Shown here: one piece after another, positions 1 through 64,000 of the stretch
Layout of the letters: every line of letters begins with the position of its first letter
How positions within the stretch are numbered: position 1 is the stretch's first letter
Assembly (NCBI GenBank): GCA_977020255.1
Contig: CDROCS010001270.1
Span: forward strand, 372,001-436,000
From: Obrimoposthia wandeli
Taxonomy: Eukaryota
Reading direction: 5' to 3'
Length of the DNA stretch: 64,000 nt
Translations under genes and position numbers: made by a program
The notes under the pieces: generated by a model
Databases searched by the model: none
Seen by the model: the letters and a program-made list of their open reading frames with translations, nothing else
What the model was told of the DNA's origin: nothing

Positions 1-272
1 ACATCAATACAAGTTAAAATATATCGATGTCCACCGTTAATACTCGCATACGGAATCATTTCTATCAAATCTGCTTGCCATAAATCATTTGGCCCACTCG
101 TTTTGTATGATCTCGTTGGGAACCGACGTTTCATTGGTTTGTTTAAGCTGTAAGCTAATTGATTTCTCAACCACACCTGAGTTTCCTTTTTCCCCTTCTT
201 TGACTCTTTTGCTAATTTTGAAACCCCTGTGTAACCAACGGGATGACTTGGATCGAACCATATTTTCTCCAT
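1..272 (-). CDS. Maverick rve integrase, N-terminal part (runs off window)
   Basis: Manual translation from ATG 272: MEKIWFDPSHPVGYTGVSKL...NQLAYSLNKPMKRRFPTRSYKTSGPNDLWQADLIEMIPYASINGGHRYILTCIDV, clearly homologous to 49297 ff. Confidence 0.92.
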   Translation of the reverse strand, partial: MEKIWFDPSHPVGYTGVSKLAKESKKGKKETQVWLRNQLAYSLNKPMKRRFPTRSYKTSGPNDLWQADLIEMIPYASINGGHRYILTCID

Positions 273-330
273 TACAACAAGACGATTTGATTTTTATATT
301 AAATTTAGGAATACATGGAAGTGATCCCAT
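85..330 (-). CDS. Small MG...CC protein overlapping the integrase 5' end
   Basis: MGSLPCIPKFNIKIKSSCCNG...; homologous ORF at the same position in element 2 (49251-49481). Confidence 0.5.
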   Translation of the reverse strand: MGSLPCIPKFNIKIKSSCCNGENMVRSKSSRWLHRGFKISKRVKEGEKGNSGVVEKSISLQLKQTNETSVPNEIIQNEWAK

Positions 331-369
331 ATATAAATTCATATTATTGATTCAAATTTATGTTTATAA

Positions 370-798
370 TTATCTTTTTATTAGTCTACTAGCAAGTGCA
401 CCAACTATTGAGCTAATAATTGGTACGAGAAATCCTAAAAATCCACCACTTTGCTTATAAAGCAACTTACGTTTACCGATTCGTGTTTTGGCATGAAACA
501 AAGCAAGTACAGGTTTCTTATGTCGATTCATTTTAGCCTTGACAATTATTTTACCAGAAACTATTATCTGTATCATATTATATAAATCATCAATTACAAA
601 AGTAGGGAATGATTTAAGAATAGCTGGGCGGCGAATAGCAGGTGCACGCATGAGAGAATTGAAATAGGCAATACTCTTAGATTTCTTAACAACAGTTCTT
701 TTCTTATTTGATTTTTGAGAAACCATTTTCCTTGCACTTAAAACTGATTTAATCAATTTTGTAACTTCAGGTTTAAAAGTTTCCTTTTTAAAATTCAT
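370..798 (-). CDS. Basic protein with adenovirus pX-like C-terminus (QSGGFLGFLVPII)
   Basis: Homologous to 48916-49245 (ILKSFP.FVID, Q.GGF.G.L.PII); its N-terminus matches 48574 ff. Confidence 0.8.
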   Translation of the reverse strand: MNFKKETFKPEVTKLIKSVLSARKMVSQKSNKKRTVVKKSKSIAYFNSLMRAPAIRRPAILKSFPTFVIDDLYNMIQIIVSGKIIVKAKMNRHKKPVLALFHAKTRIGKRKLLYKQSGGFLGFLVPIISSIVGALASRLIKR

Positions 799-1445
799 CT
801 TCGAGAAACTGGTTTTTTTGTTTGTTTATAGACGGTAATTCCCGATGGATTGAATATATCAGTTTTAATTCTAAAGTCATCGGGACAATCTTGAGTAAAA
901 TCAATAAAAATGTATCCATGAGGAATAGTAGTTGCATCTTGAAATGAATCAATTAGGAACTTTCTATTATTCAGGTAAGCTTGTCTTGAAACAAAATCAA
1001 CAACCGTCTGATCACGTGGATTTTTGAAGAGAACAAGGTAATGTACATTTAAATTACGAGTTCTATGATTCCCTCCTTGATGAAATAGATTTTGTGTGAT
1101 GAAAACAACAGTTACTTCACGATGTCGTGCTATTTTAGTGAATAAATTATTGAAATCACTCTCTTTATTTGCTTCTTGATATAAATCATCAATAACAATA
1201 ACATCATGTCGTTGTAATCGCTCAGACCAATTATCATCGAATCCATTAATGACTTTTATATTTTTGATTTTCTTAAACTCTTTACTGGTTAAACCAGCTT
1301 CTCCATCTCCTCCATGATGTCAGTATATCTTATTAAACTTAAAAGTAAAGTATTTATTATTTTACAGTAATTTACATACAAAATGAGTTTTCCCACTGCC
1401 ACTAGGACCTACAAACTGAAAAACTGAATTATTTTTTAAGTTCAT
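795..1445 (-). pseudogene. A32/FtsK-like packaging ATPase with two nonsense mutations
   Basis: MNLKNNSVFQFVGPSGSGKTHF (Walker A); TAA after KLL, TGA in place of W(H); VIVIDD and ARHREVTVVFITQN follow; TGA overlaps the next ATG. Confidence 0.9.
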
Positions 1446-2071
1446 AATAAAAATATTATATTATCGGGATAATGTTTATAAGACAAAGCTATTTAAAATA
1501 TATTATTATAATACATCCACTAAGAAACAATATAAAACAATATAAAACAATAAAAAACTCTTTTTTTTTTTTTTTGCTAAAGCTCTCTTATCTGCTAAAC
1601 CAGTAAAATTTGCTTATAACGATTCTAATCTTCTTTCTTCATATATCATATTTTCATTTCTTCTTACAAGAATAGTCATGTGATGTCATTGTCTTAAGAA
1701 TAAAACAGTATAAACAATATTTTGATAATGATTTTATTGAAAATGAATAATCAAAATAATCAAAATAATCAAAATAATCAAAGTAGAGCTAGTACATATA
1801 TAGGTTCCGGTAGTCATTTATATTCTAATATGAATTATAATAGAAATATTCAGAGAGAAAATATTAATCCATCAAGTCAAACAATAACAAGTCCTACGCG
1901 CGTAACCGAAGAACGTAAGCCATTTAAGGTTATGACTAATACTAAACGATTTTCATAAACAAGAATGTTAACCAATTGAGAGTAATCGATTTTCATAAAC
2001 AAGAATATCGACCAATTAGAATTGAGCTTTAGAGGATAAACAATTGAATATTTCAACTTATAATTTTATAT

Positions 2072-2380
2072 ATGAATTTTGAAAAGCTATATCAACCTAT
2101 GCATACATATTATGGATATGAGATGAACTTTGTGAAGAAAGCTCATAACTATAATTTTATTTTTCCTGTCAACATCGAGCTGCTTAAATTTGATTTTGAA
2201 ATATCAAATTTTACTTCTGTGGATAAAGAGAGAATCAATATTCTCTTGACTCAATTCGGAATCAACTATGGGCTTCAGGAAAACAAATTCGTAATCAAAG
2301 GATCAACTGCCACTTTCAAGCAGGAGAATGGAACAATATTCGAAGAACCTCCTCCTAAACTAGAGTTCTTTCAATCATAA
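2072..2380 (+). CDS. Hypothetical accessory protein of Maverick 1 (102 aa)
   Basis: Intact ATG ORF inside the element; GATAAACAA motif 37 nt upstream; no family recognised. Confidence 0.5.
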   Translation: MNFEKLYQPMHTYYGYEMNFVKKAHNYNFIFPVNIELLKFDFEISNFTSVDKERINILLTQFGINYGLQENKFVIKGSTATFKQENGTIFEEPPPKLEFFQS

Positions 2381-2533
2381 TTCAAGGATGCAAGGTCGGG
2401 CCCAGTGGATTGGAAACTCCTTATATGGAAAATAATTGAAGCTGTTCGAGTTGACTAATAAATTTTTTGTCTTTATTTGTATTATTTTATTTTATATATA
2501 AACAATAATGATACTTTAATAATAATATTTATT

Positions 2534-2908
2534 ATGAAAATGACTAAAAAACCTACTAAATCATTAAAGTCGAAAAAGACTAAGGTTAAAAAGACCATGA
2601 GTAAAAAGACTATGAGTAAAAAGAAAATCATGGAGGGTTTGGGTATTCATATGATGGTAGGAAATCTTTTAGATAGATGGTTTGGTGGAGTTGATAAAAA
2701 AGCTATAAAACATTAAAAGAATGTGGATTATATTAGAGGTATACAAAATGGGAATGGATTGCAAAAAGGAAATGGTATACAAAAAGGGGATGCTATGCTT
2801 GATATTTTTGTAAAATTAGATAAAGTTGTAAAAGCATTTTAAAAGGATCCTAGTGCTTATCTTGATAGAAAACTAAACATTTTACTAAAACCTCCAAAAA
2901 GTTTGTAA
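2534..2908 (+). pseudogene. Lys-rich core-like protein with G-x-G repeats, two in-frame stops
   Basis: One frame: MKMTKKPTKSLKSKK...EGLGI...KH*KNVDYIRGIQNGNGLQKGNGIQKGDA...AF*KDPS...KSL*; TATAAACAA at 2497. Confidence 0.55.
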
Positions 2909-3331
2909 TTACATAAAGTTGCAATATAGATGCAATACGTGACTGTCTTTGTTAGACTCTCACACACACACGTAACTGTCTTTGTAGGTATTGATGACTG
3001 TCTTTGTTAGAAACACACAGATACATACATGTATAAGAATAAATAAGAATAAATCTAGTACGGACTTGTTACTATTGATTACATAAAGAGGCAAGTATTT
3101 GCAATATAGATGCAGTACGTGACTGTCTTTGTTAGATAGATATAGGAACGTTTAAACATATTTATCAAATTATATAATACTTTATTTTATAATTAGATAA
3201 TTTAATTTAAATAAATTATATAAGCTTGATCACACACACACATGATATGTCTTTTGGTGAAGACCGCGTGTTAATACCACCTTTAGATAAAAATATATAT
3301 AGTTTTAAAGTATGTTACTAATAATAGAATA

Positions 3332-3703
3332 TGAGTCATCGATGAGTCATGGGATGAGTCATCGACGAGTCATCTTTTTGACGTCTCTGTGACCTTAAAT
3401 GACATTGTCCTCATGAAGGCATGACCTTAAATGACCTTGACCTCATGAGGTCATGACCTTAACTTGTCCTCATGAGATCATGTTCTCATCGTGACCTTAA
3501 GCTCTTCTCAAGGGGGCGGGTATGCTCAAAATGTATTTGTCCTGAAAGACACACATCTCCCTACTGTATGTGTGTCTTTCAGGACAAATACATTTTGTCC
3601 TGAGCAGAGGGGGGGCTAGACTTTTTTCATGACCTCATGAGGTCATGACCTACATCTCACTGTGACCTTAACTTGACCTACATTTTTGTCCTCAACTTGA
3701 CCT
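3332..3703. repeat. Subterminal motif array: 3x TGAGTCA and 13x TGACCT/AGGTCA
   Basis: Counted directly; includes the palindromes TGACCTCATGAGGTCA at ~3438 and ~3630. Confidence 0.85.
3527..3597. repeat. Perfect 30-bp inverted repeat (11-nt loop) in the Maverick 1 end
   Basis: Arms 3527-3556 and 3568-3597 are exact reverse complements. Confidence 0.95.
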
Positions 3704-3759
3704 GAGCTTGTCCTCGGGGAGGGCTTTGTTCCAGAAGTGCCACATCTACCTACTATATT

Positions 3760-4350
3760 CTCGTTCCTGTTTCATCGTCGAGGTTTTTGATAGTTAAAGC
3801 ATTTAGAATTTTTCTTCGGGCATGTATTGGCAAGGTTATCAACTGTCTTTCATGTAAAACAGGACGGGTTGCTACATATGATTCTTTCTTCATGTCAGCT
3901 CTGACTCCAAGGGCATCATGCGCATTTCTTGATCTCATCCGAATCCTGGCAGAAGATAATAGCTCTTCAATCGAATATCTGTCCTTCTTCTCGGATACTT
4001 GCTACGCCTTAGACAATTCTTGCGGGAGACCATCAACAAATTGAAGTCGCACCACTTCATTAGACAGCCCATCATATCTGCCAGACGTTTGAGATCAAAT
4101 AAATATACTCTCCATCAAACCACCAATGCTCACGGAATCGTAAAATTTGTAAAGCCGCATATTTTTTCAGTCCAAAGGGCTCGCGGAATGCTGCTTTAAT
4201 GAAAGCATAATCTGCGCTATCTGTCGAGCTTAAATTTGAATAAATTTACGACGGCATACGGACAGCCTCGGTGCTGCAGTTGAAGCTAAATTATCTTATG
4301 TGAAAAGAGGTTTTGCTCTCAGCTTCAATGCCAGGTTTCCACATCGTCGC
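3760..4350 (-). pseudogene. LTR-retrotransposon gag relic
   Basis: Minus-strand LQFVDGLPQEL..., followed by a degenerate zinc knuckle SCFT*KTVDNLANTCP. Confidence 0.45.
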
Positions 4351-4488
4351 TTCCAACAAAAATTGGAAAAACGTTTAAATTTCTGATTACTGCCCCACAA
4401 ATGTCGACGTCATTTTTATTTTATTTCAGGTTATTCGATAATATAGAGATACAATTGTTAGCGGAAATACTTTGAGCATAATTCTTAT

Positions 4489-4990
4489 TTATTTTGAAAA
4501 TAACACAATACAACACAATTCATTACTACAAGTTAATGAGTTATGAGTGACTGGTACATAGTATATTATTCTTTGTGGAAATACAGCGTCCTGTTTGCAT
4601 TGTCTTCCAGAACTGCATTTACATCGTCTAAAACCTTGAGATCCAGAGACCCTTGTCACATAATGGGTATTTTTATTTGCCAAATCAAGCTTCTTTGTTC
4701 GATGTGGTTCCTTTTGCCGTATCTGTGTAAATGAAGATAGCTCGATTCTTCCTATTGATTATTCTATCCAAACCTCCTACTCTTAAATTACATTTATGCT
4801 TAATAGGGTGATAGTCTTCCTCTTTTCCCTATCAGTTAATTCAGATACGCATGATCTTCATAATACTGTTGACTTGGCTTCAGTGTTCTTAGATCGCCAT
4901 TTTCATAGTTTTGTAACGAAAGGTTTGTACATTCCTCGTCGGTGTTCGTCATTATGGCGCATGAATGGTAAATTAGAGAACTTATTAGAG
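4489..4990 (-). pseudogene. Ginger2/KRBA2-like integrase C-terminal relic
   Basis: VSGSQGFRRCKCSSG...HNSLTCSN resembles the Cys-rich tail of these transposases; heavily degraded. Confidence 0.35.
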
Positions 4991-7900
4991 AGTTTTTAAT
5001 CAATTTATAATTCATTTATTTGATACACTTTTAGTTACTATCATTAACATTATATGCCAAACAGTTTTTGACAGTCAAACAACGTTTATTTCACTAGTAA
5101 AAATAGTTTACTACGTGGTTTTAATTTTAAAAATATTGCTTAAGATTTATGCCTTATTCCTGTATTATATATTATTATTAGACATTATGATAAATGCCTT
5201 GGAAATAGGCTTGATGTTAACATTAATTTAGAAACCAAATGTACTTTTAATTAAATTCAAAACACTTCATTGAAAGAAAATATTAAATAATACATCTGTA
5301 AACTTTGAGGATAAGTAAATCTTTCCATTGTAATGAATTTAATTTTCTGTAAAAATTATGCATATATATAATGCATTACTCTTCACTTCTCTTTACCCTA
5401 TTTAATTGTATCCTCTTATTATTGAAGTTAAAAATTACAATGGAATTCAGAAAACATAAAAGAAAGTAAACAAAAATCGATTTTTAAATAAACTAATGTA
5501 AACTTTATTTTCTATTTTTCTGAGTAAAATTTCATTATATTTCTGCTACCATTCAGTAGGAAAATTATTTTAATCCCACAAAATACACTTGGGATTTATT
5601 TTCATGATTTATAGTGGCTTCAAGATTCTCTTCAGTAGTACTCCTAATTGCATTCTATGCTCTTCAAAATGGGCTTCCCATTATCAGGAAATACATCTCT
5701 TAAATTCGATAACGTAGCCAGAAGTAGAAGTAGGATATTCTGGAAAATTGAGAACAAAATTATTTCTTTGATACTATCGATTAACTCCACACTTGAGAAA
5801 TTGAAAAAGTCGGAAAGGAAAATTTTTTTCCAAATAAATCTTTCTCTGTCCTTAGATGAAAACACATCTAAATCCGAATGAAATACCTAAAAATGCGTTT
5901 CATAATTTTAAAGAAAACTAAATTTTTAAAATCATTTTTCGCTAAATGCAAATAAAAAAATCATTAATGAATCAATATAGATATAACATAATCATTAAGA
6001 CAAAATAAAAGGTCAACTATTCATGTAGATATTTCTACCTTTAATAAATGGGGAGATAGCGATTAACTTAGACCTTTGTAAGAAGACCCACGAACTCCCA
6101 GTATAATATCAAATACATTTACCCGATTTCAAATATTCTCCTTCCTTGATGATCTGGAGTAGTATTTCTAGTTTGGCCTCCAGAAATAGCAATAAATGGC
6201 TGAGACACATCCCAAGAAAGAATGCCACAAAATACAAAGAACTGCATTCAAGAGAATCGTTTGTATTGTTGTAGCCTTGTAACCTTCTGAGTAAGAAGAT
6301 GGGTCTTCTAGGACAAAGTACCTCGGAGTATGAGTCATGGTCTGTTCCCTAAAAAGCTGTATAATCGACGACTCATGTTCTTTGTTCCACACCTTAAAGT
6401 GTCACACCTACAAGTGTCTGAAACGAACTTACTTAATAATATTATATTAAATATTTATAAGTAGATTATATTATTTGAATTTTTGTTGCACGTAAATTTT
6501 ATAGAGATGCAAATTTTTATGATAAAGACATTTTATTTAAATACATCAATTTGATAAAAATATTATTTAAACGAGTTTCATTATTTAAATTTGGCGAGCA
6601 TTGTATGATTTTACAAAAAAGTTTATTTCTGCAGTTTTTAAATGAAAAAAAATGAAGCATTTTAGTTTTATTCGTCGTCAGGTTTGCAGAAGAATTGAGG
6701 CTGATCAAATATCATCATTGTTTGCTTATTCCATACATCTTCAACAATATTCATATCAGGACTCATAATAATATTTGATAACATATGGAAATTTGGTTGC
6801 AATTTGACTGAATAAACCGCTATAGACCGCCAAACCGCCAACACTACAACGCTCTGAAGTTCCTGAAACTTTATGTGAACTAAGAATTTTGTTCATTGTT
6901 GACTGAAATATATTGATACTTTGTTGTTTGATTGATATGGTGCCACTCTTCATGGTCCTCCTCTGCTCTGATGAATTTTCCCTTCGTGAAATGGTGAAAT
7001 ATTCGATTCAATTAATATTTCATGAACTCTAAAATTCAATTATTTTTTGTGGAAACATGGATTTGTTCCATACTTTCTAAAAATAACAGTTATTAAATTT
7101 TATGTATTGGAGAAACGTGTTTTAATTTTCTAGACTTTAGCCCAAATGATTTATTGGCTGGTAGCAGTGTGCTGCAATTTGTATTGACCGAAGTTGTTTG
7201 GAGCCGCTCTCGTATATACCAGACTGAGAGAGGCTCGATGAGATGAAGTCTAAGTGAATTTTTTAGTTTGTGAATTTGAATAATACAAAAGTTCGAGAAG
7301 AAGATTTTGTTATTTTGATATGTCTTAGTCGCGAAAGCAAAATGTATTTTCATGAAAACGTTACAACATCCAAAACGTTTAGTTCTGAAATATTTTTCCT
7401 TTACCTAGAAAAGTGAATCGAACTTTTAATACTTAGAAGGAGTTGCAAGTTAGAAAAGTCGACTGGATAACATAAACTATTTGTTTTCCACAGAATGGAG
7501 AAGATCAATATTGACTGTCAACCAACACTACAATGTTGATTCTTTCAATTACGGCTATTGAATCAATAAATTACTTTCATCCTTGTAGCGCATATTAAAC
7601 AGCAAAGACTATCTAAAATATAGTTTTCAAACTCAAACCTCAATGTAATTATATATATATATATTTTTCTAATTATGCTGATTGCAGTTAGATCGGCGAG
7701 AGGAATAAATTCCGGGAAATGAGGTCATGTTTCGTCCAAAATCGGGATGATTGATCGATTCCCGTGGATGGCGGTAGACTTGTTAACAAGAAATCATCAC
7801 TTTTTTCTGGTGGAAGAAGAAATCGGAGATTTGCTCGAGCAGTTTGTTTTCATAACAGTTCAGTTGGTGATGGAGGCTGACGAAATAAAGTCCACTCAAT

Positions 7901-9227
7901 TCCAATCGGTACAACAGTTATTATGTCAAGATATGTCTTAAAAATATGAAACAAGAATAATAATAAGAATTTTTCATCAGATACGAAATTTATATTCAAA
8001 TAAATTGTTTAATAATTGTAAAAATCGCGAAATTTAAATAGGTACGTTTTACTTTATAGTTTTAAATAAACAAATGATTCGATGTTTCTTTTCTTCTTTC
8101 TCCAGGAAACCAAAAGCCAAGAACATCAAGATGAAGTTCAGCGAAACAGTATGCTATTAAAAACTCCACAAAGTGTATTCATCGGAGTAAGACAGTCGTT
8201 GGCAAGTTTCTACGAAATCTGGTTGGATAAGAAGTTTTGAGATTAGAAGGCGCTAAAGAAAACGTCGAAAAAGATACAAACAAAACCCTTTTTATAACCA
8301 AATTCCCCAAAACAAAACGATTCGATTGTAGAAGGAATATGTTGATTAATCAAATGGATTGTATCAAAATATTGTTCTCTAAGAAGAAGATTTTTTACCT
8401 GGATTCCCCAGATAGTGGATTTATAAGGTCAGGAGCTATAAGTTCAGAGAGAGAAAAACTTAGTGGTTTGAAATGGTTCACATAGGTCAGAAAATGCTAA
8501 ATGATTACATGAAAAGATTTACTGAAAGTTTATATGGTTCAAATTGAATGTTCCAGCAAGAAAACACTGTCCATACGTCTACAAAGACAAATCAACGGTT
8601 ACAGGCGGAAAATGTCACGCTACATCTAATAACAATATAGAGTAAGTCTGAGTCATGCTAAAATGATTTTGATTTGGGAAAAATATGATATCAATAATAA
8701 CAAAAATAAATGACGATATATGTACATCTAAAAGTGATAATTCATGGTTAATAACTCATTTAATATTTCAGTTTGCTTCGTCGAATGTGTATAGCGTTGC
8801 TATTAGACGTAAAATTATCAATTTTTTATAAGATATTTTCCTTTATTCTTCTTAAACATGGGCTTTCTTTCTTCTGTATGATTCTTTAAAATAGCTAAAC
8901 AGTTTTTTTATTATATTTGGATATGTTGAGTTTGTTGGCCTCAATTCGTGTGGCGGATGAATTTGTAATGAGGCAAGGCAAAGTCTGACTTTGAACCATG
9001 GCTGATAATGTAGCTTCATAACATTAATGATATACCGTCTAAAAATTATGTTATTAGAAATGATCCTGAAACCTGGCTCTCTTTGGGTTTAGTTGTACAG
9101 TGTGGTCCAAAGTCTCATCCATCTGTCTCTAGAAAAAATAAACTTTACTTACAAGGAATTCTGTTGTCATATAATTTAAAATAATCTACAGTGTACTAGG
9201 ATTATTGATTATTTTGTGAATATCAAC

Positions 9228-9700
9228 ATGGCAGAGGATGAATAAACAATCAACAAAAGTCAGTCGCTGCCTGGGAAATTGGATATAAGAGTGCTAAAGA
9301 GAGTCATCGTTTATTTGCTGACAAAGAGAACAAAGAAGCAGCATATAGAACGACAATATAGAAGGACAAATTACTGTAGAGGGGAAATTTGGCCAAATAT
9401 CGGCCTAGATCGAGTAGGTCAGGGAGTGCCTCCGGTGATGACAATGCGGTTACAATTGAGGAATGTGTGAACGAAGAGATCCAACAACATCAATCCGATG
9501 TCTTTCTTTAGAATTGGATATTTCTTATGTGTCGTGGCGACGTATACTAGATAAAGGAGGCTGTAAATTTCTATACGCCTTTGTAGTCCTAGTTGTTGCG
9601 TGGTGTAGATGATCGTCGACTCGACTTTTGTGGAGTGATGCGCAATAAATATTTGGATGAACCCGCCTTTCACCGAAAGATGACATTCTCATATGAATGT
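9228..9700 (+). pseudogene. Tc1/mariner (rosa/maT-like) transposase relic
   Basis: Fragments RPRSSRS..., ELDIS..SWRRIL, DDRRLDFC, FHRKMTFS across frames. Confidence 0.45.
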
Positions 9701-10129
9701 GTAATTCACGTCAATGTAATTCACCTCTACCGAAATTTCTAAGGTTCATTTCATACATTTTTCAATGAAGATTGAATATTTAATAAATGTCCGTAAACTA
9801 TTTTTAGTTTTAAAAAAGTTAGATTTTAATATAATGGATTAAATTAAATATTTTTAACTTAAAAATAGTTAATATTTTAAACTAAAAATAAATTTCTCAA
9901 TTAGATCAAATTAAATATGCAATTTCTAATTGCTAGATTTACTCGATATGATTAAGACAATAAAAAATGGATTACTTTGAAAATTAATGTCTTAGTAATT
10001 ATAAGATTATGTAACGATTGATAATTATTTTTCGAGTATTTCATGTGCAGAAAAATGAAATAGTGTCCAAACAACTGTGGTAGGGATATTCCTAATATTC
10101 TAAAACAAAAAATTATTCTAATTCACAAC

Positions 10130-10320
10130 TCTGTCTTTGTTTGGAATAATGAAAAAGTGTAGTTAGTAAATTATCAAGAGAAAAAAGAAGCGTGATGTGA
10201 AGTTAATTTCAACCATGCATTCAAATGCTTCAGTTAATGCATCAAATAAAAAATTAACAGATGTTATTGAATTTCATAATAAAAACAAGTGTGGTATATA
10301 TACGGTTTGCCACTTCATAA
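10130..10320 (+). pseudogene. piggyBac transposase relic
   Basis: YQEKK..VKLISTMHS...KKLTDVIEFHNKNKCG resembles the piggyBac V.LLSTMH...KP.II..YN..KGGVD motifs. Confidence 0.55.
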
Positions 10321-10499
10321 CTGGTACGAGTATTTCCTTCGTGCTCACTTCATCTCTTATCAAAAATGACGTTTGCTTTTGAAAAACCAGTCTTCAACCG
10401 TGCAACTTCATCTTTCCTTGCTTGTATAGTAAATTTCCTTAACTTTTCGTTGTGGTGCGTCTCGTAATGTCGATTGTTATTTGCACATTCTTTACAGCA

Positions 10500-10688
10500 A
10501 TTTTGTCTAGACAAATGAGAAAATTATATTTTATGGATGAGCATATATTTGATAATATAGAAAGTATAAAGCCGGAAGTTTACAACTTCTTCAAACCTCA
10601 AAATCACGATTATTTTCAACCAGGTTTTGAAACTCCTACGAAACGTTTGAAAAAATGTATAGAATCAGAAGGATCTCATTTCGAATAA
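10500..10688 (+). pseudogene. mariner transposase C-terminal relic
   Basis: ...FFKPQNHDYFQPGF...KRLKKCIESEGSHFE*, matching the mariner RW.KCI...G.YFE end. Confidence 0.55.
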
Positions 10689-13137
10689 TTATTGTTTTAC
10701 TATATGTGAGTATTTATCTTATATGTTTATTTATTAAAACCCGATACTAATTGTGCAACAACCAAATATTAAAGACTAATTTATTGTCAATTTATGGGGG
10801 GAGACGAAATTAGATTTTGCATCAAAATTTAGGCCAAATGGCGGTGTAAATTATGATTTCCCTCTGTATCTGTTAACAGATATCCCCAAATTCCCACAGT
10901 TTCCATTTCTTGATTACCAATATCGTACATCGGAAAATCGAATCGCTGACGCCTGACCACAAATGTGCATTGTCAGTTGCTCGGCTAAGTGGTCTTGGTG
11001 ATCGATTTCTTTCAGTCTTGATCTAATTACATAGAATTTCGCAGATGCATTAATTAGGGCTTTCCTTCTGCAGGATTCTCTAATTATGGTACCTGATCAA
11101 TCGTTCTGATTCTAGAACCACAGTTGAAAGTAAACATAGAGAGTCCGAAGATTTCAGCAATTTGTTTTCTGAACAGAAAAACGAATGGCTTTTCTTGATG
11201 ATTTAGGAACGTATGTTAATCAAAAATTAAACAAAGGAGTCAGAATTATATTCAAATTGAAGCAAAGTTCCATTGAATGCCGATCGATGCCAGAATTGAA
11301 TCCAAGTATTTACTCATTATCAAAAACAAAAATATTCTCTCGCGAAAGCCCAAATATTTATATGATCTTCTCTAGCATGTACATGCATCTTAGGACCAAC
11401 GATGAGGATTTCAGATTGGTTAAGACATTCCTAAATAACAAACAGAGTCAAAGAAAATTTGACATTAATACTGTGAATCTTTGTGAATCTTTGTGAATCT
11501 TTGTGAAAATTGTTTTATTAACGACAAGATACAAAATCAATTTTAAGCTGGATCTACCTTATGTCGTTTCACCTATCAAAAGTGAGTCTTCCTATTAGAA
11601 AAACAAGAACGCTTGCGTAGAATGGCCGAAATTCGGATGAACTTTAGTACATATGCACGAAATATGACGCGTTCAGGAGAATCTGGTCTTGAACGTTGAT
11701 TCCCGGAAAGTCCTGAAGGCCGGTTTAAATTTTCACAGAATAACTGAAAACCGACAGAAAAGCGTATTTGCAGGAATATATAAATTATTATATAAATTAT
11801 TCATCTTTTAAATCAACTAACAAAAATAGAAACTCTAAAAAATGAGAAAAAAACGAAAGTTTTGAATTATTTTGAGTATAATTCAAACTAGAAGAAATAT
11901 AGAAATATAGAAAACATTTTAAGTGTAGTGGTCGAATTATACTTCATCTAACTTCCCACACTGATGGGAAATAAATTATCCTTAGTAATTATGATGAACG
12001 TTTTACTAAAGCTTCGTTCAAGATTGTCAGAAAATGTTCCCAATATTGTCTGTTATTAAAAGCGATAATAAAAGGTTTTCATTAAATGTATGTTAAAAAC
12101 CTTTCTTTGATTCTCCAGGTATTCTTCAACACTTTTCATGTGTCGCAGAGCGCATTGGCTGAGGATAGTTCTTTCTCCCGAAAAATCCCCATTCCCTAAT
12201 TATAAATCAAGACCCAGAATCTTAAAAGAAGAAAAATACACCAAACCCACTGAATAATACCTTTACTCTGACCACTTTGAGAAAACCCACCTCGGAGACT
12301 ATTTGGAGTGAGGGAGCGAACATTTTCAGGAAATAATAATAATAAGTTGGTTGCAAAATAAATATTTGTTAGTAGGAGTTAAACAAATTAAACAAACATT
12401 GAACAAATCTTCATATGACGTTACAATAGAAATTAATTACAAAAAGATGTAACAAGACAATCTCTAGAAAGCTTTTTCAAATAATTAGCTTTCCGAATAA
12501 TTGAACAAGACAAGACTCTTGAAATCTTTTGATAAAATGAAGCACTAGTAAGCAATAAACCTGACGTAAATAAACACTCGGGGATTTTGGGGTTCATATT
12601 ATCAGGTCATAATTGCTCCCCTTTGTTTCTGAAACATTCCCATCGACATTGGAGAAGTGATATTATTATTTCGTTGCTAAAATTGTTACAAACTAATTGC
12701 ATCCAGAGTCATTCTCTACAACATATTCGCAGAAGTTTCAATAAATATCTTCCAATTAAAGCTCCTGTATATGACTAATTTTCCCGGAAAACCTTTCTTT
12801 GCTTACCAGACAAGTATTCAAAAGTGAATGCTCTTAAGTCGATGAAAATCGGTTCGAATAATGAGGACTTTGAGAAAAATCCTCTACTAAAGGCATTTTC
12901 CCCACAGTGACAAGAAATCTGAGAAAACATCCCATAGAGCAATAATGAGGGCATTAATTTCTAATGTAAAATATTGAAATGAGCTGGTTTAACATACACC
13001 TTTAATGACAACAGAGGGTAAATCGATAAAGGGGAAAAAGTAAAAGAGATAACTGTATTATGTTTTGACACACAAAGAAACTTCTGATAATAACACGATC
13101 AGAAATCTTTAAACAGATTCAACAGAAAGTTCTAAAA

Positions 13138-13442
13138 GATGACCTGAACTTGTATCCCTATAAATTGCGGGTCACACAATCGTTACTCAAACAGTTACTA
13201 GTTAACAAAATGAAAAATTTTATCAGAAATACAACTGTCAATATTGAGCACTGGAAATCAAGTGAAACATACCAGAGAAGCCCATAGGTCCAAAATTTAA
13301 TGAATGCATGGCAATATCGAGCTCAGGCACAGTAAGACATTTTTAAAGATGACATTTCATGAATGTTGCTGAGGGAGACGAGAACCTGGGATTGCAAGGT
13401 CCTCTGAATTGTGGCATTTGGACTTTATTTTGTGTGGAGATT
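13138..13442 (+). pseudogene. Tc1/mariner (rosa-like) transposase relic
   Basis: DLNLYPYKLRVTQSL and ARSSELWHLDFILCG (degenerate PRSPDLTPLDFFLWG). Confidence 0.45.
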
Positions 13443-13791
13443 GCATTTGTTCGTAAAATTACGAAATAAAATATTGAGGAATTAAAAAAATTAAAAAAGC
13501 AACGGCCGTATTTGAAATAAATTCATTCAAAAGACAAGTTCTTTAAGTTTTTTTCAATCTGTACCCGTCATATATGTATTATTTTAGAATGTAAAGGAAA
13601 TTATCTGAACTATTTATTTTAAACTAAGCGTATCCAAAAAAAAAATTATTCAAATTGCGTCCATCATAGTTTGGTTACTGGAAAGTTACTCGTTGGCACA
13701 AAAAATCGTAAAATATAAAATAAACGAACAATTTTTGATATCGATTTCAGAAGGTACAATTGTCAATTATAAGAGTAAGCTTTTGGATATA

Positions 13792-15080
13792 CAGGGTGTG
13801 GAGAAAGTCCCCGATCTCATAAAACGTTAAATTTAACAACTAATAAAGGTTGAAATTAAACAAAAAATAACACACACAATTTGTTAGAGCTCTATTTAAC
13901 ATTTATACTATCTATTTTTCAATGTGGCCGCCTTTGGCTTCAATTACACGCTCAAGTCTCCCACTGAAGCTCTTCACTGCGGCACGAAAGGATTCCTGGG
14001 GAATTTTGGCCCATTCCTGCTTAAAAGACTTCTTCAAAGCTTCTGTATTATCATGGGCTGTAGCGCAGGCCTCTCTCTCCAAGATGGACCAGACACAAAA
14101 GTCCAGAGGGTTCAAGTCAGGTGATGAAGGAGGCCACAATTCCTTCCTCCAGAAAGCTGGAAAGTGATTCTCACACCAGTCCTGAGTTTTGTGAAAGGGC
14201 GCACCGTCCTGTTGGAATGTGAAAGGGTCATTTTTGAAATGTTTCTTCATTTCAACATGGGCTGGAGTTAAAATATCCTGGATGTACGAGTTTGCGTTAA
14301 CTTTGGCACCCTCTTTAACAAAAATGAGAGAGGATCTCCAATTCTCAGAGATGGCAGCCCATACCATTACCGAGCTAGGTTTTTGGCGACGGTAAACGGA
14401 TTTTACCGAACTGGGAATGCAATCAGCACTCTTAGCTAAAATTCTGTCGTTCTGCGAGTTGAACTGGGCCTCAACAGTGAACATTTTTCATCAGAAAAGA
14501 CAATTACCCCAGCATCCGTGCCATCCTTCTTTCGGTTCAGGAGAATCTTGACTCTTTCGACCCTCTTCTGTTTTTGCAATTCCGTCAGTTGTTGTCTGTT
14601 GGTCATTTTGAAAGGGGATAACTTGAGATCATCTTTGACAATTGTTCTGACAGTTTTTTCGTCAACTTTGAAGTCCTTGGCCATTTTCCTCATTCTTCGT
14701 TTGGGGTTCCTCCTTATTCGCTCCCTAACGGCCTTTATTTTGGCTGGGGTGCGAGCAGTTCGGGGACGTCCACTTCTGGGACGATCGTCTGATGTCCCAA
14801 GTTCTTTGTATCGGTTTACTGCATCCCGAACTGTTGATTTTGGAGCTTTTAAGATCTTAACAATCTCTGGGTTCGTCTTTCCCGCGCAATGAAGTTGGAT
14901 AATGGCCTCACGTTTACTCATTTTAAACAAATGCAAATTAAATTTTAGGAAATTTGGATCTGAAACATATAAATATATGTATCTACAAACAAAATAAGCC
15001 AAAAATGGATAAATTTAGTTAAATAATAATATCTTGAATTCAATTTTCAAAATTCGATCGGGAACTTTCTCCGCACCCTG
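13792..15080 (-). mobile_element. maT/mori-like Tc1-mariner transposon, full length (1289 bp)
   Basis: 25-bp TIRs CAGGGTGYGGAGAAAGTYCCCGATC, TA flanks on both sides, internal transposase. Confidence 0.95.
13912..14921 (-). pseudogene. maT-like DDD transposase with one frameshift
   Basis: MSKREAIIQLH...GRPRTAR...IVFSDEK, then a 1-nt deletion in an A run at ~14484-14488, then FTVE...FQQDGAPFH...WPPSSPDLNPLDF. Confidence 0.92.
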
Positions 15081-15900
15081 TAGTTAATATTATAATTTTT
15101 GTAAAAAATTTAAATTTTAGTTTGAAGATAATTATTCTGATTCCTTTGGCAGCATTAATAAATAACAAAATAAACACACAAAACTTTAGTTAATGATTAT
15201 TAGAAAACCAACACTTAAATAGGAAATATGCGACGTATTTATGTAAATCCGACAAGATAAGAAAAACCTCTCGAACTAAATTCAACAATCAAATAAAAAG
15301 GAAGGATTTACTGACTTATTCCAGTCATTTCAAGATATCATAAAATTACATTAAACACCGTATAAATAATGCAAATGAGTGTAAAAGTGGGAAAATTTTT
15401 CAAAATTGTGTACATCTTCTTTATTTTTAATGGCCTCATAGTCAGAAAGTTTGCAAAATTTTAATATAATTTATCAGTTTTACAATTACAATTGAAACAT
15501 TTGATTATAAAAAAAGTTTGTTATTATCAAATTTAAACAAAACTGTATAAATATTTTTAAAGAAAATAGAAACACAAAAATATAGTCAACAATTTTGTTC
15601 GATGACATTTTGTGGTTTATAAAATATTATCTTTGGGAACTTAAAAATGCTTTGGATGTAAATGTAGAATGGCACTGAACTAGACATGATATTTTTACAA
15701 AGCTCAGACATGAAAGAGATGGATATGAAGATAACCAGACAGAACTTATTTTCTGTGAGGTACCGTACAACTTCGATAACTTAGCAGATTTCAGACGTCG
15801 AATACCATTAACGATTTTCTCTAAATTTGTTTTTCTCTTTAATTTTAGACCAAAAGATACTCATGCTTATTTAAAATACTATTCAACTAAATGTTATTAA

Positions 15901-16597
15901 TAGGATCCGGATTTTCGGTCACAACCCGAAAATAGGAATTATTAAGACAATTAACCAAAAGTTCGGGAAAGACTGAAAAATGACAATTTTTAAAAAACTG
16001 AATCGAAATATACAGTAATTTTGTTTAAAGTAATTAATTTTGCTATATAATCTGAAATCCTAAATTGAATAACTTTTTAAATAATAGATGTTAATATTCA
16101 GAAATCTTTAAAATCAAAATTGTTAAATGCTATTAAAAATTATGACTGTTTGAAATATGATTTTGGTAAGATTTACAGTTAGTATTTGGTTTCACTTTAA
16201 AAAATCTGTGAAAGTCAAATATCCTGTTCTATAAGCGAGCACATAAAAAGTAGAACTCACAGATTACTTCAGAAAGGTAGTAGGGATTCATTGAAAGAAT
16301 CGCACTCTAACAAAACCGAAACACAAGAATTTTATATGGATGTAGCTAAATTTTATACAACAGTTTATATACCTATTGAAAAAGTAAATTAGATAATGTT
16401 TTAACTAATTTTCTATAGGTAAGTAGAACTGGTTTCAGATATTTTGTCCATATATATATATTTACCAATACCAGACCCTTTTAAATTGCGGGAAAATTAT
16501 GTTGATGAAATTTATAAAGAAACAGTAAATAGTATTCAAAAGAAAGGGAGAATAAATATTTATCTTAACATTTTTGACCTAAAAAATCCGGATCCTA
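15901..16597. mobile_element. Non-autonomous hAT element (697 bp)
   Basis: TIR TAGGATCCGGATTTT / AAAATCCGGATCCTA; 8-bp TSD GTTATTAA at 15893-15900 and 16598-16605. Confidence 0.88.
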
Positions 16598-17383
16598 GTT
16601 ATTAATAATTTTAATTAATAAAGATTTTCAGGACATTGACATTTCATAATCTGTATCCGTAATATCATTTTCCCTAATAGCCTCTTCACTAATTATTTTA
16701 TTTTAGTCGTAATCAGGATGCAAAATTATCGCTACAAAAAAAATTCTTTAAATGGTTAGATAATTTTTTTGTGTGAAAATAGAATTACTTTGAGCTCAAA
16801 CATAAAAGCCTTCAGAAGAGTAATACCGTACAATTAAACTGAAATATTTATACCCATTATTATGCTAATTCGAATAAAAACACTTTTTAATCTGTATCAA
16901 ATTTACTTTTCTCGCAAAATGCAAACAAATTGGTTATACAATACAATAGCGCTGTTAAATACAAACATTTTAATTAGTAAACATTTCCTTTTTGATTGTC
17001 TGTTGTAATTTGGTTGGGAAACATCACATCTTAAACTCTAGCAGTAATTATCCATCATATTGCAATTCATCGTCTTTGGTAACGTCTTTCCTTTTCAGTA
17101 ATTTCTTGATGGAAACGGTCACTATGTTCTTGTTGTGTACCAACAGTTCCAAATACGCGTAGATAATAATCAAAACAAGCCAATATTATGTTCCGACCCT
17201 TTAATCATAAATCAATTTCAATTGATTATTTTTATGTTCTAATAATAATATTAAACATCATTATCATCATTACCATACTCATTATATCACAGTTCTTCAA
17301 ATTTACGTAACTTTAAATATGGATTATGAAAACTTTTTTTTGTTTTTTTACTGATTATAAAAATTAATCAAATATCAACTTAA

Positions 17384-17618
17384 CCCTTTATCTCCAAGAT
17401 TAAATTTTTTTCGTATCTTTATAATTTTTACTGTGAATTGTTATGATACAGTACTGATAATAAAAACATAATATGCGATTTTATCTTATAAAATGAACGA
17501 TTCAGGCGTTATCTACCTAAATAAAAAGGCATATGACCTAAAAATAAATGTTTATTTAAAAAAAAATTAAAAAAGATTATTTTGGCGTTGCCATACGGCA
17601 ACGCTAGGAGATAATGGG
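17384..17618. mobile_element. piggyBac MITE (235 bp)
   Basis: TTAA flanks; TIR CCCTTTATCTCC / GGAGATAATGGG; subterminal palindrome GCGTTGCC-ATAC-GGCAACGC. Confidence 0.85.
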
Positions 17619-19369
17619 TTAACCCAGTTACATTGAAAGAGCTAAACATGTTTGTTACATTTGTGGCAAATTGGCGACTAGAAGTCAACAGATTTCAATA
17701 ACATCCAAACTGTCAGAAGCAGATTTAAAGTATTTCGATGGGCAATTGGAGACCACCATAAAGTTGTGACTCCTCAGGTTTCTTGTCGTGTCTCACAAAT
17801 GTATTGAGTTGGTCAAGGGAAAAGAAATATAATTATCCCTCCTCTACACATAAAGTTGAACTTGATGAAGCAATTTGTAAAGATTATCTGGAATGCATTT
17901 TTCATTCTCATTTCGGTTTGCTTCCAGAAATTTTACGCGATTTAAGTGAACAGTTTCATCGGAAAATCGTATTTACAAAGAAGAGATATTCAGGAAGATC
18001 CAATTAGACAATGTTAGGCGAATTTTGTTGGTTTTTATACAAAGTATGTTTGGAAATCCCTTTCCAAAGAGAAATTTACAAACCAGAAAATTATTGTCCT
18101 TTAAATTTGTATATTTCTCTACTTAATGTATATTTTAGTAACTCCATACATATTTGAAATCAGTTTTAAATTCCGCTCTAGAAATTTATTGACCTATTTA
18201 ATCAATACAACTTCTGTTGAGCAGAAAAATTCAATTCAATTTCGGTTATGTAAGGCAATACCCAAGGCAGGACTGTTGACCCTCCCCCGTATTTTAAGGT
18301 TATTATACTCGAAACATTGCAAAGCTGAGGGCTACAACAGACAAACTCGACATTGTCGAATAAACAGTTGACAGTCAGTAATTATTCTAACAACCAAATT
18401 TAACTAAACTATAAACCATGGAATTAATACGGAACCGAATTAGAATATTAATTGTAACTTTACAACAAATATACATAGCAGAATGACACAATGTTCTAAA
18501 TTTAATTAACGTCAATAATTAGAATGTACCGACTTTACAAATGTTAGACAGACTTTACGAGGAACATAAAACTCATAAAAGGCTTTTATCGTTGGAAAAC
18601 TGCACTACAAATCAGGAAGAATAAAACTGATCGTTATGTCATTATCAGTTTGTAGCAATTTAAATTTTGTGAAAAAATTTATTTTTTTATTCCACCTAAA
18701 AATAATAACTTTTTGTTGTTAATTAATTAAATTGGTATTTCTTATCCAATTACTTTTATATTTTGACATCTACATAAGTATCAATTATTTTTAAATGAAA
18801 TATATTTTTGATCTAAATACTTTTTGATTAATAATAAATAAAACTAGTCTATGTTTCAATGACCACTAACAACATTTTCTAATATAGTCGGACATTTTGA
18901 AAAAGCATACTTAAACCTTAACCTACTACATAGTACTACATGGAAAATTATATTTAATTACATTTTTACTATCTAATTTCAAATCTTCTCATTTGTACAA
19001 TCAATGTCAAATTTTATTAAATATCGAATCAATAATTGTGAAGGTAATATCGAAAAAGTTTGCTATATATTTTACTACTTAAATCTGATATTTGCTATTT
19101 ACAGTATAACTTATAGAAATAACATATAGTAATTGATGTTCTTCAGAAGACATCAGATTCAAATAAAGTAATCTACAATTTCACAGTAATTAGGTTTGGC
19201 ACGATCTACAAATAGTGAGAGCCATAAATCTTTCAGGAAAAAGCTCGAACTCACAAATCACAGCATCTACTAATAAAAAGAACATACGAAAAGTTAGAGT
19301 TAGTAGTTTGAAAATGTAGGCAGTTATCTCAGAAAATGAAAAACTTTTGAAAGAATACCTAATACTAGA

Positions 19370-19540
19370 ACTTCTAAGACGATTCAGACCCCAATAATAT
19401 ATCAACTCGTGTATGTGGTAAGGTGTGGAAAATCGTTGAAGATAATCAAAAAACGTCTTGCATTGTCCATGCCACAGTCCTGATCTCAACATGATTGAGA
19501 AATTATGGAAGATCGCGAAAGATCAAATGTGCGATGACCC
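19370..19540 (+). pseudogene. Tc1 (DD34E) transposase relic
   Basis: CPCHSPDLNMIEKLWK matches WPSQSPDLNPIENLW. Confidence 0.6.
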
Positions 19541-22500
19541 CATACAAGAAACAAAAGACGAAGGATGTAAGTGTAAGATTCAAGAAGTTGAAAAAGTAGA
19601 ACTAAAAATATAAAAATAGTGATGCTTTTGTGGAATATGTTTTAGTTAGTTGTATAAAACAAATCGATTGTAAGAATGAACAAAAACAAAGTGTAGCTCA
19701 TTTTGATTTTTACATAATATACAAATTAAATTACAACCACAAATTTTAAACTTTACGACAAATAAACATACTTTACCATAAATTCGAAATAAATAAATTA
19801 TTCTCGACATAAGTAAACACGAAGCCATTTCTATTCGAATTATTTTGATAATTTGACACAAGTACTATGCAAAAGACTGTAATACAAAATATTTAATTTT
19901 ATCCTATACTTTAAGAAGTTTTCTCATCAGAAAATGTTAATTAAATACCGAATTAATTTTAGGTGACATAATTATATACATCTATGAAAAGATCCCATTT
20001 AATAGCGACGAATGAACATCCACTTGGTTGAATTTTGGAAATGCCGATGGAATTCAAAATCTCCAAAGCAGCTAAAGCTGGAAAATACAATTTATGTACC
20101 AAAAAAGTTATATGAAAGTAAATGGGAATATTTTAAATTGAGATATAGGAGGAATTTTAAAATCCCGGAATTTCATTTTACATTTCTAAAAACAAGAGAT
20201 TGCAAAATAACAGTTGGCAGAAACAATCTGTACATCATGACTACCATTACAATATTCCCAATAAAGCCAGCTAAGAACTGTATTAATAGTTACAGTAAAC
20301 TAACAGTAAAAAGTAAGCCAACGTCGTCTGACTATTGAACGTTATCTAAAACCTTTTCCACCATGACCTTGACTAAATCCGAATCTGCTCCCTAAATCCA
20401 TCGATCGGCTTTGAAAGATACTGAACCACATTCTTGAAATGTCCAATGTGACTCAAAGTTAAACCCAGCCAAAAGAAGCAGCCGCTTTCTAGACATTTCC
20501 ATTTCAAAGGTTTAGAGTTAATAAACAAACTTTCTCCGTAAATTTGTATCGTTATTCGACAGCTTTGTGAAATCAAAATTGTATCGGAAATATTTTTTCT
20601 GCTGTTATTTTGAAAAGCAATGTTTGATTTATTATTATTATGACTAAGCCGTCATACTTTGTTCAGGATTATGAGAAAGCAGTTTCATTTATGTTTACTG
20701 CCTAACAGTTTTACTTAAAAATTTAATCAAGTAGCTACATGCTCATTCTAACGTTTAGCAAATGTACGTTTAAAAACTAAGGAGAATAGTAGGAATAGTT
20801 GGGCTTCCCGATTATCACAAACAAAGGATTCTAATGCATCATCACGTCAATACTGATTATTAAATGTCGATGTCTAGAGGACCTAAATTAAAAAGTCAGG
20901 TTCAGTTAAATGGCTTAGTAATTGATTTGAATCTGTAAAGGGCAAGCTTTTTCATTTACATGTCAAATCGTTATTTTGTGTAAGGAATGCGCTTGCTGAC
21001 CATGTTGACAATTCAAATCGGGACAAAATGGATTATTATTTTAGTTTACTGTAATTTCTTGCTTTTTAACATACACTTCGAAGTTTATAAATCAAATTAA
21101 TTTTCATAATTATTAGACCTAAACAAAACGTAGGCGAAAGATTTTTATATAATATAGTAAAACATTTGAACTGCACGTTACTAAAGTAAAGTTTTAAAAC
21201 GTTTGATGTAAAACTGGAGATAATTCATAATCTTCTAAATCTAACTCAAGTTTTAGCAAATTCCCAAGGCACGTGTTATCATGATCAAATGGTCATTTCC
21301 AAACAAAGGAGTGAATGAATAAAACAGTAAAATTTCAAGATCGAGGTAGATTCATCAATAAATGTTGCTAATTTTCTCGGCTTTCGGGGAAATGTGCGTG
21401 AATAGCGAGCGCATCAGCAGCAAATCTGTTAGCGACGGGAAGTGCATTCCCAGAAGTCAATTACGCACCTAGTGCTCCCTGTCCCATCTACATTCTTGTT
21501 TCTCCTCACACCCTCTTCTGATGCTAACAGTTTCGGAGTCACTAAAAGTGTCTTTCATGCTCAAGAATGTTTTCCGAGTTTCTTATACAAGTTTAGCTGG
21601 TTCATTGAGCTGGCGCGGAAATTAACTCTGAGTATGTTGTTTTCGTTCCAAGTTCCAAAGCTTAGCCTGAAACAGAAAAAGGCTTTGGCACACTACAGTG
21701 ATAGAGAAGGGTATTTCAATAAGAATTTGTCACTTTCCTTTTTTAGGGTTCCATCGATTTTTATCAATTAAATCACATTGAGAAACTTTTAAACGAGGCA
21801 GTCAAAATAATAGTCAAATTAAAGAAAAGGGAATTCAAGGTCCAGCTTATTATCAAAAAAATAATTCTTTCACAAAAGCTAAAATATTTACTTGATCTTC
21901 TCGAGCCTGGAGCAGTGAACATGTATATGTACGATGATGACTGCAGATTGGATAAGAAATTCTTAAATAACAAACAAAGTGAGAGTATCTTTAAAATTTA
22001 TGCTCAGAATATTTACAACAATCTACCGATGACTAAAAGAAATTGTACAATAGGAAAAATCCAAGAAGCAGGTGAAGACTTTGCTATTCAGAAAATATCA
22101 CAAAGAATAATGGAATACCAAAAATGCTTCTGAGTAATAAATCAGAGATTCATTCAGATATTGGAGCTAAATTAAATAGTTTTGTTTTTATTGTTGTTAT
22201 AACGACGTCATTGGTTTAAGGTTTTAGGACCACTTAGAAGGTTAAATTTAACTTCAGAAAACACAACTCAATTTCATTTCAATTGTGTCACAATTTTTTT
22301 TAATGTAATTTAACCTTTTTTTGTTTGTAATGTTTTTTATGAAATTGGTGTTAAAAATTATTAGGATCCCCTAAAACAAACGAGAATAAATTATATAATC
22401 TTATTATATGACACAGATAAGTAAGTTTTTACATGATTAACCTATAACCGTATATTAGTTTATTACACGGAGAATTGCAAGGTTTCTTAAGAACATCAAA

Positions 22501-25500
22501 TTAAAATTTACTGATAACTGATTGAATATTTAATTAAACATTATCATAGCTCTGGCTGCTGGGCGTCCATCAAACTTTATCACTTACATTCTCATTTGAA
22601 GTTTTTGAGCCAAATTTGAGTGACAAAATGTTCCCAAAACATACGAAAGATGAAAAATAAATGAGCAAGAAAGTGGAATGGGAGATAATATGTGATTCAT
22701 TCGTCTGGCGATACCACTTATAAACGAAACTTATTTACTTTATTATGGTATTTTTCGATATACTTTTGCTGTGTCGTAATAATTAGATGACATGGGAACA
22801 TTCAATATTTCTTGCATCATACACCTAATTTCATGTCACTTTTTGAGACAGGACAGAAAAATTATCGGGTAACATTTTCGAATTATATTGGTAACATGTC
22901 GAATATAAATTTTGCTATAACAATTTTTACAGAGTATTATTTCTGAATATCGAGTATTTTATATTTTATTTAGGACTTCGTCGAATTGTATGGATGCAAA
23001 TTCTAATTTATTTTACACCGTTAAGAAAGTATTTTTGGAAAATTAATTTCAATTTTGAAACACTCTTGAGTGAAGCACTGTCAAAAGCTTTCCTGAGTTT
23101 GAGTCATTAAACTACAAAACATTTGTAAGATCCCTTTGTTGCTTTGGGGGAAATTGACAGCATACAAAACCTCTTCGACAGCTGAATAGTTGTGATCTTT
23201 ATATAACTTTTCTACTCGAAATAATTCCAACTACCGGTTTGTAAATTGATCAGATAGCTAAAACTAAACTTATTTTCAGTATAGATTATAACAAATAATG
23301 GATCAAAATTAAGTTATCAAATTAAATTCATTTTAAATATAAACATAAATCATAAAATTATATTAGTGTAAAAACTAAAGTTATCAGAATATGTACAAGA
23401 TCCGTTAAATAATTGCGGGAATCTTCTCTGAATATTAATTAATAGTTTATCTATAATAATGATTTATATCTTGTTAAATTCGTCAGAAGAAATTGTCTTT
23501 AAATTTATGAGGTTATCAGAAAGCGTGTTCCTTGTATTTTCCTTAGAAGTTAACCTAACAATTTCTATGATGAGCCTTTTCGATTTTCTAAGTATACAAT
23601 TGTACATACTGATAAATATCACATTCTTTCAATAATCCACCTTTCCTGAACAATAAAGAGACTTTTATTTTGTGGTTTGTGAGATTATGTGTGACTACAA
23701 AAACTGTAATGTTTTAGTAGGTCGTGGAGCTCATATTGCCATAGATGAAGACGAGCAGATGTCAAATCAAATCCGTATAGTACATGTTGAGAACTCGCAA
23801 GTATGCTTCAGATACGCAACTCAACCATTCCTAGTCATGATTATGAAAAAGTTAGAAAAATAAGTACCTCATGAATTAACAGAAATTTAGAAAAATAACA
23901 TATTTACGATTTGTTCGTTTCTTTTATTTAGACAAAATGAATTTTGTTTTTTGGAACCTTTGACAACTTGCGAAGAAAAGTGAGTAAAGAACAAAAATAC
24001 GATGCGTTCAAATTAATGACATGATAACTGTTTAGTGGTCCATGGCTGATACAACTTTTTAAATGTATGGGAAAAAATTAATTCAGATTCATATAGCAAC
24101 AAAATTCCAATATGTCATCAAAGATTATTATTAAAACAACCCATTTTAGATATATCGGAAAGAACCGGTTTTGCTCCACGTTAATGTCACACCTCACGTT
24201 TCAATTTGAATGTAGAAGAAGTCAAGGAACTTGAAATGTGAAGTTCTTTGACATCATCCATTCTCACATATCCTGACTCTCAACGATCTTCATATTTTCA
24301 TTCCTTAATCGTCATTTCTCGGTGAAAAGAAAGTTGAAAATACAGAAAATATGAAGTATATCTGCAACGTCTTGGAATTTAGAAATCTAATATTACAAAA
24401 ATTGATTTGAACGTCAAAAAATTCAGAGGCTTTAGTATTATTAACTTTACTTTATTTAAAGAAAAAATTAGTGTAACCCATGTATTAATAAAACGTACAG
24501 ACATAATTGTAGGAAATTTTGTTTGTTGAAATTTTGACTCTTTGAATTTTTAAACATTAAAAGAATTCTCAGTTTTTACCGGTATTTAGCAATTATGAAT
24601 GACAAAAATTAGCTTTATTTTAATATTCAGATGTGCCCAGTTCGCAATATTCCCTTTTTGAGTGAATAATTATTATGATCAAATAAAACATTCAAGTAAA
24701 TAATTATAAATAAATTCAATATAAGTGCTAAATATTTTATAATAATGTATGTTCCTGCTTTTTAAAATTCCATATTTCCCTCAGACAAAACAAAGTTATT
24801 AGATAAACATGAAGATAATTACTTTTTGAATTGATTACAAAATTGCTATTTCATTTAAATTTTTATACGAATTAATTCTGTCCGATATAGCTTATTGAAT
24901 TTGTTTCAGAAGTTTTCTCAAACCTTTTCAGTGTTGTGCATTAGTCAGAATTAACGATTCGTAGTGCAGTCAATTTTAATGCCACTTTTGGCGTCTCAAA
25001 ACACACTTAAAGTGAGAAATATTCCATGGATTTGGACATAATTACCCATTTATTGTTTGGGGAAAAATTTTTATGGACAAAAATACATTCACAAACTGTA
25101 TTTACACCTTCATCAAAAATGAAAGGAGACATTCTCATTGTTGTCTCGCTAGTAGACCACGACTTCACACAACTCTGAGCGGGAAAATTCTCCCAACTAT
25201 ATGTCAGTATTTTGTCGTTCTGTCCTCCTTCATTCGGGAGGGAGGAATGGAAACAGGGCTCACAGAATTGACAGCAACAAACACGTATTGACAAGTTTTA
25301 ATTGTCTATTTTACTGTAGACAGACCTAATTATTTCAATTAGGCTCCTGCTCACACCGTTGTAGAAGAATTCCTGATGCTGTCAGCAGCAGAATATTTTC
25401 TGACTACGGTTTTGACAGTAGCTATTCGTGTTGTCTAGCATGCAAGGCCATGTTCACTTCTGTACAAACAATTCCGAGCGAATGAGTCTGTGCTTTAAAA

Positions 25501-26032
25501 AGGCGTTATTTTTCTGTTTACTGTAAACTGCATTTTCTATAAATAGAAATCGAGTGAAAATCTACCTCAATAGTTCTAGCCACGAAGCCCGTTTTTGAGA
25601 CTCAATTTTCCAATCCAGAGCACTTAAAACACTGCCCCATTGAGAAATAATCAAATTTGTCAATATAGGCGTTACTAAGATCTTATAATAAATTTAAACC
25701 ACCACTTGTTGAAATGAGCCAAACCATATTTGCTACCTCAAACTCCAACCCTCGAATAATGGTCTGGAGACGATAATTTCGATAATTTCAGCCTAAGAGT
25801 ATTCGTTGAGGATAATTTAAATTTGGAAATTGACATGCCCATATAAAACGAGGCTATTTTACTTTTCTATAATCCGGATGTTCATTATTTTCATCAGCTA
25901 TCTGATTTTATTGATATGAGCTTTACTAAATTCCCTTCTTGATTTTGATAATATGATTTATACTGTGTGGAAGATAACGGTTCGGCTGGCAGTTGTAGAT
26001 ACCTTTAAACAATGGTCTGACAAGGTCTAGAC

Positions 26033-26100
26033 CAGGGTTTCTCAACCTTTTTTCACCACGGCCCCCTTTAGTTTCCAGCAAATTGCTGTGGCCCCCCTCT
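26033..26100. mobile_element. Single hAT/Charlie-like terminus
   Basis: GTCTAGAC followed by CAGGGTTTCTCAACC...GGCCCC; partner end not found. Confidence 0.4.
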
Positions 26101-29100
26101 ACTATGGACAAAAAGATTACATCGTATACGTATTATGATGTTTTACCGTCGGCCCTCATTGGGCTGGTACGCCCACGCAATAAGTTGACGCGTCGCGTCC
26201 ATATGTATCTAGAAGTCTAGACTCTAGACCAATAGATTTGAACAGTTATTGAGCTGAACCGCTCTGTGTTGATTAAAAACCTTTCTGGTAGAAGGTATAA
26301 GATGTGATTCGGACAGTTGAGAGCTCGGCTTAATACTATCCTAATCCTAACTATCTTAATCAACTCCGGGTTGGTTCAATGCAAGATCTTAACTCTCCAA
26401 TTACCTTTTCCAATACAAGAATAGATTACAACGGTTTAAGTTTAAATTTCAGGCGAAAAACTGCAGTGTGGCACTGGGGCCTCGTAGGTTCCGGTCGGTT
26501 TTTCATCCTCTTGGGTTTTTTCTGTACTTTGTGCCTCTTTCTCCTGCTGCTGTATGATTTTCTGATCGGATGTTTTATAATAATATCCCCCAATCAGATA
26601 CTTTAGTCTTTCTGATTTGTTGCACGTCTAACAAATTCCGTTGGGATATGTTTGTCGGTTTCAAATCAAAACCACATTCCATAGTCTGTCCTCAATTTCC
26701 TTTTTAAAATTTATAATTTAAATATTTTATGACTTTCGATAATTAGTTGATATTTAATTCATTTAAGTCTCAATTCAAAATTTGGTTGAGCTATGGCTCT
26801 ACGTGCTTGTGCGAAAGAAAAACACAAAAATACATCAACATCATTGAGCTATAGGAATAAATTACTAAAACGTGGCTCTATCTAGAAAAGAACTGAGTAT
26901 GAATCGTTTCAACAGGTAAATATTCACTAAAATGTGCATCTTTGACCACAATATTTTTTTATTTTAAGTCTAAAGCTGTGTACAGAAACAATAACTACAT
27001 ATTTACATAATTATTTCATAACAAAATGTGCATTGTCGTTTAACCATAGATTCTTTTAAGCCAACAAGAGTCCAGAAAAGATATTATTCATTAAATATTC
27101 GAAAAACATTGACCAACAAAATATTAAAGTTACACTAGGTAATTTAAACCTTCGGATTAGAATTCTAGAATACGTTTTTCTCTTATACGTCAGGTGTTTT
27201 TAGTTTATATCGTTAAAATATCCAAATGCAGCTCAGTTTACTTTTAAAGAAACTCCGATCTTTTTGGACTCATTTTAGAAATACCGTTTAATCTTTAAGA
27301 TATAGAGAAAAACATGAAGAATAAATTATAAAATAATGTCACCAAGCTTACACTAATATCTTATATCTTTCATATTTAGATTTCTGGTGGGTCATTATTA
27401 GATCGGGTTAAGGTCCTCTTACATACATATGTTTGACAATTATTTGCAAGTTTATTTCTACAGAATTTTTGAATTTTTCCTTCATTTTTATAGCTATGAA
27501 AGCAAAACAAAAGTGAACAATTTATAAGTTATTATTAAAAATTGTTATAATCACTTTTCAAATGACTTAATTATCAGCGAAAGTTTAGTTAATAGCAAAA
27601 CATCAATACGACATAGCACAATTATTTATAATCATGTATAATTCATTGTTACGCATGGTTGTTAGAAAAACTGGTCGCGGGAGGGATTCTGTGAATCATT
27701 TGCCACAAAACATTCTCAACGCATTTAAATATAGAAAAATTAAAAAGAGCTGTAGTTTTAACAACATGTTGCCTCAAGAATTCCGTGGTTGTTTTAATAT
27801 GCAAAGTTTCAAAAACAATTTCATCACTGGACACAGAGCAGAAAAGAAATGGCACAATGATGGAATTTTACGCACTTCAAATACATTGTAGATTGTACCT
27901 TCATCGAGTTTCAAAAAGCAACAAAATGGATGCAACAATTGAAAACGCAAATGAAACCAATTTTGCCTGATGTTCTTATTTTATGGTTTGTCATTTTTGT
28001 TTATTTTTGTACAGTGATTGATTATAATAAATAGTTTAAACAATTGTTCCAATCATATTAATTGTCCTTAATAACACGGAAAATCTATCATTATTTTGAA
28101 AGATTTTGCAAATTTAAATTAACAATAGGGTAAATTAGGGTTATTTCCTCCTTGGAAGTGAATATATCTTTACGTTTGGGGTAATTAATTTTATTGGAAT
28201 CGTATTTTTCATGTCCTACATTTTAACAATAAAACAATATTTAATATAGCACTGATATCTAAGAAAACTCTGAATTATTACTCTAATGGGCCTTCTGTTG
28301 TCCATCTCATAATATTTCACAATTATCACATTTTTCATTATTTAAAAATTTTAATGGAAAATTATTTAAACTAAGCAATGGCATTTTAGTTGAATGATGA
28401 CTTCTTTAAGCTGATTGGTAAATAGACAGTAAATTATTTTTTTCTAAAAACCTAATTAACTGTAACGAAACAAATTTTTCAAGACCTTTCGATAGAAATT
28501 AGGTTTGAAATTAGTCTAACATTTGATAGATTTATTTTATCTCCTTTCTTGACTTTGTGAAATGGTTTATTCAATTATTGACCGGTAATTTATTTCAAGA
28601 ATTTCGTCAGATTTAAATAGAAAAGTTGACATATGATCCTTTTACGATCACATATTTCATCTAAACCATAGAATTTCTAAAAATAAAAGTTTTATACTAA
28701 AGGTGCTACAATATTTGGCTAAATTATGGATTGAAAGTTATGCAAGATTCATTATTATAAGGATACCAAAGCATTGATTTAGTCGCTTTTCAAAATTAAT
28801 ATTAATGTGATGAAAATAAGATTGTTTGTGTTGATTTATATTTACATTAATATTAACACTTTTGTAAATATTAATAAAGCTTAACTACTCTTCAAAAATC
28901 AATGATAAAATCGAAAATATTTGGTCATTATTGTTAACTATGATAATTAGTACAAAACCACAGAACAATGGGATTAATCAAGACAAGAGTGTGCATACTT
29001 CGATGCATTGAGAATCAATAATAAGTTTTAATAAGATATAGTTTTCTAACATTCACTAATGAGACAGCGGTTTTAACTGTTGCATTTATTATTGTTGTGT

Positions 29101-30799
29101 TAACCATTGCTTCCTTCCGATTTAAGGACTCGTTAATTAACATCAAAAAGTCCGAAATTAGAAATAAATAATCTTACAAAGCACAACTTTTGGTAATATA
29201 CTCAGTAAAATTGAATTCCATAGATATAAAGTTGAATTCCATAACCTATAGTAAAATGAAATTAACAATTAACACACACTAATAAAAACTTACCATTCAA
29301 CATAAATGAATAACATGGCGAAAAATGAATTCCATAAATATATGGACGCATACACACACTAACCTGCATGGCTAGAAAAAAAAGTTGGTATGTGATTTTA
29401 ATACATAGGACAATGAAACAAAATGAATACCATAACGAAAAGTGAATATCATAAAAGAAAACGACCTAAACTCAGTTTTTGTGTGTTATTTGACGTTTAG
29501 AACAAATTTATGGGCAGGAAAAGGTAATTTAAGCAATATATTTTTAATTTTTAATAATAAATATGGTAGAAAACGAATTAGAAGGTATGGTTGAAATATT
29601 CATATTTCGTGAAGAATCAAAAAATATTAGATTTAGGGTATTTTTTTGCTAAGATCAATGATTTTAGGTATTCTTTAGGGGATAAACCAATACTAGTGGA
29701 CGCCTAAATGAAGTGGGAGGAATATTTACACAACAATTAAGAAATATTTTAACAATTTGCAAGATTTGTCGTATTCAGATTTATAAAAACAAGATTGTAA
29801 GAGGCCCACGAGGCAGTTCAAAGCCCAAAATCACAGCGGCAGCATGAAACTTGCGAATGATTGATTGAGAGGTTGAGATTGAGCCAATACTATGTTCAAT
29901 TTCCTGTATGGAAAATGGTTAGTTTCTAACTTAACAGATACACAGAAAGAAAATTACCAAACAAGTTTTACTTAAAGATCAAGTAAATAATATGGTTAAG
30001 ATTGTTGAAGAGTATAAATTAAGAAGATTACAAAGATATGCAAGCTTACTTCAAGCATAAAAAAGAAGTGTTTACTATACAATTAATAAATTACTCACTT
30101 TTTAACTTTTGATTTGATTTGACAGTATTCATAAAATAAATCCAAAATATTCTATTACATAGCAGCATTTCCAGCTTGTAGCCAACTTTTGGCCATCGTG
30201 TAGCCATTTTGAAGCCATTTTACAATTGAGCTAACCAATTTGATTGGGTGTACTTCGATTTATTGTTATTAAAATATAGTTTATATTAAATTAATTTTAT
30301 AGGTGGACAAAGAGATTCAGTTGTGGATTTAATATTTTGAATTTGAAGCTGGCTTCGGACTCTACATAAAGAAATAGTCTATTTTGCAAATTCGTTAGTG
30401 ATTTTGAATAATAAAAATTATGTCTGTTAAATATTTATTTTTATTAAAAATGTATTATTTTAAAATACAGAACCGTCCAATTGGGATTATCTCCTTGTAA
30501 GGGCAATTTAATCTTTCATCTCATTTATGTATTAACTTTTTCAGATACTTTTGAAAATTTACTGAATTCTACGGATAATGTAATGTATAATATATAATAA
30601 AATATTAAAATAATTTTTTTTGTGTCATTTAATATATTATGCTATTGAAAGAAAGTTAAATTAAAATAATATTTTTAAAAATAACTGAACATAAAGTATA
30701 ATAAAAATTATTTTTAAAACGGGTAAAAATATTATAAGAACCGGAAGAATATGTGACAGTAAAGTATGATGCAGTACTTCACCATAATAAATTCACCAG

Positions 30800-31042
30800 G
30801 ACACTCTGAACGACAGTCGCGACCCAAACAGCGGTTCCGGAGATCGCTACTCGTCTCGATTCTTCCTCAAGCACAACAACCTCGAACAGGCCTTCGAGAA
30901 TCTGTACGAAGCAGGCTACGTGATGGTTGGTAGCTGCGGCAGTGGTACAAACTCCAGCGGAGCAGAAATCAAGCCCGGTCAGGACACAGAGGAGAATAAG
31001 TGGCAGCACTACAACGAATTCATATTCGCCAAGGTCAACTAA
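30800..31042 (+). CDS. Terminal coding exon of a KCTD8/12/16-like (H1 domain) host gene
   Basis: After acceptor CACCAG: DTLNDSRDPNSGSGDRYSSRFFLKHNNLEQAFENLYEAGYVMVGSCGSGT...KWQHYNEFIFAKVN*, matching KCTD12/16 (TLNESRDPDR..ERYTSRFYLKF..LERAFD.L.E.GF.MV). Missed by the ORF track because it lacks a start codon. Confidence 0.88.
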   Translation, partial: DTLNDSRDPNSGSGDRYSSRFFLKHNNLEQAFENLYEAGYVMVGSCGSGTNSSGAEIKPGQDTEENKWQHYNEFIFAKVN

Positions 31043-33531
31043 CAACGCATACTTCCTCTCGTCTAATCACAATGCGCGTTTGTCCACTCTCACTTCTGAT
31101 TGGATGATGTCCTTCCAATTAGATTTCCACATCGTAGGCTTCGGATTTTGATTGGTCTATTTTCAGCCAATCAAATTTCAATCTTTGTGAATGTATTTGA
31201 TTGGTCTATGTCTTTAACCAATCATATTTCAGAAATTTTTTATTTGGATAGTCGAATGGTCAGTTGATGAAATTAAAACCCTTTACAATATTCTTTTTAC
31301 AGTTTAAAGAATTATTTTAATTTTCTCATAATATTCTATCATATTATATGGAAACTCTTTTTTTCGATTTATTTTTTAATTTTTATTTCAAATCCAACAC
31401 TAAATAGCTGGTATGTTCACGTACTTAGTTTCTCAATGTCACCTTAAATATAAGAACTGATATCCGTCCATATTTAAAAATATTACGTTTCTTTGACATT
31501 TTAAAATAACTAATAAAACAAGAATATTGTAATTGGTATATTAGGTATATTAGATATATTTGGAAACATTTACACATTCAAAATTGAACCAACAATTCTA
31601 GACAATTAGGCTATACTTTTCTCAATACTTTTAGTTTCCGAACTTCACATCAACATTTTCCCTAATTTTGAACTTGAAAAACTTGCTGCTTGCTTTCTGT
31701 GTGAGATTTACTCCCCACTAGTTTTGTCGCGTGTCAATTTATGTTTATTTAAACATTACTATTAATATTTTGAAGTCAGATTTCATTGGAGATGAAAAAA
31801 ACGTTGATCCTTTTGACGTAGATTTTGAATTTGTTTCGTTTCATTTATTTCCACTACCTTTTAGAGGTGATATAAGTCCAAAGCTGATCAGTTAAAAACA
31901 TGAAAACAAACCCCCTAGCTCATCTCTTTACGTTTTCTTTAAAACATGTACAAGCTGAGTCATTCTACCGAGCGACTTTCTCTATTATCTCCCGTTTGTT
32001 AATTGGGATGTCGGTGTTTAAATAATAATACAACAAACATTAGTCTTCATCGAACAGTTTATTTGTGTCTATCTGATTAACTACGGCTTATATCACGGTT
32101 GAAAGTACTAGTTATTTTTGTTGTGTTCAACCTTTGTTGGGAGATGCTGCTATGTTGTGCGTATAGGGGAGTATGTGGAGTTTCTCCGTATGAAGTCTTT
32201 TGCGTGAATTGATTTTGACTTGTGTATTTGAAATATAATCGTAATAACAACAATTTCTTCTATTTGATATTCAAGAAATAATTCATTTAAAACATGTTGA
32301 AGCACATTTCATCGATTTTCAGAACGAATTTGGCACAATAGACATTTTGTTTCTAAACATTTTAAAATTACATTAAAATAAGAGTTTTATAACCAAAACA
32401 CGAAATTATTTGACTATTTTAAGGTAACGTAGGGTTGCATAAAGTCAATAATGAAAATTGAGCTCAAGATTATGGAAAACATACAGATGCAGTAATAAGA
32501 AAATGTCAATTAGGAAAACCTTGAAAAAATATTTATGGCTGAAAGCTAACATTTGCTGAAGGAGATTGTACAATCTATGAGACAATCATTGAAAAATAGC
32601 AAAAAAATTTACAATGCTTTAGAAGATGTCTTGGCAAAAAGAGATTCAAGAAACCAAAGGATTACTGATTATTGTCTTGCGTAATATTTTTAAGGGAATG
32701 TTCATATTAACTTTGTTATCAACACAGCCATTTCTTTGAATTTTATCGTTCACAATGAATAGTTCTAAATATTTTTGAAAATACACCATTTTAAATAGTC
32801 CGCATTTTAAACAGAATCAATTATAAATCACTTTCGTTACTACAGGTTCCATCGATTCTTTTTAATAACAAACTGTGTCAAACCCAGATCTCTTACAAGA
32901 TCCTCTTGTCTTGCTTTTCAGGAGAGATCCCATTTTCTGGCGATTCTTGTACTTGGTGTGATCCTGGGGCATTGAGTAAAAAATGTTTGGATATGGCTCA
33001 TTTTTCGATTTTTTAACATATTTATCAAAAAATATTTTTAACACTATTCAGAAATAATAGAAGTACTCGATGGCGATATACTGGTGATCTGTGACACCAA
33101 AAAACATTTTTGACTTTTATTTTAAATCACATGACATAAAGACATTTTAAAATTTTCTTTCATAAATGCTTCGCCTTTTTTCTTAATTTTACAATTTTTA
33201 GTAGCTTTTTTATGAATAGTGGAATCAACTTATTTAAAGTTTTCCATTAGATTTCTTTTTTATTTCTGCTTTTGCGCTGAACCGAAAAAGAAAACATTTT
33301 CACATTGAAAAACAGTACGCTTTTGTTTTACTCTACTTAAGTATAAATTTGCTCTTTGATTTGTAATCCATAAGTGGTCATTCATAACTAAGGAAATGTA
33401 GAGACATTTCCAAACAATACAAGTCAAATATGAGACAGAATATCGAAGAAATTCTGACGTACGCAAGCAAAAATCTAAGATTATTCGTATTTCTAAGCAA
33501 AAATAAATATTTGTAAAAACTGTGAATAAAC

Positions 33532-33936
33532 TAGTAATTTAAATGCCAAAAAGTAGTAATTTAAATGCCAAAAAGTAGTAATTTAAATGCCAAAAAGTAG
33601 TAATTTAAATGCCAATTTAGCAATTTAAATGCCAATTTAGTAATTTAAATGCCAATTTAGCAATTTAAATGCCAATTTAGCAATTTAAATGCCCAAAGTA
33701 GTAATTTAAATGCCCAAAGTAGTAATTTTAATGCCCAAAGTAGTAATTTAAATGCCAAAAGACACCAATTTAAATGCCAAAAACTAGTAAATTAAATGCC
33801 GTTTTTTAAATGCCCAAAGTGGTAATTTAAATGCCAAAATTTCACTCCACACACCTACACGAAATTTCACTCTACACACATGCACGGTTTTAAAGGACAA
33901 GGGGTGTGTGGATTAGACTGGACACATCTACCTACT
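33532..33936. mobile_element. Orphan Maverick-type terminus with 20-22 bp tandem array
   Basis: ~13 AATTTAAATGCC-core units (33532-33838); ends in CACATCTACCTACT (33923-33936), identical to the last 14 nt of element 1. Confidence 0.6.
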
Positions 33937-36214
33937 TAGCTTGACAAACATTTTTAAACAATACTTGCCCACATAATTTTAAAAAGCTTGCACTATTTGA
34001 GAAATTGCTATACGGAGTAATTGTTAATCTTAGTTTATCAGTTGAAAAGGGTTTTTTAAGATGGAAATTGATACGAAAAATTTTGATTTATTTTCTGCAG
34101 TTTCTGATTATCTGAAAAAGATTTCAGTGTATTTTTGATTAGTTATTCAAAGAAACATACAAATAAAATTAGTTCTATATTCTTTTTTTATTGATCTTTA
34201 TTCGGTTTCTATTCTCGGAAGAAATATCTCATTTATATTCCCTCGTAGAGAAACTAATTAGCATTAATATTATCTTTGCATTTCTAATTTATTAATATAG
34301 CAGTAACTTTAAATAAAAATGTATTTAAGGATCTACGCCGTGGAACCCTTTGGAATTATTTAAAAAATATAGGAACCGCTGCCTATTTAAAAATACTTAA
34401 AACCATAAAGTGAAGAATAAAAAAAAACGTTTTTATATTGAAAAATGAATAGAAAATTTAAAGTTAAACTAATGAAGTATTTATTAAGTAGTCCTAGTGG
34501 GCCTATGCCCTAGTAGGTAGAGGCGAGTATTGATAATGCCAATTTTGTAAAAATCCCCTGGTCTACGCAAGGCTATGCTTAATATTTATTTCAGTAAAGG
34601 TTAGATTTCAAATATTATCTAGATGAAATTCTCTAAATAAAATTATTCCTTAACGTCTGTAGAAGTTAATAAAACTCAACATTGAGAGCGCCTAAATTAT
34701 CATTATTTATTTTTGTATAATTAATTCATAATTGTTTAGCTCCGATTATTAACACTAATTAATTTTAATGAAAAACCGTTTTTTTAGGAAGAACTTTAAA
34801 CCGATGATTGGAAACTATCGTTGAGGGACAATTAATGAGCTCGTGAACCCGCTATCGGTATTCTTCTTGTCACGGAATTGTACAACCGCATTATTTGTAT
34901 TTACTAATTCATTTCTGATGGCTTTGCTTAAAATTTTGCAACCATTATTTTGATAATCTGGACTATCAAACAGTAAATTATTTTGAAAAGTTTGGCTTGA
35001 TGTAATAATCGCTTGCGCTAGCGTTGTAGTTATCTCAGTGGTAAGGTACTTTCTTACTAGATAAATCGTTTTGATATGACTGTACCATATTTTTATCACT
35101 TTATTAATTTAACATTCCTATGTAATATTTTCATTGACATGCATAAAACTGCATTTTTCTTTAATATGGTTTTTATGATTTTTTGATTCATCTTCAAATG
35201 TTTTGATTGCCTCCATATAGTTATTATTTCATGAATCCTCTAAGTAATAATGACGATTTTAAATTGACAGAAAAATTTTCCAGAAATGTTCAGATTGATG
35301 GAATCAGTGAAATTTATGCCCCGGACTTTATCAGTCTCATTATTGATTATTGATAGAGTCCGCCGATGAATAATGTTTTTAGGTTCGGAAAACAGGAAGC
35401 ACTTTTGAGAAATAAATCAAAGATTTATTAGATATTAGGGTTATATTAAATTTATTATCGTAACCATTGTTGAAATCATTTAAGATAAATACAAAACTGC
35501 TACTATAGTCTTAGAGTTTCGAGCATTTTTGCTTTAATAACTCACGAACATTAATGAAGATCTCAGTTATAATCCCCAGGTTCGTCTTTGTAATGTTGGA
35601 AAATCGATGAGCAGAAATTCTTATTCAATGATGCTCAAAAATGTATGGATAATAATTATCTGTAAGACTTAATAAGATTAGAGAAATTTAATTTAGCTTT
35701 CTTCTTGATGGTACAGAATTTCTATGCAAGTCCCGATGAATACTTCCATAGCAGACTGAATAATTTTCTTCTTTTTTCTGCATCCCTCTTCATCTGTTAA
35801 TCAATTTTGATTTTAGGGTGACTAAATAATAAATCCCAATTTAACAATTACATTCATTTCAAAATCGTCAGTATGAGTAGTATAAATACTGCACTCTTTG
35901 GGATGAAACCAAATTTTAACACACCATTTTCAAAGTCCTTCTTGAGGTCCTTGAGGGTGTCAAAATTATTAAAAAAGAATAAATGAATCTTAAAAACAGT
36001 GAAATTTCAATAATACGGATTTTTTTGATTTTGCTTCTTATTCATCATGCATGGACCAGTGAGAAAGAATTACGCTTCTATCATATTGAATATATCTGGT
36101 AACCTTTACCTATGTTTGCAACTATCCCAATGGAAATTGTTTGATTGTGAAAATATAATACAATGAAGAAAAAGAATTCACTTCATAAAAACGTTTGGTT
36201 AAGGATTGTTTTTG

Positions 36215-37445
36215 TTTTTTGATTTTTTCAGTGTTTCTATTCTTCAGATTTTGTTTACTAATCTATAGAAGGGTACCAAAATTTTAAAGTATCCCTTAAA
36301 CTTTTTGTGGTCCCTATAGTGTTATTGATTGTTTTAGTTATTTGGTATAGGAGGATTAGTTGTTTTTTTCTAGAATGAAGACTTTCTTAATAAATCGATT
36401 TGGTGATTCTTTTGTTTTTGCTTGGCATATGTTTGTTATTTAATCAAGGTTCTTTTAAAAAATGTACTATTGATTATTTGTTTATTGTTAATGTTTTGTT
36501 TATTTTTGCAAGATTTACTAAGAGTGATATATTCACCTTTAGAAGTGAGCTACCTTTAGCTATGGTGGACCCAACCCCAGTATCTTCTTTAGATCATTCT
36601 TCTACACTTGTAGCTGCTGGTCTTGGGTTAGTTGTGTGGTTATGGGGTGGTTATTCTGTTAGTCTTGTTACTATAAATCGTTTTCGTAGTTTACATTTTT
36701 TACTGCCATTTGTAGTTTTATTTTTTGTGTTAGTCCATTTATTACATTATGCACGCTTAAACAACCCACTGGGTGTGAGTTCTTCTGAGGATAAATGGTT
36801 CAGATTTAAGGATTTTTATTTAAGTTATTTTAATCTTGTTTTAGTTTATTACTTCCTTTATTTATTTATGGACGAAGCTAAATTTGTACTTGGCAACCCC
36901 TTATCAACTCCTGTATATATTCAACTAGAGTGATATTTTACCTGCTTTTGCTATGTTACGTTCTATTACAAAAAATGTTAAGGGGTGTTATTGTTTTGAG
37001 TTTGTTTTTTTTAGTTTATTTTTTTCTCCCTTTGATTGGGTTCTAACATTTGTTTGTTGGTTTTCAATATAAATATCTCCACTAGGTATATTTTTTATAT
37101 GGGTTGTTAACTTTTTTTATTTTAATGTGGATTGAGGCAAAGCCTGTAGAAGCACCATATGTTATTATTGGACAACTATCTTCTTTCATTTTTTTCATAT
37201 TTATTTTTATTATATATTTAAATTATCACTACAATCTAAAGAGTTATTAAATTACTTATGTTTGCTATTTATCTAATTATAGTTTACTGTTTTTCAGGGG
37301 TTATTTTAGTTGTTAAAAAATGTTAGTTCTGTTATGGGTTATGTTAAATAGTTTTCACGACCATGGTATGCTTGTTGTTGTTCTAATTGCTTTTCTTGTT
37401 TTAGTTTTAATTACTGCTTATCTATATATAAGTTATTTTTATTTA
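36215..37445 (+). pseudogene. NUMT: nad5 fragment joined to cob, then a cox2-like piece
   Basis: nad5 (INRFGD; [25 protein letters not shown]); cob ([18 protein letters not shown]; NNPLG; NPLSTP.YIQLE-TGA-YF; AKPVEAPY..GQL); cox2-like FHDH. TGA read as Trp. Confidence 0.85.
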
Positions 37446-38754
37446 TGTTTATTTTATATGTTGAAGATAGCCAACGGATATTATTCGATAATGAAGATTT
37501 AGAAAATTTGAATATTCGGATAAGAATGTGTATGAAGAAGTGAAGCAATATTTCAAATACAAAGTCAGGGTCTTGAAGAAGGCTCAACTGATTGCTTTAG
37601 TAAATCCTGTGACAATTGAAAAAAGAAAGTTTAACTATTATCTATCAAATATTCAAAAACCAGATTTTTAATATCTCTAACAGAAAGTTGAAAAGGCAGT
37701 TTCAAGTTTTACATTAAATAAGAACGAATTTTATATCTGTGGGACTGATGCAGCATTTTTAGATGAATATGAACTAGAATAGATGATGATGCGTTTCCAA
37801 AAAAGAAGCAATGGATTGTAAAAATTCGACTTTATGGTTACAATAAGAGTAAAATAGGAACAAATCTACTCATATGGAAAATTGACCCTGCTCATATCGC
37901 TATGTTTTAACTTTTTCTTTTATCATGTTTCTTTCATTTGCATGTAATAAATTGTAATCATTTTTATTTATTTTTATTTCATAATATTTGTATCTTATAT
38001 GTATTTTTTATAAACATTGTTTTTAATCAGTTTCTTTATTTTAGAATGGATCCTCTTCTGAGATATGTAGTAAATTTTTATTATCCGAAAAGAATTTCAA
38101 AAAGAAAACCACGTAAAATATTAAAGGGGCATCAAATTGTTGGGGTTTCTATATGAAACTTATAGATCCTCTTGAATGTGGAGGGCCCCAACGTGAGTTC
38201 TATAGAAGCAGGACTTAAGGATGGTTGTGGCCTACTTAACGTTGTGTTTGCCTGTCTCAATTCTTATCTGAAGGGTTGTTGTTGTGTCTTAATCTGAAGG
38301 GTTTAGAACGATGCTTTCTAGTTGTAGGAAATCGTTTATTTATTAACACACTAGACTAACACGAATTAATACGTTTAAGTACGTATTTCTAAAAAGTTAC
38401 AATAAATTTCCTAAGACTTCTGTAAGTGTCTACACAAGTTGGGATGAACCACGTATCGATTTTAATTTTAGGGTTGAAGGTTTAAAAAGTCTTTCTAGTA
38501 TTTTGGTGATTGCACAAAATCAAAACTTGCTATAATTTATAGAGTCTTTCTAGTAAATTAACGATTACAAACTTGCTCTAAAACTTGCTCTAATTTATAG
38601 AGGCTTTCAAATCAAATTATATGATATCAAATTTTACGATACCAAATTTATGAATTACGGCTCAAAACTTTCAAAATCGACTTCCAAATTGCTATTTTAA
38701 TCAAGCTCTAATTTCTCAAAATCGTCTTCAATTTACTATTTAAATCAAATTCTC

Positions 38755-39130
38755 AATTCTCCAAAATCGGCTTCACAATTACTTATTTAAAATCGAGTTA
38801 TAAATTCTCCAAAATCGGCTTCACAATTACTTATTTAAAATCGAGTTATAAATTCTCCAAAATCGGCTTCACAATTACTTATTTAAAATCAAGTTATAAA
38901 TTCTCCAAAATCGGCTTCACAATTACTTATTTAAAATCGAGTTATAAATTCTCCAAAATCGGCTTCACAATTACTTATTTAAAATAGAGTTATAAATTCT
39001 CCAAAATCGGCTTCACAATTACTTATTTAAAATCGAGTTATAAATTCTCCAAAATCAGCTTCACAATTACTTATTTAAAATCAAGTTATAAATTCTCCAA
39101 AATCGGCTTCACAATTACTTATTTAAAATC
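38755..39130. repeat. 48-bp minisatellite, ~7.8 copies
   Basis: Unit AATTCTCCAAAATCGGCTTCACAATTACTTATTTAAAATCGAGTTATA at 38755, 38803 ... 39091. Confidence 0.97.
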
Positions 39131-39374
39131 ACGTTCTACTTTTATCTCCGCGCTTGTTCCTTACCTCTTCCGTATAAACTAGCGTCCGGTCTATATTGGC
39201 CTCCTCAGATGTCGGTCGAATCCTTTACTCGGTACCCTTGACGTGCTGTGATCGCACTGTACGGTTCTCGCTCTGGGTGATTCTGACGGTCTCTCCTCGC
39301 TTTTAGTTGTACTATAATAATCGAGTAATTTACTTTCGATTATTTAATCTTACCTTCTTCTTCGTTTTCGATTT

Positions 39375-39545
39375 TTGGTTCTCTTGATCTGGTTGCTCGG
39401 AATCTATCGCCGAAATTTTCTTTAACAAATTGTCGCTCTTGATTTGGTTGCTCGGAATCTATTGCCGAGACTTGCTTAAACAAATTGTCGCTCTTGATTT
39501 GGGTACTCGGATTCTATCGCCGAGATTTTCCTTAACAAATTTCCG
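39375..39545. repeat. ~54-bp tandem repeat, 3 diverged copies
   Basis: Recurring CTCTTGAT.TGG..CTCGGA.TCTA.GCCGA...AACAAATT. Confidence 0.8.
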
Positions 39546-40944
39546 CTCGGATTTGATCACGAGTCTTTCTGATTATAACTTTCGGCAAAATAATAACTGC
39601 TACTGCCAAATTTAATAATAATTTAGACTTATATAGTCTAAATTTCTCGTGGTGTGTCGCTGTCACTCGAATTTCCTTCCTTCTCTTCTCTTCTTATAAT
39701 TCAATCAATTTCTAATATAACCTTACTTCCTGGGTGACTCACGATGATTCACTGTTGCTGCTGCGTCGCGAGATTTCTGACGTTTGACCTTAATTCTTGT
39801 TGAATAATTCAGTCAATTGCTAATATTACCTTAATTCTTGTTCTTCTTCTATTTCTTAATTAATTTTTTGGTCCTTTTTAATTTAACTTTAACTTCCTTA
39901 TATACAACACATTGAACATGACCTTTCAAGGTCCTAAATATTTAATTTGCCTTTTACTCTCATCGATTTATTTTAACAATATAATTTTTTATTTAATTTA
40001 TAACCTTACTTTCAAGGATTTTATTTTGATATAAATTAGATTAATTATTTAAAATTTATCAAATCCTAATCCTAACAAAATTATACGAGTTATGATTCCG
40101 GGGATAATATCAAAAGTAGAAAATAAATATATAATTGAAATTTTAACAACATTTGATATTCTGGGGTTTTTCATATCTGATTATGTAAATGAATTCTTTC
40201 CAGCTTGAAACTGATCCCAGTCTGACTTTTAAAGATGTTCTAGGTTATTTGATTGCTCCAATTTTAGATGAAGAACTATGGAATACTCACTGGATATTAC
40301 ACTATTTGAGTTCGACTTAATTTTGCCTATTTCAGGTCTTGGCTTTGCCAGACTATTTTTGAATCTTAACTCATATTTGGCCTAACCGGCTTATTGATTT
40401 AGCCCCACATAACACAACAATAGTTTTAGTGAATTTTACGATTATATTGCACACATTTACACAACACAAAGACAAAGATAGGTAGGCCACATCCATATGT
40501 AAGCCCTATCGCTACAGAACTCACGTTGAGAGCCTCCGTACGAGGATTCTCAGTTTCAAAGAAAACCCAAACAAATTGGTAGCAATATTGAAGTTAATTA
40601 CTGATTAGTACGTCACAAGGACAGGACATTACAGATTCAGAAATCGGTGACTGCATGATCCTTGACGACTCTCAATTTTGAAGGTAATACTGATGTTACC
40701 TTATTTATAAATATTTTAAATATAAGAAAGACATAATTGAGATAAGAAGTGCTAATTTAGATAACTCAGTATGTAAAAATGTAATTATATTGTAATTCAA
40801 TATTAAACATACTTAAGTGGACAGAAAGTTTTATTATCTGGAGTATTATTGGGAGAAGATAAATATTCATTAAGTTTTTCCTGGTTAAAGTATATTAAGA
40901 AGTGCACATTAGACCCATTCTAATTTGTCTGTTTTAGTACCCGA

Positions 40945-41400
40945 CAATTCAGAAGATCGTTTCGCCCTGCCATGGGCTATTCAGGGAGACGGTGTGGCAG
41001 ATTATCTCTGACTTCGTGGTGGTCTTTACGCTAAGTCAGAAATAAAACTGACAGGGAGATTTTATTACTCCAATTCAATTGCAGATCGATTGAACAAATT
41101 TAGTTCAGTTCAATCTGCAGTCAAGGTTCGTCCAATAAGTATTAATTATATCTGCGCAGATCGGATTGTCGACAGAATATCAGCAGCAGTAGCAGCCGTC
41201 CTTATCTCATCTCTTCTCTCCCATTTCTCCTTCCCTCTCTCACTCTCGTCTCCCTCCAGGCAAGCAGCGAACTTGAGTCACCGAGGGGCGAGTGCAGTGG
41301 AGACGGTTGCAATCTCTGTGTCGTGTGTGATTCCCTTGAGCATGTATGTGTGTTGCCCGAATATAAATGTGCAGGTTTGGACATAGGAGATTTAAATGTT
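40945..41400 (-). repeat. Dispersed repeat copy A with degenerate hammerhead-like core (Penelope/retrozyme-like)
   Basis: Minus strand CTGAATA-GCCC-ATGGCA-GGGC-GAAA (40960-40984); shares TTATCTCTGACTTCG.GGTGGT and TCAGCAGCA.TAGCA with copy B. Confidence 0.45.
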
Positions 41401-42571
41401 TTAGCTGCCTATATTACAATTTTGATCGAACAATTCTGATTTATCCGGATGAGATTGATTTTTACCTTTACAATTTTATTACAATAGAATATTTGAAACC
41501 AACAAATTGACAAAGAATAAAATAAATTTGACGTGAAATAAAAATGTGAACTAAAATTTTGCTATTCCAATTGTTTTAGTTTATGTAAATATTTAAATAT
41601 TATAAATTTTTTTGTGATCTTTGAAATTTTAATTGGAGAAATTATTTACACGATGCACCAGTTGTAGAAATAAAGATTAAAAATTTATTTATTATGGATT
41701 TTTAAATTAGATTTGAATTAGATTTGAATTATATTGAATGTTGTTTTAAACCGCTACTAATGATATAATTAAACAATCTATTTTTAAAGTGGATAGACAA
41801 ATAAGTAAACTCGTATTTTAGGTTATTTATTCGCCTGCGAATGTTTGTTTTTTTAGTTCATGGGGTTGCATAATTCTGTATAAGGGATTATTTCTGGTCA
41901 CTCAAATGTTCCATAAAAGATAAGAAAACAGAAATCTATTTTCTAAGGATGTTTTGTTGAAATAGAATTCATTGACAGTTATTTCTCTAAGAAAGTCATT
42001 TCTATTATTCATTTTTAATTGTTAGTCAAACTTTAACTGGTAACCATTACTGATTTAGGAAGAAAGCTGCTTAACTGCATTTGAGAGATTGTTTGGGAAA
42101 TAATAAAGATTATATACATCATTAAAAAATAAAATTATAAGAAATATATATTAAAAATTCACCTACTTACAATTATAAATGCATAATCCCTATTCAGAAA
42201 TTCTTATTTCAATTCCCGGTTACAGTAAAAAAAATACCTAACATAACCGTATTTTAAAATTAAATTCAAAGTAGAAAGTTATTATTTATAGTAATTTCCC
42301 TATTTCCATTCATTTACATTAAATTAACTTGGAAAATCTTCTTAATATCTTCTGCTCCCTTTATGTTGCTTGCTTTCTACGAGGTGTTGATTCGATAAGT
42401 TTGCTAAGGGTTGCCTGGATCTCAGCGTCGCGATTCCAATAATAAAATAATCAAATCACACACTTTTTCCGGGTAACAATTGTAAATAATTAACTAACTA
42501 AGCTCACAAGCGTTTTGACGGTATACCCTATAGACCAAATAAAGCATAAATAAAAGTAAATTGTCCTAAAT

Positions 42572-42824
42572 CAACGGTTTCTAAAGAGTGGGGCGTGACC
42601 CCGAAGGGGAGCGACTGATTTTTCAAAGGGGTCGCGTTAAAAATAAATATTTCGATACTTCAAATAAAGTTATTAAACATTACCGTGAAGAGTAATTTTC
42701 AATAATCTTACGAAGCTATTTTTTACGTTAAAAATTTGTTTATTAAAAAAAAAGCTCTTGTATTAATAAATGTAATATTTTTACTAATCATTTTAAATGG
42801 GGTGTGAAAGTTTTGAAACCGTTG
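42572..42824. mobile_element. hAT (Charlie/Buster-like) MITE (253 bp)
   Basis: TIR CAACGGTTTC / GAAACCGTTG; 8-bp TSD TCCTAAAT at 42564-42571 and 42825-42832. Confidence 0.88.
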
Positions 42825-44374
42825 TCCTAAATAGCGCAGTAAATTACAAATTTGAAAAGTAAAACAGAAATTCTACATAATATTAATCTGATTCAAATAA
42901 TCAAATAACTCAATGAGCTCGACTCAGATTATGATCCATCGGACAGAACAATTAAAGGTTGTGTAAAATGTTCATTGAAGGTCGAATTTTGCTTAATGAC
43001 GATGATCGTTGTTGTTGCCATTTGAAACTGGTATATCTAAAGATCCCGGTATGAGAATCCTCATTGATCATTTGTTTGACATGAGTACTGCAAAGACTTT
43101 CTTTTAGAAAAAACAAAGAAGATCGTGTCGTGTGTCAGTAATGGATATGATTGAACTAAATTCTATGAATGATAGACTTTGATGTTAGACTACAAAAGAT
43201 GAAACATGGCAGTTATTTGATACGCATCTCTTAAAGAGCAAAATAATGCATGGTTGCTAAAAGACGAATCTTAATTGACAGGCGTTCACGCAACTCAGAA
43301 AAATCGAAAAGTCATAGAGATAGAAAAGTTATTGTTGAACATTGTAGACCTGGAGACGCAGTAACTTCGGAATTGTTTATAGAATTTATTTTAATGCCGA
43401 AAATAAATTGAAAATATTTGAAAATATTGAAAATAGTTTTAAAATATTAATTAATTTTGCGTAAAATTCACCTTTTTAAAATACATTTTTAAAGAAAGAC
43501 CTTAGATCAAATTCTGAACTACACATAAATTAGTAAGGAAATATCGGTTTATTTCATGTATGCTCGAAAGTTTTTCAACTTTCGTATTAAGAAAGATCCA
43601 CAAAAATGTGATTTTTGTTAATTAAAATGTTAAATAATTAAACTTTAAAGAAAAATTTATAGACATCTAAAAGTCGCAAATCAATGAACAAAGCATCATT
43701 TTAAAGCATAAATTATTTCCAATTGAAAAATTTACGGCTCATCAAAATCCCACCTTTTGGTAAAAAAAGCCCTATAGTATAAGAAAGTACATAAAACTTT
43801 ACAATACTAACAGGCAAACACCTAACTGAGCAAATTATCTAAATTATCAAACCCCTTTTAGATTAATTCAAAAGCCCCGACAGGAAGACCCGGGCTCTAC
43901 ATGAAGCTCTCCCTGGTTTTGGGAGATAGACATAATAAAATTTTACTGGACATCGTGACTGGCTTCCTCCTACAAAAAATTAGACAGGTCATTATTTTTA
44001 TCTTTTGATTTTTGTTATTTTTATTCTTAAATATGTTACCGTTTTTAAAAATATTGAAATTTTGATTTGAGAACTCTCATAATTGTTGGCCCCCTAGTCA
44101 TTTTTTGTATGTAATAAAATTATATTACAAATCTTGTATTTTCTTTTTATATTTAAATTAAGCCTAACTATAACATAACGCGTAAGTACTTAGGCTATTT
44201 AAATAATAAGCAGTTTTGGATATGAATAAAAATCTTGTATTCTATCACCGCTTTTATATTAGGTTGCTAAATAATTAATGTCGTTTCTAATAACTAAAAA
44301 TTCAAGATAAATAGACGTATTAATTAACTTAAACAGTCAGGTGGCAAAGAAAGTTAAACTACGACAGTCAACAT

Positions 44375-44487
44375 AGTTAAACATTTCGCTCTGTCTTGGG
44401 CTCATCAGACGGTTGGCGAGTGTTATCTCTGACTTCGCGGTGGTTGAACACCCGCTAAGGTAACAATGACATTAACAAGATAAGACA
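44375..44487 (-). repeat. Dispersed repeat copy B, left part (interrupted by Maverick 2; continues 59778-~60200)
   Basis: Minus strand CTGATGA-GCCCAAGACAGAGC-GAAA (44384-44408); homology to copy A continues on the far side of the Maverick. Confidence 0.5.
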
Positions 44488-45345
44488 AGAAGTGTAAAGT
44501 GTCGGTTCTAAAACAATAGCACACAAAGCCCTCCCCCCCCGAACAAGGCACAAGGAACAAAGCACATCTGAAATTTGATTAGTCATACAGATGTGCTTTG
44601 TTCCTTGTGCCTTGTTCGGGGGGGGGGGGCTTAGTGTGCTATTGTTTTAGAACCGACACTTTACGTCTCGAAATTTGTTTGGACTTATGCGTCACTTACG
44701 ATTATGTAGGTTAATATTTTGTAACATTTGTATATAGTTTAAAAANNNNNNNNNNNNNNNNNNNNNNNNNNNNNNNNNNNNNNNNNNNNNNNNNNNNNNN
44801 NNNNNNNNNNNNNNNNNNNNNNNNNNNNNNNNNNNNNNNNNNNNNNNNNNNNNNNNNNNNNNNNNNNNNNNNNNNNNNNNNNNNNNNNNNNNNNNNNNNN
44901 NNNNNNNNNNNNNNNNNNNNNNNNNNNNNNNNNNNNNNNNNNNNNNNNNNNNNNNNNNNNNNNNNNNNNNNNNNNNNNNNNNNNNNNNNNNNNNNNNNNN
45001 NNNNNNNNNNNNNNNNNNNNNNNNNNNNNNNNNNNNNNNNNNNNNNNNNNNNNNNNNNNNNNNNNNNNNNNNNNNNNNNNNNNNNNNNNNNNNNNNNNNN
45101 NNNNNNNNNNNNNNNNNNNNNNNNNNNNNNNNNNNNNNNNNNNNNNNNNNNNNNNNNNNNNNNNNNNTTTTGAAATTAAAAAATTTTAATTTTGAAATTA
45201 AACATAATTGACCGTCCCAAATTTTTATTTGCAACTATTTAATTTACTTAGTACTGCGACCTCATTCCAGGAGTTAGACTGCCCCGCATAACCGGACAGC
45301 TATCGCAGTTTTTATCATAAGAAACGTTATTGTTTATAGTACGAG
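44488..45345. repeat. Left TIR (contains N gap 44746-45167)
   Basis: Reverse complement of 59070-59777 on both sides of the gaps, with few mismatches. Confidence 0.95.
44494..44664. repeat. Terminal hairpin: 77-bp arms, 17-nt loop
   Basis: Arms 44494-44570 and 44588-44664; loop AAATTTGATTAGTCATA. Confidence 0.95.
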
Positions 45346-45394
45346 TCTATAATGAAGAAAGCAAAGTAACATCGATAAATATATATTAGTACAA

Positions 45395-46048
45395 TTATAA
45401 GCAAACTTGTCCATCAGTAATTTTCCAGATTGGTTTATGAAGACCTGTACAGTTGATTTTGTATCCCTGTATTGAAATGACGATCATCCACTTGAGTCCA
45501 GTTCCCATATTGTCAACATTAAAGTCGTGATCTCGCTTGAAAAGATTAGGATCAGCTCGAATTATTATATGATTCCCAACTATGATGTTGAGATGCATCG
45601 ACTCAAAAGTTTTGTTAAGATCATCAATATCTGACGGATTTAATCTATGTATCTTGAAATCGTATTTTGACGTATTCAGAGCCACCGGAAACATGAATCC
45701 ATATATGATTGGAGTCTTCAAAAAATTCATTTGCCAGTTATAAAACATAACCGGCTTGGTGTACTTCAAATCATTAGACTCAAATATTACACCTGATGGT
45801 TTATTGTTGAACGGTTTCTTATGTTTAGGTGTAGAGACTATATCATCAATAAAGAGATCCTCATTTGTTGCTTGCTTCTCAATCTTGATAGTCTTGGATT
45901 GTTTATTGTTGTTGCTTGTCATAGTTTGCTTCTTTGGTTTTGATATAAAAACTACATCATCATCATCATCGGTATCCACATCTGTGTCTGTAAGCCTTGT
46001 TGGTGGTGGCTTCTCGAACTTAAGAGATTTCGTTTGTTTATAGTTCAT
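45395..46048 (-). CDS. Divergently oriented accessory protein (217 aa), possibly OB-fold ssDNA-binding
   Basis: Intact ORF; acidic/basic N-terminus and beta-rich C-terminus (VISIQGYK...KPIWKI); function is inference. Confidence 0.7.
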   Translation of the reverse strand: MNYKQTKSLKFEKPPPTRLTDTDVDTDDDDDVVFISKPKKQTMTSNNNKQSKTIKIEKQATNEDLFIDDIVSTPKHKKPFNNKPSGVIFESNDLKYTKPVMFYNWQMNFLKTPIIYGFMFPVALNTSKYDFKIHRLNPSDIDDLNKTFESMHLNIIVGNHIIIRADPNLFKRDHDFNVDNMGTGLKWMIVISIQGYKINCTGLHKPIWKITDGQVCL

Positions 46049-46177
46049 ATCAAAATAATGAATTCTATACCAAAAGTGGTAGCTTATATATATATATATA
46101 TCATACTCGATTCTGATTGGATAATCTTTAGCTTAAAAATTTTATATATAGATTGGGTTATTTCCGTTAATTCAATC

Positions 46178-46666
46178 ATGAATCTTGCAAATATTAATTA
46201 TAAAGGTAAAGTTAAAGGAGACATCAGTCACTTACCCTTCAAAACCGGGAAACCATGTCAGTACGTGCACAGGTGTAAGGATTATACCCTTATAATCTTC
46301 CGTTCAGGTATGTTTTTATGTTAGTTAGTTAGTTAATTATTAGGAGCATGCAGGATAATGGGTTGCAAGAAACCTATTACTACAACTATGCTCAAGTGCC
46401 CATTTAGAATAAAGATTGATCGTATTCAATCAGTAACGGTTACTATCGATTTAGGTAAGAAGGTGAACCTATACAAGTTGTCTCAAAATTGTGGAGCTGC
46501 ATGCATGTTCGAACCAGAGTTGTTTCCTGCTTTGAGGTTTACAAAACACAATCCTCTATGCGTCAACATATTTGCAAGCGGGAAAGTGGTCATACTCGGT
46601 CTCAAGGATTTGGATTATCACTTTGATGTGACTTTGATAATAACTGATATTTTACTTTTGATATAA
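46178..46666 (+). CDS. TATA-binding-protein-like protein, 2 exons (46178-46307, 46344-46666), 150 aa
   Basis: 36-nt GTATGT...TTAG intron joins TLIIFRSG|ACRIMGCKK (repeat 1) to FEPELFPALRF...VNIFASGKVVILGLK (repeat 2; cf. TBP YEPELFPGL...IFVSGKVVLTGAK). Confidence 0.85.
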
Positions 46667-46707
46667 ACAATAAATTTTAGTTGAATTTTATTCTTACATG
46701 ATTTGAA

Positions 46708-47608
46708 ATGCTAGTTGATTATATACTTCATTATACAACTGTTGATGATGTTTTAGTTAGACGAAAAGTAGGTTATTCTAGAATGAAAGTTTTACATTGG
46801 AAATATAGACGTGAAAGTGAAAGATTAAGATCATTAATTATAAATTTTAAAGGGAAACAATCTGTAAATGATTTAGCAAAAGCCGGATTTTATAAACATG
46901 ATGATGATTCAACCGATAAAGTAAAATGTATATACTGTCAAGGTGCGTTATCCGAATGGGAATGGTATCTTAAACCAATGAAGCAACATATGAAATTTTT
47001 TCCTACATGTCCATTTCTTTTTAAAGTTAAATGTTTCAAATGTGCCAATAATTGAAACTATGGACAAGAAAATCGATTTTGATACATCACCATTGATTGG
47101 AAAAGTACATGTATCAGATATTGATGTAAAATTACCTGATATATGCTATTCAAAATGTTTAGGACTTTATAATGAGGCTAATGTTATTGAGAAAATCGAA
47201 ACAGATTGTATAATTGAATATCCTTTGACTATTGAGAAATTCGATATGTTGATGGATACAAACCAAATCAGATATTTGAAAAAGTTTTTCATGAAAGATA
47301 GAATAAAATCTGTTTTAAAATATAAAATGATGCGATATGGTGAATACAATTCACTATTTGAATTGCTTTGTGATTTATCTAATTTAGAAATGAAACCTGA
47401 AAAACAATATATAAATATACTTTCATACATTTTAAAGGAACCCGAATGTGTAGTATGTTTAAATAATCATATTGAAGTAGTATTTCTCCCTTGTGGACAT
47501 GTAAATACATGTATATCATGTTCTAGAATGTTACATTCATGTCCAGTATGCAGATGTTTGATCGAACGGAGAGTAAGAAATGTAAAATTTCATGATATAA
47601 ACAATTGA
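46708..47608 (+). pseudogene. Inhibitor of apoptosis (BIR + RING), split by a +1 frameshift at ~47020-47040
   Basis: BIR: ERLRS..LAKAGFY..VKCIYC..W..H....PTCPF, then NVPI in the next frame; C-terminal RING CVVC..FLPCGH..C..C..CPVCR. Confidence 0.88.
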
Positions 47609-47626
47609 AATTTATGATTTATATAA

Positions 47627-47893
47627 ATGGATAAAAACGATAAATTAGTTGATGATGCAGTCGAGGAAATTATAAACGGAACAATAAATGGAGTTCAATA
47701 CTTTTCTAGTTTTGATGGACTTTCGCGTAATAATATAAAGGAAATTGTTTGCACCCATGTCTATAGAGATATCAAACGGATTAAGGATTTTGAAAAATTC
47801 GTTCAAATTAATCGTTCAAACATGATGTATATAACCTTTTCTGCTACAATTTTTAATTCTCTGTTGTTGTATATATTAATAAAACGTATATAA
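47627..47893 (+). CDS. Hypothetical 88-aa protein with C-terminal hydrophobic anchor
   Basis: Intact ORF flanked by TATAAACAA motifs; tail MMYITFSATIFNSLLLYILIKRI. Confidence 0.65.
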   Translation: MDKNDKLVDDAVEEIINGTINGVQYFSSFDGLSRNNIKEIVCTHVYRDIKRIKDFEKFVQINRSNMMYITFSATIFNSLLLYILIKRI

Positions 47894-47923
47894 ACAATCG
47901 TTTCTTTTGATTTATTATTATTG

Positions 47924-48571
47924 ATGATGATAAAACTTAAAAATAACGCGGTTTACCAAATAGTAGGACCCAGTGGGAGTGGGAAAACACATTTTGTAAC
48001 TAAATTACTTCAAAATAAAAACATGTTTAATCAAAAGTTTGGTAGAATATACTGGCATTACGGAGGTGTAGGTGAATCTGGCCTAACACGAACTGAATTA
48101 GGTAAATTGAAAGGTATTCATTTTATTAATGGTTTTGATGATAAATGGTCTGAGAGGTTAAATTCAGGAGATGTCATTGTAATTGATGACTTGTATGATG
48201 AAGCGAATAAAGAGTCGGGTTTTAATAACCTGTTTACCAAAATAGCTAGACATAGAAATGTAACAGTGATTTTTATCACTCAAAATCTCTTTCATCAAGG
48301 CGGTCAACACCGTACTCGGAATTTAAATGTACATTATCTAGTATTATTTAAAAATCCGCGAGATCAAACGGTTATCGACTTTGTTGCCCGTCAAGCTTTC
48401 CCTTGCAATAAGCAATATTTGATTGACGCATTTCAAGATGCAACAACTAACCCTCATGGATACTTGTTTTTAGATTTTACACAGGAATGTCCAGACGATT
48501 TACGCGTGAGAACTGATATTTTCAATAATGATTTTGTATATAAACAAAAGAAAAGCCTATCTACTTGTTAA
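47924..48571 (+). CDS. A32/FtsK-like DNA packaging ATPase
   Basis: Walker A GPSGSGKT, Walker B VIVIDD, ARHRNVTVIFITQN; intact. Confidence 0.97.
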   Translation: MMIKLKNNAVYQIVGPSGSGKTHFVTKLLQNKNMFNQKFGRIYWHYGGVGESGLTRTELGKLKGIHFINGFDDKWSERLNSGDVIVIDDLYDEANKESGFNNLFTKIARHRNVTVIFITQNLFHQGGQHRTRNLNVHYLVLFKNPRDQTVIDFVARQAFPCNKQYLIDAFQDATTNPHGYLFLDFTQECPDDLRVRTDIFNNDFVYKQKKSLSTC

Positions 48572-48573
48572 TC

Positions 48574-48884
48574 ATGTCATTTATGAAAGAAACAATGCCT
48601 AGTGGAGTTGGACCTAAATGGAGACCGGGTGATAAATTACACGCTAATGATAACAAATTGATGCTAAAGAAGAATGCTCATATTAAAAATCTTATTAAAT
48701 CAGTGCTTCATCAGCGTAAAGTAGTCGATGAATCATTAAAGAAATCGGTAAAGACAGTAAAGAGAAACCTGTAAAAAAGAAACCATTAAAGAAGAAACCT
48801 GTTAAGAAAGCAGTTGGAAAGTCGGTTAAGAAGTCGGATAAAAAGCGTGTAAATAAACTAGTTGGTAAATGGATTAAACTATAA
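48574..48884 (+). pseudogene. Lys-rich basic protein; -1 frameshift at ~48760
   Basis: Continues in the -1 frame as EKPVKKKPLKKKPVKKAVGKSVKKSDKKRVNKLVGKWIKL*. Confidence 0.65.
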
Positions 48885-48915
48885 ACAATATTGCAAATAG
48901 TTTAATTCATTAAAT

Positions 48916-49245
48916 ATGTTATCAAAATCTATACTTCCCTACTTTCAGGCTTTAATCAAGGCTCCAAGCATATATAGACAACGTATACTCAAGTCATTTC
49001 CACCCTTTGTTATTGATAAGTTGGTTGAAGTCTTGTTTAATATTACAAAAGGTACTGTAAAAATCGGTAATCATAAACATAACCTTAGAAAACATCAAAA
49101 AGCTTTACTTGATTTAGTGAATACTAAAAGTAAAACTGGTAAACGTAGAGTAATTCTAAAACAAAAAGGTGGTTTTATCGGTGCATTAATACCTATAATT
49201 GCTACTTTAGTATCTCCTTTGATTGCAAAATTGATAAACTCATAA
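48916..49245 (+). CDS. Conserved Maverick protein with adenovirus pX-like C-terminus
   Basis: QKGGFIGALIPIIATLV resembles adenoviral pX GG.LP.LIP.IAAAI; homolog at 370-798. Confidence 0.8.
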   Translation: MLSKSILPYFQALIKAPSIYRQRILKSFPPFVIDKLVEVLFNITKGTVKIGNHKHNLRKHQKALLDLVNTKSKTGKRRVILKQKGGFIGALIPIIATLVSPLIAKLINS

Positions 49246-49250
49246 ACAAA

Positions 49251-49481
49251 ATGGGTAATAACATACCAAACATCGATTTTAAATTCACTTGTTGTAATGG
49301 AAACGATATGGTACGATCCCGAAAACCCAGCTGGGTACAGCGGCGTTGGCAAACTATCATTAAAAAGTCAATCGACTCAAAAGAAAACTCAGAAATGGCT
49401 GAGCAATCAGCTAGCATACAGTCTAAACAAGCCAATGAAGCGGAAGTTCCCGACTCGAGCATACAGAACAAGCGGTCCTAA
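49251..49481 (+). CDS. Small MG...CC protein overlapping the integrase
   Basis: MGNNIPNIDFKFTCCNG...; homolog at 85-330. Confidence 0.5.
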   Translation: MGNNIPNIDFKFTCCNGNDMVRSRKPSWVQRRWQTIIKKSIDSKENSEMAEQSASIQSKQANEAEVPDSSIQNKRS

Positions 49482-50332
49482 CGATTTATGGCAGGCCGAT
49501 TTGATGGAAATGATACCATATGCAAGTATCAATGATGGTAACAAGTATATTTTAACATGTATTGACGTGTTTACAAGGTATGCGCGTGCATTACCTGTAA
49601 AATCTAAATCAGGTAAGGATATAGAGGCTGCTCTAAGTATAATGACTGATAAAACTGTCCCCATACATGTGCAAACTGATAAGGGTAAAGAGTTTTACAA
49701 CAAAAATGTAGGTAGTTTATTTAAAAAATTAAATATTGAACATTACTCTGTAGTTTCACAATTCAAAGCTGCCCTAGTTGAAAGGTTTAATAGAACATTG
49801 AGAGATCGATTAAAAAGACATTTTATTGTACAAGGCAATAAAAGATGGGTTGACGTTTTACCAAAAGTAATGACTTCATACAATCACAGTAAGCATAGAG
49901 GTTTAGACGGATTGAGACCTGTCGATATTAATGATAAAAAATGCAATGGAAATTTGGTTGAGTCGTAATCAAGTCGATAAAGTTAATAAACCCAAACATA
50001 AGACTGGTGATTATGTTCGGATATCAAAGTTTAGTGGTAGCCCCTTTATTAAAAACTTTGATCAGAATTGGAGTGATGAAGTGTTTAGGATAGAGAAAAT
50101 AGACAAACGTGCAAATCCTGTAATGTACTCTATAGTTGATGATGACTGTAATGTAATAACAGGGAAATTTTATGAACCTGAACTACAAGTAATTGATAAA
50201 CCTACACTTTTCCGTATCCAAGAAGTCGTAAAATCTAAAGGCCGTGGTAAGAATAAACAATATCTCGTAAAGTGGCATGGATATTCTGAATCAACATGGA
50301 TCAAAGCAAGCCAGATAGAGACTTCTATATGA
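49297..50332 (+). pseudogene. rve integrase with C-terminal chromodomain; +1 frameshift in A6 (49936-49941)
   Basis: WQADL, LTCIDVFTR, VQTDKGKEF, VERFNRTL; then YRISK...FYEPELQ and QYLVKWHGY..STW. Confidence 0.95.
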
Positions 50333-51464
50333 TTTTACCGAGTAATAGTTGTCCGAAAACTCAACCTAATAATATGGCTTCATTATTCACTGTAGATTGG
50401 GAGAATCCAATTACGTTAAATGGTAAATGGGAGGCGGCATTAACTGAATTTACGTACACAAACACTCCTGTTATTTTAAATAAGGGCAGTGAAATTAATT
50501 ATTCTATTAAATTCTCCAATCAACAGACTGATCAAATATCTTTATCAGTAATTCATACTCAAGTAGAAGTAGAAAAGAAAGAACCGCAATTGCATGGTGA
50601 TAAATCAGAACCAAAAGTTATTAAAAAGACAATTAATAAAATATCAAAACTCACCGTCACGTCTAAAGATAAGATTGCAAAGCTTTCTATTTCCTTAAGC
50701 ACAGTTGGTGTAGGTATTGATAAAAGGATAATGTTGTACTAATAAAATCCGTCAACAACAAAAAATTCTATATCAAGATGGATGCTGACGCTAAAAATGA
50801 ATTAGGATTCATTTTCAATACATTAACTTCAGAAGGTTTCGAATCTGATGATAAAGGAGTTTTACTTGGATCAACGTCTATCAGACCTGATTGCAGTGCA
50901 CATAATTTACAATATATGCATTATAAAACCGGTTCATACAACAAGAAAATTGTATTTACAGAAGATTTAAATAATAATAATGTAAATGCATTAGTAGCAT
51001 ACATTAAATCTAAATGCGACGTCATATTTAAAAGATTTTATATTGATGATAATGATAAGCTAATAAAATTTGTATTAAAGAATGGAATTGAGCATATTGG
51101 ATTTGATCAACGTTTAATGTATGTATTAGGGTTAGATAAATCACGATTTACGGGCAACGGGTCTGGACTACCTCGATTAAATTACGAGTTTGATCACATG
51201 TACTTGTATTCTAGTCTGTGTGAACCTGTAAACGTTGGAGGTCAAATGATACCCTTATTAAAATCTATATGGTTAGATAAAAATAAAGCACCAGGAGACA
51301 CGGTTAATATCGCAATATACAGACCCATGTATATCCCTTTAGCATCAAATGTAATCTCAAACATTGAAATTAATATTAGAAACGATGCAGGTGTTCCAAT
51401 AAGTTTTTCCAACAATGCAAAAGTATCCCTTACCATACATGTCCGTTGTATAGATCAGGTATAA
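50296..51464 (+). pseudogene. Minor capsid (penton/PX) protein; -1 frameshift at ~50721-50740
   Basis: DFYMILPSNS...GKWEAALTEFTY N-terminus; MYLYSSLCEPVNVG..PLLKSI..YIPL..IEINIRND.G C-terminus. Confidence 0.88.
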
Positions 51465-51500
51465 ACAATCTGTATTCAAAAATAGTTGTCCATTACAGTT

Positions 51501-51898
51501 ATGAATATAATTGAGACATTTAGTGGGCCTCAACAAGGTGGTGAATTACCATATTTTGTAGGTAAACAGTACGGTTCGGGATGGTTGAAAACATTGGGGC
51601 GGTTAGCATTCCCTATACTGAAAAGATTAGGCCGTGTTGGAGTTAAAACAGTTCAAGATGTAGTAATGAACAACAAATCTGTGTTAAACAACATGCACTA
51701 GGGGAAGTTGCCGGAGCCATACCAGAGGCTAAGGAAGCTTTTGGTACTGTTGTTAAAATTATTAAAAATCGACGTAAACGTAAAGCAAGTGAAGCAGCAC
51801 AAACGGTTGAACCCGAAACTAAAAAGCAAGAGGGTAGTGGTAGAAAGAAAGCATCTAGTATAAACAAACGAAGAAAACAAGGTACTATATTTGCTTAA
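51501..51898 (+). pseudogene. Core (pVII-like) protein; frameshift at ~51690
   Basis: QQGGELPYF.GKQYGSGWLKTLGR.AFPIL; alternate frame ALGEVAG...RRKRKAS...QEGSGRKK...KRRKQGTIFA*. Confidence 0.75.
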
Positions 51899-51900
51899 TA

Positions 51901-52919
51901 ATGGCTTGTGGTAAATCTGAATTATGTATTTTTGATCGAGCTTTGCCCCAGGTAGTTGTAAGTAATGGTAGCTTTGACAATGAATAACAATGAATAATAC
52001 TGTAGTAGAAACCCATCCTCAATATGCACAAAAAGCTATGATTGAAACCATACTAAACTATAGCACAGACACTAAAGACACTTGTTTGTCGAGTATAGGT
52101 TATGATGATGATGATGATAAGCGTAAAGGTTGGGCTGCTCGCTCAAAAGAAATTGACTTGTGTGGGACTCTTCGATCAGATATTTTTGAGCAACCAAAGT
52201 ATCTCTTACCTGGTGTGTCTATCATGGTAAGACTTGTACCTAATAAATCTATGTTTTGTCTGAACTACGGAACGACTCTAGCGCGAATCATATTTATTGA
52301 AGCTAAACTTAAAGTCAGCAGAGTCAGAGTTGAGAATGATGTTTAAATGGGACATAATATTGGTCTTGAATCTAGGAATGCTGTATATCCCTATACTCGC
52401 AGAAAGCTAATGTATCATACCTTAGCCATCGGTTCTACGAGTTTTTACAAGGATCAAGTGTTTGATGATGAACAATTGCCTAAATTTGTGTTGATTACGT
52501 TGCAAGCAGGTGAAAAACTTATCGGTAATGGTGCTACAGACTCTTCAACATTCGATCATTCTAATGTTAACACTATCAGTCTTGCTAGAAACAGTGATTT
52601 TAACGAATCTTACAGTACAAACTTTGAAACAGGTGAAACCACCTTTGCATATGTCCAATCTATCATTAGAAATATGGGTAATTTGGATAAGAATATAAAC
52701 AATGGCGTATCACTGGATGAATTCAAAACCAAATATCCATTTTTCACGTTTGTTTTAGCCCCTGACTTTGATATCACGCAAAACCAATTAGCAAAACAGG
52801 GTAATTTACGCCTTGACATCAAGTTTCACAAGTCATTAACAGTCCCAACAAACGTACTGATTTACGGGATTTTTGATTCTGAGTTTGAAATAACTAAAGG
52901 CCGACGTGTGATTGTATGA
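51901..52919 (+). pseudogene. Major capsid protein (PY/hexon-like); internal deletion and nonsense codon
   Basis: MACGKSELCIFD start; break at 51985-51990; Y..KAMIETILNYS, DIFEQPKYLLPGV; in-frame TAA 52344-52346; LPKFV, FDHSNV, GNLRLDIKF...VLIYG. Confidence 0.9.
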
Positions 52920-53296
52920 AGTGAGTTTTTAATTTATGTTTTAAGATTTTATTAATCCAAAGTACTGTTCAGGTGAATGAAATAACTAGTTTGCTGCTCG
53001 GACCGCGATTTAAGGGTGTATACCCGTTGGAAAAAATCCCAACATTAACGCCTGGGGGATATATTGTCAATACACATACCTCAAATCTTCCTGGAGAACA
53101 CTGGATTGCGTTATTCGTGAGACGGAATTCTGTACATGTGTATGACCCTCTTGGAGTATACTATCCGGGAAAACTTATCAAGCATGTAGAGTCTCAAGGA
53201 AAACATGTATATTACAACAAAATTCGTTCTCAAAACCCACTGACTACTAATTGCGGTCCACTATGTATCTTATGGTTGTATGATCAAACTATATAA
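52916..53296 (+). CDS. Adenain-like cysteine protease, 2 exons (52916-52920, 52963-53296)
   Basis: Catalytic H/D/C motifs GEHW, YDPLG, Q...CG. A 42-nt GTGAGT...AAAG intron gives MNTVQVNEIT; the ATG overlaps the MCP stop codon. Confidence 0.88.
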
Positions 53297-53681
53297 ATGT
53301 CTGTTTTTTATTTGTGTTGATTGGTAATAAAATTTGTATTCAAAATTGTATTTGTTTTATAAATAGCTGCCCCATTGAAATTTAAAAATTTTATTTTGAG
53401 TTTTGATAAATTAAAAAATAGATTTAAAATCTACTAATTAAGAAAAAATTAATGGTGTTAATTATTTTTTAAAATTTAAACTCTAACGGTGTGAATATCG
53501 GTTATGAAAAATTCATAATTGATTGACCGTAATTAACCTTTATGATCACGTGTGTAGCAACTAGGGAATAAAGAGTCTTTATTACGCATTCCTAGTTTGT
53601 AAGTACACACGTGATGTGTGACGTGTACATCTAGGGCAGCAACTACACTGATTGTGAACCATATATAAACAATCAGTGTAG

Positions 53682-56600
53682 ATGCATTCATCAATTTTAT
53701 CGCTATTATCAAAAGTAAGTATTTTGATTTTATTTTAATTTTATTTAATTTTATTTCTTTAGATGTCAAAAATTATTTTTGCCCGAAATGGAAAGAAAAT
53801 ATGGACCATAAAGCCTCCTTTAGTCGATATGGATGATGATGTCGACTTGGATGCGACACCGGTTAAAAAAGTAATTTGTTTTATTAGTATTTTTAATTTA
53901 ATTTTCATTTAGCCCAGTGTCACAACAACACCAATATCGATTGCACCATGGATTGCGGATGATGCTACTAAGAAAATAAGAAGAAAACAGAAGATGCCGA
54001 CAACATATGATGAGGATAATGATGATAAGAAGAATCCAAAAGTTTTTTTATCTCTTGAGAAATCTTCTCAACTTCCTTCTTCTTCTTCATCTTATTCTCA
54101 TTCTCATTCTCATGTTTTGTCTCCATATGACGATCATTTATATAAACTTTTTGGGGATATAAGGGATATAAAATCTTATTCTCCCGACTGCGATAGCTGC
54201 CCGGTAACGCGGGGCAGTCTAACTCCTGGAATGGGGTCGCAGAATAAGTTAATTAAATCAAGAGGTTACCCCTTACTTTTTAAACCAGGAACACCTGTTG
54301 GGTCACCTGTTAATTCAGTAGAAAATTTCGACGTAAATGAAATATACTCGGGTTTTGAAAATATCCCGTTTAAAAAATATTTTAACCAGTTAAAGAAAGC
54401 TAAAAATCAAAATATTGATTTAAGTAAACTTAAAACAGAAGGTAGGAAAGGTAAAAGATTTCGTCAGAAGCTGCGTAGATTGAGAAAACTACCAGCAGAC
54501 ATAACAATATTTGCAAATTTATTAGGGTCTTGCAAACCCATTAATATTAGTCCAGGTCTGAAAATTACAGATCTGGCAAATAAATTATATAAAGTCTTTG
54601 AGACTGATCAAATTTATTTTAACCGTAATGGCATGCCCTTTGAAAGGGAAGCTATTATCGGTGATGTTTTACATGAGGGGCTATTATCCATGTATACCCT
54701 AAACTTCGTGGAGGAAGTAACTTATGTACATTGTACAAGTATTGCACAAACGTTAATCATGGAATAGAATGTCATAGTGTAATGCTTAAATATTATAAAT
54801 TTAAAAGCGGTTTTATTTGTCCACATTGTGATGTGTTATATTGTATTGACTATCAAACATTTTATAACAATCATAAGGATCATCTGACGTATTTTAAGTC
54901 TAAAAAGTCAGCATACAAACGTAAAGTAATGAGAGTACCAACAATATACAACAATAAAATAGCAAAAACTAATAATTTTAATGAAGAGTTTGATGTGGTA
55001 GACTCGTGGGAACCGGATAGTGTTGTAGAAATTGATACTTATCCTGAAGTTGTAGAAATTATTGAGCCTTTAAGCCCTAATGAAATCTTAAATAATAATA
55101 ATATTGATGAACTTATAGATCAGGACGAGTTTATAACAGAAAATGATTTTTTCGACTCACTCCTAACTATTACGGATGATGACTTTGATAATATTGTTAC
55201 AATTAATTCAGATAATACATTAACTTTTAACAATCAAATAGGAGGTGCAATTCAATCAAACCTTGTTTTTGATGTTAGTGGATTAAACATGCTTAAACTA
55301 TACATTAACGATACTATGCTAACTGAACTTACTAGCAGTATAGATGTGTTTGGTCCCTGTAAAATACAGTTTGGTGTTGAAACCGAATTTGTCAATAACG
55401 AGGGTCAACATAAAACATGGCATGTAAGCTGTAAAGCAAATATTTTTGAACAAGATTTTATCACTACAAGAACAGTTGAGCTCAACAATAAAATTGAAAT
55501 TTATAAGGATATGAGTTCGGGATGGTCAGTATTTAAAATTCTGTTGGTATCCTTTAAATTTACTGCACTTTCAAACGTAGCAGGATCATCATCTATAAAA
55601 ACCCCGGTTGCGCTTGCTAAAACACTATCTATAGTGAACGTAAATAATACTGATGATCAGTGTTTTAAATACGCTGTTCTCAGTATCCTACACTATAAAG
55701 ATTTCAATCGAAACAGACAAAGAGTTGAAAACTATAATGATTATTTAAATGAACTTATATGTGAGCCTGGTCCTATGAGGATAGACGGCATCAAGGCGTT
55801 TGAAAAACTCAATAATATAGCGATAACAGTATTCTCCTATAAACCTACAAAGGTAGAGCCTCATAGTAGTCATCTAGTGTTTAAAAACCCAGATGTTAAT
55901 GTTATTTATAGAACGAGTCTTAAACAGTGCGAAAAAGTAGTAAACTTGTTGCTGTTGGAACAGAGCGGTAATTATCACTATACAGGGATAACAAACCTGA
56001 ATAGACTTTTAAATACTCAAAAATATAATGTGCGTCTCTTTTGGTGTGAGAAATGTCTTTTTGGATTTCGAACCACGATTTCATATGACAAACACAGGGC
56101 ACATTGTAATATTAATACAGATTTAACAACCTTGTTTACAATGCCCAAAGAGATCAAGTGTCAATTTTCCGACTGGTCTAAATCTATTGCGCCACCATTT
56201 GTTGTATATGCCGACTTTGAGTCAATACTCGAGCCACATAATACTTTCAAACATATTCATAAACCAATATCTATAGGGATGATTTTGAAAAACAACACTA
56301 ATAATTCAATACAATATTTCAGTTATTACGGTCTGCAGTGTGCTAAAAACTTTGTAGATAAATTAACTGAGTTGATAAATGGTGAAGTGGCAGATTTTTG
56401 GGTAAATAGTATTAATGTTCCTATGGTTTTTACTAATAATGACATGTTGAACTTTAGAGATTGCACTAATTGCTATCTTTGTAAAAAATTAAACGATCGT
56501 ATGGTTAGAGATCATGATCATATCACGGGTAAATACTTGGGTGCGGCATGCAACAAATGCAATTTAAGTCGCAAGTTTGCAAAGAGACCGGTTTTACCTG

Positions 56601-58526
56601 TGGTGTTTCAAACCTTATGGGTTATGACATACATCATATTTTAAAATATGCCGACTTGAAAGGTAAATCCTTTTCAATTATCCCTAAATCAAGTGAAAAG
56701 TTCATGTCCCTCCGTATAGAGATGAAGAGGGGGACATTGAAATTCATTGATTCATACCTTTTACAACGTCAAGTCTTGAATCCTTAGTTTCATACTTGCC
56801 AAGTTGTCCTTATACTACACAATACCTAAACCCTAATATTGCAACAAGTAAGGCGGTATTTCCGTATGAATATATTAGTGGTGTTGATAGGCTTATGGAG
56901 ACGCAGTTACCCGCTAAATCTGAGTTTCCTTCTCGAGTCACTGATCAACAATATAATGAAGCCCTAATGATGTGGACCGTATTAGGGTGTAATACTATTA
57001 AAGACTACATGCTTGAGTATATGAAACTTGACGTGTATCTCTTATGTGATGTTTTTGAGGCCTTTAGACAGAAAGTAAGGGATGATGATAATCTAGAGGC
57101 GCTCAATTTCTTTAGTATCCCTGGTCTCAGTTGGGCTAGCGCATTAAAAACATTAGAGTATGATGTGGATTTATTGCATGATCCCGAAATGTATAACATG
57201 TTTGAGGCAGGGATACGGGGAGGGATGACTTTCATCAACAAACATTACGTTAAAACAACAGATGAAACATTCCTTCTATATATTGACATAAATAACTTAT
57301 ATGGTTGGGCCTTGAGTCAACCGTTACCACATACAGATTTTACATGGGTATATGACGGTTTTGAAGCGATAATTGAGCTTATAACTGAGAGGGATATTCA
57401 CGGTAATATGCAGGACTTGAGTCTTAAAGAACATGGATACTTGTTGGAAATTGATTTAGGCATACCCATCAGTATTCATAATAAACTTGATGACTTACCG
57501 ATTGCGCCTAATAGAGAAATCCCTCCCGGCTCAAAAGCTTCAAAGCTGTTGATGACCCATGAGGATAAAAATAATTACATCATACACTCACAACTACTAC
57601 AATTTTACTTGTTTCTGGGTGCAGAAATTAAACAAGTGCATAGAGCAATAAAGTTTCATCAAGCTCCTATATTTAAAACATATATTGATATCAATAGCCG
57701 GAAACGGGCAGAGGGTACTACTACATTTGATAAAGAGTTTTATAAACTCAAAAATAATTCAATATATGGTAAGACAGTGGAAAATCTTAAAAAGCGTAAA
57801 GATATCCGTCTTACCAAGAATGATCGTCAGTTTACTAAACTTGTTTCAAGCCCCTGGTTTAAGAAGCATACCCAAATAACCGACAATCTCAATCTTTTAT
57901 TTATGCAAAAGAAAGAAATTTGTCTGGATCGACCATCATATATTGGTCAAGCTGTGTTGGACTTATCTAAACTACGTATGTACCAACTACAGTATAGTGA
58001 TCTTGACCGGTATCGTAAGCAATATCATTGTGATATCAACATAGTTGCAATGGATACAGACTCGTTTTTCTTAGAGTGTAAGCATATAGATAAAGATGTC
58101 CTCTTAAAACAAATGATTAAAGATCAGATGTTAGATACAAGTAATTACCCGATCACACATGAGTTATTTAACGATTCTCATCGAAATGTGATTGGAAAGT
58201 TTAAAGATGAAAGCAAGGGGACAGTGCTTTATGATGAATGGGTATTTCTGAAACCTAAATGCTACTCATTGAAAACGAGTATGAGGGCTAAGGGTATCTC
58301 CCTTAAACAAACCGAAATCAGACATGAGCATTACATAAAGTGTTATGTTGATGATGAAATTATAACTGCCGGTCAGACACGTATTTTATCTCGCAATCAT
58401 CAATTATTTACAATGTATAATGATAAAATTGCGTTAAGGTGTTATGACGATAAAAGGGTTTGGCTTGAGAAAAACAAATCCGTCGCATATGGACACTATA
58501 GTCTAAAATCTGGGGTAACCTCTTGA
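53682..58526 (+). pseudogene. Protein-primed DNA polymerase B polyprotein (5' spliced; UBL-LRGG, ZnF, TP-like, EndoVII-like, exo, pol); three -1 frameshifts
   Basis: Introns 53715-53762 and 53871-53912; shifts at ~54678, ~56610, ~56760; YADFES, NLMGYD, VRDHDH..G..CNKCN, YIDINNLYG, KLKNNSIYGK, MDTDS, FLKPKCY, KGIS. Confidence 0.95.
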
Positions 58527-58691
58527 AAGTATTAACTAATATCCTCTTATTTTTAATGTGATAGTATGTATCTTTTTAATGCAATAGTATGTATATATTT
58601 TTAATGCTATAGTATGTATATATTTTTATTGATGTTAATTTTTAATACATTGTATGTATCATAACCATGTCTTGACTTCCTACTAGCTACT

Positions 58692-58742
58692 CATTGGATA
58701 ATTTCATTGGATAATTTCATTGGATAATTTCATTGGATAATT
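58692..58742. repeat. 14-bp tandem x4 carrying ATTGG (reverse CCAAT) boxes
   Basis: (TCATTGGATAATT)n, ~60 nt upstream of ATG 58802; a ~27-bp x3 repeat also lies at ~58552-58627. Confidence 0.8.
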
Positions 58743-58801
58743 TTAACAAATTCTCTATAAATATAAACACATTTCAATCAACCAATTTCTCATTATTTCA
58801 A

Positions 58802-59044
58802 ATGACTACTTCTAAAGAAAAATTGCAAGCTCTCTATGATAACCTGAGCCCTACCTTGATGGCCCAGTATACTGAAAAGTACTTTAGCTTATTTGTTGCA
58901 CCAGAACTTTTTGTCTCAAGGATTGAAGAACTTTATATGTATCACCTGTTTAATGGAGACTTTAAACCTAAAGTTGCAACAATCATTAAAATAGAAGAAG
59001 AAGAAGAAAGCATGGATTGTGACAATGAATATAATTATGTATAA
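58802..59044 (+). CDS. Hypothetical 80-aa acidic-tailed protein
   Basis: MTTSKEKLQALYDNL...EEEEESMDCDNEYNYV*; no family recognised. Confidence 0.5.
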   Translation: MTTSKEKLQALYDNLSPTLMAQYTEKYFSLFVAPELFVSRIEELYMYHLFNGDFKPKVATIIKIEEEEESMDCDNEYNYV

Positions 59045-59069
59045 ACATAGACTTTTTTTTTTTACTAAA

Positions 59070-59777
59070 CTCTTACTATAAACAATAACTTTTCTTATGA
59101 TAAAACTGCGATAGCTGTCCGGTTATGCGGGGCAGTCTAACTCCTGGAATGAGGTCGCAGTACTAAGTAAATTAAATAGTTGCAAATAAAAATTTGGGAC
59201 GGTCAATTATGTTTAATTTCAAAATTAAATTTTTTNNNNNNNNNNNNNNNNNNNNNNNNNNNNNNNNNNNNNNNNNNNNNNNNNNNNNNNNNNNNNNNNN
59301 NNNNNNNNNNNNNNNNNNNNNNNNNNNNNNNNNNNNNNNNNNNNNNNNNNNNNNNNNNNNNNNNNNNNNNNNNNNNNNNNNNNNNNNNNNNNNNNNNNNN
59401 NNNNNNNNNNNNNNNNNNNNNNNNNNNNNNNNNNNNNNNNNNNNNNNNNNNNNNNNNNNNNNNNNNNNNNNNNTTTTTGAATTTTAAGTTTTTTAATTTT
59501 AAGTTTTTGAAATTTGAAATTTTTAAACTATATACAAATGTTACAAAATATTAACCTACATAATCGTAAGTGACGCATAAGTCCAAACAAATTTCGAGAC
59601 GTAAAGTGTCGGTTCTAAAACAATAGCACACAAAGCCCCCCCCCCCGAACAAGGCACAAGGAACAAAGCACATCTGTATGACTAATCAAATTTCAGATGT
59701 GCTTTGTTCCTTGTGCCTTGTTCGGGGGGGGGGGGGCTTTGTGTGCTATTGTTTTAGAACCGACACTTTACACTTCT
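59070..59777. repeat. Right TIR (N gap 59236-59473), with terminal hairpin 59601-59771
   Basis: Inverted copy of the left TIR; loop TATGACTAATCAAATTT (59677-59693). Confidence 0.95.
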
Positions 59778-62679
59778 AAGACAATTGAGCCAATTCAATC
59801 TTCCATCAAAGCGAAGTTTGGGGGAAATTATTTACCTCCCCTGAGATTCGCCAGGACTGCCTCAGAACGGACTGCCCCGGATTCGCGGTTGTCAGCAGCA
59901 ATAGCACCAGTCGGTAACATCTGCTGCGTCCACTTCCTCTCCCTCCTTTTTTATGTGGCCGACCTTCCTCGCCATTCTTATCAGGTAGCGTCTGTATCTT
60001 CCCGATGCTCTATTCCCCGACGACCAGCCGCTAGTTTTCTATCCCTCTCTCCGTTCTGGCTGAGTCTGCTTCACCTTATCTGTCTTCTCCCTCCTCCTCA
60101 TTATATTGTCGCACAGATTGAGTGGCAATCCAATACATACATGACCTCCCTCTCTCGGAATGTGTCGCATATCTCAGTGGTCTGGTATTTTCGTGGATCA
60201 AAAGAGGTCCTTTTCGATTAGCTAAACTATTTTGTTTTAATAATTATTGTACATACACAAAACTTACTACATAAATTAACAAACAAATAGTAAATCTTTT
60301 AATTTGTGTTAATTCATGAGTTACCCACTTTTCTAACTTTTACACTATATTCTCTACAGACAAATGCCTGGAAATGGTACATAATTGTGAGTTCCCCATT
60401 AGTACTACAAGGATTTGATTTGACAGCTAGTTATCTATGGTAATAGGAACTCCACAACCTACTTGGTTTTCTAAGTCAGTGATGCCAGATTAAAACTTTC
60501 AAATAATTTTTAAGCGGTTCTCACCAAACGCTATATTAATATTTCTAAATGCTTCCGCTTTCGTGAGATCTAATTCATATTCATATAAAAATAATTCGTT
60601 TTTGATTCTGATGCATACCAAATTCGGAGTCACTTATCTGATATAAAAATTATCAAATTGTAAAATTGTTCTACAAAAATTTAATAAATGTACAATAAAT
60701 GAAAAATGCAGGTACAAAATTTAATTCATAAAACTAATATAAAGATGTGTTAAAATTCTGACATTGAAAACCGAAATTAATTATGCAGCATCCTAATTGT
60801 TTCATTTAGCCTGTTCAAAATGGTTTGTAAATGTGTAAATGTTATCAAATATTTAGCGTATTATTAAAAGCAAAATGCTTATTTATATTCTCATTTAATT
60901 TTAAATATCTTCAACATCATTAACTTAAATAAAATTGTTTTAATCTTCAAAATCAAATGAATATACAAAATTTAAAACATTACATAAAAACTAAAATATG
61001 AACAACTTTAAAAAATAGAAACGTAATATTAATATAATTCGACAAATGACATTACTCATTTGTCAAATTCAACATTCAAATATAATGAAATTCTGATTCA
61101 AATTATTCAAAATCATTATTAATTAAATTCTTCCTTATAATTACTACAACTGGTGCATCGTGTAAATCATTCATCCAATTTGATGTCATACAAACATGTC
61201 AATTCAAATCGCAGAAAATGAAGAAGGACCTATACAGTGCAGTTGCTGAGCAGAGTATAAACCATATGCCACTAATGAGATTGAGACTTAAATTTCAGTT
61301 TTTATGCAACAAAAAGTCGGTCGGCTTGACTCAGGTTAATGGAAAATTTGAACAAAATCTAACCAATATCACTGTAACCAATGGTAACAAATGCTTAATC
61401 AACTCAACGAAGAATCGGTTGTAAGCTGCTACTACAGTTGTCCATGGAGAAAGCTGAAACAACTGTGGGCATTGGTGTAAGTGATTTAAGATATATATAG
61501 ATAGATGTACGTTGTACATTGTCAGGTTTTTGGGGCTTGTTTATGCTGTGGACTTGTAAGGGAAATACCTGCTTATTGTCTGGCTTACAAAGACAGCTAC
61601 GTCAATTTTCCTCATTCGAGTAAACTTTGAAAAGTTTAATTTGTTATATTTACATAAAAACGTGTTGAATCTTTCATGAATTTGTTAGATTTATATTTGT
61701 TTTGGATTATTTTGAAGAAATCACTCTGAAGTTGGAGGATTTTAGTTATTGTTCAGTTATTTTGTTTGTTTGATTAGTTTGATAATATATTTATTAAGTT
61801 TCAGCTACAAAACTGATTAAATTCAAACGGAAATTTGATTATTTAATCTGATATTCATACATAATCAGACTTTATGGTATGCGCGGATGAATTAACTTGC
61901 TGGTAATACAGACGATCGCTTATAATTAGTTTTAGCATTTGTTCAACAGAGGGCCTCAAAATGTTAACATATTTATCGCTAAAATAATCAACCATTTGGG
62001 AACAGAGGTAGAAAAATACATCCAAACTTCATCTCTAACGAACTGTAGCTTTTCAAATCAAACTAATCAACACCAATGGTCGGTACCGTCCAATGAAAAC
62101 TTTCTTTCGTCAGTGAAAACAGTTCTAATTGTGTCTTAGCTTTTAGTTAATCGGATAAGCTACACTCTTTCCGATTAACGAACCTGGTCCACCTAGAAAC
62201 CTCTAAGTTGCAATCGTTTATTAATTCAGGTACATTGATGTTCTCTCCAATTTGAATCTATCGAGAAATTTCTCTTTTAATTCGTAACTGGAACTATTTA
62301 TTTAAGAAATTTTCTTCCCCTTTTTTCTGGGATTTGTAACCATTTTATAGTGGAATAAATTTTGAACTGAACTTGTAGAAACACTTAATAAATCAGCAAA
62401 TTCAATGTGAGACTTTTGGCATCTTCTGTGATCATTCCACATTTTGATAAGCAAGCTCTAAGTTTATTAACAAAATTTAATATAGTCACTCACTTTCTTA
62501 AAGGAATCAAAACAAAGTCTATTTTTTAGGATGAATGGTAACAGTTTATAAAGAATGAATTTGTTGAAAAATATTTCGGTTTATATAGTTAAAACGTTAC
62601 GTAATATTTTAATGAATAAAAACTTTGTTAATGATTATTCGATGTGATGATTGTAGTTGAACTATGTCCTCTGGATGAT

Positions 62680-64000
62680 CTCTTGTCCTGGAGTCCTCAC
62701 CTCGCAAATTTTGTGACCTGTCAGCATTGTGTAAACAGATATAGTGTACAGGTCTTGGATATGTATGCTTCCACAATGAATCTCCCGGTAACACAACATA
62801 CATTGAATTCATTATATCTGTGAAGCTAATATCCAACTAGGTTCAGTATGTATTGCTCTAACTTGTAAACTCTTAAAAATACAAATGTATCTCTTTTCTC
62901 TTCTGTTTCCTCGGCCTTGCACTGTCATTATTGGTCCTGCAAAATCAACCCCAGCTCTTGCAAATGGTTTGAGAAGTTCTCTAAATCAAAACTGTGGCAA
63001 TGCTGTCATTCTTTGTGTCATTCCTACTGCTTTACGTCTTCTACACGCTTCGCTCTTATTTTCTACATCACTAATTATTCGTCTCACCTTCGAAATCCAA
63101 AATCTAGATTGTACCTCGTTTAGAATATGTTGCTTGTAGTGATTCAACTTCTTGTGGGTTTATTTTATAATCAAACTTTCCAAACTGCTCTCCTCGCTCA
63201 CAATAATTGTGAATCGTACGTCATAACTTTAAAATTCAGCATGGATAATTTTTGTATTACTTCTCAAAACACCATCATCGTCTAAAATAGGATTCAACCG
63301 ATGTAAATCACTTGTTTTTAGAATTGACTTAATTTAGCTTAACAATCTTATTTAATCTCTAAAAAACTAATTTTGGCGGTTTCTCATCAGCTCGATCTTG
63401 ATTTCATGTAACTCATCCACAGATAACTCTCCCACTGTCTTCTGCTCTCGGCTGAGTCTATAATTGAGTACAAATCTTGAAATCCAAGCTCTTACACGTT
63501 GTTTGCGCATAAGACATGAATATGTCTCTGGCTTGAAACAACTTGTGTTTCCCACATACCCTCTAAAATTTTGTCTTACTGGAATCGTCAAAAAAATCTT
63601 TTTATATCTTTCTTTTGATCTCTTGATCCGGACCCTTTGGCCACTTTCAGTGTAATGCATTAAGAACTTTTGACCTTTCCACCACATTTTGCATTTTGCT
63701 AAAACATCTGCAGACTCACCTTGAAACAGAATATGAGCCGGGTTCTCCTTTGTTCGGACATTTTTTCAATTACAAATATTTGTTTTACTCGGAATTGTTC
63801 TCACTCTATTGGCAACAAACGGTTCGAACAATTTTCCTGTTTGTCGTATCCACCAGAAAATATTCATACTCAGACCAAAACTGAACAGTCTTCACATCTA
63901 ATTCCAAAACCCGAGTAATTCTCTTTGCTACTTTTACTCCTACACTAGCCGCCATTAGCTCTAATCTTCGTATACTTATAACTTTTAAGGGTAAAACTTT
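62680..64000 (-). pseudogene. BEL/Pao LTR retrotransposon pol relic (RNase H to integrase)
   Basis: SIRRLELMAASVG, PFVANRV, ENPA, WWKG..FL, RVRAWISRF, LNPILDDDGVLRS, PFARAGVDFAGP, KRYICIF..VRAIHTE; multiple stops and shifts. Confidence 0.9.

Follow-up and report, generated by a model that had tools for sequence, protein, structure and literature searches.

In KSHV, the viral TBP mimic ORF24, which presents a polar face to DNA, serves late promoters with a TATTWAA box (PMC12529657). Mavericks or Polintons (adintoviruses; Starrett et al. 2021, PMC8502044) form a second point of comparison: a figure legend in that paper names a TBP-like gene in related non-animal elements, the word 'promoter' occurs 0 times in its main text, and its available passages do not describe a two-class promoter system. 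Element-wide motifs upstream of start codons occur in virophages and PLVs, and viral TBP folds occur among the TBP-like factors of giant viruses and poxviruses. Both of these systems act with a viral RNA polymerase. Here we describe a Maverick lineage in which YATAAACA forms a conserved TATA-position box. The altered TBP that the element itself encodes probably reads this box and would thereby turn on packaging and virion genes in a second wave, predicted to be late. A literature search found no paper describing this pairing of motif and TBP.

The window analyzed is a 64,000-nt stretch of Obrimoposthia wandeli contig CDROCS010001270.1 (positions 372,001 to 436,000). Within it, a family A element of 15.3 kb with a 13.7 kb interior spans 44488..59777 (no strand assigned), with AG...CT ends, terminal inverted repeats (TIRs) and the 6-bp target duplication AAGACA on both sides. 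At least 150 copies with 97–100% protein identity are present in genome G000, and four sequencing runs whose kind is not specified, stored as contigs, covered it evenly and gave no indication of start sites. Pfam matches revealed an rve integrase (E 1e-12) and a Pox_A32 packaging ATPase (E 8e-7), while the double jelly-roll capsid scored 0.004 against DJR-like, under the cut-off, with a major capsid protein (MCP) that is alignable with relatives. The window's own family B DNA polymerase ORF gave no match in a Pfam search and aligns with relatives at 35%; the polB of family C matches PF03175. With its TIRs, 6-bp duplication, integrase, ATPase, capsid and family B polymerase the element is a Maverick/Polinton, and it shares TIRs, duplication, PolB, rve, A32-like ATPase, double jelly-roll capsid and IAP with the adintoviruses of Starrett et al. 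(PMC8502044). Its element-wide motif upstream of start codons is reminiscent of virophage and PLV promoters, and its TBP fold of the giant-virus and poxvirus factors, but, unlike in those systems, none of the family A ORFs was seen to encode an RNA polymerase.

Nine copies of the 9-mer TATAAACAA lie on the coding (+) strand in the family A interior, where about one is expected. Markov models of orders 1–5 predicted 0.5–1.7 sites, and nine were reached in 0 of 200 simulations at every order, so the enrichment over background that had been set as a test was borne out. The 45 kb flanking the element holds none on the plus strand and one on the minus strand. The 9-mer was picked post hoc as the second-ranked one (Poisson p 8.6e-7, before correction for ~13,000 9-mers), and the out-of-sample loci described below therefore carry the weight. 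The ninth base varies across relatives (A56/T32), and the core is YATAAACA, not the nine letters first proposed; among 105 letter permutations it is the best (60 versus a median of 1). Its distance to ORF starts peaks at 31–45 nt, as does that of canonical TATATAWR in the same elements.

Seven plus-strand copies of TATAAACAA precede family A genes. They lie at 46662..46670 (overlapping the TBP stop codon, 46 nt upstream of the IAP (BIR-RING) gene, a single 299-aa ORF in copy C333), 47596..47604 (within the RING C-terminus, 31 nt upstream of an 88-aa ORF with no assigned function), 47889..47897 (overlapping TATATAAA and a stop codon, 35 nt upstream of the packaging ATPase), 48539..48547 (within the ATPase C-terminus (YKQ) and overlapping TATATAAA, 35 nt upstream of basic ORF 48574), 48880..48888 (36 nt upstream of core-protein gene 48916, whose pX-like tail matches Adeno_PX at E 3e-4, under the curated cut-off), 51460..51468 (across the stop of a gene labeled penton-like by synteny, 41 nt upstream of small ORF 51501, which we take to be a virion-accessory ORF) and 51859..51867 (42 nt upstream of major capsid gene 51901, broken in the window copy and a 406-aa ORF in copy C333). 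The copy before the ATPase recurs in families B and C, where the flanks are unalignable, and the copy before the MCP gene occupies the same site in both. A further plus-strand copy at 52694..52702, inside the MCP frame and with no ORF start behind it, is unexplained or due to chance. Other copies lie in the right TIR (59077..59085, +) and left TIR (45330..45338, −), 28 and 29 nt upstream of a 61-nt structured element, and inside an ORF (46042, −), while the 8-mer TATAAACA at 58762..58769 (+), preceded by canonical TATAAATA at 58756, stands 40 nt upstream of 80-aa ORF 58802. The basic ORF 48574 is frameshifted in the window copy.

Family B, also present in the window, carries minus-strand sites at 822..830 (32 nt upstream of a core-protein ORF), 1472..1480 (TATAAACAT, 35 nt upstream of an ATPase broken by two stops in the window copy) and 360..368 (TATAAACAT, 26/38 nt upstream of a small ORF that overlaps the start of the integrase). 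Its plus-strand sites are 1709..1717 (34 nt upstream of the ATG at 1743), 2035..2043 (GATAAACAA, 37 nt upstream of ORF 2072) and 2497..2505 (37 nt upstream of ORF 2534). The ten family A sites listed in the sequence-only reading are all exact TATAAACAA, and its spacings of 46, 31, 35, 35, 36, 41 and 42 nt in family A and 32, 35, 37 and 37 nt in family B proved correct on re-measurement, but its list lacked three exact sites (52694, 46042 on the minus strand and 1709).

Across 82 positioned sites, 42 are intergenic, 18 lie across a stop codon, 12 encode YKQ and 10 encode xIN, with all three frames represented. It is scarcely credible that stop codons, YKQ/INK peptides or the polyadenylation signal of the upstream gene produce the motif as a by-product: 40 of the 82 sites do overlap an upstream ORF end, but the use of all three frames, the intergenic sites and a spacing tied to the downstream ATG argue otherwise. 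Of the Ile-Asn pairs, 24/50 close to ORF ends use ATAAAC versus 36/326 elsewhere (p 6e-9), a skew confined to ORF ends that likewise speaks against a by-product. Out-of-frame ATGs number 24/1146 before +28 versus 1/472 after +30 (p 0.003). The promoter reading is supported by the TATA-like spacing, the single orientation, the frame independence and the loss of upstream ATGs after +30.

ATAAACA also matches the forkhead consensus RYAAAYA, and a host forkhead site acting as a proximal activator had been offered as an alternative. Fixed spacing and single orientation, both seen for the motif, are atypical of forkhead sites. Moreover, 30–50 nt upstream of 339 starts YATAAACA was found 64 times versus GTAAACA 1, GCAAACA 0, ACAAACA 1, GTAAATA 2 and reversed 1, and the forms YATAAACG (11) and YATAAACT (5) break the consensus, making this alternative very improbable.

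A second promoter class is represented by the TBP-like gene itself. The canonical TATA box TATATATA (46143..46150, +) lies 35 nt upstream of its ATG with TCAAT at +29 and is identical in 5/5 other copies, and TATATAAG (46083..46090, −) lies 42 nt upstream of the divergent ORF 45395-46048 with TCATT at +29; we assign both to a putative early class. Similarly, TATATAAACAA at 53662..53672 (+), a canonical TATA box overlapping the motif with TCAAT at +29, CACGTG/TGACGT boxes upstream and a GTAAGT donor at 53715, is probably the early promoter of the polymerase region. The motif copy at 53664, previously counted with the others, has no conserved ATG behind it (the +18 ATG is missing in 3/5 other copies) and probably belongs in the canonical class, because it overlaps TATATAAA (53662) with TCAAT 29 nt on. 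Canonical TATATAAA overlaps 16/91 motif sites and 75/91 have no overlapping canonical box. A TCAKT initiator accompanies 14/38 canonical TATA promoters versus 2/75 pure-motif promoters (p 2.5e-6). Compared with the canonical Pol II TATA box and cellular TBP, the distance to gene starts is equal and the protein fold is the same. The motif departs from TATAWAWR in its C at position 7, by site definition, in its T or C at position 1 (C at 14 sites) and in lacking the initiator.

By gene class, the motif lies upstream of 16/23 ATPase, 12/16 core, 0/57 TBP and 0/11 polB genes. MCP and penton genes have it at 4/11 and 5/16 called starts and protease genes at 0/4, and it also precedes 2/3 of the non-structural IAP genes and 10/18 members of an unnamed acidic-motif family. 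The earlier label 'late', when read from gene class, is an imperfect fit: IAP has the motif, and MCP and penton often lack it.

The TBP-like gene (46178..46666, +; Pfam TBP E 6e-13) appears to be interrupted at 46308-46343 by a 36-nt GT-AG intron that contains in-frame stops. This 12-codon insert is missing from homologues, and at its position the family B gene carries another, unlike GT-AG insert of 40 nt. A structure model of homologue P0001, rather than of the window protein, is a two-repeat TBP saddle (pLDDT 96) that superimposes on yeast TBP 7o4i_O (Z 13.4, rmsd 2.6, 150 aligned), and the structure search also matched viral TBP folds. As modeled, the element TBP is a full two-repeat saddle; its 150 aa leave no room for a Pol II-binding N-terminal domain. 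About nine DNA-facing residues are fixed at letters other than those of cellular TBP, in 81–100% of 84 homologues. In the alignment the first intercalating Phe is Pro (98%) and the second central Asn is Ser (96%), at positions presumably equivalent in yeast TBP numbering, and conservation extends to three Phe, the Pro and the EPELFP stirrup. Judged by the alignment, the protein departs from canonical cellular TBP, in which all four intercalating Phe and both central Asn are present. The conserved ORF adjoining the gene has no assigned function; when it was considered as a candidate TFIIB, Pfam gave no match, and atlas leads are an unnamed cluster and DDE-transposase clusters.

Out-of-sample loci link motif and gene. 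Among 57 metagenomic loci with the same TBP-like gene, (T/C)ATAAAC lies 30–50 nt upstream of 63/275 ORF starts, with positioned copies in 33/57 loci. The corresponding value is 2/351 ORF starts for 34 Polinton-type loci in which no TBP was hit, and the five closest of these gave 1/42. Most of the 34 are distant by ATPase match (E about 1e-5 to 1e-19), and many are partial stretches, so that a TBP may lie outside. The co-occurrence suggested as a check was recovered, although lineage and host confound it. A search of the same host for a TBP-less Maverick, with distant ATPase, MCP and PolB queries, led among the copies retrieved only to families A and C, both with TBP, and each of the three families examined in this genome has the gene. 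When viral contigs were scanned with the window ATPase, an MCP alignment and a broad TBP alignment, no new Mavericks were returned, and a phage collection scan gave no match; further scans yielded 2, 5, 1 and 2 loci, and L135, L171 and L172 were taken into the analysis. In a per-locus de novo search, ATAAAC was the top 6-mer in 9/23 TBP-carrying sequences, 3 of which reach <=10/200 permutations.

The host encodes several TBP paralogues, and host TBP or a paralogue might read the motif as a weak TATA variant, maybe only on amplified, unchromatinised element DNA, with the element TBP as, for example, a decoy or co-factor. The TATA-box spacing and the TATATAAA within 16/91 sites are compatible with this, as is the 27% activity left to host-type TBP on TATAAACG in Arabidopsis protoplasts (PMC10005294). 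We nonetheless consider it unlikely: canonical TBP disfavors C at positions 7 and 1, although both are fixed from lineage to lineage, motif promoters lack the initiator, the motif is near-absent in loci without a TBP hit, and its exclusion from the TBP promoter and the fixed changes in the element TBP are left unexplained.

Reading of the motif by the element TBP is likely, given the co-occurrence, the TBP-gene exclusion, the missing initiator, the altered DNA-facing residues and the other motifs found with other TBP types. Host TBP/TFIID would first transcribe the canonical TATA + TCAKT genes, namely the TBP-like gene, its divergent neighbor and the polymerase region. The 150-aa element TBP would then bind YATAAACA, whose C at position 7 may make it a poor site for host TBP; C at this position inactivates the yeast HIS3 TR element (PMC4457894). 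Recruitment of host TFIIB and Pol II would proceed via the retained EPELFP stirrup without an initiator, with predicted starts about 28–31 nt downstream of the motif and leaders of about 1–15 nt. It is improbable that another factor, whether a different element protein or helper-virus machinery, reads the motif instead. Virophage promoters provide a precedent and the conserved ORF beside the TBP gene could encode such a protein, but the predicted intron and the TATA-initiator promoters point to nuclear Pol II, and the element already encodes a TBP fold fit for a TATA-position box.

The proposed system with element TBP resembles that of beta- and gammaherpesviruses in its virus-encoded TBP fold, polar DNA face, variant TATA box and minimal structural-gene promoters, and in early genes on host-like promoters (PMC12529657). 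The element TBP stands alone, whereas the TBP fold of ORF24 is one of several domains of a protein that works in a complex of six; the element TBP keeps an acidic stirrup that ORF24 lacks and has Pro in place of one of the four Phe, all of which ORF24 needs. The herpesvirus box varies at position 4 and the Maverick motif at position 7, so that YATAAACA is not a TATTWAA box. A Pfam search of 18 element ORFs gave no match pointing to pre-initiation complex partners, with unnamed ORFs remaining. By analogy, the Maverick box and TBP would work like the herpesvirus vTBP/TATT system but are not a member of it.

Two loci pair other TBP residue sets with other motifs: L090 with TTAAGC (0/200 permutations) and L097 with CATAAGAGG (6 sites, all on the coding strand, about 0.5 expected; absent from the per-locus de novo results). 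TBP-carrying L172, L093 and L094 gave no clear motif, and TGAAA, a candidate picked out visually in L172/L171, was discarded as too common. From this covariation, spanning 3 lineages only, we tentatively suggest that Mavericks of this group might carry a stand-alone altered-specificity TBP, sigma-factor-like for host Pol II, with each lineage's TBP surface co-evolved with its own promoter code (YATAAACA, TTAAGC, CATAAGAGG). A single protein would then act as an early-to-late switch, and the lineages would supply natural orthogonal TBP-promoter pairs. This bears on whether animal Mavericks run a real viral program and on how they would time capsid expression without an RNA polymerase. If true, it would be an independent counterpart of herpesvirus late transcription in minimal form, and it would offer naturally occurring TBP variants whose DNA specificity is new. 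The element TBP would be expected to favor TATAAACA over TATAAAAG, and the defined box, second promoter class and candidate reader make the proposal testable by binding assay and reporter. Separately, the 61-nt structured element, for which Rfam returned nothing above a gathering score, stands behind the motif in both TIRs of the family A Maverick.

The Maverick at 44488-59777, with terminal inverted repeats (TIRs), AG...CT ends and a 6-bp duplication, encodes integrase, ATPase, capsid, IAP and TBP-like genes, and many of its genes are preceded by a TATA-like box with the core YATAAACA. The sequence-only reading had placed this motif about 31-46 nt before start codons, as a promoter read by the element's TBP-like protein, and every one of its sites and distances is present in the window. 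Four copies had escaped it, at 52694 (no ORF behind), 46042, 1709 and, as an 8-mer, 58762. The exact motif occurs nine times on the coding strand and once on the other strand of the 13.7-kb interior, and once in 45 kb of flanks. Enrichment over simulated element sequence was borne out, with 0.5-1.7 copies expected under Markov orders 1-5 and 0/200 simulations reaching nine at each order; taken alone, this enrichment is modest because the motif had been picked post hoc.

Two further families of the same genome, B and C (six stretches each), likewise have a TBP-like gene, with the motif standing upstream of the ATPase, core and capsid genes; the flanks around their motif sites no longer align to the window's family, itself present in at least 150 copies of 97-100% identity. 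The genome holds at least three TBP-carrying Maverick families, very abundant, with at least 150 matches each for the window's family and B; no family without TBP was found among the own-genome families examined. A polB search gave 91 matches, of which the six fetched were all family C. A further Maverick-type element lies within 20 kb to the left of the window, and one stretch (L003, G000:C2844:270001-277200) contains a tandem array in which the TBP-like gene of family B is repeated about 15 times in partial form.

With the latter half of the TBP-like ORF as query, 109 homologues emerged, mostly ~150 aa, of which 84 were aligned, and this alignment as query yielded 79 metagenomic loci. The TBP-carrying set comprised L025-L091 (67 loci), L109 and L110, minus 11 near-duplicates and L090, kept apart as another clade, leaving 57. 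Outside it stood L092-L103, nine with archaeal-type TBPs and three (L093, L094, L097) treated as other clades. Controls were 34 Polinton-type loci found via PolB, ATPase or capsid and lacking a TBP match in the stretch examined; one of them, the 2 kb stretch L114, was checked separately for TBP. L109-L114 are Maverick contigs within bacterial MAG assemblies, probably through contamination during binning.

Across 60 TBP-carrying sequences (three own-genome), TATAAAC lay 30-50 nt before 60/314 ORF starts, versus 2/349 in controls. It outscored every other one of 105 letter permutations (median count 1), and its distances to the start peaked at 31-45 nt, as they do for canonical TATATAWR. The predicted co-occurrence of motif and TBP-like gene held when own-genome copies were excluded (63/275 starts, 33/57 loci, versus 2/351 in controls that are mostly distant, partial stretches). 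The five closest controls had the motif before 1/42 starts, and five loci with other TBP types before 0/56. The consensus was (T74/C16)ATAAAC(A82)(A56/T32). The signal resides in the DNA: 42 sites fall between genes, 18 overlap a stop, 12 encode YKQ and 10 xIN, and Ile-Asn is coded ATAAAC in 24/50 cases near ORF ends versus 36/326 elsewhere. Out-of-frame ATGs occupied 24/1146 positions before +28 versus 1/472 after +30, the pattern predicted for transcripts that begin around +30. A per-locus de novo search, for which three TBP-carrying and four control loci had too few ORFs, placed ATAAAC first in 9/23 TBP-carrying sequences and 0/29 controls, but is weak, only three of the nine reaching ≤10/200 permutations. 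We consider it very likely that this motif is a genuine promoter element shared across the lineage. A forkhead site, one earlier alternative, is very unlikely: forkhead variants and the reversed orientation were near zero at these upstream positions.

Gene-class counts, taken 30-56 nt before mechanically called ORF starts and lowered by spliced or mis-called ones, placed the motif before ATPase (16/23), core protein (12/16), a family we take to be phospholipase-like (7/10), an unnamed acidic-motif family (10/18), penton (5/16), MCP (4/11), integrase (4/16) and IAP (2/3), and found it absent or nearly so before TBP (0/57), polB (0/11), protease (0/4) and TBP's neighbour (1/15). Canonical TATA preceded 15/57 TBP gene starts, and in the window the canonical pattern appears upstream of the TBP gene (46143) and of its divergently oriented neighbour (46090). 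The TCAKT initiator stood at +27 to +31 in 14/38 canonical promoters, 2/75 pure-motif sites (no overlapping canonical box) and 0/16 dual sites. At 53664, canonical TATATAAA overlaps the motif, TCAAT follows at +29, and the nearest ATG is missing in 3/5 other copies. The protease frame (52914-52972) lacks both its own ATG and the motif in the window, and the stretch that separates it from the MCP stop contains words resembling splice donors and acceptors.

The best explanation, which we consider probable from sequence comparison, is that the element's own TBP reads the motif; TATATAAA, contained in 16/91 motif sites, was counted against it. The window's TBP-like gene carries a 36-nt GT-AG insert that would be an intron, since it contains stops, is absent from homologues, is replaced at the same point by a different 40-nt insert in family B and is missing in family C. 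A model of one homologue (P0001; pLDDT 96) superposes on yeast TBP with Z 13.4 and rmsd 2.6 across 150 residues. Compared with host, archaeal and microsporidian TBPs, and under yeast residue numbers that we assume apply, the aligned family retains N69, F116, F190-P191, F207 and the EPELFP stirrup. Fixed changes are V71N (95%), F99P (98%), V122R (98%), T124M (99%), N159S (96%), V161T (89%), I194R (99%), V203C (100%), L205N (100%) and T215L (81%), the second-half percentages being possibly inflated because the homologue search used that half. I194, V203 and L205 are presumably the sites of an engineered TGTA-reading TBP mutant. Such a mutant is described in the accessible part of PMC1802564, which does not give its residues.

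The main rival, that host TBP reads the motif, seems rather unlikely to us. Counting against reading by the element's TBP alone, a host-type TBP tolerates C at position 7 to some extent, with 27% activity on TATAAACG (PMC10005294, available portion), although C at that position inactivates the yeast HIS3 TR element (PMC4457894, available portion). Reading by the element's own TBP would resemble the herpesvirus vTBP late system (KSHV ORF24; PMC12529657, in the part available), but the Maverick motif comes out negative in that family's motif test. In the tree, YATAAAC lineages mostly share the fixed residues, and different residue sets occur in L090/L093 and in L097. In L090, TTAAGC stands before 6/18 starts (0/200 permutations), and L097 has six copies of CATAAGAGG, all on the coding strand and five followed by an ATG at 32-47 nt, though this L097 motif failed to surface in the permutation test. 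An upstream motif sought in L172, L093 and L094 gave no clear candidate. That TBP residue sets and motifs may vary together across three lineages is suggestive only.

Papers on this motif were not found in the Maverick, Polinton and adintovirus literature on TBP, TATA and promoters, supplements and subscription journals being outside scope. Starrett et al. (PMC8502044; preprint 10.1101/697771) mention a TBP-like gene in their figure legends, and a term search of the text available found no 'promoter'. TATA, TBP and promoter were likewise absent from term searches of the available text of PMC11071308, 10.64898/2026.10.13.758929 and 10.64898/2026.06.19.733378. Paper supplements may annotate TBP-like genes.

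Several neighbouring features were observed. A 61-nt GC-rich element at 59105-59165 (+) and 45249-45309 (-), with an internal copy at 54187-54242 (+), starts 28-29 nt past the motif in the TIRs, at the point where a transcript would be expected to begin. Identical in most copies examined and predicted to fold into several stems (z about -2.6), but without an Rfam match, it is a candidate small RNA. Small ORFs at 49251-49481 (+) and 85-342 (-), which begin Met-Gly and contain a Cys-Cys pair, overlap the start of the integrase gene in a different frame in the window's family (A), in B and C, and in several metagenomic loci; in B and C the motif precedes them by 36-38 nt, but A lacks it there, and the product is possibly lipid-anchored. 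The TIR ends (44488-44664 and 59601-59777) make up long nested hairpins that contain G/C runs, and the flank holds arrays of tandemly repeated 48-nt and 20/22-nt units (38643-39218; 33506-33827).

Follow-up and report, generated by a model that had tools for sequence, protein, structure and literature searches.

A Maverick polymerase family encoded behind a predicted ubiquitin-like domain whose LRGG tail meets the apparent ancestral start

Introduction

The DNA analysed here, a stretch of 64,000 nt referred to throughout as the window, carries a Maverick/Polinton element whose DNA polymerase (pPolB) is preceded by an unusual reading frame. An initial annotation had suggested that the two halves of a ubiquitin-like domain (UBL) ending in LRGG lie hidden across a frame break at this point, the second half running directly into the polymerase. 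The locus therefore raises the question of whether leader, UBL and polymerase are normally encoded as one protein and, if so, what becomes of the junction between them. The OTU domain of Polinton polymerases bears on this question, having been proposed to be an active protease, for which no substrate is known to have been demonstrated.

Results

The element and its polymerase gene

The host genome comprises 1.35 Gb, and the window has a GC content of approximately 30 %. The element (Table 1) is bounded by TIRs, part of each of which is N in the window, and its gene set comprises pPolB, an rve integrase, a packaging ATPase, an adenain-like protease and a double jelly-roll (DJR) capsid protein, as is characteristic of Maverick/Polinton elements (Polintoviricetes). 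At the Pfam level, rve and Pox_A32 scored above the cut-off and Peptidase_C5 and DJR below it. Its ORFs matched TBP, BIR, RING, packaging ATPase, protein X, integrase with chromodomain, double jelly-roll capsid and adenain families, and relatives of its pPolB carry PF03175.

Accessory genes at 46358-47608 encode a TBP-like half domain and, in two frames that overlap, a BIR followed by a RING. Both ends (44494-44664 and 59601-59771) are palindromes of approximately 170 nt with a 17-nt loop, with orientation flipped between the ends. A 70-nt GC-rich stretch lies at the inner end of both TIRs (45245-45312 and 59105-59175), and a version 85 % similar to it sits within the coding part of the leader (54187-54257); a three-way-junction fold is possible for it (z about -2 to -2.7), and an Rfam scan over the element, this stretch included, returned nothing at gathering score. 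Elsewhere in the window, a Tc1/mariner-like transposase in two frames (13912-15014, minus strand) and a decayed cytochrome-b-like fragment (36394-36933) were recognized by eye. The genome also holds a second abundant Maverick family (loci L116-L125, with an example at window positions 1-1448, minus strand). The polymerase of this second family has a start Met of its own and is separated from the protease by an additional ORF, the beginning of which looks exonuclease-like by eye.

The polymerase gene of the element is predicted to be spliced, with a short first exon and an intron that ends at the start codon at 53763; it would therefore not start at 53994, the beginning of the 257-aa ORF. The combination of splice acceptor and start codon (AG/ATGTC) was present in 73/80 copies, and the two coding exons were compatible in phase in 35 of 72 copies by a crude automatic call, the remainder including copies with other breaks. 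The predicted precursor consists of a leader of approximately 230 aa, a UBL of 73 aa and a polymerase of approximately 1265 aa, in the order leader-UBL-LRGG/SNLC...TP-PolB. The leader is acidic and Ser/His-rich, becoming Lys/Arg-rich directly before the UBL; it had no Pfam match and no similarity to the 217-aa ORF at 45395-46048. Two more frame breaks are present in the pPolB of the window copy, near 56610 and 56758.

Table 1. Positions in the window of the element and the parts of its polymerase gene. A slash marks a junction or putative cleavage position.
Feature	Position	Strand	Remarks
Maverick/Polinton element	44488..59777	.	15.3 kb; TIRs with palindromic ends
6-bp target duplication flanking the element	44482-44487 and 59778-59783		AAGACA
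Adenain/Ulp1-like protease gene	52973..53296	+	Peptidase_C5 E 0.005; has the His, Asp and Gln-Cys motifs; second protease candidate after the OTU domain
Predicted promoter and first intron of the polymerase gene	53662..53762	+	TATATAAA 53662-53669 (TATA box); TCAGT 53673-53677; GT..AG intron 53715-53762
Predicted leader, ~231 aa	53763..54497	+	Exon 53763-53870 (108 nt); 42-nt intron 53871-53912; exon from 53913
Ubiquitin-like domain (predicted beta-grasp), ~73 aa	54498..54715	+	
Frame break of the window copy at a single-base run	54675..54680	+	
LRGG tail	54704..54715	+	Predicted cut after 54715
Cys/His-rich module, the N-terminus of related polymerases	54716..54910	+	
Terminal-protein domain, little-finger/PAD-like fold	55226..55576	+	Identification follows PMC11161782 (accessible text)
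QIGG/A (NQIGG/A)	55235..55249	+	Ahead of terminal protein; putative site of the adenain-like protease
NVAG/S before the OTU domain	Gly 55583-55585	+	
Viral OTU protease domain	55598..56005	+	Catalytic Cys codon 55661-55663; His codon 55976-55978
Remainder of pPolB	56006..58526	+	Endonuclease-VII-like finger 56456-56566; exonuclease; polymerase

The fused frame is the normal state of the family

In the window copy the two halves of the UBL lie in different frames. The 257-aa ORF (53994-54767) contains DITIFANLLGSCK...DQIYFNRNG...IGDVLHEG, and the polymerase frame contains AIIHVYPKLRGG/SNLC. A pattern with a free gap between anchors flanking the break gave 901 genome matches, with the frame kept in 88 of the first 100 listed. 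The first 80 matches on this list were fetched without selection; the frame was kept at the break in 69/80, LRGG/S continued into the polymerase in 64 of those 69, and 52/80 stayed open across the entire domain and the module after it. A second pattern, matching the flanks of the LRGG codons, gave at least 1061 genome matches, with LRGG encoded in 93 of the first 100 listed, and these junction copies are mostly less than 3 % apart. The fused LRGG-polymerase frame is the normal state of this Maverick family, as the initial annotation had supposed from the broken window copy.

The break itself is shared by close relatives of the window copy. All 40 copies scored in a DNA search that ranks by identity matched the window exactly over 321 bases, break included, so that at least 40 such copies exist. 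Within the 80-copy sample the break was enriched among the nearest copies of the window (8/20 versus 3/60, p=4e-4), broken and open copies interleaved in one young clade, and the break recurred in four copies elsewhere; its distribution required 10 label changes versus 11.5 when shuffled (187/2000). Elsewhere in the gene, one-base losses were just as frequent (13 and 12 copies). The window break may be an inherited mutation or a long-read error.

A divergent ubiquitin-like fold is predicted

An AF2 model of the domain alone, built from the single sequence of a natural copy (mean pLDDT 57), contained strands at residues 7-13, 16-22 and, last, 68-71, together with a helix at 28-39 and a second, short helix. 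At this low confidence it follows the strand-strand-helix-strand-strand-(helix)-strand order, and Gly-Gly stands at the end of the fold as in a processed (type I) ubiquitin-like precursor. The top 50 Foldseek rows for this model were ubiquitin, NEDD8, SUMO, PB1 and similar, with ubiquitin/NEDD8 topmost (prob 0.97-1.00, best E 3e-3), and the top 50 VIA-align rows were nearly all beta-grasp-type entries (Z 4.7-6.7, middling by the scale of the tool). ESM Atlas placed a ubiquitin cluster at rank 7 (0.90), behind unnamed clusters at 0.91-0.92. These three routes (AF2, Foldseek and VIA-align on that model, and language-model features) share one sequence. In a second, alignment-based model, in which the other rows were without the domain, the UBL formed over its first half only (pLDDT 31-58).

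End-to-end alignment to five ubiquitin-like domains from the genome gave 16-20/73 identities, with z 3.8-8.0 versus 1000 shuffles, or 2.4-6.2 with the tail kept, in a targeted, after-the-fact test. Local searches were blind to the domain: there was no Pfam match, with the PF00240 cut-off missed, PDB phmmer returned nothing relevant, and a local profile scored -0.5 bits, a value equalled by 11-15 % of shuffles. The domain is approximately 25 % identical to ubiquitin, has His and Gly at ubiquitin-like positions and carries a Pro in its tail. It is predicted to be a divergent ubiquitin-like fold, distinct from ubiquitin itself. The end-to-end ubiquitin alignment in the initial annotation and its expectation of a beta-grasp fold were both borne out, though the latter by a model of low confidence.

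Variation among copies suggests constraint on this region. Taking variants found in three or more copies as shared, the final 77 codons of the leader gave a ratio of synonymous to nonsynonymous changes of 11/6 for shared versus 19/43 for rare variants (p=0.02), while the leader end and UBL together gave 16/12 versus 37/94 (p=0.007). Judged by these ratios, both stretches are under purifying selection. The UBL alone gave 5/6 versus 18/51, which was non-significant (p=0.28). No shared changes occurred in the LRGG tail, among copies that are too similar to gauge its long-term conservation.

The junction coincides with the start of related polymerases

The junction was compared with related polymerases drawn from 120 homologous proteins and 83 related loci, choosing those that begin with the Cys/His module. 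Twelve sequences from approximately 10 lineages had a Met within approximately 0-4 residues of GG/S, with starts such as M-TNLC, M-SNC and M-NYLC against GG/SNLC; three of these rows represent one sister family, the second Maverick family of the same genome, one further locus of which was unlocated. At eight loci among the 12, an in-frame stop was present 1-42 codons upstream. Many other homologues among the 120 had differing N-termini. The polymerase frame of the element has no Met at the junction, its first Met lying 22 codons on, inside the Cys/His module. The chance of LRGG falling within five given positions by composition is approximately 3e-5. Alignment with these relatives thus places leader-UBL-GG at what appears to be the position of the ancestral start Met. 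Because the relatives start with Met at the junction and have no UBL upstream, a cut after Gly-Gly would restore the usual N-terminus, and the position of the junction makes such a cut probable.

No Pfam family covers the Cys/His module. In addition, separate proteins (P0124, P0129-P0133) contain tandem repeats of it.

Searches for the same arrangement in other polymerases, as the initial annotation had envisaged for Maverick pPolB N-termini, found none. A ubiquitin-like domain was absent from the first 300 aa of the 120 homologues (called proteins, in which upstream exons could be missed), and the best E value of the element's UBL against the 83 related loci was 0.49. A word-based homologue search recovered the domain in 0/35 candidates (proteins of 779-2482 aa only). 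HMMER against 1.84 billion representatives returned 10 hits, six to the Cys/His module and four repeat artefacts, with a true relative of the UBL absent, and relatives of neither the UBL region nor the TP-OTU region were found in IMG/VR. A degenerate pattern meant to pick up any diverged sister family sharing the LRGG tail gave one match, a point variant. Among the data sets searched, the UBL-LRGG design was found in one Maverick family only.

An OTU domain with catalytic residues lies in the same polypeptide

A 71-row alignment model placed a little-finger-like terminal protein at residues 247-363 and an OTU fold at 371-506 (Z 7-8). A PRD1-type terminal-protein fold is therefore followed by an OTU fold with catalytic Cys and His, the arrangement of TP-vOTU pPolB. 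The OTU Cys and His were invariant in 71/71 rows, window element included, which makes the OTU of the element a candidate protease with its catalytic residues retained. The initial annotation had presented the UBL as a different solution from the OTU module; since the OTU is kept with both residues, this contrast fails and the UBL is an addition.

In the accessible text of PMC11161782, a cleavage site is proposed where the terminal protein meets the OTU domain, and OTU cleavage of pPolB is treated as a hypothesis. This junction has a Gly in 68/71 rows and reads PLRGG/SY in homologues P0075 and P0103, and NVAG/S in the window element. The other Gly-Gly sites of the element, NQIGG/A and KQKGG/F, have Gln at P4 rather than Leu, and a Q-x-G-[GAS]-x motif was found in the N-terminal part of 12/23 closest relatives. 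The conserved Gly, the PLRGG/SY junctions and the precedent of a viral OTU that cuts both LRGG-like polyprotein junctions and ubiquitin (PMC8348309, accessible text) favour the OTU domain of the element itself as the most likely enzyme to cut LRGG/S, a role to which we would give slightly less than an even chance.

Ubiquitin-Gag fusions occur in the same genome

BEL/Pao-type retrotransposons of this genome carry near-canonical ubiquitin without Met, ending in LRGG or LKGG, in frame between a leader and Gag. A ubiquitin-family genome search gave 5275 first-look candidates, 150 of which were scored, and 20 hits were chosen for long frames or high score outside polyubiquitin genes. A Met-less UBL stood in frame before a Gag-like protein in 19/20, with GG kept in 15/19. 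Pfam identified ubiquitin and DUF1759 in 4/4 tested fusions (E 1e-21 to 1e-25), and a YMDD motif was present downstream at two loci. The fusions form about three families with dozens of copies (L187-L204 and L206; e.g. L187:1922-5245 and L191:2864-4525) and arose independently of the polymerase fusion. Hits such as L205, on several contigs, consisted of tandem ubiquitin-like units of approximately 89 codons, with a stop where Gly-Gly would be.

Discussion

We consider it likely, with a probability of roughly 0.7, that the leader, with its predicted fold and its LRGG, forms a precursor that is cut right after Gly-Gly, giving the N-terminus at which relatives start with Met. Most copies would make the polymerase in one frame behind leader and UBL, and cleavage directly after Gly-Gly, by the element's OTU or otherwise by host deubiquitinases, would leave a polymerase beginning SNLC. 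A single promoter would then yield leader and polymerase 1:1, release of the polymerase would be under proteolytic control, and the second product would be a leader-UBL with a free Gly-Gly end. Among the observations that speak against this reading, the Pro in the tail and the low identity to ubiquitin may hinder ubiquitin-specific proteases, and the TP-OTU junction of the element, NVAG/S, is unlike LRGG/S.

A possible but doubtful alternative is co- or post-translational cleavage by host deubiquitinases, as in ubiquitin-ribosomal fusions and the BVDV inserts, with the OTU freeing the terminal protein only. BEL/Pao elements are not known to encode a protease other than an aspartic one, and the ubiquitin-GG ahead of Gag in those of this genome would rely on host enzymes; the exact LRGG tail and the His and Gly at ubiquitin-like positions would suit the same route. 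Most host deubiquitinases, however, require the surface of ubiquitin as well as its tail, and the Gag-fused domains are near ubiquitin whereas the polymerase UBL lies beyond the reach of Pfam. A viral precedent is provided by cytopathic BVDV, in which ubiquitin inserts yield the authentic NS3 N-terminus (PMC8310069, accessible text).

It is also conceivable, though unlikely, that the domain is never removed and acts as an integral UBL, either controlling how much polymerase accumulates or binding partners such as the proteasome, p97 or PCNA-type proteins, LRGG being a leftover of a captured gene. Its strong divergence from ubiquitin is consistent with this, as is the non-significant selection test for the UBL by itself, tail included. 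Integral ubiquitin-like domains usually lose Gly-Gly, however, whereas here drift has spared only the tail, whose end coincides exactly with the apparent ancestral start. Nematode Maverick cargo does include N-terminal UBLs that apparently regulate abundance (10.1101/2022.07.12.499685, accessible text).

Cleavage of LRGG/S during particle maturation by the adenain/Ulp1-like capsid protease, one of the enzymes that the initial annotation had named as able to cut the fusion, appears quite improbable. The protease gene is indeed present with its motifs, Ulp1-family enzymes mature ubiquitin-like precursors at Gly-Gly and the adenovirus protease consensus accommodates LRGG. The case is nonetheless weaker than proposed, because the other Gly-Gly sites of this lineage have Gln at P4 (QIGG/A, QKGG/F, and Q-x-G in about half of the closest relatives); a folded UBL would, moreover, be unnecessary for such a site. 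Least credible by far is a programmed frameshift giving a short leader protein and a rare long fusion, for although broken copies identical to the window are numerous and cluster near it, and the other frame stays open for 29 further codons, most copies are open, broken and open copies interleave, the break recurs elsewhere, one-base losses are as frequent at other places in the gene and a canonical slippery heptamer was not seen by eye.

Returning to cleavage by the element's own OTU, an extended form of that proposal, rather unlikely as a whole, would be a private ubiquitin-like system in which a captured ubiquitin drifted from host recognition and became matched to the OTU, making polymerase release self-gated. 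The freed leader-UBL Gly-Gly might then act on the ubiquitin pathway of the host or be conjugated within it, possibly together with the BIR and RING genes of the element; neither E1 nor E2 was found among the element ORFs scanned, and a RING finger gene is present. If this were so, two unrelated classes of mobile element would, given the ubiquitin-GG/Gag fusions, have converged on ubiquitin spacers that release replication proteins.

A Maverick polymerase encoded behind a predicted UBL leader, with an LRGG junction at the apparent ancestral start, is a real feature of this family. Neither a UBL on a Polinton polymerase nor a ubiquitin-Gag fusion was found in the openly accessible literature searched, and 'ubiquitin' occurs 0 times in 10.1101/2023.08.22.554363, PMC8097293, PMC12721341 and 10.64898/2026.10.13.758929. 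The element carrying this design has also expanded recently and far, with at least 1061 copies of the junction, full-length or not, compared with a maximum of 287 elements in the accessible text of a vertebrate survey (PMC8097293).

Cellular genes and RNA viruses already provide examples of the ubiquitin-fusion design, which is seen here in a DNA virus-like element. The cellular fusions Ub-L40, Ub-S27a and FUBI-S30 are likewise UBL-GG/partner precursors, FUBI being divergent. In these the UBL is the N-terminus of a cellular gene, whereas the Maverick UBL is preceded by approximately 230 aa. The element shares TIRs, 6-bp duplication, integrase, ATPase, capsid and protease with Polinton/Maverick elements, and its polymerase shares the order of TP, OTU with Cys/His, exonuclease and polymerase with the Polinton pPolB TP-vOTU-Exo-Palm (PMC11161782) and the adintovirus OTU-PolB (PMC8502044); relative to the pPolBs described in the accessible texts of these papers, the window family adds approximately 300 aa, a predicted spliced leader and UBL-LRGG in place of the start Met. 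WASP and KRMA, cargo of nematode Mavericks, similarly have a divergent N-terminal ubiquitin fold on a Maverick-borne protein, but are proteases and kinases rather than a polymerase, and a Gly-Gly cut is undescribed in the accessible text (10.1101/2022.07.12.499685). In BVDV strains Osloss, CP1 and CP Rit, as here, leader-ubiquitin-GG stands in frame before a viral replication protein, and a cut gives the authentic N-terminus; those inserts are near-exact host ubiquitin, stem from recent RNA-virus recombination and are processed by host hydrolases (PMC8310069, accessible text), whereas the Maverick domain shares approximately 25 % identity with ubiquitin and is a fixed part of a DNA element that is present in approximately 1000 copies and carries its own OTU. 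The Maverick family places a candidate OTU substrate bearing a ubiquitin tail on one polypeptide with the OTU, and comparison with relatives fixes where the junction lies. A parallel to OTU cleavage of this junction is found in tymoviruses and marafiviruses, where one OTU-fold enzyme acts on both LRGG-mimic junctions and ubiquitin; according to the accessible text these viruses mimic the four-residue tail only (PMC8348309), whereas the Maverick polyprotein is predicted to hold a whole ubiquitin-like fold.
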